Of a stretch of 64,000 nt of DNA, positions 1-64,000 are shown one piece after another (the first letter of the stretch is position 1; the number at the start of each line of letters is the position of its first letter). The notes beneath the pieces were generated by a model. It was given only the letters and a program-made list of their open reading frames with translations, was not told the DNA's origin and made no database searches. Location: assembly GCA_018675685.1 (NCBI GenBank), contig JABGXP010000018.1, positions 16,175 through 80,174 on the forward strand, read 5' to 3'. The stretch is from a bacterium. Lineage in GTDB: Bacteria; Patescibacteriota; Minisyncoccia; Moranbacterales; DUUL01. The position numbers and the translations under genes are program-made.

Positions 1-419
1 ACCGCAGGAGGTGCTTCTATTACCTCAAAAACCATTTTAATTGGAAGTTCAATGTTAATCGCTGAGTCACCAAAATACAAAACATCAATCTCTGTTCCTT
101 CTGTTAGAAACTTGCTATTCTCACCGATAATTTCAGAGTTAAGCTCAAATTGCTCATAAGACTCACCATTCATGAAATAATGATTACCAGCATCTAGGTA
201 TAAATATTGAGCTTTTCTAGTTGTGATTTCAGCTGGTTCAACTTTATCAGCTCCCTGAAAAGTTTTGTTAATCGTTGCTCCTGTTATCAAGTTTCTTAGC
301 TTTGTTCGGAGAACTGCGCCGGCACGTCCCATTTTGGAATGTTGCGCAAAAAGCACCACAAATGGCTCTCCTTCAATGATAAGTTTTTTTCCAACTTTAA
401 TTCCTGTAAGTGTCAACAT
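1..419 (-). CDS. efp: Elongation factor P, partial (C-terminal end runs off the window start)
   Basis: Reverse-strand translation from ATG (revcomp of 417-419) gives MLTLTGIKVGKKLIIEGEPFVVLFAQHSKMGRAGAVLRTKLRNLITGATINKTF..., typical of the EF-P N-terminal KOW-like domain. It is not in the ORF track because it is truncated. Confidence 0.85.
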   Translation of the reverse strand, partial: MLTLTGIKVGKKLIIEGEPFVVLFAQHSKMGRAGAVLRTKLRNLITGATINKTFQGADKVEPAEITTRKAQYLYLDAGNHYFMNGESYEQFELNSEIIGENSKFLTEGTEIDVLYFGDSAINIELPIKMVFEVIEAPPA

Positions 420-432
420 ACCTTTGTTATTA

Positions 433-461
433 AAAAAACGAGACGCCAGTCTCGCTTTTTT
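433..461. terminator. Bidirectional intrinsic terminator between rpsR and efp
   Basis: Stem cgagac-gcca-gtctcg flanked by an A-run upstream and a T-run downstream. Confidence 0.6.
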
Positions 462-466
462 GTGAT

Positions 467-727
467 TTATTTAGCTACGAAAGGGAGAAGTGCAACGATT
501 CTTGCTCTTTTGATTGAAGTTGAAAGAGCTCTTTGGTGTTTAGCACAAGTTCCTGTTCTTCTAGTTGGTATGATTTTCCCAACTGTGTTAATAAATCTTC
601 GCAGAAGAATAACATCCTTGTAGTCAATTTTGATAATGTTGTTTGCACAAAAATAACAATTTTTGCTTTCTTCTTTTCTAACGTTTCTGTTCATCATTCT
701 ATTCATCATAATAGGTCTAAAATTCAA
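467..727 (-). CDS. rpsR: 30S ribosomal protein S18
   Basis: CYFC...IDYKD...[34 protein letters not shown] is a canonical S18 motif set. Confidence 0.93.
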
Positions 728-733
728 TTTTAA

Positions 734-1219
734 TTAAAATGGGATATCTTCAACTCTAATTTCATCCTGATCATCCACATTGATTGTCGGAATTTGTTCG
801 GGTGATGGAATTTGAGCGTTGTTCTCTTGTGGTGCTGCTGCTGGCGCGGCTGGTTTGGAATAACTCCCTCCAGCGTTACCGTCTCTTTTCTGACCAAGCA
901 TGATAGCATTTTCTGCTACAATTTCAGTCATATACCTTTTTTGTCCAGTTTGGGCGTCATCCCAAGATCTTGTTGCAATTCTCCCCTCAATATAAACTTT
1001 TTGTCCCTTGCTCATGTATTGTGAGCAAATTTCAGCAAGCTTCCCCCAAGCAACAATTGAATGAAACTGTGAGTCTTCATTATACTCACCAGTAGCTTGG
1101 TTTTTCCAACGTCTATTCGTAGCCACTCTAAAAGAAGTTACATTTTGTCCGTTTGGAGTTGTCCGCATCTCTGGATCATTGACAATATTGCCAATCATCA
1201 TCGCTTTGTTGAGGTCCAT
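734..1219 (-). CDS. ssb: Single-stranded DNA-binding protein
   Basis: OB-fold N-terminus (MMIGNIVNDPEMRTTPNG...FHSIVAWGKLAE), a Gly/Pro/Gln-rich linker and an acidic C-terminal tip ...DEIRVEDIPF. Confidence 0.92.
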   Translation of the reverse strand: MDLNKAMMIGNIVNDPEMRTTPNGQNVTSFRVATNRRWKNQATGEYNEDSQFHSIVAWGKLAEICSQYMSKGQKVYIEGRIATRSWDDAQTGQKRYMTEIVAENAIMLGQKRDGNAGGSYSKPAAPAAAPQENNAQIPSPEQIPTINVDDQDEIRVEDIPF

Positions 1220-1237
1220 AGGATTTGAGTTTAGTTT

Positions 1238-1897
1238 TTATATACTTAGGATTTCATCTAATTTTTTGTCTAAATCCTCCAAAGAAGATTTGTCGTCAGA
1301 ATCACTTTCTTTCTTAGGTTCAGCTTTTTTCTTCTTGTCTTCTTTTTCAACTTCTTTTTTCTCAACCTCTTTTTCTTCCTCCTTTACCTCTTCCTTAACT
1401 TCTTCTTTCACTTCTTCTTTTTTCACTTCCTTCACTTCATCTTCCTTAATCTCTTCTTTCACTTCCTTTTTTACAACAGGAGCCTTTTTAACTTCCTCCT
1501 TAGCAACTTCCTTTCTTGAGTCTGACTTGGCAATCATTTTTTCAACATCCTCTTGTTTCACTGTTGTTCTCTCTCTCTTTTCCATAGAAAGAACCTCTTT
1601 GCTAAGCTCTGGAAGTTCATCTGCTCTTACAATCATGTATCTAGCTACGTCTTGAACTAGATTTAATTCTCTTTTTAATTCGAGAATATCAGACTTGTCT
1701 TTGAGTTCAAATCTCAAAACTGTAAAGAAACCATATGCTTCGTGTTGGATCTCATATGCTAGTCTTCGTTTTTTGTAAACAAGTTCATCTGTTACTGAGC
1801 CCTTGTATTCTTTGATCAAAGATTTCACTTTGTCTTTAATCTGTTCAACTGTTTCTGTGCGTGATTGTAGCACAAGAAAATTAATCTCGTATTCCAT
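1238..1897 (-). CDS. rpsF: 30S ribosomal protein S6 with a long K/E-rich C-terminal extension
   Basis: MEYEINFLVLQS...YKKRRLAYEI matches the S6 N-terminus. I chose the internal Met at 1897 as the start; the track ORF starts at 1930. The C-terminal roughly 90 aa are EVKEE/KKEV repeats. The gene order rpsF-ssb-rpsR is conserved in bacteria. Confidence 0.88.
   Translation of the reverse strand: MEYEINFLVLQSRTETVEQIKDKVKSLIKEYKGSVTDELVYKKRRLAYEIQHEAYGFFTVLRFELKDKSDILELKRELNLVQDVARYMIVRADELPELSKEVLSMEKRERTTVKQEDVEKMIAKSDSRKEVAKEEVKKAPVVKKEVKEEIKEDEVKEVKKEEVKEEVKEEVKEEEKEVEKKEVEKEDKKKKAEPKKESDSDDKSSLEDLDKKLDEILSI
1325..1475. repeat. Imperfect short tandem nucleotide repeats (cttcttt/cacttc units) encoding the K/E-rich tail of S6
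   Basis: Reiterated ttcttctttcacttc-like units are visible in the sequence. They lie in frame inside rpsF. Confidence 0.7.
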
Positions 1898-2377
1898 TTT
1901 CAGTAGTACGTTAGTGGTTAAGTATACCATATTTTAAGACAAATAAAACCCACACATTGGTGGAGGTTGGTGTTTCTGATCCTTCTTTTGCAAGAAAGGC
2001 GGAATCACCTCGGGCTTTATCAATACTCTTAAGATGACATAATATAAGGGAGAAGTCAATAGAAACAACAACCTTGACAAAACAATGAGGATAACCCACG
2101 ATGAAAAGTATTAAAGAGTACTTTCACATAAATTATACAGAATCTTTCTTGGAAAGAAGGAGGGAGTGAGATTATGAGAAGTAGGAAAGGACTCGCAGAG
2201 GAAAAGAATGCGCAAGGAAGTGAGAAAAAGAGAAAAGGAGGGAACATAGCTGCTTTACTCTTTCTTTCATCCTTTTGGCTACGGAATCCAGGTGTTTTGG
2301 AAATGGAAGAAAGCTATTGTCAGGAAATAAACGATGCACTAAAGAAGCTCGACGCATCAAACAACAGGAGGTGAAAA

Positions 2378-2911
2378 GTGATAAAGCTAAGATCAAAGAC
2401 TTTTTTTATTTTTGTCAGCATACTTTTTTTTGCAGTAAGTTCACCAGCTATTGCTATTAAAAAGCAAAACCAAAAACAGGTCAATGCCCCCCAAGTTGTG
2501 GCGATGCAAAAAGTCATTGTTGTTACAATGAGGGCTAAAAACGGTGATAATGTAGTTTATGAAATGACGGATTCTACCAAGGGAGGCGAACAACCCGATG
2601 GATTGATTGATTTTGCAAACTTCATTAAAGTGTTTCGTGCGCATGATACCTCGACAGGAAGTCAAATTGCGCGTGGTACTAAATATCCGATAACAGTGAA
2701 GATAATCTATTTTCGTCCAGGCGATGAGATTAGTAATTCCTTCCCGATTATGACCAACGAAGAATGGTTCGGAGGTTTTCACGCAAGAATTGCAAAATGC
2801 ATTGATGCAAACCAACGAATAGTTCCTCCAATTGACGGACAATGGGAGACATATACCGTTACGAGTAAATTTATGAGGCAATTGCAACAATTGTATGAAA
2901 GGTATAAATAA
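2378..2911 (+). CDS. Hypothetical secreted protein (N-terminal signal peptide)
   Basis: MIKLRSKTFFIFVSILFFAVSSPAIA is a signal-peptide-like N-terminus. There is no recognisable domain. Confidence 0.55.
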   Translation: MIKLRSKTFFIFVSILFFAVSSPAIAIKKQNQKQVNAPQVVAMQKVIVVTMRAKNGDNVVYEMTDSTKGGEQPDGLIDFANFIKVFRAHDTSTGSQIARGTKYPITVKIIYFRPGDEISNSFPIMTNEEWFGGFHARIAKCIDANQRIVPPIDGQWETYTVTSKFMRQLQQLYERYK

Positions 2912-2931
2912 AAGTGCAGATTGCACAAAAA

Positions 2932-2978
2932 GCCCCTTAAAGAGATAAATTATTTCTCTTTAAGGGGCTGTTTTTTTC
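2932..2978. terminator. Bidirectional intrinsic terminator between convergent genes
   Basis: gccccttaaagag...ctctttaaggggc stem with a T-run on the + side and, by complement, on the - side. Confidence 0.75.
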
Positions 2979-2988
2979 AAGGGAGTAG

Positions 2989-4203
2989 CTAGCTCTTTAA
3001 GTGTTTCAATTCTTTATTGTAAATAAAATATCCGCAAAATAATGCAATCCAAAAAAATGAAATAAAAATCAAGAGAATTTTCTGAGGCGTCATGATGTGT
3101 AATAAGAAACCTGCCAAGAAAGGAGCTATTGTTTGGAAAAGTTTGTCTAACACTGAGTCAATTCCGAGAATTTCTCCGCGATATTTGCTATTTACATAAT
3201 TAGTGAGTAGTACTGCTTGATAAGGACCATTGAGTGCTTCTCCGATTGCGAATATGGCTGCGAAAAACCAGAACATCGACAAACTATCTGTTGTTGCAAG
3301 GAACATTCCACTGGACCCCAATACAAAAGCTGAAACCAGTCCAACCTTGAAGGGTCCAACTTTGTCTACAAACTTGCCTGTGAAAAAAAGCGCAACAAAA
3401 GCAACAAATCCCATAGTGGCAAAGATAGCACCAGTAGAGAGGTCTTTCCCTGTAAATGAAAAAATAATAAGAGGCCAAAGCATTATTTTAATTCCCCAGT
3501 TAATTCCGAAAGCAGCGTTGATGAGAGTGTAAAAAACCAATGCTGGTTTTTTGAGGATGTATTTTATCCCAAAGAAAAAATCACGTGGCGAAAAGTCTTT
3601 GTCGTGATGGGTAGCACTAGATTTTTTTGATCTGAGTGTTGAAAATGAGAGTATTGCAGCTAGTAGAAAAATAATAGACATAAGGAAATATGGAGCTGCG
3701 AGACCAGATCTATCACTAAGGTAGCCTCCTGCAAACTGTGCAATTGCCCCAAGGAGCGATTGAACGGAATACATTATCCCAATGTATTGGCCCTGTTTCT
3801 TGATATTTTTTAGAAGGTCTTGTAGATAGGCTATCAAAATTGGTCCAGTGCTAGCAGAGGCAAAAGCCCAAATAAACTTTACACCCATGTATTGATATAC
3901 ATTATAAGTGGAGGCATATAACAAGGGAAAGATTATACTCGCGACACATCCCCAAAGAATAAAGTTGTCACGGCCAAATTTGTCGGAAAGTCTTCCTATC
4001 CAGATTGAAAAAAAAGCCAAGGCAATTGACCCAACACCGAAAGTCGCCCCAATAAGAGAGGGGTTGTTAGTAAGCGTTTTAATAAAACGAACCTCGATTG
4101 GCGCTATTAAATAACCAGCAGTTGTGATCAGACTAAATATGACTGCCCCTATTAGAAATTCACGCAGAACTTTCTTTTCTTGAGTTTGTTTTGAAGCTGA
4201 CAT
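2989..4203 (-). CDS. MFS-type transporter
   Basis: About 12 predicted TM helices over 404 aa, with an MFS-like GRLSDKFGR motif after TM2. Confidence 0.75.
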   Translation of the reverse strand: MSASKQTQEKKVLREFLIGAVIFSLITTAGYLIAPIEVRFIKTLTNNPSLIGATFGVGSIALAFFSIWIGRLSDKFGRDNFILWGCVASIIFPLLYASTYNVYQYMGVKFIWAFASASTGPILIAYLQDLLKNIKKQGQYIGIMYSVQSLLGAIAQFAGGYLSDRSGLAAPYFLMSIIFLLAAILSFSTLRSKKSSATHHDKDFSPRDFFFGIKYILKKPALVFYTLINAAFGINWGIKIMLWPLIIFSFTGKDLSTGAIFATMGFVAFVALFFTGKFVDKVGPFKVGLVSAFVLGSSGMFLATTDSLSMFWFFAAIFAIGEALNGPYQAVLLTNYVNSKYRGEILGIDSVLDKLFQTIAPFLAGFLLHIMTPQKILLIFISFFWIALFCGYFIYNKELKHLKS

Positions 4204-4338
4204 TTTTTAAAATGGATCTAAGAATAAATAGTTCTAGAAAGTCGAAGTTTGACTTTAATTATAGGTAATTTATAATATTTGGTAAGAGTAAGTAATACTT
4301 GCTATGTTTTATTATAGCACATCCATCATCTTAAATTT

Positions 4339-5127
4339 ATGAAAGTTACGCGAAAAACAAAAGAGGAAGTAGTGATGCTTAAAAAGAGCGGGAAGATTTT
4401 AGTGGATGCTATGAATCTTGCTGTTGATCATGCTAAAAAAGCAGTGGACAAGACGATATTTACCATGGAGCTTGATGAAATAGTTGAGAAATATATTAGA
4501 GATAACGGTGGTGTTCCGGCTTTTCTGCATTATTCTGATGGAGGAAGTGAGCCTTTTCCGGCCTCAATTTGTGTTTCGATTAATGACGAGATTGTGCATG
4601 GAATCCCTAAGAAGGACGTGAGAATAAAAGAAGGTGATTTACTGTCTTTGGATTTAGGGGTGGAATATGGAGGCATGTTCACAGATGCTGCTACGACGGT
4701 TATGATCGGTGAAGTGAGTGAGCAGGCTAAAAAGATAACAGAGATAACAAGAAAAAGTTTAAGCGCTGGGATCGCGAAGCTTCGTCATGGTGCTAAGCTG
4801 GGGGACTATGGAGCTGCTGTTGATGAAATTGCAACCAAAAATGGATTTGTAACAGTTAAGGGTTTGGTTGGTCATGGGGTTGGACACGCAGTTCATGAAC
4901 CACCACAAATCCCAAATTATGGCGAGAAGAACACAGGGTTTAAGATTAAAGAAGGCATGGTTTTGGCTTTGGAGCCAATGCTGGCTGTCAGTGATGACAG
5001 AATTTCTCTAGGAGATGATGAGTTCGCGTTCACTACGTATAACGGTTGTTTGTCAGCTCATTTTGAACATACAGTTTTGATTACAAAAAAAGGGTGTGAA
5101 GTTATTACCGATGGAATAAAAAGTTAA
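4339..5127 (+). CDS. map: Methionine aminopeptidase, type I
   Basis: GHGVGHAVHEPPQIPNYG and other metal-ligand motifs. Confidence 0.9.
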   Translation: MKVTRKTKEEVVMLKKSGKILVDAMNLAVDHAKKAVDKTIFTMELDEIVEKYIRDNGGVPAFLHYSDGGSEPFPASICVSINDEIVHGIPKKDVRIKEGDLLSLDLGVEYGGMFTDAATTVMIGEVSEQAKKITEITRKSLSAGIAKLRHGAKLGDYGAAVDEIATKNGFVTVKGLVGHGVGHAVHEPPQIPNYGEKNTGFKIKEGMVLALEPMLAVSDDRISLGDDEFAFTTYNGCLSAHFEHTVLITKKGCEVITDGIKS

Positions 5128-5140
5128 TTTTAATTTAGAA

Positions 5141-5548
5141 ATGACAGAAGAAATGCACTATTACTTGGGAGTTGATTGGGGAAAAGTTCTTTGTGGGGTA
5201 GCAGTCGCTGACAATGAGACTAGAATTGCGAATGCATATTGTGAGGTTGCGACAAAATCCTTTTTTAGCAAGCTTGAGGAGTTAAAAAAAGAATTGGATT
5301 TTAAAAAAATTATCATTGGAAAAACAAGCGCTGGTGATGAGCAATTTACTGCCAATAATGTAGCTATCGATGACTTCACGGAGAGTTTGGAAGAAAGAGG
5401 TTTCGAAGTAGAAGCTGAGGAAGAGTTTTTTTCAACAAAAGTTGCTCAGATGAATTTATCAGAAGTCCGTAATAGAGGAATTTCAAAAAATGATAACGCT
5501 GAGTCAGCAAGGGTAATTTTGCAGGGCTGGTTAGACAGAAAGGTGTAG
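5141..5548 (+). CDS. ruvX: Putative pre-16S rRNA nuclease / Holliday junction resolvase-like YqgF/RuvX
   Basis: YLGVDWGKVLCGVAVAD N-terminal RNase H-like motif; about 135 aa. Confidence 0.7.
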   Translation: MTEEMHYYLGVDWGKVLCGVAVADNETRIANAYCEVATKSFFSKLEELKKELDFKKIIIGKTSAGDEQFTANNVAIDDFTESLEERGFEVEAEEEFFSTKVAQMNLSEVRNRGISKNDNAESARVILQGWLDRKV

Positions 5549-5698
5549 TTTTGCTAAAATAAAGGAGACTATAAATATCTCTAATAAGAGAATTTGAAAG
5601 ACTCCTAAGGGTGCGTTTTCTGTTGGAAAATTTACCTTTATCGCAGTGTTTTTCAGAGTTAAAAGTTTAAAAGTAATTTAATTTAAAAAGCAGAAAAT

Positions 5699-6553
5699 AT
5701 GCGACAAGAAAATAGACCGATGTATTCAGTGATTATTCCTACCTACAACGAAGCTTCTAAACCAGAGGAGATGAGGGAACATCTGAATTCAATTGATGAT
5801 TATTTTAAAAACCTAGGACAATCAAGAGAAATTGTGATTGTACTAGACGGACCAACTGATGGGACCCAAGAATTGGTCAAGGAAGTTACTAAGAGTATTG
5901 AAAATGTGAGAATTATTGATCGTGAGCAAAATATGGGGAAGGGGTATTCTCTTCGTGAGGGACTCCTTGCTGCAGAAGGTCAAATTAGACTTTTTACAGA
6001 TATGGATGGTGCGACACCAATAAACATGCTTGATCGTTTTATTCCAAAATTTCAAGAGGGTTTTGACGTTGTTGCTGGTTCCAGGGATTTAGAGGAATCT
6101 AAGATTAAAGTGCATCAACCAAAATGGAAAGAATGGTTTGGTGATCTGGGAAATTTTCTAGTGCAAGCTGGAACAGGTCTTTGGGGTGTGAAAGATACTC
6201 AGTGTGGATTCAAGGCCTTTACCGAAAAAGCTGTTAAGGACATTGTTTCAAGAACAACTGTTGATCGATGGGGAATTGATTTTGAATTATTGATGATTGG
6301 AAAAAAGCTTGGTTACAAGATTGATTTTGTCCCAGTGGATTGGATGGATAAAGGAGAGAGTCTTGTAGGGGTTGGTGGTTTTGGCTACTTAACAACATTG
6401 AAAGACCTTTTCAATGTTAGATGGAACTTGATTAAAGGTGTTTATAAATTAAATAAAAAAGTTACTGAATTGAAAGAGCGAGAACAACAGCAAGCTCAGG
6501 AGGACAAAAAAACCGAAGATCTTAGCGAGGACTCTAAGAAAGAGGAGTTGTAG
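5699..6553 (+). CDS. Family 2 glycosyltransferase (dolichyl-phosphate sugar transferase-like) with a K/E-rich tail
   Basis: YSVIIPTYNE...LDGPTDGT...DMDG motifs of GT-A fold GT2 enzymes. Confidence 0.85.
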   Translation: MRQENRPMYSVIIPTYNEASKPEEMREHLNSIDDYFKNLGQSREIVIVLDGPTDGTQELVKEVTKSIENVRIIDREQNMGKGYSLREGLLAAEGQIRLFTDMDGATPINMLDRFIPKFQEGFDVVAGSRDLEESKIKVHQPKWKEWFGDLGNFLVQAGTGLWGVKDTQCGFKAFTEKAVKDIVSRTTVDRWGIDFELLMIGKKLGYKIDFVPVDWMDKGESLVGVGGFGYLTTLKDLFNVRWNLIKGVYKLNKKVTELKEREQQQAQEDKKTEDLSEDSKKEEL

Positions 6554-6607
6554 ATATCGAAAATTTCAAAAATTTCGGAATAAAAAATTGACAAAAACAA
6601 AAACAAA

Positions 6608-7708
6608 ATGAGCGTTGCAAATAAAAAAACAAATAAAAAAAAGCTTGTGATTAAGAAAGAAGTCATTAAAGCTAAAAAAAGCAAATTGAAAGTAAGACCA
6701 AAGGCAATAAAGCAAATTTCTCAATTAAGACACAATTTGGTGACTGATGAATGGGTTGTTGTTGCAGTTGGAAGAGGTAAGAGACCAGATGATTTTTCCT
6801 TGGAAAATGAATCTGTGCAAGAAGACGCGGATATTGAGGATTGTTTGTTTTGTGACCCAATTGCTTCTGGGCAAGAAAAAGATGTTCTAATCTACAAAAC
6901 AGATGATGACGATTGGACACTGCGAGTTTTTCCGAATAAATTTCCAGCGTTTGCTAGACCTAAAGCGGGGAGAGTTTCTCATCAAGAAGAAGGCCCGTAT
7001 TTTATGATGGATGGTGTTGGATATCACGAGGTTATTGTAACAAGAGATCACTATAAACATATTGGGAAAATGGAACCGATTATGGTTGCTGAGTTGATTG
7101 ATGCTTATCAAACCAGATACCTTGATTTAATGAACAAGAAGTCAGTAAGATATATTGAAATTTTTCATAACCATGGGAAAAAATCGGGAGCATCAATTGA
7201 ACACCCCCACTCCCAGTTAATTGCTGTGCCAGTGGTCTCACCCTTCACTGTACAAGAGTTGGCTGGAGCAGAGAACTATTACAGAGCAAACAAGAGATGT
7301 GTTTTTTGTACAATGATTAAATGGGAATTAGATTATGCAAAACGTGTGATTTTTGAAAATGATCTGTTTATTGCTTATTGTCCATTTGCTTCAAAAATGG
7401 CATTTGAAATTCGTGTGATTCCAAAAAGGCATACACCATATTTTGAAAGAATGAGTGATGAGGAGAAGATTGCAGCAGGGGAAGCCTTGCACCAAGCAAT
7501 ACGAAAATTAACAACAGTGATTGAAGGAGTAGCCTTTAATTTCTTTATTGATACAGCTCCTTGTGATGGAAAAGATTACCCTCACTACCATTGGCATATT
7601 GAAATTTTACCAAGAACTGCAACTTGGGCTGGATTTGAACTTTCCAGTGGAATGGAGATAACTGCGATTGAGCCAGAAGTTGCTGCTGAATATTTACGTA
7701 AAGCATAG
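6608..7708 (+). CDS. Galactose-1-phosphate uridylyltransferase-like HIT-family nucleotidyltransferase
   Basis: Two HIT-like halves. The FPNKFPAF and HPHSQLIAV (HxHxQ) motifs resemble GalT. It has a Lys-rich N-terminal extension. Confidence 0.7.
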   Translation: MSVANKKTNKKKLVIKKEVIKAKKSKLKVRPKAIKQISQLRHNLVTDEWVVVAVGRGKRPDDFSLENESVQEDADIEDCLFCDPIASGQEKDVLIYKTDDDDWTLRVFPNKFPAFARPKAGRVSHQEEGPYFMMDGVGYHEVIVTRDHYKHIGKMEPIMVAELIDAYQTRYLDLMNKKSVRYIEIFHNHGKKSGASIEHPHSQLIAVPVVSPFTVQELAGAENYYRANKRCVFCTMIKWELDYAKRVIFENDLFIAYCPFASKMAFEIRVIPKRHTPYFERMSDEEKIAAGEALHQAIRKLTTVIEGVAFNFFIDTAPCDGKDYPHYHWHIEILPRTATWAGFELSSGMEITAIEPEVAAEYLRKA

Positions 7709-7765
7709 AAACAACCTAACGAATTTGATGGTGGATGGTGGGATTAGTTAAATTAAAGTAAAAAA

Positions 7766-8269
7766 ATGTTTATAGAAGCTGCTAGCGTGGTTGTATTACT
7801 AGAGGAAGCGGGAGTGCCAAGGGAGATTGCGACAATGATAATAGCAATGACTCCGATTTTTGAATTAAGGGCTTCGATCCCAATTGCGATTACAGTTCTC
7901 GAGATGCATCCTTTAAGTGCCTATCTCTGGTCGGTTTTTGGTAACGTACTTCCTGTGCTTATTATTGTTTTTCTTTTGGAAAAAGTTTCATCATTCTTAA
8001 GTACCAGATTTGAATGTTGGAAAAAGTTTTTTGATTGGTTATTTGCCAGGACAAGGAAGAGGGTTCACAAACAAATTGAAAAATATGGAGATTGGGGATT
8101 GTTTTTTTTGGTTGCAATTCCATTACCAGTCACAGGAGGTTGGACTGGTGCGCTTGCAGCTTTCCTTTTTGGGATTAAAAAAGTAAAAGCAATTCCTTTA
8201 ATAACCCTTGGTATAATGACAGCCGGAGTCATTGTGCTTTTGTTGACGCTAGGAGCTATCAAGTTGTAA
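7766..8269 (+). CDS. Small integral membrane protein (COG2426 / small multidrug export-like)
   Basis: Four or five hydrophobic helices; the PLPVTGGWTGALAAFLFG motif is typical of that family. Confidence 0.55.
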   Translation: MFIEAASVVVLLEEAGVPREIATMIIAMTPIFELRASIPIAITVLEMHPLSAYLWSVFGNVLPVLIIVFLLEKVSSFLSTRFECWKKFFDWLFARTRKRVHKQIEKYGDWGLFFLVAIPLPVTGGWTGALAAFLFGIKKVKAIPLITLGIMTAGVIVLLLTLGAIKL

Positions 8270-8293
8270 GCTTCTTTTGATAGATTTAATTGT

Positions 8294-9100
8294 TTGAATT
8301 ATGAAAAAATGATAGAAAAAAGAAGAAAGTTGACAGTAGCGAATTTTAAAATGAGCTTGAACATGTCTTTTGAACTCAAGAAATGGATGGAAACATTCGA
8401 GAAGGCAATGCTTAATTTAAAGCTTGAAGAAGGAAATATAGTTTTGTGCCCACCAATTGCCCTGCTTGATGGTTTCGTTAAAAAGATTGGTTATGACGAT
8501 GTGTCGTTTGGCTCGCAGAACTGTTCTTGGGAGCAAAAAGGTGCTTTCACTGGAGAGAACAGCCCAGCGATGATCAAAAGTATCGGTGGAAAATATGTTA
8601 TTTTGGGTCATTCAGAAAGAAGAGCTTATTTTGGTGAGGACAATAAGGTCATTAATCTAAAGTTGAAAGCCGCCCTCAAATCAAGTCTAACTCCAATTCT
8701 TTGTATTGGTGAGAGTAGCGAGGAAAAGAAAAATGATCAAACATTGGAAATTATCACAAAACAGTTTAACGAATGTTTAAATGAAATTTCCCCAACTAAA
8801 GTTGAAGAGGTAGTTTTTTGTTATGAACCTATTTGGGCCATCAGTGCTAATAACCCAGACCACTTACCCGACTCCAATGAAATTATGGAAGCAAGACTTT
8901 TAATCAAGAAGCTTATAATGAAGGCTTATGGAGAGAGAATCGCCAATAAAGCAAGAATTTTATACGGGGGAAGTGTAAAAGGAGATACCGTTAAGGAGGT
9001 TTGTGTGAATTCAGGGATGGACGGGGCATTGATTGGTGGAGCAAGTTTGTTGCCATATGATTTAGTTAGAATTGCTAAGATATTAGATAATCAAAATTAA
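8294..9100 (+). CDS. tpiA: Triosephosphate isomerase
   Basis: ILGHSERR, YEPIWAIS and YGGSV motifs. Confidence 0.92.
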   Translation: MNYEKMIEKRRKLTVANFKMSLNMSFELKKWMETFEKAMLNLKLEEGNIVLCPPIALLDGFVKKIGYDDVSFGSQNCSWEQKGAFTGENSPAMIKSIGGKYVILGHSERRAYFGEDNKVINLKLKAALKSSLTPILCIGESSEEKKNDQTLEIITKQFNECLNEISPTKVEEVVFCYEPIWAISANNPDHLPDSNEIMEARLLIKKLIMKAYGERIANKARILYGGSVKGDTVKEVCVNSGMDGALIGGASLLPYDLVRIAKILDNQN

Positions 9101-9110
9101 AAAAGAAAAA

Positions 9111-9959
9111 ATGAGAGGAAAATCGATTGAGATTCTACGTGATGCAATGAGAGGTGATTATGCAGTTGGTGCTTTTAATACATCAAACATGGAATTGACT
9201 CAAGCAATTGTACGTGCGGCAAAACAGGAAGGTCCTTGTATTGTTCAGGCAACAACAAATGGTTTTAAATACGGAAACAGTCAGGTTATGGGTCGATTAG
9301 TAAAAAATATAATTGAGTTTGAATCTGAAAGCGCAAAGATCGGCTTTCATCTAGATCATGGAAAAAGTTTCGATGACATTGTTAGTGCAATTGATGCAGG
9401 AGTTGACTCTGTTATGATTGATGCTTCTTTGATGTCTTTCGAAGACAACATTAAGGTAACAAAGCAAATAGTTGAATACGCACACAAAAACGGTGTAACC
9501 GTACAAGCTGAACTTGGGGCCGTCCCGTATCTTGGGAGGGAAGATCAGGAGATCGATTGGGATTCAGTGATGACAAATCCAGTGCAAGCAAAAGAGCTTG
9601 TTGAAAAAACTGGAATTGACGCTCTAGCAGTTGGAATTGGAAATGCACACGGTTTCTTTAAGGAAAGAGATGTCCCTGATTGGGAGCGTTTAGAAGAAAT
9701 TCGTAGATTACTTCCGGAAACTCCATTAATTATGCACGGAGCTTCTGACTGGGGTGACGTCAATGTGAAAAAAGCAATCGAGGGTGGCGTCTGTTGTTTT
9801 AATATAGATACTGACATCAGGGTTGCTTTCTTGAGCACAATTTGTCACGAAACTGGCAATGGGTGCAATGTGACTGATCCAAGGAAGCTCCTAGGCTTAG
9901 CGAGAGATAAGGTTCAATCTGTTGTGCAAGGTAAAATCAGAATGTTTAGCGGAAAATAA
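9111..9959 (+). CDS. fba: Fructose-bisphosphate aldolase, class II
   Basis: HLDHG, NIDTD and the metal-binding His pattern of class II FBA. Confidence 0.9.
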   Translation: MRGKSIEILRDAMRGDYAVGAFNTSNMELTQAIVRAAKQEGPCIVQATTNGFKYGNSQVMGRLVKNIIEFESESAKIGFHLDHGKSFDDIVSAIDAGVDSVMIDASLMSFEDNIKVTKQIVEYAHKNGVTVQAELGAVPYLGREDQEIDWDSVMTNPVQAKELVEKTGIDALAVGIGNAHGFFKERDVPDWERLEEIRRLLPETPLIMHGASDWGDVNVKKAIEGGVCCFNIDTDIRVAFLSTICHETGNGCNVTDPRKLLGLARDKVQSVVQGKIRMFSGK

Positions 9960-10244
9960 CCCTTGTTTTTTTAAGGGAGTATTTTAGTCTAAAAAGTTAA
10001 AAGTTAAAGCAAGAGTTTTGACTTTTTTACTAAAAACATGTAATGTTAGGGAATGAGAAAGTAATTTTTCATTTGAAAGTTAACTAGATAAAGCACAGCG
10101 AATAGTTGCAATCTGGAGCAAGCAAAGAATATGAAAACGAATAGCGAAAAACATATCATATCTATTAGAAGTCTCTTTATACATAAAACCTGCCCAAAAA
10201 AGGGACAGGAAGTTTTAATCTTGCAGCAATTCGTGTAAAAAATT

Positions 10245-11762
10245 ATGGAAATTGTGATTGGCCTGTTGGCACTTGCTTTGGGCTCTTCGGGTGGTTATTT
10301 TGCGAGAAAAGTTATCGCAAAAAACCAAGCTGGAACTGCTGAAGCAAAAGCTGTTAGAATTCTTGAAGACGCTAAAATCGAAGCTAAGAAACACTTAGTT
10401 GATGCAAAAAACAAAGCCGTCGAAGATCTTGAGGAAGTTAAAAAAGAAGAAAAAAAACAACGAGAAGTTCTGCGAAATGTTGAGCATCGTTTAGACGTCA
10501 AAGAACAAAAAATTGACAGCAGAATCTCTCAGGTTGAAAAAGAAAAGAGAACCTTGGAAAACAAGGCAAACGAAATCAGAAAAGTCAGAGAAGAAGTTTT
10601 GAGAGTAAAAGAACAGCAAGTTGAGCGCTTAGAACGTATTGCTGAAATGAAGAAAGAGGACGCTAAAAAGGTCTTGCTTTCGCTTGCAGAAAAAGACAAT
10701 AAAGACGAGATTGTCAGAAAGATTAGCACCCTGGAGAGAGAAAAAAAGGAGGAGATAGAAGGAGAGGCAAAAGATTTAATGGCAATAGCCATGCAACGCT
10801 ATGCTGGATCTCACGCCACCGACACAACAACTACCACAATCTCAATCCCTTCTGATGAGATGAAAGGAAGAATTATTGGTCGTGAAGGTCGAAACATCAA
10901 AGCTCTTGAGCGTTTAACCGGAGCTGAAATTATTGTTGACGATACTCCAGAGGCGATTGTAATTTCTGGATTTGATCCTATTCGAAGAGAAACGGCTAAA
11001 ATTGCCCTTGGAAAGCTTATTGAGGATGGTAGAATTCATCCAGCTAAAATCGAAGAGTCTGTTGAAAAAGCTCGAGAAGAGCTAAATAGAAGAATTAAAG
11101 AAGCAGGAGAGGCAGCTGTCTATGATGTTGGAATCCCAGGACTTGAAAATAAACTTTCTCAATTACTGGGACGTCTGAAATACCGAACAAGTTATGGGCA
11201 GAATGTGCTATTGCATTCATTGGAGGTCGCACATATTTCAGGAGTTTTGGCTGCTGAATTGGGATTAGATTCTGCTATTGCTAAAAAAGCAGGGCTCTTG
11301 CATGACATTGGGAAGTCAGTTGATCATGAAGTTCAGGGAACGCACGTTGAGATCGGAGCTAATATTCTAGAGAAATTTAAACAGTCTAAACAAATTATTG
11401 ACGCAGTTAAGTCTCATCACGAAGACTATCCGTTTAGAGACAATTATGGTCTTATTATTGCTGCTGCAGATGCCCTTAGTGCTTCTCGCCCAGGTGCAAG
11501 AAAAGATACACTAGAGAATTATCTGAAGCGCTTAAGAGAATTAGAAGAGGTAGTACTTTCTTTTGGAGAAGTTGATAAGTGCTATGCTATTCAAGCAGGG
11601 AGGGAAGTCCGTGTGTTTGTAAACCCAGAAAAAATTGGAGACCTAGATTCCCTTAAATTAGCCAAAAAAATAGCGCAAAAGATAGAAGAGGATCTTAATT
11701 ATCCAGGCGAAATAAAAATTAATGTCTTGAGAGAAACGCGTTCAGTTGAATATGCTAGATAA
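10245..11762 (+). CDS. rny: Ribonuclease Y
   Basis: N-terminal TM helix, coiled coil, KH domain (GRIIGREGRNIKALE) and HD domain (HSLEVAHISG...LLHDIGK). Confidence 0.92.
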   Translation: MEIVIGLLALALGSSGGYFARKVIAKNQAGTAEAKAVRILEDAKIEAKKHLVDAKNKAVEDLEEVKKEEKKQREVLRNVEHRLDVKEQKIDSRISQVEKEKRTLENKANEIRKVREEVLRVKEQQVERLERIAEMKKEDAKKVLLSLAEKDNKDEIVRKISTLEREKKEEIEGEAKDLMAIAMQRYAGSHATDTTTTTISIPSDEMKGRIIGREGRNIKALERLTGAEIIVDDTPEAIVISGFDPIRRETAKIALGKLIEDGRIHPAKIEESVEKAREELNRRIKEAGEAAVYDVGIPGLENKLSQLLGRLKYRTSYGQNVLLHSLEVAHISGVLAAELGLDSAIAKKAGLLHDIGKSVDHEVQGTHVEIGANILEKFKQSKQIIDAVKSHHEDYPFRDNYGLIIAAADALSASRPGARKDTLENYLKRLRELEEVVLSFGEVDKCYAIQAGREVRVFVNPEKIGDLDSLKLAKKIAQKIEEDLNYPGEIKINVLRETRSVEYAR

Positions 11763-11887
11763 GAAAAAATTTGATTTTTTTCTAACTATTGCCTAGAATA
11801 GGGGAAATGATGTAGAATACATTAAGAGACCAAAAAAATATTCAATTTTAATAAAAAATAACTAACAACTAGAATGGAGGTGAAACT

Positions 11888-12163
11888 ATGAACAAAAGCG
11901 CAGTAGTAGATGCAGTTGCAGCAAAAACTGGACAAAGTAAGAAAGACACTGAAATGGTAATTGAAGCAGTCTTGGATACAATCAAAGATTCACTTCAAAG
12001 AGAAGATACAGTAGCTTTCACAGGATTCGGAACTTTCTCAGTTTCTCACAGAGCAGCAAGAGAAGGAATCAATCCTGCTACAAGAGAAAAGATCCAAATT
12101 CCTGCAGTTAAAGTCCCTAAATTTAAGGCTGGAAAAGGTCTTAAGGACGCAGTTAGAGGATAA
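11888..12163 (+). CDS. hup: DNA-binding protein HU
   Basis: MNKS..VDAVA...GFGTFSV..RAAREGINP.T.E.I.IPA is the HU fold. A strong GGAGGTG RBS precedes it. Confidence 0.92.
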   Translation: MNKSAVVDAVAAKTGQSKKDTEMVIEAVLDTIKDSLQREDTVAFTGFGTFSVSHRAAREGINPATREKIQIPAVKVPKFKAGKGLKDAVRG

Positions 12164-12187
12164 TTTTCTTTATCCACTTTAAAACAA

Positions 12188-12216
12188 AGCCGCCCCTTGG
12201 GCGGTTTTGTTTGTTT
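12188..12216 (+). terminator. Intrinsic terminator after hup
   Basis: GC stem ccgcc(c)...gggcgg followed by ttttgtttgttt. Confidence 0.7.
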
Positions 12217-12372
12217 ATAGGTGTAAAAAGGCCTTTTTAAGAAAGATTGTTTGAATGGTTTGATGTATGTGTCCAAAAAGCTTTCTAGCGCTTTTAAGCG
12301 ACAGTTTTAGTGTTTTACATATTGCTTAAAATCCAGTATAATAAATACAAAGAAAATAAGCCTCACAACAAA

Positions 12373-12846
12373 ATGAAAACAAAAACAAAAAAAATTGAAT
12401 TTAAAGCTGAAAAGAAAATTGAAAAAATTGAATTTACAACTGAAAAACAAGTTGATTTTCTTGATGTCACTGATCGTATAGAAGAGTTTATTGAGAGTAC
12501 GGGAATTAAGGATGGATTAGTAAATGTTTTTTCTCCGCACACAACATCTTCAATAATAATCAATCATAACGAGGAAATGTTGAAACAGGATCTAATGAGG
12601 GTTCTATACAAACTTATCCCAGTCGACGAAAGGTATGCACATGACATGTTTGAGCTTACAAATAAGACAAAATCTGATGGACGTAGTAATGGACATAGTC
12701 ATTGTAAGGTGATGTTGCTGGGCTCTAGCGAGTCAATCCCTCTGGAAGACGGCGCTATGTTGCTAGGGGAAAAACAAAGTATTTTCTTTGTTGAACTAGA
12801 CGGGGCCAGAAAAAGATCTTTTTATGTACAAGTACTAGGTGGTTAG
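12373..12846 (+). CDS. YjbQ/UPF0047 family protein
   Basis: HTTSSIIINHNEE...HSHCKVMLLGSSESIPLEDGAMLLGEKQSIFFVE matches the YjbQ signature. I chose the start at MKTKTKK; the track ORF begins 63 nt earlier. Confidence 0.75.
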   Translation: MKTKTKKIEFKAEKKIEKIEFTTEKQVDFLDVTDRIEEFIESTGIKDGLVNVFSPHTTSSIIINHNEEMLKQDLMRVLYKLIPVDERYAHDMFELTNKTKSDGRSNGHSHCKVMLLGSSESIPLEDGAMLLGEKQSIFFVELDGARKRSFYVQVLGG

Positions 12847-12980
12847 CCTCGACGGATAAAGGATAAACATTTGACAATTTTTGGTTATCGTGTTATTATG
12901 TTTTTACGTATTAAATGGCATATAATTCTGTGCCTTGAAATGCTTTACACAAGCGATAACTACTAAATTTTTTGCGTTAT

Positions 12981-14051
12981 ATGAGCAAAGGAATACTTTC
13001 GAGTTTTGTTTTAAATAAGGTTGCAAAAAACCTCTTAGATATTTTAAAAGAAAGACCTCGTAAAATTATTATCAAGAGATTTGGGTTGGACGGGCAAGAC
13101 CCGAGAGTTTTGGGTAGCATTGGGGATGAATTTGGTATCACAAGGGAGAGAGTCAGGCAAATTGAAGGGGACAGTTTTAAAAAGCTTCAAGTCGTCAAGA
13201 AGGAAAGTGATTTTACAGCATTAATCGATGCTGCTATTGAAGTTATTGAAGAAAATGGAGGCTTTTGTGAGAAGAAAAAATTAAAAGAAACATTGAAAGG
13301 AGATATAACTAAGAAAGAAAGAAATCAAGTTATGTTCCTTTTGAATAGCTCAAAGAGATTGAAGTTTAAAAAAGGTAAGTTGAGCATGAGTGGTTTTTGG
13401 TTTTTAAAAGGTGATAAAGTGGATAAAAAAATTCTTAAAATTCACAGTGCGGTTGTTAAATTTATCAAAGCTCAAAGAAGCCCATCTCTTTTTGAGGATA
13501 TTCTTTCAGAATTTAGGAATTCAGAATTTAGTGAATTTTTCACAGGAGAGGTTGGTTTAAAAAGAATGCGAATGATTCTAGAGATGAGTAGATTGGTGAA
13601 TAAAAATATTCTTGAAGAATGGGGAATGAAGAATTGGAAGATTATCTCTGAACGAGGAGCTAGAGAAAAAGCTTTCTTAGTATTAAGAAAACATGAAGAG
13701 CCGTTACATTTCAGAAAAATTACAGATCATATAAATGATTACTGGGGAGATAAAAAAGAAGCTCTTCCACAAACAGTGCATAATGAATTGATCAAAGACG
13801 ATAGATTTGTTTTGGTGGGGAGAGGTATCTATGGTTTGAACGATTGGGGATTCCCCGAAGGGACTGTTAAGGAGGTAATGTTCTCTTTTCTAAATGACAA
13901 TGATAAACCTTTAGACAAAGAGTTGATTATTAAGTATGTGCTTTCAAAAAAACAAGTGAAAGAAACCACAGTCAAGGTTACATTGGCTGATCGAGGAATT
14001 TTCGACAAAACAGAAGATGGAAAATTCACTTTGAAAAAGCAAGGCACTTAG
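12981..14051 (+). CDS. Hypothetical protein with an N-terminal sigma-70 region-4-like HTH and no other sigma regions
   Basis: IIIKRFGLDGQDPRVLGSIGDEFGITRERVRQIEGDSFKKLQ is a textbook sigma-70 region 4.2 helix-turn-helix. The remaining roughly 290 aa are unrecognised. Confidence 0.6.
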   Translation: MSKGILSSFVLNKVAKNLLDILKERPRKIIIKRFGLDGQDPRVLGSIGDEFGITRERVRQIEGDSFKKLQVVKKESDFTALIDAAIEVIEENGGFCEKKKLKETLKGDITKKERNQVMFLLNSSKRLKFKKGKLSMSGFWFLKGDKVDKKILKIHSAVVKFIKAQRSPSLFEDILSEFRNSEFSEFFTGEVGLKRMRMILEMSRLVNKNILEEWGMKNWKIISERGAREKAFLVLRKHEEPLHFRKITDHINDYWGDKKEALPQTVHNELIKDDRFVLVGRGIYGLNDWGFPEGTVKEVMFSFLNDNDKPLDKELIIKYVLSKKQVKETTVKVTLADRGIFDKTEDGKFTLKKQGT

Positions 14052-14108
14052 TATTAAAAATTGAAATTGTGGTATTGAATAGTCTGAAATTATCAGAAAT
14101 AAAAATAA

Positions 14109-15509
14109 ATGCTACTTAAAAATACAGATCCGAGACATAAAACAACGATCATTCTAGGCGGTATAACCGTTTTGCTTTTGATTTTAGTTATCACGATGAT
14201 GTTCATTAATGGGGACATTGTCTTTTTTTCTGTCTTGCAAGATACATTTAAAAACTTATGGTGGGTTATTTTGCCAATTCCAGTTTGGAAGATTTTCTAT
14301 TTAGTTTGGGAAGAGTATATTGATTTAATGTGGGCAGTTGCAACGCCGCGTATAACACTAGAAATCATCCCTCCTGCTGACACAGAGAAAGGTCCCAAGA
14401 TCATGGAGCAAATATTTCATGGGCTTCATACACAGTCTAGTTTAAACAAATTTGAAATATATTGTGGGTGGCGAACCAATCAAGACAAGTTTTCTTTTGA
14501 AATAGCCTCACATGAAGGTAGCGTGCATTTTTATATCAATTGCCCAGCTACCACTAGAAACAACGTTGAGGCCCAAATTTACGCACAATACCCTGATACT
14601 GAGATATTCCAAGTAGAAGATTATGTTTGGTCTCATACACCAAAAAATTTGCCCAATGTTGAATGGGATGTTTGGGGAACAACATTAAAATTAGTTAGCG
14701 AAGACCAGTTGCCAATTAGAACCCACAAACATTTCAAGGAGGAAATAACAGGCGTTATGATTGATCCTTTATCTTCACTCACTGAAGTTATGAGTGCAAT
14801 AGGTAAGGATCAACATGTTTGGTTCCAGATAGTCTTTACTCCATTGCATGAAAGAGATTGGCACCCCCAGAGCATGGATTATATAAACAAACTCATTGGA
14901 AAGGGTGAGAGCGAAAAAACAAAAAAAAGCTTTTTTGGATATTTGGGAGAATTCTTTGTTCTACCTGGGAACATCCTTCGCGGAATGTTGGTTGAAGAAG
15001 CAGAACTGATAGCTCCTGAGATGGGCTCAACTGAGGAAATTGTGAAAAATGATTTTAATATTAATAAACTTTCTCCGGATGAGCAAGAGAGAGTGAAAGC
15101 GGTATATGAAAATATTTCAAAAATTGCTTTTGGCACTACAATGAGATTTGTTTATACCGGAAAGAGGGATGGTTTTAACAAAGCGCTCGGTGTCGCGGGT
15201 GTTATGGGTGCTATTAAACAATTTGGCGACACAAACTTAAATGCATTATACCCAGATCCACGTTCCAAAACCTTTGCACTTTATGGTTTTACTGATTCAA
15301 GACTGGCCTTTAGACAAAGAAGAGTGGTTCAAAATTTCAGAGACAGAAGTTTCTCTCAAGGAAAATTTGTTTTTAATATTGAGGAACTGGCAACAGTGTA
15401 TCACTTTCCAGATATGTCAGTTAAGTCGCCTAATGTTTCGAGAGTGGATGCTAAAAAGGGAAGTGCTCCAGCTAATTTGCCAATTGAATTTGAGTCATCA
15501 TTGCAATAA
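14109..15509 (+). CDS. Hypothetical membrane-anchored protein (2-3 N-terminal TM helices plus a roughly 380 aa soluble domain)
   Basis: Hydrophobic N-terminus TTIILGGITVLLLILVITMMF / WWVILPIPVWKIFYLVW. No known domain. It ends 72 nt before the ATPase gene. Confidence 0.55.
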   Translation: MLLKNTDPRHKTTIILGGITVLLLILVITMMFINGDIVFFSVLQDTFKNLWWVILPIPVWKIFYLVWEEYIDLMWAVATPRITLEIIPPADTEKGPKIMEQIFHGLHTQSSLNKFEIYCGWRTNQDKFSFEIASHEGSVHFYINCPATTRNNVEAQIYAQYPDTEIFQVEDYVWSHTPKNLPNVEWDVWGTTLKLVSEDQLPIRTHKHFKEEITGVMIDPLSSLTEVMSAIGKDQHVWFQIVFTPLHERDWHPQSMDYINKLIGKGESEKTKKSFFGYLGEFFVLPGNILRGMLVEEAELIAPEMGSTEEIVKNDFNINKLSPDEQERVKAVYENISKIAFGTTMRFVYTGKRDGFNKALGVAGVMGAIKQFGDTNLNALYPDPRSKTFALYGFTDSRLAFRQRRVVQNFRDRSFSQGKFVFNIEELATVYHFPDMSVKSPNVSRVDAKKGSAPANLPIEFESSLQ

Positions 15510-15581
15510 TGAAAGTATTGTATTATAATAACGCAATGTATTTTTTCAAAAAAGCCAAGAAAATCAAGCAAAATAAACAAG

Positions 15582-17387
15582 ATGGATAAATTCGAAAATA
15601 AGGAAATTAATTTTTTTGCTAAAACTAATTACCGCAATAAACAAAATGCCTTTGGAATCAAAACCGATGACAGACGTAGGCATATGTATGTCATTGGAAA
15701 GACTGGTATGGGGAAAACTACTCTGATCCAGAACATGGCTATTCAGGACATTAGAAATGGAAAAGGAATGGCTGTTATTGATCCGCATGGTGAGTTTGCT
15801 GAGGATTGTTTGGAAGCTGTGCCAGCGCATCGTATTAATGATGTTATTTATTTCAATCCTGCTGACTTAAAAAATCCTGTCGCATTAAATGTACTCGAGT
15901 GTCAAGATCAAGAATTCAGACACTTAATTGCTTCTGGACTGGTTGGTGTTTTTAAGAAAATATGGGCTGACTCTTGGGGGCCAAGACTGGAATATATCCT
16001 TAGAAATGCGATCTTAGCGCTCTTAGAAGATCCAGACTCAACACTATTAGGAGTAACAAGAATTCTGATTGATAAGGAATACCGAGCTAGGGTTATGGAA
16101 CATGTAACAGATCCACTAGTTAGGTCATTTTGGGAGGATGAATTTTCAAAATATAACGATAGAATGCTTACAGAGGCAATATCTCCTATTCAAAACAAGG
16201 TCGGACAGTTTCTTTCAACGACCCTTATCAGAAACATCGTTGGTCAAACAAAATCAGCTTTTGATGTTCGGAAGGCAATGGATGAAGAGAAAATTCTAAT
16301 CATGAACCTTGCTAAGGGTAGAATTGGAGAAGACAACAGTGCACTTTTAGGAGCAATGATGATTACAAAGATTCAACTTGCAGCAATGTCTAGAGTAGAT
16401 ATTGAAGAGGGCAAGAGGAAGGATTTTTATCTATATGTCGATGAGTTTCAAAATTTTGCAACAGAATCATTTGCAGGAATTCTTTCAGAGGCTCGAAAAT
16501 ATAGGTTGAATCTTATCTTAGCTCATCAATATATTGCTCAATTAGAAGAATCTGTAAAAGATGCAGTATTTGGAAATGTAGGGACAATAGCATCCTTTAG
16601 AATTGGTGCTATGGACTCCGAAACCCTAGAGAAGGAATTTGAGCCAGTGTTTTTTGCTAATGACTTAGTAAATCTGAATAAGTATCATGTATACTTAAAG
16701 TTAATGATTGATGGAGTGGCCACTAGTCCTTTTTCAGCAGCATCTTTGGAGCCTATTGATATGGAGGAGACATCCAAGAGTCTTGAGAAGATCATACAAG
16801 CCTCCAGGGAGCGATATTCTTCAGAGAGAGGCGAAGTTGAAGACAATATTATGAAATGGAGTGGCATGGTTAAGCCTGAAGTTAAGAACCGCATTTCTGC
16901 GTTGGCGCAAGGAAAAGAAACAAAAATTCCTCCTATAAACAAAAAGCAAGTCAATGTTAATCAAGTAAAAACGGACGCCTCAAGTATTCACAAAAAAGGA
17001 GTCGACTCGTCTGCGCAGGAAGATGACAGAGAGTTGTTTTCAACAAAATGTTGGGGTTGCGGAGTTATTACCAAAATACCTTTTAAGCCAGATGGAAAGA
17101 GACCAATTTTCTGCAAAGATTGTTTAAAAAATTACAGGAGAGAGCAATCTAAGCTGCAAAAGCAATTGGTTGATAGTGAAGTATCACCTGCCTTAGAAGA
17201 TAATTTGGCTAAAGAAGAGAAAGTCCAATCTTCGAAAACAGAAAAACCTTTTGCTCAAGCTTTTGAAAAACTATCTGAAGAAAAAGAAGGTTTAGGTAAA
17301 AAGAAAGAGAGTTCTTCCGAAAAACCTCAAATTGACACAAAAGGCTTGAGGGATATGATATCAAGTGCACTAAAAACTGAAAAATAG
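15582..17387 (+). CDS. TraG/VirD4/TrwB-type (type IV coupling protein-like) P-loop ATPase, soluble, with a C-terminal CxxC...CxxC zinc ribbon and a K/E tail
   Basis: Walker A VIGKTGMGKTT, VIDPHGEF, Walker B/DEF region YLYVDEFQNFA and the TraG-D_C-like LILAHQYIAQLEE...NVGTIASFRIGAMDSETLEKEF. It has no TM segment. The C-terminus reads CWGCGVITKIPFKPDGKRPIFCKDC. Confidence 0.7.
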   Translation: MDKFENKEINFFAKTNYRNKQNAFGIKTDDRRRHMYVIGKTGMGKTTLIQNMAIQDIRNGKGMAVIDPHGEFAEDCLEAVPAHRINDVIYFNPADLKNPVALNVLECQDQEFRHLIASGLVGVFKKIWADSWGPRLEYILRNAILALLEDPDSTLLGVTRILIDKEYRARVMEHVTDPLVRSFWEDEFSKYNDRMLTEAISPIQNKVGQFLSTTLIRNIVGQTKSAFDVRKAMDEEKILIMNLAKGRIGEDNSALLGAMMITKIQLAAMSRVDIEEGKRKDFYLYVDEFQNFATESFAGILSEARKYRLNLILAHQYIAQLEESVKDAVFGNVGTIASFRIGAMDSETLEKEFEPVFFANDLVNLNKYHVYLKLMIDGVATSPFSAASLEPIDMEETSKSLEKIIQASRERYSSERGEVEDNIMKWSGMVKPEVKNRISALAQGKETKIPPINKKQVNVNQVKTDASSIHKKGVDSSAQEDDRELFSTKCWGCGVITKIPFKPDGKRPIFCKDCLKNYRREQSKLQKQLVDSEVSPALEDNLAKEEKVQSSKTEKPFAQAFEKLSEEKEGLGKKKESSSEKPQIDTKGLRDMISSALKTEK

Positions 17388-17502
17388 AAAGTTAGGCTAT
17401 GGTAAAGTGCTGGACAAAATTTAAAAAGCATGCTATACAGGATGAAAAGGTGGTTTTTTTTGTCGTTGAAGTTGAACCATTTATATTTTAAGTGACTCTA
17501 CT

Positions 17503-18261
17503 ATGTTGAATAAGGAATTAGAAAAATTAGGTCTTTCTGAAAAGGAGACAAGTGTTTATTTAGCCGCTATTCAAACGGGTCCTTCATCTGTGCAAAAAAT
17601 TTCTCAAAAATCTAAAGTTAACAGAGCAACGACATATGTTATCATAGAGAGTTTGATAGAAATGGGCATGATGTCAACCTATGACGAAGGGAAAAAGACT
17701 TTCTATGTCGCCGAAAAACCACAAAGGTTAGTGGAACATTTCTCCGAGAAGGAGAAAGCCATTCATAAAAAAATTGATAAATTGAAGGGGATTATCCCAG
17801 AACTAGATTTATTGTATAATGATTATAGTGATAAACCGAGGATTAGATATTTTGAAGGAGTCGATGGTCTTCGAGCTGTTTACAATGATTTTGTTGATAG
17901 TCTAAAGGAAAATGAAACTATCTACACCTTTCTTCCGTATGATGAGTTCTATAATTCGGTTTTGAAAGATAGCCTAAAAGGTGCTAGACAGAGAAGACTC
18001 GCGAAGAACATTGATACGAAAATAATTTACACTTCAGAAGAGGGAAGAAAAATTAGTTATGAAGTGCAGAGTAGGAAAAAAGGAAAAGAATGTTTGTTTG
18101 TTTCTTTTGAAAAATATCCTTTCAAAGGAGGTATGAATGTCTACGGCAACAAAGTTTTTATGATTGATTATTCAGGTAAGTTAGGTGGGGTGGTTATCGA
18201 AAATCAGACTTTAGCTGATATGTTGAAAATCTTCTTTAATATTATTTGGGATAAAAGATAA
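17503..18261 (+). CDS. TrmB-family transcriptional regulator
   Basis: N-terminal HTH LEKLGLSEKETSVYLAAIQTGPSSVQKISQKSKVNRATTY typical of TrmB-like regulators. Confidence 0.7.
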   Translation: MLNKELEKLGLSEKETSVYLAAIQTGPSSVQKISQKSKVNRATTYVIIESLIEMGMMSTYDEGKKTFYVAEKPQRLVEHFSEKEKAIHKKIDKLKGIIPELDLLYNDYSDKPRIRYFEGVDGLRAVYNDFVDSLKENETIYTFLPYDEFYNSVLKDSLKGARQRRLAKNIDTKIIYTSEEGRKISYEVQSRKKGKECLFVSFEKYPFKGGMNVYGNKVFMIDYSGKLGGVVIENQTLADMLKIFFNIIWDKR

Positions 18262-18372
18262 TAGATCCTCTCTAGAGAATTTGCTTGGCCAATTTAAAAT
18301 TAGATTTTATTTAAATCAAATTTTAAATTGGCTGGGAAAATGTCAAAAATGACGCAAAGGAGGAAATTATGG

Positions 18373-18459
18373 ATGGCGACTAACAGTTCATTGGACGAAG
18401 AAACAACAGGAAAGAGTGGAGCTGAGACGCTTCAAAACCCTAACCAACGACGGTAGCTT
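18373..18459 (+). CDS. Candidate 27-aa small ORF (MATNSSLDEETTGKSGAETLQNPNQRR) with a consensus SD
   Basis: AGGAGG sits 9 nt upstream of the ATG. The stop overlaps a strong terminator hairpin. It is below the ORF-track size cutoff and may instead be a leader or sRNA. Confidence 0.3.
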
Positions 18460-18490
18460 GTTAGCAAACAAGCTGCCGTCGAATTTTTTT
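18452..18490 (+). terminator. Intrinsic terminator (perfect 13-bp stem)
   Basis: gacggtagcttgtt-agc-aaacaagctgccgtc followed by gaattttttt. Confidence 0.8.
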
Positions 18491-18550
18491 ATAAAAGTTC
18501 TAATAAGTTTGCTATAATAATGTTAATAATAGTTTTTAACAAGATCTAAG

Positions 18551-19606
18551 GTGAAGAGAGAAATATCAAAAAGCAAAATACTGATTGCATTAAGTGGCGG
18601 AATCGACTCAGCTGTGTCTGTTTTGGAGTTGCAAAAAAAAGGATTTGAAGTTATTGGTATCCATTTTAAAATGCTACCAAGGCTTGGGGAGTCGGGTCTT
18701 GAAGATGCTCAAAATGTTGCTGGTCAACTAAAGATTGAATTGAAAGTGAAAGATATTTCCCAGGATTTTAAAAAGGAGGTTTTGGATAATTTTATCAAAG
18801 AATATCAAAGCGGCAGAACTCCAAACCCCTGTACTCTCTGTAATAAGAAGATTAAGTTTAAATATCTTTTGGAGGTTGCCGATGAATTGGGAATAAAACT
18901 TGTTGCAACCGGACATTATGCTGGTATTACAAAAAAAGATAGAAATTTCTATATTTCAAGGGCAAAAGATGTAAAAAAAGATCAGTCATATTTTCTCTAT
19001 AAATTAAAACAAAAAGAACTTACCAGGATCATTTTTCCTCTTTGCGATTTCACAAAAAGTGAAGTAAAGGAGAAAGCAATTGAGTTTGGTTTAAAGATTT
19101 CCTCGAAAGAATCACAAGATGTTTGTTTTATGAAAAAAGATGAGACATTGAAGGATTTTTTGTCACCGCAGATATCTTGTGTCTCTGGAGAAATTGTAAC
19201 TGAAGACAAAGGAACTCTTGGCAGACACGAGGGATTGGCTTTCTATACAATCGGTCAAAGAAGGGGCCTGAGTATCAATGGAGGACCTTTTTATGTTGCT
19301 GCTAAGAATATTAACAGCAACACAATAATTGTTACGAAAAACAAAGATAACTTAAAACTGAACCCCCATACAGTCTTTTTTGAGAATTCTTCTTGGGCAG
19401 GAGATTCTCCTAGCGAAGGAATTGAGTACCTAGTAAAAACTAGATACTTAGCGAAGGAATCAAAAGCAAGAATTATAAAACTTAAGCAGGATATGTACAT
19501 AGCACATCTAGTTGATTCTCAGTGGGCAGTTACACCAGGACAATCACTTGTGGTTTTTGATGGCGAACTTGTTGTGGGTGGTGGGATAATCACTGATGTG
19601 AAATAG
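18551..19606 (+). CDS. mnmA: tRNA-specific 2-thiouridylase
   Basis: PP-loop ILIALSGGIDSAVS and conserved Cys residues; GTG start. Confidence 0.88.
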   Translation: MKREISKSKILIALSGGIDSAVSVLELQKKGFEVIGIHFKMLPRLGESGLEDAQNVAGQLKIELKVKDISQDFKKEVLDNFIKEYQSGRTPNPCTLCNKKIKFKYLLEVADELGIKLVATGHYAGITKKDRNFYISRAKDVKKDQSYFLYKLKQKELTRIIFPLCDFTKSEVKEKAIEFGLKISSKESQDVCFMKKDETLKDFLSPQISCVSGEIVTEDKGTLGRHEGLAFYTIGQRRGLSINGGPFYVAAKNINSNTIIVTKNKDNLKLNPHTVFFENSSWAGDSPSEGIEYLVKTRYLAKESKARIIKLKQDMYIAHLVDSQWAVTPGQSLVVFDGELVVGGGIITDVK

Positions 19607-19676
19607 ACTTGGTTTATGTTGTTGTTTTGCTATAATCAGAAAGAGAAAGTTTAGTTTTAAAATTAAAATAAAAAAA

Positions 19677-20024
19677 ATGGAGAATTTAGATTTATTGAAA
19701 TCCGAAGAGAGAGCACTTCGCAACAAGATCATGACTGTTAAATCTGACATTTCCAGTTTTGAGGCTGAAACCAGAAAGATTGAAAAAAACTTTCCTAATT
19801 TTGAAATAGAAAAGCGTCGATTGAGGAAGACTATTTCTAGGGCAAAAATAGACCTAGAATCTCTTGAAGAAGGCAGAAGAAAGGAAGAGGACGAAATCAG
19901 AAATTTAGGCGAGGAGAGAAAAACTTTAGAGAAGAAGAAGGATAGATTATTTGCAGAACTAAGAGATGTCGAGGATAGAATAGCGAGGTCTCGAAAAGAA
20001 TCCCAACTAGAAAGTCAATATTAA
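19677..20024 (+). CDS. Hypothetical coiled-coil protein
   Basis: Heptad-rich charged sequence with no motif. Confidence 0.5.
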   Translation: MENLDLLKSEERALRNKIMTVKSDISSFEAETRKIEKNFPNFEIEKRRLRKTISRAKIDLESLEEGRRKEEDEIRNLGEERKTLEKKKDRLFAELRDVEDRIARSRKESQLESQY

Positions 20025-20047
20025 GACAAGTAGGAGTTGTTAAAATA

Positions 20048-20084
20048 AAAAGTGCTAATTTAAATTAGCACTTTTTATTTTTGA
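20048..20084 (+). terminator. Intrinsic terminator
   Basis: agtgctaattt-aa-attagcact followed by ttttatttttg. Confidence 0.8.
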
Positions 20085-20097
20085 AAATGAAGCCTCT

Positions 20098-20610
20098 TTA
20101 ACTCTTGGAGAATTGCTTTATGAAGATAATTGCAATAAATCCACCTGCAACAGCAGTTATTAATTGAGGCCATTGCATCATTTGGATCACTATAGTGGGT
20201 AATTTGCCTACGAATAAAAGCGAAACTATTCCAGCAATAAAAGCAAATTTAAGAAAACTCGCAAGAAGTACTCCAGTTAAAAGTTGTTTTTTGAAAGTTG
20301 CAAAAACCGAAATTAGAATTGCGTTAGAGATGATAATGTAAGGAATTATTATTACTTGCGGTGGGAGTAACAAGCCTCGAGTTAAAGCAATCGAAGAAGG
20401 AATGATTGCTATTAATAATGCATTTACGATTCCAAGTTTCCATGCAGAAATAAAGAAGATAGCATTAACAATTGTTCCTGTAATCCATTGATTTTGTGGT
20501 GTATGAGCAAGAAGTGCAGGCGCAATTACCACAGCCATTGTTAGTCCAGTTGTCCAAAGTAGGTCGGTACTGGAGGTAGAAAATAACTTTTTTGTTTGAG
20601 AGCTTTGCAT
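20098..20610 (-). CDS. Integral membrane protein, possibly an ECF-transporter S-component-like
   Basis: Five or six TM helices in 170 aa; the assignment is weak. Confidence 0.45.
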   Translation of the reverse strand: MQSSQTKKLFSTSSTDLLWTTGLTMAVVIAPALLAHTPQNQWITGTIVNAIFFISAWKLGIVNALLIAIIPSSIALTRGLLLPPQVIIIPYIIISNAILISVFATFKKQLLTGVLLASFLKFAFIAGIVSLLFVGKLPTIVIQMMQWPQLITAVAGGFIAIIFIKQFSKS

Positions 20611-20622
20611 TTTTTTTATTTT

Positions 20623-20901
20623 TTATTTGGTTAAAATATTTGATTTAGCTACAACGCCATAACTTTCATCTAATTTTTTTCGAAGAGCGGAAATTTCTTT
20701 TGCTGTTCCATCGATAATAATTGTAACAATAGCGGTGCAATGTTCTATACAACGACGTTGAACGTTAACGCCTAGCCTTGCAACAATTAACCTTCCATGA
20801 TCAGTAAGTATTTGATTTACTAGAGGTGCTTGATTAGTTCTGTCTTTTAGAAGGATTGAAATCGTAGCTAAATGCCTTTTGATTCTTCTTTCTGGTTCCA
20901 T
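20623..20901 (-). CDS. TM1266-family putative iron-only hydrogenase system regulator
   Basis: About 92 aa. Its pattern ISILLKDRTNQAPLVNQILTDHGRLIVARLGVNV...AIVTIIIDGT matches the TM1266/TIGR03959 family, and it lies immediately upstream of hydrogenase genes on the opposite strand. Confidence 0.6.
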   Translation of the reverse strand: MEPERRIKRHLATISILLKDRTNQAPLVNQILTDHGRLIVARLGVNVQRRCIEHCTAIVTIIIDGTAKEISALRKKLDESYGVVAKSNILTK

Positions 20902-21007
20902 TTTATTTATTTGTTACTTATTTTATTCTAATTGTAGCACAAGTTGGTTTTTTATTGTATAATATTTTTATAGTGCTTAAAAGAATAGTTAAATAAAAAT
21001 AGAAAAA

Positions 21008-21457
21008 ATGACAATTCAAAATATCCTAACAAAATATCAAGTAAGGCAAGAGAATCTTCTTAGAGCTATAAAAGAAATTCAAAAAGAGTTTGGATCTATA
21101 GACAAAACTGCTATTGATGAGATTGCAAGATATTTTAAAATGAAACCAGCGGCTGTCTTTAGCGCAGCAAGCTTTTACGATCAAATAAGTACAAAAGGTA
21201 AATTTAATATGGTCGTAAAAATTTGCGACGGGGCAAACTGTAATACTAAGAAATCAACCCGGGTTATTGAAGAAATAGAAAGGTTCTTTGGTCAAAAAAT
21301 CGATGACTCTTTTAATTTTAAAGTTAAAATACAAAGAGAAAGTTGTTTTGGATTTTGTGCTCAAGGGCCAATTATGGTAGTTAATGATGTTATGTATGAG
21401 AAAGTTACCCCAGAAAGAGTAGACGATATTTTAAGGGGCTATACTGACTTTCAATAA
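21008..21457 (+). CDS. NuoE-like [2Fe-2S] thioredoxin-like ferredoxin subunit of the hydrogenase (HydC/HndA-like)
   Basis: CDGANC...C...CFGFC cysteine pattern. Confidence 0.85.
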   Translation: MTIQNILTKYQVRQENLLRAIKEIQKEFGSIDKTAIDEIARYFKMKPAAVFSAASFYDQISTKGKFNMVVKICDGANCNTKKSTRVIEEIERFFGQKIDDSFNFKVKIQRESCFGFCAQGPIMVVNDVMYEKVTPERVDDILRGYTDFQ

Positions 21458-21509
21458 GGAGAGAATAAGAAAGTTTTGAATTTTATATCTCAAAAGAAAA
21501 TAAAAATAA

Positions 21510-22742
21510 ATGGAAGAAAATCAAAAAGTTTTAACAAAACGTTGGAGAAAGGTTGACCCAAGAGAACTTACAAGTTATCGCAAGCTGGGTGGTTATGAAG
21601 TCTTGCAAAGAGTTTTGCAAATGAAACCCCGGCTCATTATTGAAGAGATTGTAAAGTCTGGACTGCAAGGTCGTGGTGGTGGTGGATTTCCAACAGGAAA
21701 AAAATGGGAATCAGCAGCCTCTTTTGAGAGCGATGAAAAATATTTTATTTGCAATCTTGATGAGTCTGAACCAGGGACATACAAAGATCGTTTACTTGCA
21801 GAGAATGATCCCCATCAACTTATCGAAGGGATAATTATTGGTTCTTATGCTGTGGGTGCAAAAAAAGCATATATTTATGTGAATGGAAACTTTCACTTAG
21901 CTCATTTTTTATTGGAACGTGCCGTCAATCAAGCCTATGAGCATCACTTCCTAGGACAAGGATTGATGGGGAGCGATTATAGTCTAGATATAGAGATTTT
22001 TGTTGGGGCAGGGGCTTACATTTGCGGAGAGGAAACAGCTCTTATTAATTCAATCGAAGGGAAGCGAGGCGAACCAAGAAAGAGACCACCATATACGAGT
22101 GAATGTGGTTTATTTAACAAACCCACCGTAGTTAATAATGCAGAAACGATTGCAAGTATTCCATGGATTATGGAGCATGGAGGTACCAAATATGCTCAAA
22201 TAGGAAGTAATGGAGACGTAGGTACGAAGATATTTTGTATCGATGGAATTGTGAAAAATCCCGGAGCATACGAAGTTCCGATGGGGACTGATATTAATGA
22301 TCTTATTTTTAAATATGCTGGTGGCATTGAAAGTGGTGATGAACCTTGGTTTGCTCAAATAGGAGGTTCTGCAGGACAACTTGTCCCACCGAACTCTTTT
22401 GCGGATTCACCAAGTTATTCTCGAGATGCAAATGTTTCAGTTGGCTCAGGAGCGCTTTTAGTTATTAGTAAAAACCAAGACATTAAAGAATTGATGTTAA
22501 GTTGGATGAACTTTTTTCAAAGAGAGTCTTGTGGGCAATGTGTTCCTTGTCGAGAAGGAACTTTCCGCTTAAAAATGATTCTAGAGAGATTAAAGAATGG
22601 AAATTTTTCAAAGGAGGACAAGGACGATTTTCATAAATTAATTTGGACTTTGGATAATACAACTTTCTGTGCCTTGGGGAAATTTTCGGCAATTGCTTTA
22701 AAGGATGTTGTTAAATATGGTTTTTGTAAAGAACTAGAGTAA
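21510..22742 (+). CDS. NuoF-like NAD(P)H-binding flavoprotein subunit of the hydrogenase (HydB/HndC-like)
   Basis: GRGGGGFPTGKKW FMN/NADH site and ESCGQCVPCREG 4Fe-4S motif. It lacks the C-terminal ferredoxin extension found in some HydB proteins. Confidence 0.85.
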   Translation: MEENQKVLTKRWRKVDPRELTSYRKLGGYEVLQRVLQMKPRLIIEEIVKSGLQGRGGGGFPTGKKWESAASFESDEKYFICNLDESEPGTYKDRLLAENDPHQLIEGIIIGSYAVGAKKAYIYVNGNFHLAHFLLERAVNQAYEHHFLGQGLMGSDYSLDIEIFVGAGAYICGEETALINSIEGKRGEPRKRPPYTSECGLFNKPTVVNNAETIASIPWIMEHGGTKYAQIGSNGDVGTKIFCIDGIVKNPGAYEVPMGTDINDLIFKYAGGIESGDEPWFAQIGGSAGQLVPPNSFADSPSYSRDANVSVGSGALLVISKNQDIKELMLSWMNFFQRESCGQCVPCREGTFRLKMILERLKNGNFSKEDKDDFHKLIWTLDNTTFCALGKFSAIALKDVVKYGFCKELE

Positions 22743-22766
22743 AAAATAACTTATAAATTTCAAGAA

Positions 22767-24563
22767 GTGCAAATTAAAATCAATAATAAAATTTACAATT
22801 GTAAAAAAGGAGAAAGCGTTTTGCAAGTATGTAGAAGGAATGATATTAGAATTCCAACGCTTTGCAATCATAGTGACCTTTTGCCATCAGAGGGTCTTTG
22901 CAGGTTATGTTTGGTGAAAACAGGCACTAGCGAACAACTGACAACGTCTTGCCAGTTGGAGGTTTCTGACGGTTTGGAAATTACAACGGAAGACAATGAT
23001 ATCGAAAAAGCCAGAAGAATTAATCTGGAGCTACTCTGGGCTGATCATGCGGGAAAATGTTTAGCTTGTGTGAAAAATGGAAATTGCGAGTTACAAGATT
23101 TAGCCAAAGAATACAAATTAGACATCTATGATTTTGTTCCAGAAGTGGAGAAATTTGAAAAAGAAGAGCACTTAAAAGCACTAAAAGATAGTTTGAAGGG
23201 GAGGGTTGTTGATGATGGGAACACCTCTATTTTTAGAGACAATCAGTATTGTATTGATTGTAGAAGGTGTGTTAAAGTCTGTCGTGATGTTCAAACAATA
23301 GAAGAGTATTCAATGAGTGGACGCTCAATCCACACAAATGTTGGAACTGCTTGCAATGCCCCCATGGATTGTATTTTATGTGGACAATGCGCTAACGTTT
23401 GTCCGACAGCGGCAATAACCGAAAAAGACGAAACTGATAAACTTGAAAAACTACTTGCCGATAAGTTAAAAATGAAAATTTTTCAAGTAGCACCTTCTGT
23501 GCGCTTTACGCTTGGGGAAGAATTCGGTTTGGAACCAGGCAACTTTGTGGAAGAAAAAATTCCTACAGCGTTGCGTCGGATTGGGGCTGATTTAGTTTTC
23601 GACACATCTTTTTCAGCTGATTTAACGATCGTTGAAGAGGCAAATGAGCTTATTGGAAGGATAGGCAAATTTCTGCAAGGCGATAAAAATGTAAAATTCC
23701 CAATGTTTACCAGTTGTTGCCCATCTTGGGTTTTATATGTGGAAAAGTACTGGCCAGAGTACAAAGAGCATCTTTCAAGCGCAAAATCACCCCAGCAAAT
23801 GCTAGGAGCAATGATCAAGACATATTATCCAGAGAAGCATAAAATGTCCAAGAAGAGTATTACGAGTATTTCGGTGATGCCCTGTACCTCGAAAAAATTT
23901 GAGGCTCAACGAGAGGGTATGGGAAGAGATGGTTTAAGGGATGTTGATTTGGTAATCACGACAAGAGAGCTTAGTCGATTTTTAAAAAGAAAAAAACTTG
24001 ATTTTTTGAGACTAGAGGATCAAGCATTTGATCAAACCCTTGGAACTTATTCTGGTGCCGGACTTATTTTTGGTTCAACCGGTGGTGTGATGGAAGCTGC
24101 GCTGAGAACAGCATATGAAAAATTAACATGCGAAACATTACCCTCGTTAGATTTTAAGGAAGTTAGAGGCGAAAAAGGTTTAAAAGTTGCTGAAATCACA
24201 ATACCTAAAGGTTCTTGTAACGTAAAAGAACTGAAAATTAAAGTCGCAGTAGCTCATGAAATTAGAAATGCAAAAAAAATCTTGGAAATGATTAAAAGAG
24301 GTGAGTGTGACTATCATTTTGTTGAAGTCATGGCTTGTCCTAGTGGTTGTCTTGGTGGAGGAGGGCAGCCAATCCCAACAAACGCAGAAATCAGAAAAAA
24401 ACGTCGAGACGCAATTTATGAAAAGGACTCTAAGTTGCCAATTCGAAAATCACACAAGAACCCAGCTGTAAAACATTTGTACAAAGACTTCTTAAAGGAA
24501 CCAGGAGGCGAGAAACCAGAGGAATTATTACATACAAGTTACATAGATCGAAGCAAAAAGTAG
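22767..24563 (+). CDS. hydA: [FeFe]-hydrogenase catalytic subunit (HydA) with N-terminal 2Fe-2S and 4Fe-4S domains
   Basis: H-cluster motifs TSCCPSW (L1), MPCTSKKFE (L2) and EVMACPSGCLGGGGQP (L3), plus the N-terminal ferredoxin-like Cys clusters. GTG start. Confidence 0.9.
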   Translation: MQIKINNKIYNCKKGESVLQVCRRNDIRIPTLCNHSDLLPSEGLCRLCLVKTGTSEQLTTSCQLEVSDGLEITTEDNDIEKARRINLELLWADHAGKCLACVKNGNCELQDLAKEYKLDIYDFVPEVEKFEKEEHLKALKDSLKGRVVDDGNTSIFRDNQYCIDCRRCVKVCRDVQTIEEYSMSGRSIHTNVGTACNAPMDCILCGQCANVCPTAAITEKDETDKLEKLLADKLKMKIFQVAPSVRFTLGEEFGLEPGNFVEEKIPTALRRIGADLVFDTSFSADLTIVEEANELIGRIGKFLQGDKNVKFPMFTSCCPSWVLYVEKYWPEYKEHLSSAKSPQQMLGAMIKTYYPEKHKMSKKSITSISVMPCTSKKFEAQREGMGRDGLRDVDLVITTRELSRFLKRKKLDFLRLEDQAFDQTLGTYSGAGLIFGSTGGVMEAALRTAYEKLTCETLPSLDFKEVRGEKGLKVAEITIPKGSCNVKELKIKVAVAHEIRNAKKILEMIKRGECDYHFVEVMACPSGCLGGGGQPIPTNAEIRKKRRDAIYEKDSKLPIRKSHKNPAVKHLYKDFLKEPGGEKPEELLHTSYIDRSKK

Positions 24564-24590
24564 AAAATAAAAACAAAAACAGAAACAAAA

Positions 24591-24626
24591 AGACACTAGT
24601 TCAATTTTGAGCCAGTGTCTTTTTGG
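24591..24626 (+). terminator. Intrinsic terminator after hydA
   Basis: agacact...agtgtct stem followed by ttttt. Confidence 0.6.
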
Positions 24627-24697
24627 GAATACCTTAAAATATAACCATTATTTTATTTTTTAAAACTAGGATTGATTGATACCTTCTAATTTGTTAA

Positions 24698-26860
<2,163 letters not shown>

Positions 26861-26881
26861 GCCTAGATTTAAACTAAAAAC

Positions 26882-27199
26882 ATGAGTGATGAAAAACTGA
26901 TTTCAGAAGATGATGTGCAACATGTTGCAGAGCTTGCGAGGCTCGCACTTTCTGTGAGTGAAAAAAAACAATTTACAGGAGAATTAAATTCAATTCTTGG
27001 CTACGTTAAAGAAATTGAGGAGGTGAAGATTGATAAATATCAGAAGTTTGATTATTATAATTTGCAAAATAATCAATTCAGAAAAGATGAACTGGACGAA
27101 GTCAGCGAAGAAGAGAAAGGGAATATCCGAAAATTATTTCCAGAAAAAGAAGGGACAAGCTTGAAAGTAAAAGAGGTTTTAGGCGGAGGAAGCGAATAA
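26882..27199 (+). CDS. gatC: Asp/Glu-tRNA amidotransferase subunit C
   Basis: ISEDDVQHVAELARLALSVSEKKQFTGELNSILGYVKEI. Confidence 0.85.
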   Translation: MSDEKLISEDDVQHVAELARLALSVSEKKQFTGELNSILGYVKEIEEVKIDKYQKFDYYNLQNNQFRKDELDEVSEEEKGNIRKLFPEKEGTSLKVKEVLGGGSE

Positions 27200-27251
27200 A
27201 CATAGAAAGCATAAATTGCAAATTATTATTTCAAATTTTTAAAATAGATTG

Positions 27252-28688
27252 ATGATAAAAGAACTTCATGAAAAAATTCAAAGAGGAGAAATTACCTCGC
27301 TCGAATTAACTAAAGGATATATAAAAACCATTGATGAAAAAAATGACAATATAAATGCTCTTTTAGAAGTATATAAGGAGGATGCCTTACGAGAAGCAAA
27401 GAAGGTTGATGAGGAGGTTAAAAGCGGGAATAAAATTGGGATGTTGAGCGGGATTCCAGGTGTTTTAAAGGATAACATTTGCGTTAAGGGAAACGTGACA
27501 TCTGCAGCCTCTAAAATGTTAGAGAATTATATTGCTCCGTATGATGCAACTGTAGTGAAGAAATTAAGGCGTGAAAAAATCGTTCTTCTAGGCAAGGCGA
27601 ACTTAGATGAGTTTGCTATGGGAGCCTCAACTGAAAATTCAGCGTTTGGAGTAACCAAAAATCCACATGACACTAATAGGGTCGCCGGAGGATCCTCAGG
27701 CGGTTCAACTGCTGTGGTTGCAGCTGATATGGCTGTTTGGGCACTTGGTTCAGATACTGGAGGCTCAATAAGACAGCCAGCTTCATTTTGTGGGACTGTA
27801 GGGCTCAAACCTACCTACGGAAGAGTTTCAAGGTATGGATTAATCGCAATGGCCTCAAGTTATGATCAGATTGGCCCAATCACAAAAACTGTCGAGGATG
27901 CTGCAATTGTTTTCGATGTGATCACTGGAAAAGATGAGAAGGATAACACAACAGCTGACAAAAAGACGGAAAATTTCTTTGAGAATTTGAAACCAGAACT
28001 CAAAGGAAAGAAAATAGGAATTATTAAGAAAATGTTTGAAGAAGGCTTGAATGGAGACGTACGGAATGTGATTGAAAAACGAATTGAATTCGCAAAAGAA
28101 CAAGGCGCTGAGATTGTGGAAATAGAGTTACCGCATTTAAAATATGCGATGTCGGTTTATTATCTGATGGTACCTTCTGAGGTTAGTTCTAATATGGCAA
28201 GATTAGACGGAATGAGGTTTGGCCTTTGTGATGCCACTGAAAATGTTTCCAAAAACAAGAGTATTTTAGATATTTACAAAAATTCAAGAGAGGCTGGGTT
28301 TGGAGCAGAAGTTAAAAGAAGGATTATTCTTGGAACATATGCTCTTAGCGCTGGATATTATGACGCTTTCTATAAGAAAGCTCAGCAAGTAAGAGAAATT
28401 ATAAAACATGAAATAAATGAAGTATTTAATGAAGTAGATATTATTTTGACGCCGACATCTCCTGACGCAGCTTTTAAGATTGGTGAAAGAGGATCTGACC
28501 CACTAGCAATGTACTTAGAGGATATTTATACAGTTTCCGCGAATGTTGCAATGGTACCAGCAATTTCTATTCCAGCTGGCACTGTGAAGAGAGACGATAA
28601 GGATTTGCCAATTGGCTTACAACTAATTGCCAAATGGTGGAATGAACAAGAATTACTGAATGTTGCATTGGCGATGGAATTGAAATAA
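27252..28688 (+). CDS. gatA: Asp/Glu-tRNA amidotransferase subunit A (amidase)
   Basis: Amidase signature GGSSGGS...SDTGGSIRQPA. Confidence 0.9.
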   Translation: MIKELHEKIQRGEITSLELTKGYIKTIDEKNDNINALLEVYKEDALREAKKVDEEVKSGNKIGMLSGIPGVLKDNICVKGNVTSAASKMLENYIAPYDATVVKKLRREKIVLLGKANLDEFAMGASTENSAFGVTKNPHDTNRVAGGSSGGSTAVVAADMAVWALGSDTGGSIRQPASFCGTVGLKPTYGRVSRYGLIAMASSYDQIGPITKTVEDAAIVFDVITGKDEKDNTTADKKTENFFENLKPELKGKKIGIIKKMFEEGLNGDVRNVIEKRIEFAKEQGAEIVEIELPHLKYAMSVYYLMVPSEVSSNMARLDGMRFGLCDATENVSKNKSILDIYKNSREAGFGAEVKRRIILGTYALSAGYYDAFYKKAQQVREIIKHEINEVFNEVDIILTPTSPDAAFKIGERGSDPLAMYLEDIYTVSANVAMVPAISIPAGTVKRDDKDLPIGLQLIAKWWNEQELLNVALAMELK

Positions 28689-28723
28689 ATTATCGCCACA
28701 CTTCAATTTTAAAAGATGACAAA

Positions 28724-29104
28724 ATGAAAAGTGGCACAATTGGTGAAGTCGGTGAGAAAGTTGCTGCTAATTATTTAGTTGCACAAGGGTTTGAGATTAT
28801 TGCTTTGAATTATTTTAATGAGAAAGGCTATTGTATTGGAGAAATTGACATTATCGCGAGGGATCCAAGGAATGACCAATTAGTTTTTGTCGAGGTCAAG
28901 ACGAGAAGAGGCCAGAGAGACTCAGTTGTTCCAGAAGAGAGCATCACAAAACAAAAAATAGAGCGAGTACAAAAAGCGATAAATTGGTTTTTGAAAAAAG
29001 AAGATAAAATAGATGCTAGTTGGCGAATAGATGCAATTTCAGTTATTGTTGACTCACAGAAGAGAAAGATGCACATAAAACATATTAAGTATATCCGTTT
29101 TTAA
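28724..29104 (+). CDS. YraN/UPF0102 family endonuclease
   Basis: VGEKVAANYLVAQGFEII...GEIDIIARD...LVFVEVKTRR. Confidence 0.8.
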   Translation: MKSGTIGEVGEKVAANYLVAQGFEIIALNYFNEKGYCIGEIDIIARDPRNDQLVFVEVKTRRGQRDSVVPEESITKQKIERVQKAINWFLKKEDKIDASWRIDAISVIVDSQKRKMHIKHIKYIRF

Positions 29105-29172
29105 TTGACAAATGGGTGTTTTAAATGTTTTAATGATATGATATCAAATTATTTATTGACATAATAGTTAAG

Positions 29173-29778
29173 ATGAAAAATTCACTCGAAGCTTTGTTCG
29201 GTTCAAGAGAGAGATGGCGTTTGATTAAAATGTTCTTGCTTAATTCAGAAGAGAAATTTACAAATCGCGAAGTAGCACTTAGAAACAAAGTCGATGGGAG
29301 GAAGATAGCTGGGATTTTAGTACAGCTAGTGAAAGCTGGTTTTTTAAACACACACACAAAAAAATCAAGAAAATTATATTCTTTGAATAAAAAGTTTCCT
29401 TTTTTTAGTGAACTAAAGATTTTGGTTGTAAAATCTAACTTATATCCTCAATGTGAAAGTTTGGGTAAAATTAGAGGCTTAGGGGAGATTCAATTTAGCT
29501 TGATTTCGGGAGTTTTTATGGATAATTCAAAATCAAAAACAGATCTTTTGATTGTAGGAGATTTGATTTCAAATGCAAAATTAAAGCATTTACTAGAGGA
29601 TCTAGAGGCTGAAATGGGCAGGGAAATTAACTATTCGTTGATGAGTAGCTCTGAGTTTAAATACAGGGTGAATATGTTCGATAAATTTATTTTGGAACTT
29701 TTAGAGGCATCTCATGAAGTAATTGTGAACAATATGCAAAAAGAAGTTCTTCAAATGCAACGTAACAAAAAATCATAG
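29173..29778 (+). CDS. Hypothetical protein, possible N-terminal winged-helix domain
   Basis: No motif recognised beyond a wHTH-like N-terminus. Confidence 0.45.
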   Translation: MKNSLEALFGSRERWRLIKMFLLNSEEKFTNREVALRNKVDGRKIAGILVQLVKAGFLNTHTKKSRKLYSLNKKFPFFSELKILVVKSNLYPQCESLGKIRGLGEIQFSLISGVFMDNSKSKTDLLIVGDLISNAKLKHLLEDLEAEMGREINYSLMSSSEFKYRVNMFDKFILELLEASHEVIVNNMQKEVLQMQRNKKS

Positions 29779-29805
29779 AGAATGTTGATCGTCGAATGGA
29801 ATTAA

Positions 29806-30279
29806 ATGAAGAATTTTTTTTTAAAAATTGGGAAAATTATAGATGATTGCAAAAACATTTTTTTGGAATTATTTTGGTATAGGAAATTTTCCGCCTTCTT
29901 TATTTATGGGGGAATCTTATTAAATGGAGCATCTTGGTTTACTCTATGGCAACTAACTAAACTAAACCATGAAATTATTATTCTTCATTACAATTCATAT
30001 CTAGGAATAGACACGATGTTGAATGTTGGAGAGGGGCTTTATCCAGATTTGTTTTTAGTTGTTGTTGGTGGGATCGTTATTTTATTCTTGAATATTATTC
30101 TTTCCGCGATCCTTTTGTATTTGTCGGGAATTTTAAACGAAAAAAAGAATTATAGTAAAAAAGAAAAAGATACCGAGTTAGATGCAAATTTACTGGGAAG
30201 TAATTTGATATTAATAGGAGGATTCTTAACACAAGTAGTTATATTTATATATTCGATAGCGATATTATTTGTTAATTAA
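29806..30279 (+). CDS. Hypothetical integral membrane protein
   Basis: Three or four hydrophobic helices. Confidence 0.45.
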   Translation: MKNFFLKIGKIIDDCKNIFLELFWYRKFSAFFIYGGILLNGASWFTLWQLTKLNHEIIILHYNSYLGIDTMLNVGEGLYPDLFLVVVGGIVILFLNIILSAILLYLSGILNEKKNYSKKEKDTELDANLLGSNLILIGGFLTQVVIFIYSIAILFVN

Positions 30280-30286
30280 TTTATTT

Positions 30287-38907: not shown

Positions 38908-38978
38908 ACGGGCCGTAGTATAACGGTAGTACGCGCGCATGGGGTGTGTGTGGCTCGAGTTCGACTCTCGGCGGCCCG
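38908..38978 (+). tRNA. tRNA-Pro (anticodon GGG)
   Basis: Hand-folded cloverleaf. Acceptor CGGGCCG/CGGCCCG, U8, D-arm GTAT/GTAC with GG in the loop, anticodon stem CGCGC/GTGTG (two G-U pairs), loop AT-GGG-GT, T-arm TCGAG-TTCGACT-CTCGG, discriminator A. CCA is not encoded. A TATACT -10 box lies about 12 nt upstream. Confidence 0.7.
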
Positions 38979-39055
38979 ACATTGTTTTGTCTTAGAATTT
39001 TGTGTATTATAAAAAACAAACAGGGAACTTTAAGTTGTAAGTTAAATAAAAAAAA

Positions 39056-40327
39056 ATGGAAAGTTTTTACCAAGATGTTTTACGAAGGATTAAGAAGGCA
39101 AGTGAGATTATTAAACTACCAGAGCAAATTGAAGAAGTGATTTTAAATCCCCAAAGAATAATTCAGCTCTCATTAACTTTAAAACGTGATAACGGCAACA
39201 TCGAAACATATAAAGCTTATCGGGTCCAACATAATGATGCCCCGGGACCTTTCAAAGGCGGAATTCGTTTTCATGCTGACACTGACTTAGATGAAGTTAG
39301 TGCATTGGCGACATTAATGAGTTTGAAGAATTCAGTTGTCAACTTACCATATGGTGGAGCGAAGGGCGGAATAGGAGTTGACCCTAGGAGTTTGTCGGAA
39401 GCCGAATTAGAGAGGCTTTCCAGGGAATATGTTAATGCTATTCATAATGTGATTGGTCCCCGAAAAGATATTCCAGCGCCTGACGTGAACACAAATGGAC
39501 AGATTATGGCATGGATGGCTGATCAATATAGTTTATTGAATAATAATTATTTGCCAGGAGTTTTCACTGGAAAGCCGATGAATTTTGGTGGGAGCTTTGG
39601 TCGAGACATTGCGACTTCATTTGGTGGTATTGTAGTGCTTGAAGAATTTTTAAAAAAAGAGAAGAAATTAATAAAAAAACAAAACAGTGAAATTACAATT
39701 GCAATTCAAGGTGCTGGAAACGCAGGAGCAAATGCGGCTAGAATCCTTTCCAAAAAAGGTTATAAGATTATAGCAATTTCAGATTCGAAGGGTGGTATCT
39801 TAAATAAAAATGGCTTGAAAATTGAGGCAATTTTAGATGAATACCAAGAAGAAAAAAGAAAAGATAGCTCTGTAACTATCACTGAATCAGGGGGCGAATT
39901 TCAAAAAATTACCAACAAGGAGTTACTAGAGTTAACTGTTGATATTTTGATTCCTGCAGCTTTGGAAAATCAAATCAACAATGAAAATGCTAAAAAAATA
40001 AAAACCAAGATTGTCCTGGAGTTAGCCAACGGACCAGTTACATTCGATGCGAATGAAGCTCTTTTCGAAAATAAAGTAACAGTACTTCCTGGTATTCTAG
40101 CAAATGCAGGAGGCGTTGTTGGTAGTTATTTCGAATGGGTTCAGAACAATTCAGGTGATAGATGGAGCAAAGAGGATGTTCTTGGAAAAATTGAAACTAA
40201 AATGAAAGAAGCTTTTGCCGATCTAGACTTAGTTAAAACAAAACTAAAAACTGATTACCACACAGCAGCCTTTGCATCTTCTATTTTGAAGCTGCAAGAG
40301 GCAATGAAAACTAGAGGAAGAATTTAA
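39056..40327 (+). CDS. gdh: Glutamate dehydrogenase (Glu/Leu/Phe/Val dehydrogenase family)
   Basis: LPYGGAKGGI, the K-region and GAGNAG Rossmann motif. Confidence 0.88.
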   Translation: MESFYQDVLRRIKKASEIIKLPEQIEEVILNPQRIIQLSLTLKRDNGNIETYKAYRVQHNDAPGPFKGGIRFHADTDLDEVSALATLMSLKNSVVNLPYGGAKGGIGVDPRSLSEAELERLSREYVNAIHNVIGPRKDIPAPDVNTNGQIMAWMADQYSLLNNNYLPGVFTGKPMNFGGSFGRDIATSFGGIVVLEEFLKKEKKLIKKQNSEITIAIQGAGNAGANAARILSKKGYKIIAISDSKGGILNKNGLKIEAILDEYQEEKRKDSSVTITESGGEFQKITNKELLELTVDILIPAALENQINNENAKKIKTKIVLELANGPVTFDANEALFENKVTVLPGILANAGGVVGSYFEWVQNNSGDRWSKEDVLGKIETKMKEAFADLDLVKTKLKTDYHTAAFASSILKLQEAMKTRGRI

Positions 40328-40353
40328 TAATCTATAATTTTTTAAAAATAAAC

Positions 40354-40626
40354 ATGTCAGAAAAAAGATATTACACAGCTGAGCAAGCGAAGAGCATCGG
40401 AGAGCAATTGGCTATTGATTGGACTAAGTTTGATATTGAACAATTTCGTAAGGGGATGGATATCGAAATGGAGCATGGGCTCGTTGATGAAAAAACAAAT
40501 GTTTCAGGAGATAACCCATTCACAACCGGGAAAATTGCCCTAGCTCATTTAAATGAGTTTCCTGATTATTATGATCGTCTAGAGAAGATGGAGGAAGAAG
40601 CTGAAGAGTATTGGGAGAATAAATAA
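40354..40626 (+). CDS. Hypothetical small acidic protein (DUF5661-like?)
   Basis: IEMEHG...TGKIALAHLNEFPDYY pattern; the assignment is tentative. Confidence 0.4.
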   Translation: MSEKRYYTAEQAKSIGEQLAIDWTKFDIEQFRKGMDIEMEHGLVDEKTNVSGDNPFTTGKIALAHLNEFPDYYDRLEKMEEEAEEYWENK

Positions 40627-40709
40627 AAAAATAACAATAAAAAAACGTTCTGATCGATTTTTCTTGTAACTTATTAATGAAATTTCTTTAATTTTTTTAA
40701 AAAACAAAA

Positions 40710-41384
40710 ATGGAAAATAATCATTATCCCGGTGGTGATATGGACACCGGAAGTGTCTCAGAATACGAGACTTCAACAGGCGTCACTAGTTATTCAGACG
40801 TAGTGCCAATGCAAGCTGACTCACTTGAGTCAAACGGTGTAATAGTAGGATTCATGATAGCCTTTCTGTTTGTTATGATTCCGATGTACATTTACTATGC
40901 AATGTCTTTTCAGCGAATGGCACAGAAAATTAATATTCCTGATGACTGGTATGCTTGGGTTCCTGTTCTAAACCTTGTACTGTTATTTAGAATTGCCAAT
41001 AGACCTTTGTGGTGGATAGCACTTTTAATTGTTCCTGGTGTGAATATTATCATTAGTATTGTTGTTTGGATGGATGTCGCAAAGGCAATGGGGAAGCCAG
41101 AATGGTGGGGAATTTTAACAGTTATACCTGTGGTGAATCTTATAGTTCCAGGGTATTTAGCTTTTTCTAACGGAGTTGTGCCTGTTTATGATGCCGAAAT
41201 CACCCCAGTCCTTGGAAATGATGATGCGTTCGCATATAGCACTACAGTCGTTAAGGATCCAAAAGAGAATCTACAGAAAAAAACCCAAGGAGGAGAGGGG
41301 AGTGAGAATCAGCTAGAACAAGATCTAAAAAAAATGCAAAAAGAGGAATTAGAAAAGAAGGATAATGCTGATTTGCAAGGGTGA
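40710..41384 (+). CDS. Hypothetical Trp-rich integral membrane protein
   Basis: Repeated PxVNLIV / WW motifs in 3-4 TM helices. It has an acidic N-terminus and a K/E tail. Confidence 0.45.
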   Translation: MENNHYPGGDMDTGSVSEYETSTGVTSYSDVVPMQADSLESNGVIVGFMIAFLFVMIPMYIYYAMSFQRMAQKINIPDDWYAWVPVLNLVLLFRIANRPLWWIALLIVPGVNIIISIVVWMDVAKAMGKPEWWGILTVIPVVNLIVPGYLAFSNGVVPVYDAEITPVLGNDDAFAYSTTVVKDPKENLQKKTQGGEGSENQLEQDLKKMQKEELEKKDNADLQG

Positions 41385-41432
41385 TGGGAGCTTGGAAAAG
41401 ACAACCAAGCATAACTAATAAGAGTTTAAAGA

Positions 41433-42116
41433 ATGAAAGGTATTTTTGCTATTAATAAACCAAGAGGACCAAGTTCGTATGCAATTGTTGCCGGGATTAA
41501 GCGTTTGGTTGGTGGCACAAAAAGAGAAAAAGTTGGACATGCTGGTACACTAGATCCTTTGGCCGAGGGTGTTTTGGTTGTGGCAATTGGAAGGGAATTT
41601 ACTAAGCAAATTGATAAAATAGTTAAAAAGGAGAAAGAATATCTAGCTGAAATTAAACTAGGAACAACAAGCGTCACTGATGACGAAGAAGGTGAAAAAA
41701 ATGAAATCAGTGTAAAAAGAATCCCGACTTTAACGGAGATTGAAAAGATAAAAAACGATTTTATTGGTGAAATTGTTCAAGTCACACCAGTATATAGCGC
41801 TGCTAAGGTTGGTGGAGGAGAAGAAGGCTATAAGAAGGCTAGGAGGGGCGAAAAATTCACACCGCCACCGAGATTTGTGTACATTGAGAGAATTGATGTC
41901 ATTTCTTACGAGTGGCCGATATTGCAGATAAAAACCGTAACTGGACCAGGTGTATACATCCGTTCTTTGGCAAGGGAGTTTGGCGAAAAACTGGGAACAG
42001 GAGGTTATTTAACACGATTGGTACGGACAAGAGTTGGAGATTTCAGGATTGAAGATGCTGTTTCTCCTGAAGAAATTTTTCAAACAAACAAAGTAGTTAA
42101 GTTAAACGAGAACTAG
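41433..42116 (+). CDS. truB: tRNA pseudouridine-55 synthase
   Basis: GHAGTLDPLAEGVL catalytic Asp motif. Confidence 0.9.
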   Translation: MKGIFAINKPRGPSSYAIVAGIKRLVGGTKREKVGHAGTLDPLAEGVLVVAIGREFTKQIDKIVKKEKEYLAEIKLGTTSVTDDEEGEKNEISVKRIPTLTEIEKIKNDFIGEIVQVTPVYSAAKVGGGEEGYKKARRGEKFTPPPRFVYIERIDVISYEWPILQIKTVTGPGVYIRSLAREFGEKLGTGGYLTRLVRTRVGDFRIEDAVSPEEIFQTNKVVKLNEN

Positions 42117-42211
42117 AAGAGGCATACTTCTCTATGCTTAAGTAGTGGGTTTTACTTGGGGCATTGTAGCATTCCTTAAGTCAGAGGGAAAAAAGAATTA
42201 ATAATTCAAAG

Positions 42212-42868
42212 GTGAAAAAAGAAATTTCGGAAAGTGAAATAAAAAAGAGAAAGAAAAGAGCAAGAATTATAATGAGCGAATTGGCTAGGCTTTTTCCTGT
42301 ATCAAAAATTGCTCTTAATTTTTCCAACACACTCGAATTACTTATCGCGGTTGTTTTGTCCGCACAATGCACTGACAAAAAAGTCAACGAGGTAACAGAG
42401 AAGCTTTTCAAGAAATATCCAACACTCGATGATTATTTAAAAGCTGATCTAGAAGAGTTTGAGCAGGATATTCGCTCAACTGGATTTTATCGAAATAAAG
42501 CAAAAAACATCCTAGCGACAACGAGAATTATAAACAATAAATTTAAAGGAGAAGTTCCAAACTCAATGGAAAAACTAATTGAATTGCCAGGCGTTGCAAG
42601 AAAGACTGCAAATATTGTGCTAGGCGATGGATTTGGAAAAATAGAAGGGGTCGCTGTCGATACACATGTTAGGAGACTTTCTATTTTACATGGATTAACC
42701 ACTCAGAAAAATCCAGACAAAATAGAGCAGGATTTAATAAAGATAATTCCACAGAAAGAGTGGCTGAATTTCAATCATAGGATTATTGAATATGGGCGTA
42801 AATTTTGTCCAGCAAAAAAACATGACCATGAGAATTGCCCAATAGCGAAAAAAATAAATATCCAATAA
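42212..42868 (+). CDS. nth: Endonuclease III
   Basis: HhH-GPD (LPGVARKTANIVL), catalytic Lys/Asp and a C-terminal [4Fe-4S] CxxxxxxCxxC...C. GTG start, or the alternative ATG at 42272. Confidence 0.88.
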   Translation: MKKEISESEIKKRKKRARIIMSELARLFPVSKIALNFSNTLELLIAVVLSAQCTDKKVNEVTEKLFKKYPTLDDYLKADLEEFEQDIRSTGFYRNKAKNILATTRIINNKFKGEVPNSMEKLIELPGVARKTANIVLGDGFGKIEGVAVDTHVRRLSILHGLTTQKNPDKIEQDLIKIIPQKEWLNFNHRIIEYGRKFCPAKKHDHENCPIAKKINIQ

Positions 42869-42972
42869 CTCAAAGACTACTAAAAAGTGACTGAGAATGT
42901 GTATACAAAAAAAGACTATTTTAAAGGATAGTCTTTTTTTGTATAATTTGTATAGGTAATGACTTAATAAGC

Positions 42973-44271
42973 TTAATCCTCCTGTTCCTTTCCCTGTTCT
43001 TTTTTAAATGCAGCAGCAGCACTTACTCCTGCTAAGAATCCAGTGCTCCAACAAATTTGAAGATTATATCCACCGGTTGGACCATCAAGATCTAGAACTT
43101 CTCCTGCTAAGTATAAATTCTTTATTTTTCGCGAGTTTGTTGTTTGAGAGTCGACTTCTTTTAAATCAATTCCACCTGAGGTTACGATAGCTTGTCCAAA
43201 GCCCACTAGTTCTGTGACGCTTACAATCAGGTTCTTCGTTAGTTTAACAAGATTTTGTCTTTCTTCTTTAGTTACCTTGTTAACCTTCTTCTCCATGTTT
43301 ATTTTTGAAAGACGGATCATTACAGGGATCAATCTTTGTGGAAAGAGATCTTCAAGTGAATTTTTAAATTGTTTATTTTGATATTTTTGAAAATCTCTTT
43401 GAATCCTTTTATCCAGGGCATCGAAAGTTAGTGTGGGCTTTAAATCAATTGAAAGATGAACTTTCGCTTTTTTCTTCATTAATTCGCCGACCTTCTTGCT
43501 CATATCTAAGACGATTGGGCCGCTAACACCAATATGTGTAAAAAGCATATCTCCGAATCTCTCATCCTGAACCTTGTTGTTTTGGACTACGCTTAATTTT
43601 ACATTTTTCAATGTTAACCCCACTACAAATTCAATCCATTTATCATTCGCTCTTATCGGAGTCAGAGCTGGCTCTGGTTCAATAACGGAGTGTCCGAATT
43701 GCTCAGCCCAAGAATATCCATCACCAGTTGATCCAGTTCCTGAGTATGATTTACCTCCCGTACAAAGAATGAATTGTTTTGCTAAGATCTCCCCTTTTTT
43801 AGTTGAAAGGCTCTGAATTAAATTATCTTTAACTTGAATGGATACAATCTTATTATTACGGATAACAATAACTTTGTTTGTTGCCAAGCGTTTTCTAAGA
43901 GCAGTCAGGATATCTTCAGCTGAATCTGAATACGGAAAAACACGTCCTCCGCGTTCAGTTTTGAGATTGACACCCTCTGCTTTGAAAAATTCTTTAGTGT
44001 CTTCAACGCCAAACTTAGCAAGAGCTGAAAAAAGAAACTTGCCGCTTCTCCCAAGATCATCTAAAAGAGTATCTTTCGTAAAATTTTCCTGCGTTAGATT
44101 GCAACGGCCTTTTCCTGTGATTAAAAGCTTTTTCCCAAGTTTTTGATTTTTCTCAATTAGCGCAACTTTAGCTCCAGATTCAGCTGCCCAAATAGCAGCC
44201 ATCATCCCTGAAGCCCCGCCACCGATAACGGCGATGTCAAAAATTAGTTTGTCTTTACTGTTGATCTTCAT
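42973..44271 (-). CDS. HI0933/BaiN-like FAD-dependent oxidoreductase
   Basis: DIAVIGGGASGMMAAIWAAESGAKVALIEKN...GKGRCNLT. Confidence 0.85.
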   Translation of the reverse strand: MKINSKDKLIFDIAVIGGGASGMMAAIWAAESGAKVALIEKNQKLGKKLLITGKGRCNLTQENFTKDTLLDDLGRSGKFLFSALAKFGVEDTKEFFKAEGVNLKTERGGRVFPYSDSAEDILTALRKRLATNKVIVIRNNKIVSIQVKDNLIQSLSTKKGEILAKQFILCTGGKSYSGTGSTGDGYSWAEQFGHSVIEPEPALTPIRANDKWIEFVVGLTLKNVKLSVVQNNKVQDERFGDMLFTHIGVSGPIVLDMSKKVGELMKKKAKVHLSIDLKPTLTFDALDKRIQRDFQKYQNKQFKNSLEDLFPQRLIPVMIRLSKINMEKKVNKVTKEERQNLVKLTKNLIVSVTELVGFGQAIVTSGGIDLKEVDSQTTNSRKIKNLYLAGEVLDLDGPTGGYNLQICWSTGFLAGVSAAAAFKKEQGKEQED

Positions 44272-44410
44272 AATGTTGTTAGTGAATTTGTTGTGTTAGC
44301 AAATAGTTTATAATAGACTGTATTATGGTTTTTGGCAAGGAACGCATTTTTCTTTATTTGAATGAAAGTTTTATGATTTTTAAAATAAAATAGTTTTGAA
44401 GTCAGAGTGG

Positions 44411-44455
44411 TATTGAAAAAAGGTACGCCCGGGTGCACAATGTGCTCCCGGGCGT
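44411..44455 (-). terminator. Minus-strand intrinsic terminator: GC-rich hairpin in an AT-rich spacer
   Basis: acgcccggg-tgcacaatgtgct-cccgggcgt, with a T-run on the minus strand (revcomp of tattgaaaaaaggt). Confidence 0.55.
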
Positions 44456-44945
44456 CAGTGACGAGGTGTTGTTATTCATATCGAATTTAGCGCTGGCTGG
44501 GCAAAAAATTAGAAAAAATAATAACACTCCTTGTCACGCATAAACATTGTAATTAAATACCCAGATTTGTCAAGTAAAAAGAACAGTTTATTTTTTAACT
44601 AACAGTGTTTAGTACACATCAATAGTATGTTTTTATTTGATAATAAAAAATGTTAAAATAGCAACAAGACAAGAGCTGAGATTAATTTAGTGAGTATTTA
44701 AATGTTTGGAAACAGTTGATTTGCATTAATAGATACACCAAGAAATCAACAAAAATAATTTTAGATAAAATCAAAAAGAGGTATTAAAAGGCAAATACAA
44801 AAGAGTATAAACTATTGTAAATAGGGAACTAAAAGCTTAATAAGATTGTTCTGTTCAAAACTATTGACAAAAATAGAAAAAAAGAGAATGATGGAACTAT
44901 TGGTATTAATTAAATAAGTTAAATAAATTAATTTTTTTCAAACAA

Positions 44946-45446
44946 ATGTGGGTAAAGGATTACATGTGTGACTGGGTGAACACAATTCACCAAGAAAAAA
45001 CGCTTGCTGATGCTACTAAGCAAATGGTTGAGCAAAAAACAAATAGTATCGTTGTGATCGATGATGATAAAAAGCCTGTTGGTTTAGTTTCTACGCGCTT
45101 ACTTATTAAGCAGGTTGTGCCTGAGTATCTAAAAAATGATCCAATTTTTTCAATGTACGGAGCAGAGGGAACGTTTGATAGATATGCTGAAAAAGTTAAG
45201 GATGTGAAGCTAGAGGAATTTATGATTACAGAATTCCACACACTCTCAGAAAATGATGCAATGATTGAAGCTGCTGCATATGCAGTTAAGGGCGTGGGAA
45301 GATTTATCTTAGTTGTGAACAAAGAAGGGCTATTAGTAGGAGCAATTTCAAGGACTTGTGTTAAAAATGCACTATACAACGCCCTCTTTAAGGAGGAGCG
45401 AATTGATCCTAAGAAAAATAATCGTGATATAAAGTCAAATAGTTAG
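44946..45446 (+). CDS. CBS-domain pair protein
   Basis: Two CBS repeats (IVVIDDDKKPVGLVS..., FILVVNKEGLLVGAIS). Confidence 0.75.
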   Translation: MWVKDYMCDWVNTIHQEKTLADATKQMVEQKTNSIVVIDDDKKPVGLVSTRLLIKQVVPEYLKNDPIFSMYGAEGTFDRYAEKVKDVKLEEFMITEFHTLSENDAMIEAAAYAVKGVGRFILVVNKEGLLVGAISRTCVKNALYNALFKEERIDPKKNNRDIKSNS

Positions 45447-45513
45447 GTTGATTTAAAAAGCAATGAAAAGTCGTTGTTTTTTATTTTTTATTTTTTATTT
45501 TTAATTTAATTTT

Positions 45514-46839
45514 ATGCATGGGGTTGAACAGGAAGTTATAGGACATTTCCAGATTACAACTGGGATGATTACAGCTGCAATGCTGATTTTCTTAGGAAGT
45601 TATGCTGCTATTATATCAGAAAAAATTCACAGAACAATTATTGCAATTTTTGGTGGAGCATTGATGATTATTGCTGGAGAACTGATGGGATTTTATGACC
45701 AACATGGAGCTGTTGGTGCCATTGATTTTAATACCGTCGGTTTGTTAGTAGGAATGATGATTATTGTGGGAATTACAAAAGACACTGGTGTTTTTCAATA
45801 TGTTGCAGTAAAGGCGGCAAAACTAGCAAAAGGAGATCCTTGGAAAATTCTTTTTATGTTTGCAATAATTACAGCTGTTTTTTCAGCGCTCTTAGATAAC
45901 GTGACTACCGTTCTTTTGATGGTTCCAATGACGTTTGTTATTTGCGACAATCTTAAGATTAATCCAATGCCATTTTTGATGACAGAAATTTTAATGAGTA
46001 ATGTCGGAGGTACAGCGACCTTGATTGGTGACCCTCCAAATATTTTAATTGGTTCTGCTGCTGGACTAACATTTATGCAATTTGTGCAGAATCTTGCCCC
46101 AATTGTTATTGTTATGATTATTGTCTTGGTCCCAGTATTTAAATTTTTGTATGGAAAAAAGATTCAAACAGATAAGGAGAGCATGGAAAGAATCATGCAT
46201 TTAAATGAAAGCGATAGCCTCGAGAATATTCCATTGCTTAAAAAATCACTTTTCGTGCTAGCTTTGGTTATCTCTGGTTTTTTCTTCCATGGAGCATTGG
46301 GAATGGAAGCTGCAACAATCGCACTTTTTGGAGCCGGGCTATTACTTTTCTTAGATGGAAAGAATCCAGAGAGAGTTTTGCATGAAGTTGAATGGATTAC
46401 AATCTTCTTTTTTATTGGTTTATTCGTTTTAGTTGGCGGGCTTGAGCACGTTGGTGCAATTAACTGGGCTGCTGAAAGAATGCTGGAATTAACTGGAGGA
46501 GATTTCAAGTTTACTTCAATCTTAATTCTTTGGGGTGCTGCAATTTTCTCAGCCTTCGTTGATAATATTCCTTTCGTAGCAACAATGATTCCTCTTGTGG
46601 AACAAATGGACGGTGTTTTTGCACAAGGACTTGAGCCAATTTGGTGGTCCTTGGCTCTAGGAGCTTGTCTTGGTGGCAATGGAACATTGGTTGGTGCTAG
46701 TGCTAATCTTGTTGTTGCTGGAATGGCTGAAAAAGCTGGATATAAAATTAAGTTTATTGAATTTATGAAAGTAGGGCTCTTTATTATGTTTATCACCGTA
46801 GCAATGGCACAAGTCTATCTTTGGATAAAGTTCTATTAG
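45514..46839 (+). CDS. ArsB/NhaD-superfamily anion permease (citrate transporter-like)
   Basis: Multi-TM protein with the GGTATLIGDPPNILIG motif. Confidence 0.75.
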   Translation: MHGVEQEVIGHFQITTGMITAAMLIFLGSYAAIISEKIHRTIIAIFGGALMIIAGELMGFYDQHGAVGAIDFNTVGLLVGMMIIVGITKDTGVFQYVAVKAAKLAKGDPWKILFMFAIITAVFSALLDNVTTVLLMVPMTFVICDNLKINPMPFLMTEILMSNVGGTATLIGDPPNILIGSAAGLTFMQFVQNLAPIVIVMIIVLVPVFKFLYGKKIQTDKESMERIMHLNESDSLENIPLLKKSLFVLALVISGFFFHGALGMEAATIALFGAGLLLFLDGKNPERVLHEVEWITIFFFIGLFVLVGGLEHVGAINWAAERMLELTGGDFKFTSILILWGAAIFSAFVDNIPFVATMIPLVEQMDGVFAQGLEPIWWSLALGACLGGNGTLVGASANLVVAGMAEKAGYKIKFIEFMKVGLFIMFITVAMAQVYLWIKFY

Positions 46840-46870
46840 AGAATAAATAGTAAGTAAGAATATTTAAAAA

Positions 46871-46903
46871 AATACCAGCAGATAGCATCTGTGGGTATTT
46901 TTT
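46871..46903. terminator. Stem-loop plus T-run shared by convergent permease and rpmB transcripts
   Basis: aataccagcaga...tctgtgggtatt followed by ttttt. Confidence 0.55.
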
Positions 46904-46988
46904 AAAACAAATAAACAAATTTGTTAAAATAAACAAAAAGACACTGGAAATCACCAGCGCCTTGGTTGTTGAGTTTTAAAGGAGATCT

Positions 46989-47162
46989 TTATTTTGAAAC
47001 CTTATTCATAGTCTTGATGCATTTTGTACAAACATTGGTTTTTTTGCCATCAATGTGTCTTGTTTGAATATTAGCCTTAAAAGTTCTTTTAGTAGCGATA
47101 TTTGAATGAGAACGTGAGTTTCCTGACATAGTCTTCTTACCGCAAATGCTACAACGTGCCAT
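46989..47162 (-). CDS. rpmB: 50S ribosomal protein L28
   Basis: MARCSICGKKTMSGNSRSHSNIATKRTFKANIQ. I chose the start at the internal Met of the 89-aa track ORF. Confidence 0.88.
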   Translation of the reverse strand: MARCSICGKKTMSGNSRSHSNIATKRTFKANIQTRHIDGKKTNVCTKCIKTMNKVSK

Positions 47163-47344
47163 ATGTCTACCTTGAATAGTTATAAAATGTATTGTAAACT
47201 TAACAAGTAATAGAGTACCAATTCCAAGGCGTTTTGTCAACCTTTTGTAATGAGGCAAGTGATTTGTATTTTTATCTGGGAATTGGTTTAATGAATTACT
47301 CTATGTATCGTTTGTCTGCTGATAGAAATTTTAAATTTATATTT

Positions 47345-47980
47345 ATGGGTATTAGTATCGAAATAGTTTTGCAAATTGCAGTTTTAATTTTCTCTGTTGT
47401 GGTTCACGAAGTAGCTCATGGATATGCAGCTTTAAGACTTGGAGATCCAACAGCTAAATATGCAGGGAGATTAACTTTGAACCCAATGAAGCATTTGGAT
47501 ATGTGGGGATCATTTCTGGTTCCTTTGTTTCTAGCAATTTCCCAAATAGGATTTGTTTTTGGTTGGGCAAAACCAGTTCCATACAACCCCTACAACCTTA
47601 AGGATCAAAGATATGGACCAGCAATTGTTGGGGTAGCAGGACCATTATCAAATTTAATACTCGCATTAATTAGTGGAATCTCTTTAAGAATACTATTGGT
47701 TACTGGAATGGCTGATGGTCTTTTAGCTAGTATTTTTGCTCTTATGTTTATTATCAATATTGCACTTATGGTGTTTAATTTGTTTCCTATCCCTCCTTTG
47801 GATGGCTCAAAACTACTTTTTGCCTTTTTGCCAATTTCAGAATATACCAAGCAAATGCTTGAAAAGAATGGTTTGGTGATTTTCTTACTTTTTTTGTTTT
47901 TATCCAAAGGACTTATAGGAGAAACAATCTTATATGTAGTGGAGTTTTTTGCTAGATATATTATTGGTACTGGGCTATAG
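47345..47980 (+). CDS. Site-2-protease-like M50 family membrane metalloprotease
   Basis: HEVAHGYAA HExxH motif within a TM helix, and LDG near the C-terminus. The track ORF begins at 47234 and overlaps rpmB; I prefer the later Met. Confidence 0.75.
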   Translation: MGISIEIVLQIAVLIFSVVVHEVAHGYAALRLGDPTAKYAGRLTLNPMKHLDMWGSFLVPLFLAISQIGFVFGWAKPVPYNPYNLKDQRYGPAIVGVAGPLSNLILALISGISLRILLVTGMADGLLASIFALMFIINIALMVFNLFPIPPLDGSKLLFAFLPISEYTKQMLEKNGLVIFLLFLFLSKGLIGETILYVVEFFARYIIGTGL

Positions 47981-48024
47981 AGCTTATCATCCATACTTCT
48001 ATAAGGACAATTTGATAAGTATAC

Positions 48025-48167
48025 TTGACAAGTTCTGAACTTGTGGTAACCTATTAAAAGTATTCCGTAGACCTTAGGCGCAACTATAAGTCCTAAGTAG
48101 GGGTAAAAGAAACTTCTTTTTAGAATTCTTTGCTTCCGAAATCTACGTTATACGTAGATTTTTTTAT
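48025..48167 (+). promoter_or_regulatory. rplJ leader: TTGACA promoter element, L10(L12)-binding-like helix and an attenuator hairpin
   Basis: TTGACA at 48025. Helix cttagg-cgcaactataagt-cctaag. Attenuator aatctacgt-tat-acgtagatt plus T7 at 48139-48167, 35 nt before the rplJ ATG. Confidence 0.55.
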
Positions 48168-48200
48168 TTAAAGAGAGTTAATAAGATTAAAATAAGAAAC

Positions 48201-48725
48201 ATGCTTACACGCCAAAATAAGGAGGCTTTGATAGATGATCTTACAAAGAATCTCAAGGAAAGTACAACCTCTATTATCTGCGATTATAAAGGTTTAAGTG
48301 TTTCGGAGATTAGCGAACTCAGAAAGGTATTGCGAGAAAAAAATGCAAACATGAAAGTAGCAAAGAAAACATTTACACAAATAGCTTTTGACAACGCTAA
48401 AATTGATATAGATGTTCGGAAAATTGATGGTCAGGTTGCAGTGATTTACGGAGGAGATGATGAAGTTTGTTCTTCAAAAGCAGCATTTGATTTCTCTAAA
48501 GAAAATAAAGCTTTTAAAATCAAAGCTGGATCATTGGAGGGAAAAGCAATTACAACAGAAGAGATTGCAAGTCTTGCTAAACTTCCTTCAAAGGAACAAT
48601 TACTCGGTCAGGTAGTTGGAACAATAAAGGCGCCTATTACAGGTTTTGTCGGTGCGCTTAGCGGAAACTTGCGGAATTTAGTTTATACATTAAATGCAGT
48701 TAAAGAATCCAAAGAGAACGCCTAA
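48201..48725 (+). CDS. rplJ: 50S ribosomal protein L10
   Basis: Position before rplL and L10-like sequence. Confidence 0.9.
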   Translation: MLTRQNKEALIDDLTKNLKESTTSIICDYKGLSVSEISELRKVLREKNANMKVAKKTFTQIAFDNAKIDIDVRKIDGQVAVIYGGDDEVCSSKAAFDFSKENKAFKIKAGSLEGKAITTEEIASLAKLPSKEQLLGQVVGTIKAPITGFVGALSGNLRNLVYTLNAVKESKENA

Positions 48726-48766
48726 CAATAGTTTATAAACATATTTAATAATAATTTTACAAAGTT

Positions 48767-49186
48767 ATGACAGAAGAAAAAAAGGTTGAAGAAAAGAAGG
48801 ACGTTAAAGTTCCTGCTAAATTCAAAGCTATCATTGAGGAGATTGAAAAAATGAGTGTATTGGACCTTTCAGAATTGGTTTCAATTCTTGAAGATAAGTT
48901 CAATGTTACTGCTGCTGCTCCTGCAATGGCAATGGCTGCTCCTGTAGCTGGTGAAGAAGCTGCTGCTGAAGAGAAAACAGAATTCGATGTAACTTTAATT
49001 GCTCCTGGTGATGCAAAAATCAATGTGATTAAGGTTGTTAAAGAAATTACTGGTCTTGGTCTAAAAGAAGCGAAGGGCATTGTAGACGAAGCTCCAAAGG
49101 CTATTAAAGAGAAGGTAGCTAAAGAGGAAGCCGAAGAGTTGAAGAAAAAACTTGAAGATGCTGGAGCTACTGTAGAATTGAAATAG
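48767..49186 (+). CDS. rplL: 50S ribosomal protein L7/L12
   Basis: Ala-rich hinge and a C-terminal domain ending ...GATVELK. Confidence 0.93.
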
Positions 49187-49220
49187 TTCAACTTTTCATA
49201 CTAAAGAGAAAACCCAAAAA

Positions 49221-49250
49221 AACCCATGGTTAAAACCATGGGTTTTTTGT
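49221..49250 (+). terminator. Intrinsic terminator after rplL
   Basis: aacccatggtt-aaa-aaccatgggtt followed by ttttgttt. Confidence 0.85.
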
Positions 49251-49267
49251 TTGGGATACAGCACTAA

Positions 49268-49780
49268 TTATTTCAATATCGCCTGAGCAAAAGGGACTGA
49301 GAATGCTCTGCACCAGATCCAAACCTCGTTGTTTATGTCCAGGTTTATTTCTTTTGGAATTAGATAATTTTGTCCACCCTTATTACCCTTTAGTTTTCCT
49401 AGATTTATTTCAGAAATATATTCCCCATCCTTTCCTAGATGCACAAAAAGATCTGGTCCATTTTCTGCGTCAAAACTGTCTTCAATTCGGAGGTAAGTAT
49501 CTCCTTTGATTTCAACAAAAGACACTGATCCACTCGCTCGATGGTTTGATTTTCCTTCGAATCTTCCAGTGGCAATAATTTGCAGTGTTGGTGGGGAGAT
49601 ATTTTCTTGTGGTGAAGAATCGGGTATTGAATTTTTTGAGACCTCCTTCTTTGTAATTGAGTGATTTGTGATATCTTCCAATGATTCATTTATCTCTTTA
49701 TCAATAAAGAGTGGCGAAATTAGCCAATATGTTATAGCAAAGAGCACTATTGTTGAAATCATGATGATTATCTTTTTCAT
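49268..49780 (-). CDS. DM13-domain protein, membrane-anchored
   Basis: GSVSFVEIKGDTYLRIEDSFDAENGPDLFVHLGKDGEY...GNKGGQNYLIP matches the DM13 consensus. N-terminal TM helix. Confidence 0.65.
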   Translation of the reverse strand: MKKIIIMISTIVLFAITYWLISPLFIDKEINESLEDITNHSITKKEVSKNSIPDSSPQENISPPTLQIIATGRFEGKSNHRASGSVSFVEIKGDTYLRIEDSFDAENGPDLFVHLGKDGEYISEINLGKLKGNKGGQNYLIPKEINLDINNEVWIWCRAFSVPFAQAILK

Positions 49781-49907
49781 ATAGTTGTTCTGAATGTTTA
49801 AAAATTTAGTAGCTATTATTATTTTAACAACAAATAGTTTATTCACAAGAGGATTTCTTTATAGTTGTAAGTTAGAATTTGCTAGGGCACCTTTTAATAC
49901 TTTAGAG

Positions 49908-49936
49908 TTGCGAAATTGTTTTTTTTTGGATATAAT
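49908..49936 (+). promoter_or_regulatory. Sigma-70-like promoter (TTGCGA-17-TATAAT) positioned for a leaderless parA mRNA
   Basis: The -10 hexamer ends 7 nt before the parA ATG at 49944. Confidence 0.5.
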
Positions 49937-49943
49937 TGAGCAT

Positions 49944-50708
49944 ATGGGAAAAATAATATCATTAGTAAACCAAAAAGGCGGAGTAGGGAAAACAACTACC
50001 GCTATAAATCTGGTTTCATATCTTGCCGATTTTGGAAAGAAAGTTTTGTTAGTAGATCTTGATCCTCAGTCAAACGCTTCAAGTGGTTTAGGAATTGACC
50101 CTAATTCTATTGAGAAGAATCTTTATCACATGCTTGTTCTTGATGAACATTCAGATAATGTGATAATAAAAGCAGATTTTCTGAGTCACGACATAATAAC
50201 ATCAAACCAGGATCTTGCAGCAGCCTCAGTTGAATTAGCTGGAATGGAAAATAGGGAGTATCGTTTATACAACGCTCTACGAAAACTACGTCCCCAGTAC
50301 GACTTCATTATAATTGACTCACCACCAAGTTTAGGACTTTTAACTATTAATGGTTTGGTTGCCTCTGATGAAGTTATTATCCCGGTTCAAACTGAATATT
50401 TTGCGTTGGAAGGACTGGGACAATTGTTAAACACAGTTGATCTTGTTCAAGACCATTTGCAACCAAAATTGCAGCTTGGGGGAATTGTAATGACAATGTT
50501 CGATCGTAGAAATAGACTTGCTCATCAGGTTGTAAAAGAGGTTAAGAAGCATTTTCCAGGGAAAGTATTCGATGCGGTGATTCCAAGAACTGTGAAACTC
50601 GCCGAAGCACCAAGTTTTGGAAAATCAATTCTTAATTTTGATCGATTTAATAAAGGGGCAAGAGCATATCGACAACTTGCAAATGAAGTGATTGAAAGGA
50701 GCGAGTGA
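49944..50708 (+). CDS. parA: Chromosome partitioning ATPase ParA/Soj
   Basis: MGKIISLVNQKGGVGKTTTAINL deviant Walker A. The track ORF starts upstream at 49794, but the canonical N-terminus is here. Confidence 0.9.
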   Translation: MGKIISLVNQKGGVGKTTTAINLVSYLADFGKKVLLVDLDPQSNASSGLGIDPNSIEKNLYHMLVLDEHSDNVIIKADFLSHDIITSNQDLAAASVELAGMENREYRLYNALRKLRPQYDFIIIDSPPSLGLLTINGLVASDEVIIPVQTEYFALEGLGQLLNTVDLVQDHLQPKLQLGGIVMTMFDRRNRLAHQVVKEVKKHFPGKVFDAVIPRTVKLAEAPSFGKSILNFDRFNKGARAYRQLANEVIERSE

Positions 50709-50768
50709 TTTCTTTGTGACGTTAAGTGAAATTGAAAAATAAAGATAATAAACTTAGAACAAATAAAA

Positions 50769-51821
50769 ATGGTTCAGCAAGGTGGATTGGGAAGAGGTTT
50801 GGCTTCTCTTATTCCTCAAAAAAATTTAAAGAAAAGAGACAATAAAGAGATCAGGAAAACTGATGAAGACCAGTCCTACTTAAGTTCCAAAAACAAGAAG
50901 CAGTGGCCGAATTCTGGTTTGGTTATAAAAAACGAAACCAAAAATCAAGCCCCGAAATCAAAAATTAAGAAAGGGAAGCGGGAAAGTATTGAGAGAACTA
51001 ACGAAGAGGTGAGTAGAAAAGAAAAAAGAACTTTTAAGGAAGGAGTTGATACAGTTGCAGTGGATCGAATTATTCCAAACCCACATCAACCAAGGATGAA
51101 TTTCAATGAATCAAAACTTGCAGAACTTGCTGATTCAATAAGTGCGCATGGAATTATTCAACCGCTAATAGTTACAAGTACAAGCAGCGGTGATTATGAG
51201 CTGATTGCAGGTGAGCGTCGTTTGGAGGCCAGTAAGATTTCTGGATTAGAGAAAGTTCCTGTTATCGTAAGGGACGTTGATGACCAAAAAAAAGCAGAGT
51301 GGGCAGTAGTTGAAAATGTCCAACGCCATGACCTAAACCCAATAGAAGAGGCCAAGGCATATAAGAAGATGCAAGAGAGATTTTCAATGACCCAAGAAGA
51401 AATTGCTGTGCGTGTTGGTAAGAGTAGGAGTACCATTGCTAATTCATTAAGACTATTGAATCTTCCAATTGAGATCCAGAGAGCTTTAATGGAAGAAAGA
51501 ATTTCAGAAGGTCATGCAAAGACAATTTTAAGTATTTCGAATCCAGAAAAACAAAGAGCACTCTTTGAGTTAATTTTAAAAGAGAATCTCAATGTTAGGC
51601 AAGCTGAGGTTAAAGTAAGAGATTCCCTAGGAAATGTTTCCAGGAGAAAAAGAAGACACTTAGATCCAGATGTTTATTCTAAACAAGAAGAGCTATCCCA
51701 ATCACTAGGGACTAAAGTTGAAATAAAAAAAGGAACAAAAGGTGGTAAAATAGTTATTGATTTCTATTCAGAGGAAGAACTGGAATCTCTTCTAACCAAC
51801 CTAACACCTCAAGATGATTGA
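50769..51821 (+). CDS. parB: Chromosome partitioning protein ParB/Spo0J
   Basis: ParB box GERRLEAS and an HTH. It has a Lys-rich N-terminal extension. Confidence 0.88.
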   Translation: MVQQGGLGRGLASLIPQKNLKKRDNKEIRKTDEDQSYLSSKNKKQWPNSGLVIKNETKNQAPKSKIKKGKRESIERTNEEVSRKEKRTFKEGVDTVAVDRIIPNPHQPRMNFNESKLAELADSISAHGIIQPLIVTSTSSGDYELIAGERRLEASKISGLEKVPVIVRDVDDQKKAEWAVVENVQRHDLNPIEEAKAYKKMQERFSMTQEEIAVRVGKSRSTIANSLRLLNLPIEIQRALMEERISEGHAKTILSISNPEKQRALFELILKENLNVRQAEVKVRDSLGNVSRRKRRHLDPDVYSKQEELSQSLGTKVEIKKGTKGGKIVIDFYSEEELESLLTNLTPQDD

Positions 51822-52248
51822 ATTTGAGGAGCCTGAAAAAGAGTATGTGTTTGAGGGCTCGAATATTATTAACAATAAACCAAAAACGAGGCTTTTAGTA
51901 TTACTACTGACCTTCTTTGTCATCATTGGGCTTTTTGTTAAAAATGAGTACAATTTTAATTTTTTTAAGGACAATAAAAGAATACTAAACTTTATTTGTT
52001 CTGATGAAAGCGTCTTCAATTATCATGACACAAAGGAAGCTAATTACGAAAGGGCTAAAAAAGCTCTCACTAATAACACTAGTTTATTGAAGAATGAGAA
52101 GGAGTTTACAGGAAGCGGAATCACATTTAAAAAAGTAAGTAGGACAAGAGTCATGAGACCTGTCATCGAATTGACTTTTTCAGGTGAAACTAGTTTTAAT
52201 GTGACAAAAGAGATGTGTGGCTTTAAGATAAAGTCTATATATAAATAG
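51814..52248 (+). CDS. Hypothetical membrane-anchored protein
   Basis: One N-terminal TM helix and no motif. It overlaps the parB stop by 8 nt. Confidence 0.45.
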   Translation: MIEFEEPEKEYVFEGSNIINNKPKTRLLVLLLTFFVIIGLFVKNEYNFNFFKDNKRILNFICSDESVFNYHDTKEANYERAKKALTNNTSLLKNEKEFTGSGITFKKVSRTRVMRPVIELTFSGETSFNVTKEMCGFKIKSIYK

Positions 52249-52268
52249 TTATAAGGTAAGGTTAAGAA

Positions 52269-52697
52269 ATGAATCAAATTAATATTTTTACAGACGGAGG
52301 ATCGAGAGGAAATCCTGGACCTTCAGCAGTAGGTGCTGTTATCGAAATTGGTGGGGAAAAGAAAAAATACGGCGAGTTTATTGGAAAAGCAACCAATAAT
52401 GAAGCTGAGTATGCAGCTCTTATTTTTGCGCTAAAGAAAACAAAACAACTTATTGGAAAGAACAATACCAAAGGGGCTAAATTGAGATGTGTGAGTGATT
52501 CTGAGTTAATGGTCAAGCAATTGAATGGAGAGTATAAACTGAAAGATGAAAAAATCCAAAAGAATTTTATTGAAATTTGGAATTTAAAACTTGATTTCGG
52601 AGAAATTTCTTTTGAGCACACAAAGCGTGAAAATAATAAAGAGGCTGATGCAATGGTAAATGAGGCGCTGGATCAGGAGAACTCAAGAATGTTCTAA
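52269..52697 (+). CDS. rnhA: Ribonuclease HI
   Basis: IFTDGGSRGNPGPSAVGAVI...NNEAEYAALIFAL catalytic DEDD pattern. Confidence 0.88.
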   Translation: MNQINIFTDGGSRGNPGPSAVGAVIEIGGEKKKYGEFIGKATNNEAEYAALIFALKKTKQLIGKNNTKGAKLRCVSDSELMVKQLNGEYKLKDEKIQKNFIEIWNLKLDFGEISFEHTKRENNKEADAMVNEALDQENSRMF

Positions 52698-52747
52698 GTT
52701 CTCTAAAAAACCCAATTATATTAGGAATAAAAAGTAAGTATTAAAGA

Positions 52748-53824
52748 ATGAAAATTGTAATTTTAGCAGGTGGTGGTGGTTCAAGAATGTGGCCAATGAG
52801 TAGAGCTGGGAAACCGAAACAGTTCTGCAGATTGATTTCAGAAAAAACAATGCTCGAGGAGACAATCGATCGTTTTGGGGACTATCCAGAGAATAAAATC
52901 TTTATAGCTACAACAAGTGAGTTAAAGGAAGGGGTTGAAGAAATTCTTCCCAATTTTCCAAAAGAGAATATTATAGTGGAACCAGCTAGGCGTGACACTG
53001 CACCTGCAATGGCCTATGCTGCGCTAAGGTTGAAATTAATCGACCCAGATGAACCAATAGCATTCATTCCCTCAGACCATTACATTGGAAGAATCGATAA
53101 ATTCTTAAATTCCATTAAGGAGGCAGAAAAAATGATCAAGGAAACTGGAAAACTTCTAGATATTTCAGTTCATCCAACGATACCAACAACAACGTTGGGA
53201 TATACTAAGGTCGGCAAAAGATTGTTTGAGCGAAATGGCGTGGAATTTTTTGAGTTTAAGGGTCATGCTGAAAAACCTGACTACAAAACAGCTCAGAAAT
53301 ATCTAGAGGAAGGATGTTATCTGTGGCATGCAAATTATTATATGTGGACCCCGAAATTATTCTTGGAAGCATATAAAAAATATGCACCAAAGATGTATGA
53401 GAAATTACTAGAAATTGAAGAGGCTATTAAAAACGAAGATGAGGTGGTGATCGAAAAGTCTTACCGTGAGATGGAGAAAATTTCAATTGATTATGCAATT
53501 ACAGAGAAGATGGATCCAGAAGAACTTTTGATCATTAAAGGCTCTTTCGATTGGAAGGACATTGGTGCTTGGGACACTTTGCATGAAAATTTGATGACAA
53601 AGACGGATGAACGGAGAAATTTAGTTAAAGGGGAAAGACTGAACATTGAAACTTCAGGTTGTATTATCTACGGAACTGAAGGGAAGCTGATTGCAACTGT
53701 TGGTGTCGATGACCTGGTTATTATTGATACAAAAGACTCTCTTCTGATATGTCCAAAATCGAGAGCACAGGACGTGAAAAAAGTTGTAGAGGAATTAAGA
53801 GAGAGAGAGGAGAGATATTTGTAA
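52748..53824 (+). CDS. Mannose-1-phosphate guanylyltransferase-like sugar nucleotidyltransferase
   Basis: ILAGGGGSRMWPMSRAGKPKQF. Confidence 0.85.
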   Translation: MKIVILAGGGGSRMWPMSRAGKPKQFCRLISEKTMLEETIDRFGDYPENKIFIATTSELKEGVEEILPNFPKENIIVEPARRDTAPAMAYAALRLKLIDPDEPIAFIPSDHYIGRIDKFLNSIKEAEKMIKETGKLLDISVHPTIPTTTLGYTKVGKRLFERNGVEFFEFKGHAEKPDYKTAQKYLEEGCYLWHANYYMWTPKLFLEAYKKYAPKMYEKLLEIEEAIKNEDEVVIEKSYREMEKISIDYAITEKMDPEELLIIKGSFDWKDIGAWDTLHENLMTKTDERRNLVKGERLNIETSGCIIYGTEGKLIATVGVDDLVIIDTKDSLLICPKSRAQDVKKVVEELREREERYL

Positions 53825-53876
53825 TCATTTGCAAGAAATTAAAATAAATAGAGAACAAGGTTACAACAATAGTGCA

Positions 53877-53906
53877 AAAATCCATAACATTTGTTATGGA
53901 TTTTTA
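53877..53906 (+). terminator. Intrinsic terminator
   Basis: tccataaca...tgttatgga followed by ttttt. Confidence 0.7.
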
Positions 53907-53999
53907 TTGCAAACAATAGCTGCAATGGATTTGAGATAAGAGTTTTTGTAGGAACTCTTAAAAAATAAAAGAAGAAACGTTAATAAGCAAGGAATAAAG

Positions 54000-54028
54000 T
54001 TGACAATGAAAGAGCGTTTTTGTATACT
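54000..54028 (+). promoter_or_regulatory. Sigma-70-like promoter upstream of nusA (TTGACA-17-TATACT)
   Basis: Sequence match. It is followed by a roughly 108-nt leader with a small hairpin. Confidence 0.55.
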
Positions 54029-54142
54029 AACAGTGTGAAATGAGAGAGGTTGCTTGAGAATTCCGGTCATGAAATGACGGGAATTTATTTTTAAAAGAAA
54101 CTTTTAAGTTGCAAGAATTAATAAATAGCTAAATTTACTAAA

Positions 54143-55570
54143 ATGGGAACAAAACTAATTAAAGACTCCTCAGCTCTCGGGCAGTTTGGAAGTGCTATCG
54201 CACAAATTTGTGAGGAGAAAGGAATTGAAAAAAAGAAAGTAATTGAGTCTGTTGAAGCCGCACTAGCCGCTGCGTATAAAAAGGATTATGGACACAAAGG
54301 GCAAATTATAATTGCTCATTTAGGTGAAGATACGGGAGAGGTTAGCTTTAAGCAATTACGAGAAGTGATTGATGAATCTGTACGCGTGATAGAGCGAGAG
54401 TATCTCACAGAAAATGCGCATGAGATTGGCGAAGGAGCAAAAAAAAGTGATGAAATTTTGGATGGAGTTAAGGTCCAGGAAATTATTGAAGAATCAGAAA
54501 CTCTTCCGAGGTTTAATCCAGAAAGAGATGTTCTTTTGGAGGATGCTGTAAAGATTGACAATTCAATTGCTATCGGAGAGTTCATTGAAATCCCACTTGA
54601 AACAAAAGATCAATATGGAAGAGTCGCCTCACAAACAGCGAAGCAAGTGATTATTCAAAGGATTCGGGAAGCAGAAAGAGACTCAATGTTTGAGGAATAC
54701 AAAGAGAAGGAAGGTGATGTTGTGAACGGAACTGTTCAGAGAGTCGAGTTAAATAAAGTATTTATAGATCTTGGAAAAGCTGTAGGAGTATTATTCCCGT
54801 CTGAACAAATCCCAACGGAAAGATATCGAATTGGACAAAGAATTAAGGTTTATCTAAGTCGTGTTGAATCTGATCCAAAGGGACCAGGAATCACACTTTC
54901 AAGAAGACACCCTGAATTGTTGAAGAAATTATTTGAATTGGAAGTACCAGAGATTTTTGCTGGAACAGTTGAAATTAAAGCAATTGCGAGAGAGGCAGGT
55001 GGTCGATCTAAGATTGCTGTGATTTCAAATGAGGATGGGATTGATCCAATTGGTTCTTGTGTTGGACAAAAAGGGACTCGAGTCCAAGCAGTAATAGATG
55101 AGATTTGTGGAGAAAAAATTGACATTATTGAATGGAGTGAAGATCCAGAGGAAATGATTGCAAGCGCGCTTTCACCCGCAAAAGTAATTAATGTTGAAGC
55201 GAAGGAGTCTGAGAAAAAAGAAGAAGGTGAGACTGAAGAAAGAAAAGCCATTGCATATGTTACACAAGAACAACTTTCTTTGGCAATTGGGAAAAGAGGG
55301 CAGAACGTTAGATTGGCTGCTAAATTAACAGGGTGGAAAATAGATGTTGAAGTTATCAACGATGATAGTGAAGCTACGACTACTGATTCCGAAGAGAAAA
55401 AAGAAATAGTTGAGACTGAAAAAGAAGATTCAGCAGTAGAAGATAAAAAAAAATCTCTTAAGGCTGAGGAAATCGAAGAAGGGCCAAAGGAGATAAAAAA
55501 GAAGGCCACTAAAAAAGTGACAAAGAAAAAAGTTGTAAAAGTAGAAAAAAAAGTCACTAAGAAAGAATAA
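54143..55570 (+). CDS. nusA: Transcription termination/antitermination factor NusA with a K/E-rich C-terminal tail
   Basis: N-terminal domain, S1 domain (GDVVNGTVQRVE...) and two KH domains (GSCVGQKGTRVQAV / AIGKRGQNVRLA). Confidence 0.9.
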   Translation: MGTKLIKDSSALGQFGSAIAQICEEKGIEKKKVIESVEAALAAAYKKDYGHKGQIIIAHLGEDTGEVSFKQLREVIDESVRVIEREYLTENAHEIGEGAKKSDEILDGVKVQEIIEESETLPRFNPERDVLLEDAVKIDNSIAIGEFIEIPLETKDQYGRVASQTAKQVIIQRIREAERDSMFEEYKEKEGDVVNGTVQRVELNKVFIDLGKAVGVLFPSEQIPTERYRIGQRIKVYLSRVESDPKGPGITLSRRHPELLKKLFELEVPEIFAGTVEIKAIAREAGGRSKIAVISNEDGIDPIGSCVGQKGTRVQAVIDEICGEKIDIIEWSEDPEEMIASALSPAKVINVEAKESEKKEEGETEERKAIAYVTQEQLSLAIGKRGQNVRLAAKLTGWKIDVEVINDDSEATTTDSEEKKEIVETEKEDSAVEDKKKSLKAEEIEEGPKEIKKKATKKVTKKKVVKVEKKVTKKE

Positions 55571-55626
55571 TTTAGCGTTTGAAGATAGTAAAAAAGGTTT
55601 GAAAATAAGCTATTGAGATTAACTAG

Positions 55627-56550
55627 ATGAAATATATTATTGGACACAAAAATCCTGACACGGATACAATTTGCAGCGCAATCGGATATCAAGCGTTCCT
55701 AGAAGCCAGGAATATTAAAAGTGAAGCATTAGCGCTAGGCAGCATCAATAAAGAGACAAAGTTTGTACTAACTTATTTTGGCGTGGATCTTCCAAGAGAA
55801 GTTTCCGAGTTACCACATAACTCAGAAATAATTCTAGTTGATCACAATGAAGAGTCTCAGAGTATTGATAATTTAAATGAGCTAGATATTATCGAAATAA
55901 TTGATCATCATAAAGTTAAAATTCAAACAGACAAACCAATCAGGATTCACGTTGAACCGCTAGGATCTTCTTGTTCCATCATTGCAAAAAAATACTTTGC
56001 TAAAAATCTTGAAATATCAAAAGAAGTAGCAGGACTCTTGCTTGCAGGAATTATCTCTGATACATTATACTTTCGTTCTCCAACTACAACAGAAACTGAC
56101 AAAGAATTGGTGAAAAAACTTAATGAGATTGTGGAAATTGAAGATTTGGCTGAATTCAGTATGTTGATGTTTTATGCAAAAAGTGATATGAGCGATATTA
56201 AAACCAAAGACTTAATTAAATTGGACTATAAAGTCTTTGAATTTGGTGGAGCTGAATATGGAATTGGTGTTATGGAAACAACCAACAAGGACGCTGGATT
56301 AGAGAGAAAAGAAGAGATATTAGAAAATTTAACTCAAGTAAAAAAAACGGATAATCTAAAAGGAGCATTTCTTTCGATAATAGACATTTTAAATAAAGAA
56401 AGCTATACTCTTTGTTCAGGGAATGAAGAGAAGGAACTATTCATTGAAATGTTCAAAGCTGAGGACAGGGAGGACGTTTTGTTTGTAGACGGTATTGTTT
56501 CAAGGAAAAAAGAGATTGTGCCAGTTTTTGAAAATCATTTAAATAAGTAA
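55627..56550 (+). CDS. ppaC: Family II (DHH) manganese-dependent inorganic pyrophosphatase
   Basis: GHKNPDTDTICSAIGY...VDHNE...DHH motifs and the C-terminal DHHA2 region. Confidence 0.8.
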   Translation: MKYIIGHKNPDTDTICSAIGYQAFLEARNIKSEALALGSINKETKFVLTYFGVDLPREVSELPHNSEIILVDHNEESQSIDNLNELDIIEIIDHHKVKIQTDKPIRIHVEPLGSSCSIIAKKYFAKNLEISKEVAGLLLAGIISDTLYFRSPTTTETDKELVKKLNEIVEIEDLAEFSMLMFYAKSDMSDIKTKDLIKLDYKVFEFGGAEYGIGVMETTNKDAGLERKEEILENLTQVKKTDNLKGAFLSIIDILNKESYTLCSGNEEKELFIEMFKAEDREDVLFVDGIVSRKKEIVPVFENHLNK

Positions 56551-56572
56551 ATAAGAAATTTAAAGAAATATT

Positions 56573-57895
56573 ATGACGACTAAGAAGATAGAAAAAAAGA
56601 ATAAAGTTGAAATTGAAAAGCTTGCTGGATCTGAAGTTAAACTTTCAATTATTATACCGAAAGAGACATTCAATAAGCACGTAGAAACTGCTACTAAAAG
56701 TTTAGCTTCAGAGATGAAAATGGATGGTTTTCGAAATGGAAAAGTTCCGAAGGAAGTGGTTGAAAAGACAGTTGGAACAGAAAAGATCGTTTATCAGGCA
56801 GCAGAAGAGGCTGTTCGAGAGGGATATGTAAACGCAATTTTGGATAATAAAATTGATGCAATTGGTGAGCCGAGGATTGATATTAAAAAGATTGCCAAGG
56901 GAAACGACTTTGAATTTACTGCAACTGTAGGAGTTCTTCCTGAAATTGAACTTGGTAATTGGGAAAAGGGCGCCATTAAGATTAATAAGAAATTTTCCAA
57001 AGAAGAAATAAAAGTTGAAGAAAAAGAAATTGATCATGAAGTAAAATATCTTGCAGAGCAAAGAGCGAAAATTGTGACAGTAAACAGAGCTGTCAAAAAA
57101 GGCGATCAAGTTGAAATCGACTTTGATGTTTTCTTGGATAACGTCGCTATCGAAAATGGATCAGCGAAGAAGCATGTTATGCTAATCGGCGATGGTAAAT
57201 TTATACCTGGATTTGAAGATAATCTAATTGGCATGAAAGCTGGCGATGAAAAAGATTTTAAACTAGCTTTTCCAAAGGAGTATCATGCAAAGCATCTTGC
57301 AGGAAAGGAAGCAGAATTTAAAGTTAAACTTAATCTTGTCCAGGAAAAGGAAATTGCAAAGATCGACGATGATTTTGCTAAAAGTATTGGAGAATTTAAA
57401 AGCCTCAAGTCTTTGAAAGAAAATATTGAAAAAGGTATTTCACAAGAGAAAAAGCGAAAAAATGATGATGAGCACAAGAAGGAGTTGATTGAATCTATCA
57501 TTGAAACTATGAAAGTCGAAGTGCCAGAAGTTCTCCTGGAGAGAGAAATGGATATAATGATGGGAGAATTAGAGGCTGATATCTCCAGAATGGGGATTGA
57601 CAAGGAAGGATATTTCAAACAAGTCAAAACAACAGAGGAGAAAGTGAAAGAGGGATGGAAAGAGAACGCTGCACCAAAGAGAGTAAAAGCAGCCTTAATT
57701 CTTCAAGAAATTGCTAAGCAAGAAAAATTTGTGCCTGATACTAAGGAAATTGAAGAAAAAGTAAATCAAACTCTTGAGTATTATCAAACAATTGGAACCA
57801 CTGATGATAAAATTGATACGCACAGGCTTTATGAGGCAACGAAAGGCAGCTTGGCTAATGAGATGGTATTTAAATTCCTTATGGAAGTAAAATAG
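56573..57895 (+). CDS. tig: Trigger factor
   Basis: Domain order, a central FKBP-like GFRNGKVP motif and the position before clpP. Confidence 0.85.
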   Translation: MTTKKIEKKNKVEIEKLAGSEVKLSIIIPKETFNKHVETATKSLASEMKMDGFRNGKVPKEVVEKTVGTEKIVYQAAEEAVREGYVNAILDNKIDAIGEPRIDIKKIAKGNDFEFTATVGVLPEIELGNWEKGAIKINKKFSKEEIKVEEKEIDHEVKYLAEQRAKIVTVNRAVKKGDQVEIDFDVFLDNVAIENGSAKKHVMLIGDGKFIPGFEDNLIGMKAGDEKDFKLAFPKEYHAKHLAGKEAEFKVKLNLVQEKEIAKIDDDFAKSIGEFKSLKSLKENIEKGISQEKKRKNDDEHKKELIESIIETMKVEVPEVLLEREMDIMMGELEADISRMGIDKEGYFKQVKTTEEKVKEGWKENAAPKRVKAALILQEIAKQEKFVPDTKEIEEKVNQTLEYYQTIGTTDDKIDTHRLYEATKGSLANEMVFKFLMEVK

Positions 57896-57931
57896 ACGCT
57901 TAAGGAATTATTTAAAAAGTAAGATTGGTTT

Positions 57932-58504
57932 ATGCTTATCCCTACAGTTATTGAAAAATCACAATTTGGAGAACGAGCGTATGATATTTACTCGAGACTT
58001 CTCAAAGAAAGAATTATTTTCCTTGGAACACCGATTGATGATCAGGTTGCAAATGCTATTATTGCTCAATTACTTTTTCTTGATTCACAAGATAGTGACT
58101 TGGATGTCAAGCTATATATCAACTCGCCTGGTGGAAGTGTTTCTGCAGCATTAGCAATCTTTGATACAATGAATTTTATCAAAAGTGATGTTTCGACAAT
58201 TTGTGTTGGTTCGGCGGCAAGCGCAGCAGTAATCTTGCTTTGTGCTGGGAAAAAAGGAAAACGTTTTTCTTTACCAAACAGTGAGGTTATGATTCATCAA
58301 GTTATGGGTGGTGTGGAAGGTCAAGCTACGGATATTGACATCCACGCAAAGCATATTTTGAAGATTAAGGAAAAATTGAACAAAATATTAGCCAAACATA
58401 CAGGACAGAAGGAAAGCGATATTGGAAGAGATACTGAAAGAGACTACTTTATGTCCGCAGAGGAGGCTAAGAAATATGGAATTATCGACAAAATTATAAA
58501 GTAG
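57932..58504 (+). CDS. clpP: ATP-dependent Clp protease proteolytic subunit
   Basis: The Ser-His-Asp triad context (GSAASAA...IHQV...GRDTERD) is conserved. Confidence 0.92.
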
Positions 58505-58623
58505 TGCGTAGCAATATTCTTATTGACAAAAGCGTTTTTTTTAGGTAAGCTACACAGAGTTTGTTTTTCATAAGAATCAAATTTATGTGTTTGTGTAATT
58601 AATTATTCATTGAAAGTGAGATT

Positions 58624-59049
58624 ATGATTATCATTAGATTTTCAAGAGTTGGAAAAAAGGGACATGCTCAATATAAAGTTGTGCTTGCTGAAAAATCATT
58701 TCCAGTACAAGGAAAGTGTATCGAACAATTAGGGAGCTATGATCCACACCAAAAATTAGCAGTTTTGAAGGCTGACAGAATCAAGTATTGGATTGGAGAA
58801 GGAGCTGCTTGTAGTGATTCAGTTCATAACATGCTTGTGAACGAAGGAATACTCAAGGCTGATAAGAGAAAAGTTTCAATTAAAATTGAAGAAAAAGAAG
58901 TGGAAGAGAAGGAGGAGAAGATTGAGGAGGTGAAGGAAGAGATAAAGACGGAAGAAGTAGTAAAAAAACCTTCTGAAACTGAGGTTGAGAAAAAGGAAGA
59001 ACCTAAAAAAGAAGCCTCTACTGAAGAAGCTAAGGAAGAAAAAAAATAG
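58624..59049 (+). CDS. rpsP: 30S ribosomal protein S16 with a K/E-rich C-terminal extension
   Basis: MIIIRFSRVGKKGHAQYKVV...GSYDPH. Confidence 0.9.
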   Translation: MIIIRFSRVGKKGHAQYKVVLAEKSFPVQGKCIEQLGSYDPHQKLAVLKADRIKYWIGEGAACSDSVHNMLVNEGILKADKRKVSIKIEEKEVEEKEEKIEEVKEEIKTEEVVKKPSETEVEKKEEPKKEASTEEAKEEKK

Positions 59050-59069
59050 ACTAGTTCAAACTATTTTAA

Positions 59070-59099
59070 AACCCGGTTACCACCGGGTTTTTTGTTTTT
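59070..59099 (+). terminator. Intrinsic terminator after rpsP
   Basis: aacccggt-tacc-accgggtt followed by ttttgttttt. Confidence 0.85.
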
Positions 59100-59237
59100 G
59101 AATGAAGTTTAGTTTTAATTGAATGAAGTTGATTTTTTCTAGATTTGATGTAGTATTAAGGTTGTAAGTAGAAGATAGTTTTGGATATCGACTATGTTTT
59201 TTTAGGTAGATGTATAAAAAGAAAGCTAATTAAAAAT

Positions 59238-64000: not shown

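Follow-up and report, generated by a model that had tools for sequence, protein, structure and literature searches.

A conserved Patescibacteria operon that probably encodes a two-piece DUF8128-type coupling protein and its HTH partner

Type IV coupling proteins (T4CPs) that lack a transmembrane (TM) segment and have a membrane partner are already a recognised subclass, represented by TraJ/TraI of pIP501 (PMC7434980). According to a survey of 2025, 2,918 of 3,035 CPR genomes have VirD4-like genes, mostly far from virB4, and T4CP homologues occur in more CPR genomes than VirB4 (2,417); canonical VirB4 is also present in most of these genomes, stand-alone VirB4 N-terminal-like proteins (TrsD) are common, and its authors suggested that the T4CPs were exapted (PMC12102498). 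In Southlakia epibionticum, the T4SS gene cluster has no recognisable coupling protein or relaxase (Wang et al. 2023; PMC10633639). A t4cp homologue, which may or may not be an orthologue of the gene g3 described below, lies elsewhere in its genome and is non-essential, while the T4SS genes are essential; together with the excess of T4CP over VirB4 genomes, this argues against strict T4SS dependence (PMC12102498). The literature that we searched holds no description of a DUF8128 partner, of the VirB4-like fold of such a partner or of a three-gene operon.

The operon analysed here lies in a window of 64,000 nucleotides (the whole stretch of DNA under analysis) and consists of the genes g1, g2 and g3 (Table 1). 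The open reading frame scan found all three on the + strand, where a sequence-only reading of this DNA had placed them. They lie in a stretch of Patescibacteria chromosome whose flanks are housekeeping genes, as that reading had it: an HU-like ORF (called from its own letters rather than by a domain scan), YjbQ/UPF0047, a TrmB-family regulator and MnmA (called because it matches the gene annotated as tRNA_Me_trans in the related locus L003). The sequence-only reading had also seen no relaxase, VirB4, VirB6 or integrase in the window and, indeed, none of these families was found among the ~35 larger ORFs scanned across it. The flanks show no larger conjugative element.

Table 1. Positions of the three genes, their domains and nearby features in the window.
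Feature	Position	Strand	Description
Promoter-like site	12871..12899	+	TTGACA-17 nt-TATTAT with TG extension; ~80 nt 5' of g1 start; consensus scan 11/12
g1	12981..14051	+	356 aa, cytoplasmic; alternative TTG start 12972 (359 aa)
g1 sigma-70 region 4	13032..13190	+	Residues 21-73 (359-aa numbering); Pfam PF04545 Sigma70_r4, 43 bits
g1 HARE-HTH domain	13665..13847	+	Residues 232-292; Pfam PF05066, 40 bits
g2	14109..15509	+	466 aa; PF26449/DUF8128 in precomputed Pfam annotation
g2 N-terminal membrane region	14142..14306	+	Residues about 12-66; hydropathy and AF2 helices
g2 cytoplasmic alpha/beta domain	14346..15419	+	Residues about 80-437; VirB4 N-terminal-domain-like (and EccE-like) predicted fold
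g3	15582..17387	+	601 aa, soluble ATPase
g3 Walker A GKTGMGKT	15696..15719	+	Residues 39-46; read from sequence
g3 Walker B YLYVDE	16428..16445	+	Residues 283-288; read from sequence
g3 treble-clef Zn finger CxxC-x17-CxxC	17028..17132	+	Residues 483-517; Pfam PF23477, 45 bits; TIGR04272, 47.9 bits
TrmB-family winged-helix regulator	17503..18261	+	Pfam PF01978
Terminator-like hairpin	18448..18481	+	15-bp stem, 8 GC pairs, then T-rich tail (AATTTTTTTA)

Conservation of the trio was assessed over 84 related Patescibacteria loci, with testable cases as denominators. g1 lies directly upstream of g2 in 77/79 loci, g3 directly downstream of g2 in 75/77, and all three are adjacent in 69/73, an arrangement far beyond chance and the synteny in relatives on which the sequence-only grouping depended. 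Two relatives (L012 and L045) have g1-g2 without g3 beside them. Synteny persists even where g1 and g2 are only 35-40% identical. A median of 74 nt separates g1 from g2, and a median of 30 nt separates g2 from g3. Median identity amounts to 63% for g3 (82 loci), 40% for g2 and 35% for g1; with more than 8,000 homologues, g3 shows a conservation that is unusually high for a CPR protein. YjbQ and MnmA recur as neighbours in distant genomes. Across the 84 loci the three genes form a closed unit with no conserved neighbour beyond themselves, and genes for a T4SS, a relaxase or an integrase do not recur beside them; only L001 has adjoining T4SS genes, namely two T4SS_pilin-domain genes after g3. 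This lack of a conserved T4SS neighbour speaks against T4SS coupling, as does the lack of a relaxase, which leaves the usual conjugative substrate missing.

Judged by its sequence, g3 is a VirD4/TrwB-lineage P-loop ATPase with intact catalytic motifs and no membrane segment. Its Pfam matches, TrwB_AAD_bind (59.5 bits; cutoff 20.5), DUF87 (36) and TraG-D_C (24.8), all pass their cutoffs, its strongest NCBIfam matches are conjugative TraD and VirD4-like families (all far under the curated cutoffs), and TrwB is its sole PDB match by sequence, so that the best matches are T4CPs rather than HerA or FtsK. Among the profiles that the sequence-only reading had suggested for a search, TraG-D_C in g3 and Sigma70_r4 in g1 were recovered, AAA_10 in g3 was not. 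Every T4CP motif string quoted there is located in g3: besides VIDPHGEF, YLYVDEFQNF, LILAHQYIAQLEE and ASFRIGAMDSETLE, these include Walker A, which is invariant in 50 homologues and present in 74/77 orthologues; D287 and E288 of Walker B are invariant in the 50-homologue set. The N-terminal TM anchor is missing as had been claimed, no hydrophobic segment being found in g3. The structure model is of moderate quality (pLDDT 67; residues 332-386 poorly predicted) and predicts an all-helical insert at residues 110-234. The C-terminal tail around the Zn finger is largely disordered, with a short conserved terminal helix at 586-599. The finger's cysteines (C490, C493, C511 and C514) are invariant in homologues, and the motif is present in 75/77 CPR orthologues, whereas the fused Streptomyces T4CPs used for comparison have no record of it; their g3-aligned region extends to ~30 residues short of their C-terminus.

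The large domain of g2, previously left without family or function, belongs to DUF8128, and relatives of g2 comprise 3,277 cluster representatives at E<=1e-3. In the AF2 model (pLDDT 79, pTM 0.72) the predicted fold of this domain most resembles the N-terminal domain of VirB4, and a conserved motif, ELATVYHFPDM...P..LP, closes it. The earlier estimate of two to three TM helices was roughly right: one strong TM segment with a hydropathy of 2.86 spans about residues 13-33, a weaker aromatic helix follows at about 48-66, and the AF2 model has three N-terminal helices (8-34, 37-54 and 56-78). Following the positive-inside rule, the N-terminus would form a hairpin with both ends cytoplasmic.

Taken together, g2 and g3 are colinear with single ~800-aa T4CPs of Streptomycetaceae, broken at the ~15-residue linker between the domains. 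These proteins combine DUF8128 (match at E<=1e-5) with TrwB_AAD_bind/TraG-D_C, and 118/120 matches have PF26449 and PF10412 in one chain. Their gene sits between those of VirB4 and the relaxase in complete conjugative T4SS clusters of the order T4SS_pilin, TrbL, PrgI, VirB4, DUF8128-T4CP, Replic_Relax and SLT/NlpC-P60. The g3 profile matches the C-terminal half of the Streptomyces protein at hhalign E 3e-54 (367 columns, 34% identity). For g2 and the N-terminal half the match is colinear but weak (E 7e-4 to 5e-3, probability 7-26%; HMM scores of 8-16 bits), scores that come from CPR-only profiles, and this link is drawn from the precomputed Pfam match, colinearity and shared motifs. On a haloarchaeal plasmid (Natrinema), DUF8128 and ATPase are, as in the CPR locus, split into two adjacent genes, and the g2 profile matches the 382-aa plasmid protein with 97.9% probability (E 6e-13); in Priestia the ORF is fused. 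The fused counterpart and the haloarchaeal pair support the proposal, already made from the sequence, of a split T4CP whose membrane part comes from a separate upstream gene, with g2 as the membrane-anchored N-terminal module and g3 as the motor module.

The third component, g1, has a variable middle between a primary-sigma-type region 4 HTH and a C-terminal HARE-HTH with an extension, the latter part being conserved. The sigma part had been recognised before, while the remaining ~290 aa, taken to be unknown, turn out to include the HARE-HTH domain. A profile of 27 g1 orthologues matches SigA/RpoD region 4 in the PDB (E about 1e-18), and the HARE-HTH has a sub-threshold match to the RNA polymerase delta subunit (TIGR04567) and contains the most conserved block of the protein, PQTVHNELIKD.RFVLVGRGIYAL. 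No catalytic motif or sigma region 2 was found in g1.

We thus consider it probable that g1-g2-g3 is a conserved operon for a two-piece "DUF8128 type" T4CP with a dedicated HTH partner, for which we infer the g2-g3 contact, a g3 ring, ATPase activity and the substrate as follows. g2 would insert into the membrane as a helical hairpin and dock g3 there via its VirB4-NTD-like domain and the conserved C-terminal HFPD motif. By likeness to TrwB, DotL and VirB4, g3 would form a ring that accepts and drives a macromolecular substrate, most likely DNA, at the expense of ATP, and the channel would most likely be the VirB4/VirB6/PrgI/pilin T4SS encoded elsewhere in Patescibacteria genomes. g1 would bind DNA, either as regulator of the operon or as substrate adaptor, modelled on TraM binding the TraD tail and perhaps acting via the Zn-finger tail of g3.

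It is possible, though rather unlikely, that the split T4CP has instead been exapted, as the survey authors propose for CPR, into a self-contained membrane-docked DNA-handling motor independent of a T4SS, with g1 as the subunit that recognises DNA or RNA polymerase. Such a motor could process or import foreign DNA, handle the chromosome or nucleoid at the membrane, or remove protein-DNA complexes. The closed trio among housekeeping genes, the stronger conservation of g3 relative to its partners and the excess of T4CP over VirB4 genomes are consistent with exaptation, as are the CPR Zn-finger tail and the two domain types of g1, both best known from RNA-polymerase-associated proteins. However, the nearest non-CPR relatives with informative context are coupling proteins within T4SS clusters, pilin-domain genes directly follow g3 in L001, and the module encodes no independent channel or pore protein. 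Furthermore, S. epibionticum is reported to be viable without comEC (PMC12857230), so that an essential DNA-import role is unsupported there.

The fold of g2 and the frequency of TrsD-like proteins in CPR could also point to a split VirB4 that serves as an ATPase for assembly or pilus biogenesis; g2 would then correspond to VirB3 together with the N-terminal domain of VirB4, and g3 to the C-terminal domain of VirB4. We regard this as very unlikely, as g3 is T4CP-like by its Pfam families and does not match AAA_10, TraC_F_IV or P-loop_TraG, which mark the Streptomyces VirB4-like gene; its hhalign E-value to VirB4 of the same Streptomyces cluster is only 6e-3, and its match to pSK41 TrsE is confined to Walker A. 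Moreover, g2 is not similar to TrsD (E 0.42), Streptomyces encodes VirB4 separately from the DUF8128-ATPase, whose gene adjoins that of the relaxase, and most CPR genomes have canonical VirB4 as well.

A defence apparatus, one option of the sequence-only reading, would make g3 a DptH/mad8-like ATPase and the HARE-HTH of g1 a sensor of modified DNA in anti-phage or DNA surveillance. Indeed, g3 matches the PADLOC model mad8 of the MADS system at 56.8 bits, close to its Pfam score for TrwB, restriction enzymes carry HARE-HTH domains (Pfam family description), and MzaA gives the best NCBIfam and PADLOC score for sigma region 4 of g1. Yet the MzaA match spans only generic sigma region 4, for which RpoD and RpoS score similarly, and PADLOC gives no match for g2. 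A scan of the larger ORFs in the window found no methyltransferase, nuclease or DptF/G-like partner, and 2.9 million viral contigs yielded no relative. A near-universal, syntenic and vertically inherited distribution in a housekeeping setting is the opposite of patchy defence islands and renders this role highly improbable. A decayed integrated conjugative element or plasmid remnant kept by chance, for which the many plasmid records with g3 relatives (645) and the ICE-like clusters of the fused form might speak, is effectively refuted, in agreement with the sequence-only reading, by three intact genes with invariant catalytic residues, retained synteny and a base composition like that of the flanks; in addition, the YjbQ and MnmA neighbours recur, and the surroundings of the module lack an integrase, a relaxase and a repeat or tRNA boundary (sole tRNA at 38.9 kb).

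As to transcription, a single promoter-like site precedes g1, a consensus match only in AT-rich DNA where 32 such sites were found against 21 expected. Within g1-g3 the terminator-like scan returned only two weak 3-GC stems, both in the TM-coding start of g2, and it found none between g3 and the TrmB-family gene; the first strong terminator-like site 3' of the module is the hairpin after trmB. The TrmB-family gene is possibly co-transcribed with the module here; present beside it in only 5/84 loci, it is a neighbour and not a conserved module member.

The module consists of three consecutive forward-strand genes, encoding a helix-turn-helix protein (g1), a 466-aa membrane protein of the family DUF8128 (PF26449; g2) and a soluble 601-aa ATPase of the VirD4/TrwB lineage (g3). 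A sequence-only reading had taken these genes for a module that looked like a split type IV coupling protein (T4CP) or a novel membrane adaptor, and the positions that it gave for the three ORFs were exactly borne out by ORF calls (see table). Spacers of 57 nt (g1–g2) and 72 nt (g2–g3) lie between the genes, and from g1 to g3 the sole terminator-like matches are two weak 3-GC stems in the TM-coding start of g2. No oriT-like or operator-like inverted repeats were found upstream of g1, between the genes or after g3, and the 5' region of g1 showed no Rfam match to a riboswitch or leader RNA at E ≤ 1.

Positions of the three genes and of further features of the window
Feature	Position	Strand	Remark
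Promoter-like site	12871–12899		upstream of g1; near-consensus TTGACA-17-TATTAT with TG
g1	12981–14051	+	ORF call; alternative TTG start at 12972
g2	14109–15509	+	ORF call
g3	15582–17387	+	ORF call
Inverted repeat	18279–18341		29 nt, imperfect, 83% complementary, 5-nt loop; between TrmB-family gene and the 18448–18481 hairpin
First strong terminator-like site	18448–18481		past TrmB-family gene
[FeFe]-hydrogenase gene set	20623–24563		comprises the four genes below
TM1266-like putative hydrogenase regulator	20623–20901	−	
NuoE-like hydrogenase subunit, putative	21008–21457		assigned from look of sequence
NuoF-like hydrogenase subunit, putative	21510–22742		assigned from look of sequence
HydA	22767–24563		598 aa, ferredoxin-like N-terminal domains
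Stretch without ORF of ≥100 aa	35082–37060		~2 kb; largest ORFs 88, 67 and 61 aa
ParA and ParB genes	49794–51821		ParA matches AAA_31/CbiA
SecD/SecF-type protein	59181–60983		PpiC-type rotamase domain at residues 177–265

A scan of one genome per species yielded 80 loci with relatives of the module, all from Patescibacteria (CPR), which four further loci brought to 84; these are mostly of Paceibacteria type, and the breadth across all CPR classes is given by literature counts and family size. Gene g1 adjoins upstream in 77 of 79 loci and g3 downstream in 75 of 77, and all three genes stand together in 69 of 73, as expected of the proposed unit. Median identities amount to 35% (g1), 40% (g2) and 63% (g3), with median gaps of 74 nt (g1–g2) and 30 nt (g2–g3). 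When the flanking ORFs at the 84 loci were clustered, only housekeeping genes emerged and no further near-universal neighbor; the next commonest are MnmA (32 loci from ORF clusters, 34 from tblastn), AlaRS, HtrA, DivIC and PpiC, together with a small coiled-coil protein, and GtrA also occurs. The nearest relatives of g2 and g3 belong to Patescibacteria of the Moranbacteria/Parcubacteria type, and a g2 homologue occurs in Kuenenbacteria (ABY1). In two closer relatives (loci L012, g2 at 1831–3093, and L045, g2 at 6001–7392), g1 and an intact-looking g2 are followed directly by the TrmB-family gene and mnmA with no g3 between; g3 may lie elsewhere in these genomes or may have been lost. Among loci L008 to L081, many metagenome-assembled genomes with the module and typical CPR neighbors were deposited as 'uncultured Bdellovibrionales' or 'Pseudobdellovibrionaceae', which looks like systematic taxonomic mislabelling.

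The motifs that had been quoted for g3 are all found in its sequence. Its Walker A (GKTGMGKT, residues 39–46; G39–T46) and Walker B motifs (YLYVDE, residues 283–288, with D287 and E288) are invariant in 50 homologues, and Walker A is kept in 74 of 77 orthologues. Three Pfam families score above their curated cutoffs, TrwB_AAD_bind (59.5 bits), DUF87/HerA (36 bits) and TraG-D_C (24.8 bits), and residues 483–517 match a treble-clef Zn finger, which is kept in 75 of 77 orthologues. Among NCBIfam models, conjugative TraD and VirD4-like families are strongest, all far under their curated cutoffs, and TrwB is the sole PDB match by sequence. In profile and structure matches alike, T4CP families outscore HerA and FtsK; HerA and FtsK families, accessory domains included, are not the best matches of g3, and the earlier T4CP identity withstands this comparison. 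In the AF2 model, the core (residues 50–330) is well predicted, residues 332–386 poorly, and the tail appears disordered except for the Zn finger. Eight helices at residues 110–234, placed between strands 88–91 and 238–242 with pLDDT of 80–95, would form an all-alpha insert. A homologue search returned at least 8,000 candidates; the best 120 of these share 56–100% identity, a very strong conservation, and homologues carry public names such as 'type IV secretion system DNA-binding domain-containing protein' and 'CxxC-x17-CxxC domain-containing protein'. Since g3 has no hydrophobic segment, the membrane anchor being carried by g2, it matches the recognized subclass of T4CPs lacking a transmembrane domain (TMD; PMC7434980).

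For g2, local Pfam and NCBIfam models gave no match, and it is precomputed annotation that assigns PF26449 to it and its homologues. Searched against 1.8 billion proteins, a profile of 57 homologues gathered 3,277 cluster representatives (E ≤ 1e-3), whereas among PDB sequences it matched nothing at E ≤ 10; in the literature searched, no mention of DUF8128 was found. The protein has one strong TM helix (~13–33) and a weaker aromatic helix (~48–66), followed by an alpha/beta domain. In Foldseek searches against the PDB, the predicted structure appears to adopt the fold of the VirB4 N-terminal domain. VirB4 is the sole ATPase in either of the two lists of fold matches, and TrwB, HerA, FtsK or any other stand-alone P-loop ATPase is absent from both. 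Because g2 has no P-loop and VirB4 is the only ATPase matched, we infer that the model superimposes on the non-ATPase N-terminal domain of VirB4. In contrast to this domain (TrwK, PDB 7o42, 8rtb, 8rtd), with which g2 shares no detectable sequence similarity (Pfam, none to g2), DUF8128 is paired with an ATPase of the T4CP rather than the VirB4 lineage. Identity of DUF8128 with TrsD, the VirB4-N-terminal-like protein of pGO1/pSK41, was rejected (hhalign of the g2 profile with pSK41 TrsD, E 0.42).

The pairing of g2 and g3 is backed by relatives in which both parts form one protein. A tblastn search of g3 against plasmids hit 645 records, and one match lies inside an 812-aa protein of Embleya plasmid NZ_CP108778.1 that is annotated, as is a 799-aa protein of Streptomyces CP109496.1, as 'type IV secretory system conjugative DNA transfer family protein'. 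The Embleya gene is surrounded by genes for PrgI (VirB3-like), a VirB4-like ATPase (AAA_10, TraC_F_IV, P-loop_TraG), a Replic_Relax relaxase and an NlpC/P60 hydrolase. Searching with its product retrieved ~800-aa T4CPs of Streptomycetaceae, 118 of 120 of which have PF26449 together with PF10412, DUF87 or TraG-D_C. On the Streptomyces chromosome CP109496.1, where the DUF8128 match falls into the strong class (E ≤ 1e-5), the order is T4SS_pilin, TrbL, PrgI, VirB4, the DUF8128-T4CP, relaxase and SLT/NlpC-P60. The g3 profile aligns with the C-terminal half of the Streptomyces T4CP (hhalign, probability 100%, 34% identity over 367 columns), g3 columns 20–391 corresponding to residues 403–778, and g2 columns 82–456 fall colinearly on residues 78–386. 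The statistics of the N-terminal half are weak with CPR-only profiles (E 7e-4 to 5e-3; 8–16 bits in 117 of 120 proteins), and both sides have in common the patterns DPL..L...QH.W.QI..P and ELA..H.P...P...R...P..IP. The two alignments leave a linker of ~15 residues, and the gene break in CPR therefore lies exactly at the domain boundary. In the window, the DUF8128 module and the VirD4-like ATPase thus keep the same colinear order on two genes, which share a reading frame and are separated by two stop codons and the 72-nt spacer; they are separate genes in all 76 loci having both.

Further pairs occur outside these groups. On the haloarchaeal plasmid pNATPE01 of Natrinema, a 382-aa protein encoded directly upstream of a 994-aa T4CP-like gene matches the g2 profile (probability 97.9%, E 6e-13), and on a Priestia megaplasmid a DUF8128-like region continues into the Walker A region within one ORF. 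Fused or split pairs are thus found in Streptomycetaceae, Natrinema, Priestia and CPR, so the DUF8128-T4CP pairing is old and widespread: two genes encode it in CPR and haloarchaea, a single one in Streptomycetaceae and on at least one Bacillaceae plasmid. Altogether, we consider it very probable that g2 and g3 represent a split DUF8128-type T4CP. This would be the first structural and contextual assignment for DUF8128 (~3,300 cluster representatives), as a VirB4-N-terminal-like membrane module of a T4CP subclass that occurs, in fused or in split form, among Actinomycetota, Bacillota, haloarchaea and CPR, and it bears on the divergence of VirB4 and VirD4.

Several neighboring observations concern these relatives. 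After the DUF8128-like regions of Priestia megaterium pFDU301A (L087, 7001–9379) and a Pontibacillus plasmid (L091, 10521–12259), the g3-like ATPase is detected by tblastn only as three separated pieces with gaps of 0.2–0.9 kb, possibly owing to pseudogenes, insertions or large inserted domains; both plasmids are megaplasmids of Bacillaceae. No annotation covers the region in Priestia, and in Pontibacillus only a 184-aa 'hypothetical protein' CDS (10518–11072) underlies the first piece. Among plasmids, g3 finds its best match (38.7% identity, E 2e-92) in a soluble ATPase of 395 aa that stands alone on the alphaproteobacterial plasmid NZ_CP081110.1 of Sulfitobacter mediterraneus (L085, 6986–8173), where it adjoins transposases and has no DUF8128 gene beside it. 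The Streptomyces CP109496.1 cluster (L088) also encodes a 97-aa T4SS_pilin-family protein (5024–5317). Among the type IV secretion systems (T4SSs) of monoderms, pilins resembling VirB2 have been called peculiar to Patescibacteria (PMC12857230), and the CPR T4SS may be modelled more closely by this actinobacterial cluster than by Firmicute plasmids. A tie between the TrmB gene of the window and the TrmB-like gene past the Streptomyces cluster was rejected (E 0.91; TrmB in 5 of 84 loci only).

In g1, only two parts are conserved among 82 orthologues. The N-terminal ~75 residues correspond to primary-sigma region 4 (E ~1e-18 for SigA/RpoD in the PDB; Pfam, 43 bits). The other part, residues ~200–345, includes a HARE-HTH domain that scores 40 bits and also matches RNA polymerase delta below threshold. 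Searches of Pfam, NCBIfam and PDB profiles found region 4 and no sigma region 2, and there is no recognizable catalytic motif; hence, g1 is neither a sigma factor nor a relaxase. These domain matches indicate a DNA-binding protein with two putative HTH domains that possibly also binds RNA polymerase. Sigma-like genes near the Bacillaceae DUF8128 loci were dismissed as counterparts, being complete sigma factors (regions 2 to 4) devoid of HARE-HTH.

Comparison with known systems places the module close to, and yet apart from, several conjugative machines. The DUF8128 T4CPs of Streptomycetaceae resemble g2 plus g3 in having a hydrophobic N-terminus, a DUF8128 domain and then a VirD4-like ATPase. 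They differ, however, in being one polypeptide, encoded beside a Replic_Relax relaxase within a complete T4SS cluster. Moreover, they have no recorded Zn-finger domain, the region aligned to g3 reaching to within ~30 residues of the C-terminus, no g1-like gene beside them, and a distribution like that of mobile elements rather than phylum-wide synteny. TrwB (R388), VirD4 and DotL, which share with g3 the P-loop domain with an all-alpha insert and the TraG-D_C region and provide its best profile and structure matches, own an N-terminal TM domain, have no VirB4-NTD-like module and act with a relaxase and oriT, whereas in the module a protein of its own (466 aa) provides the anchor, and relaxase genes are neither found in the window nor recurrent in the flanks of the 84 loci. 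The combination of a soluble T4CP with a separate membrane protein has a precedent, because the TMD-less subclass includes TraJ/TraI of pIP501, where a soluble coupling ATPase is encoded next to a membrane protein thought to recruit it (PMC7434980). TraI is a small membrane protein, unlike g2 with its 466 aa and VirB4-like domain, the likeness being one of architecture, and TraJ/TraI are plasmid-borne in a 15-gene tra operon. The related pSK41 TrsK reaches only E 3e-3 against g3, and we rejected an assignment of g3 to the pSK41-type Firmicute T4CPs on this weak similarity. Another of the closest known systems is the pair EccE and EccC of type VII (ESX) secretion. For g1, TraM of the F plasmid offers an analogy only: a small DNA-binding protein beside the coupling protein hands DNA to the C-terminal region of the ATPase TraD, and g3 has the TraG-D_C 'TraM recognition' region; other DNA-binding relaxosome accessory proteins may be likened in the same way. 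The domains of g1 (sigma region 4 and HARE-HTH) nevertheless differ from the ribbon-helix-helix of TraM, and there is no oriT or relaxase here. In the literature searched, we found neither a DUF8128 partner with a VirB4-N-terminal-like fold, nor fused or split DUF8128-T4CP relatives in other phyla, nor a conserved g1-g2-g3 operon.

A large part of bacterial diversity belongs to Patescibacteria. Their sole genetically tractable species depends on an essential T4SS, the gene cluster of which in Saccharibacteria contains no recognizable coupling or relaxase proteins (Wang et al. 2023, PMC10633639). We propose, with moderate confidence, that the module encodes a two-subunit coupling ATPase, in which g2 would anchor g3 at the membrane, g3 may form an ATP-driven ring by analogy with known coupling proteins, and g1 would supply DNA recognition or regulation, the machine most likely feeding a CPR T4SS encoded elsewhere; both its tie to the T4SS and the kind of substrate are inferred. 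The operon, conserved in the sampled Paceibacteria-type lineages and with a g2 homologue in Kuenenbacteria, is a concrete candidate for the missing T4SS substrate receptor, or else may have been recruited to a separate DNA-handling job.

The latter, an exaptation of the same machine for a role independent of the T4SS, is the main rival, which we regard as possible and distinctly less probable. In its favor, the three genes form a closed unit, g3 is extremely conserved and has a Zn-finger tail, which the fused Streptomyces T4CPs compared do not have, and the T4CP distribution in CPR is reported to be wider than that of VirB4, two classes and roughly 600 genomes being reported as devoid of VirB4. 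In the accessible part of their report, Quinonero-Coronel et al. (2025, PMC12102498) count 5,713 VirD4-like T4CP homologues in 2,918 of 3,035 CPR genomes, only 148 of them near virB4, find the T4CP homologue of S. epibionticum not to be essential and raise exaptation as a possibility; no upstream partner or operon is described there. Tentatively, the operon might even be an autonomous machine of the sampled Patescibacteria that does not serve a T4SS. A membrane-docked ring ATPase with its VirB4-like N-terminal module on a separate subunit would be guided to DNA or RNA polymerase by the sigma4/HARE-HTH subunit in a core task specific to these ultrasmall episymbionts, such as the import or other handling of host-derived DNA at their membrane. 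If true, the machine would represent a new class of function that descends from the coupling proteins of conjugation.

A defense system is very unlikely: g3 resembles the ATPases DptH (DptH/DndH) and mad8 (MADS), yet the likeness is confined to the ATPase and is outweighed by near-universal, phylum-wide synteny and housekeeping surroundings, with no companion defense genes and no patchy, island-like distribution. Equally improbable is a split VirB4, despite the fold of g2, since g3 groups with the T4CP (E 3e-54) and not the VirB4 (E 6e-3 only) of the same Streptomyces cluster. Accordingly, it has no ATPase domain of the VirB4 lineage; it lacks matches to AAA_10, TraC_F_IV and P-loop_TraG, the families marking the Streptomyces VirB4-like gene, and pSK41 TrsE matches it over Walker A only.

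That the genes are an ICE remnant seems extremely doubtful, as they are intact and syntenic in distant relatives, with no integrase, relaxase or repeat boundary nearby. The window is gene-dense, has ~35% GC, nearly all genes on the forward strand and uniformly positive GC skew apart from local dips. A Pfam scan of its ~35 larger ORFs (small ORFs and a few mid-sized ones lie outside this set) identified central metabolism, translation, ParA/ParB, NusA, trigger factor, SecD, LigA and the [FeFe]-hydrogenase operon, and none of integrase, relaxase, VirB4 and VirB6. No VirB4-type T4SS or relaxase gene recurs within ±6 kb of the 84 loci either, in agreement with the sequence-only reading, which had seen no conjugative element around the module. 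An association with phages or viruses was rejected, as no relative turned up in 2.9 million viral contigs (IMG/VR).

The sole T4SS-related neighbor at the 84 loci is found in L001, from a Moranbacteria genome, where two proteins of 440–458 aa (11327–12703 and 12773–14095) follow g3, each with an N-terminal T4SS_pilin domain whose match (26.9 bits) barely exceeds the cutoff of 26.6. Because the ParA and ParB genes lie ~32 kb downstream of the module and the cumulative GC skew climbs almost monotonically, with small dips near 1–3 kb, 34–36 kb and 43–45 kb, the module may lie on the leading strand, not far from the replication origin. The stretch without larger ORFs, where the skew dips locally, yielded chance-level Rfam matches only. 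In the SecD/SecF-type protein, the PpiC-type domain is inserted between the first periplasmic segment of SecD and the P1 head subdomain, an unusual fusion.
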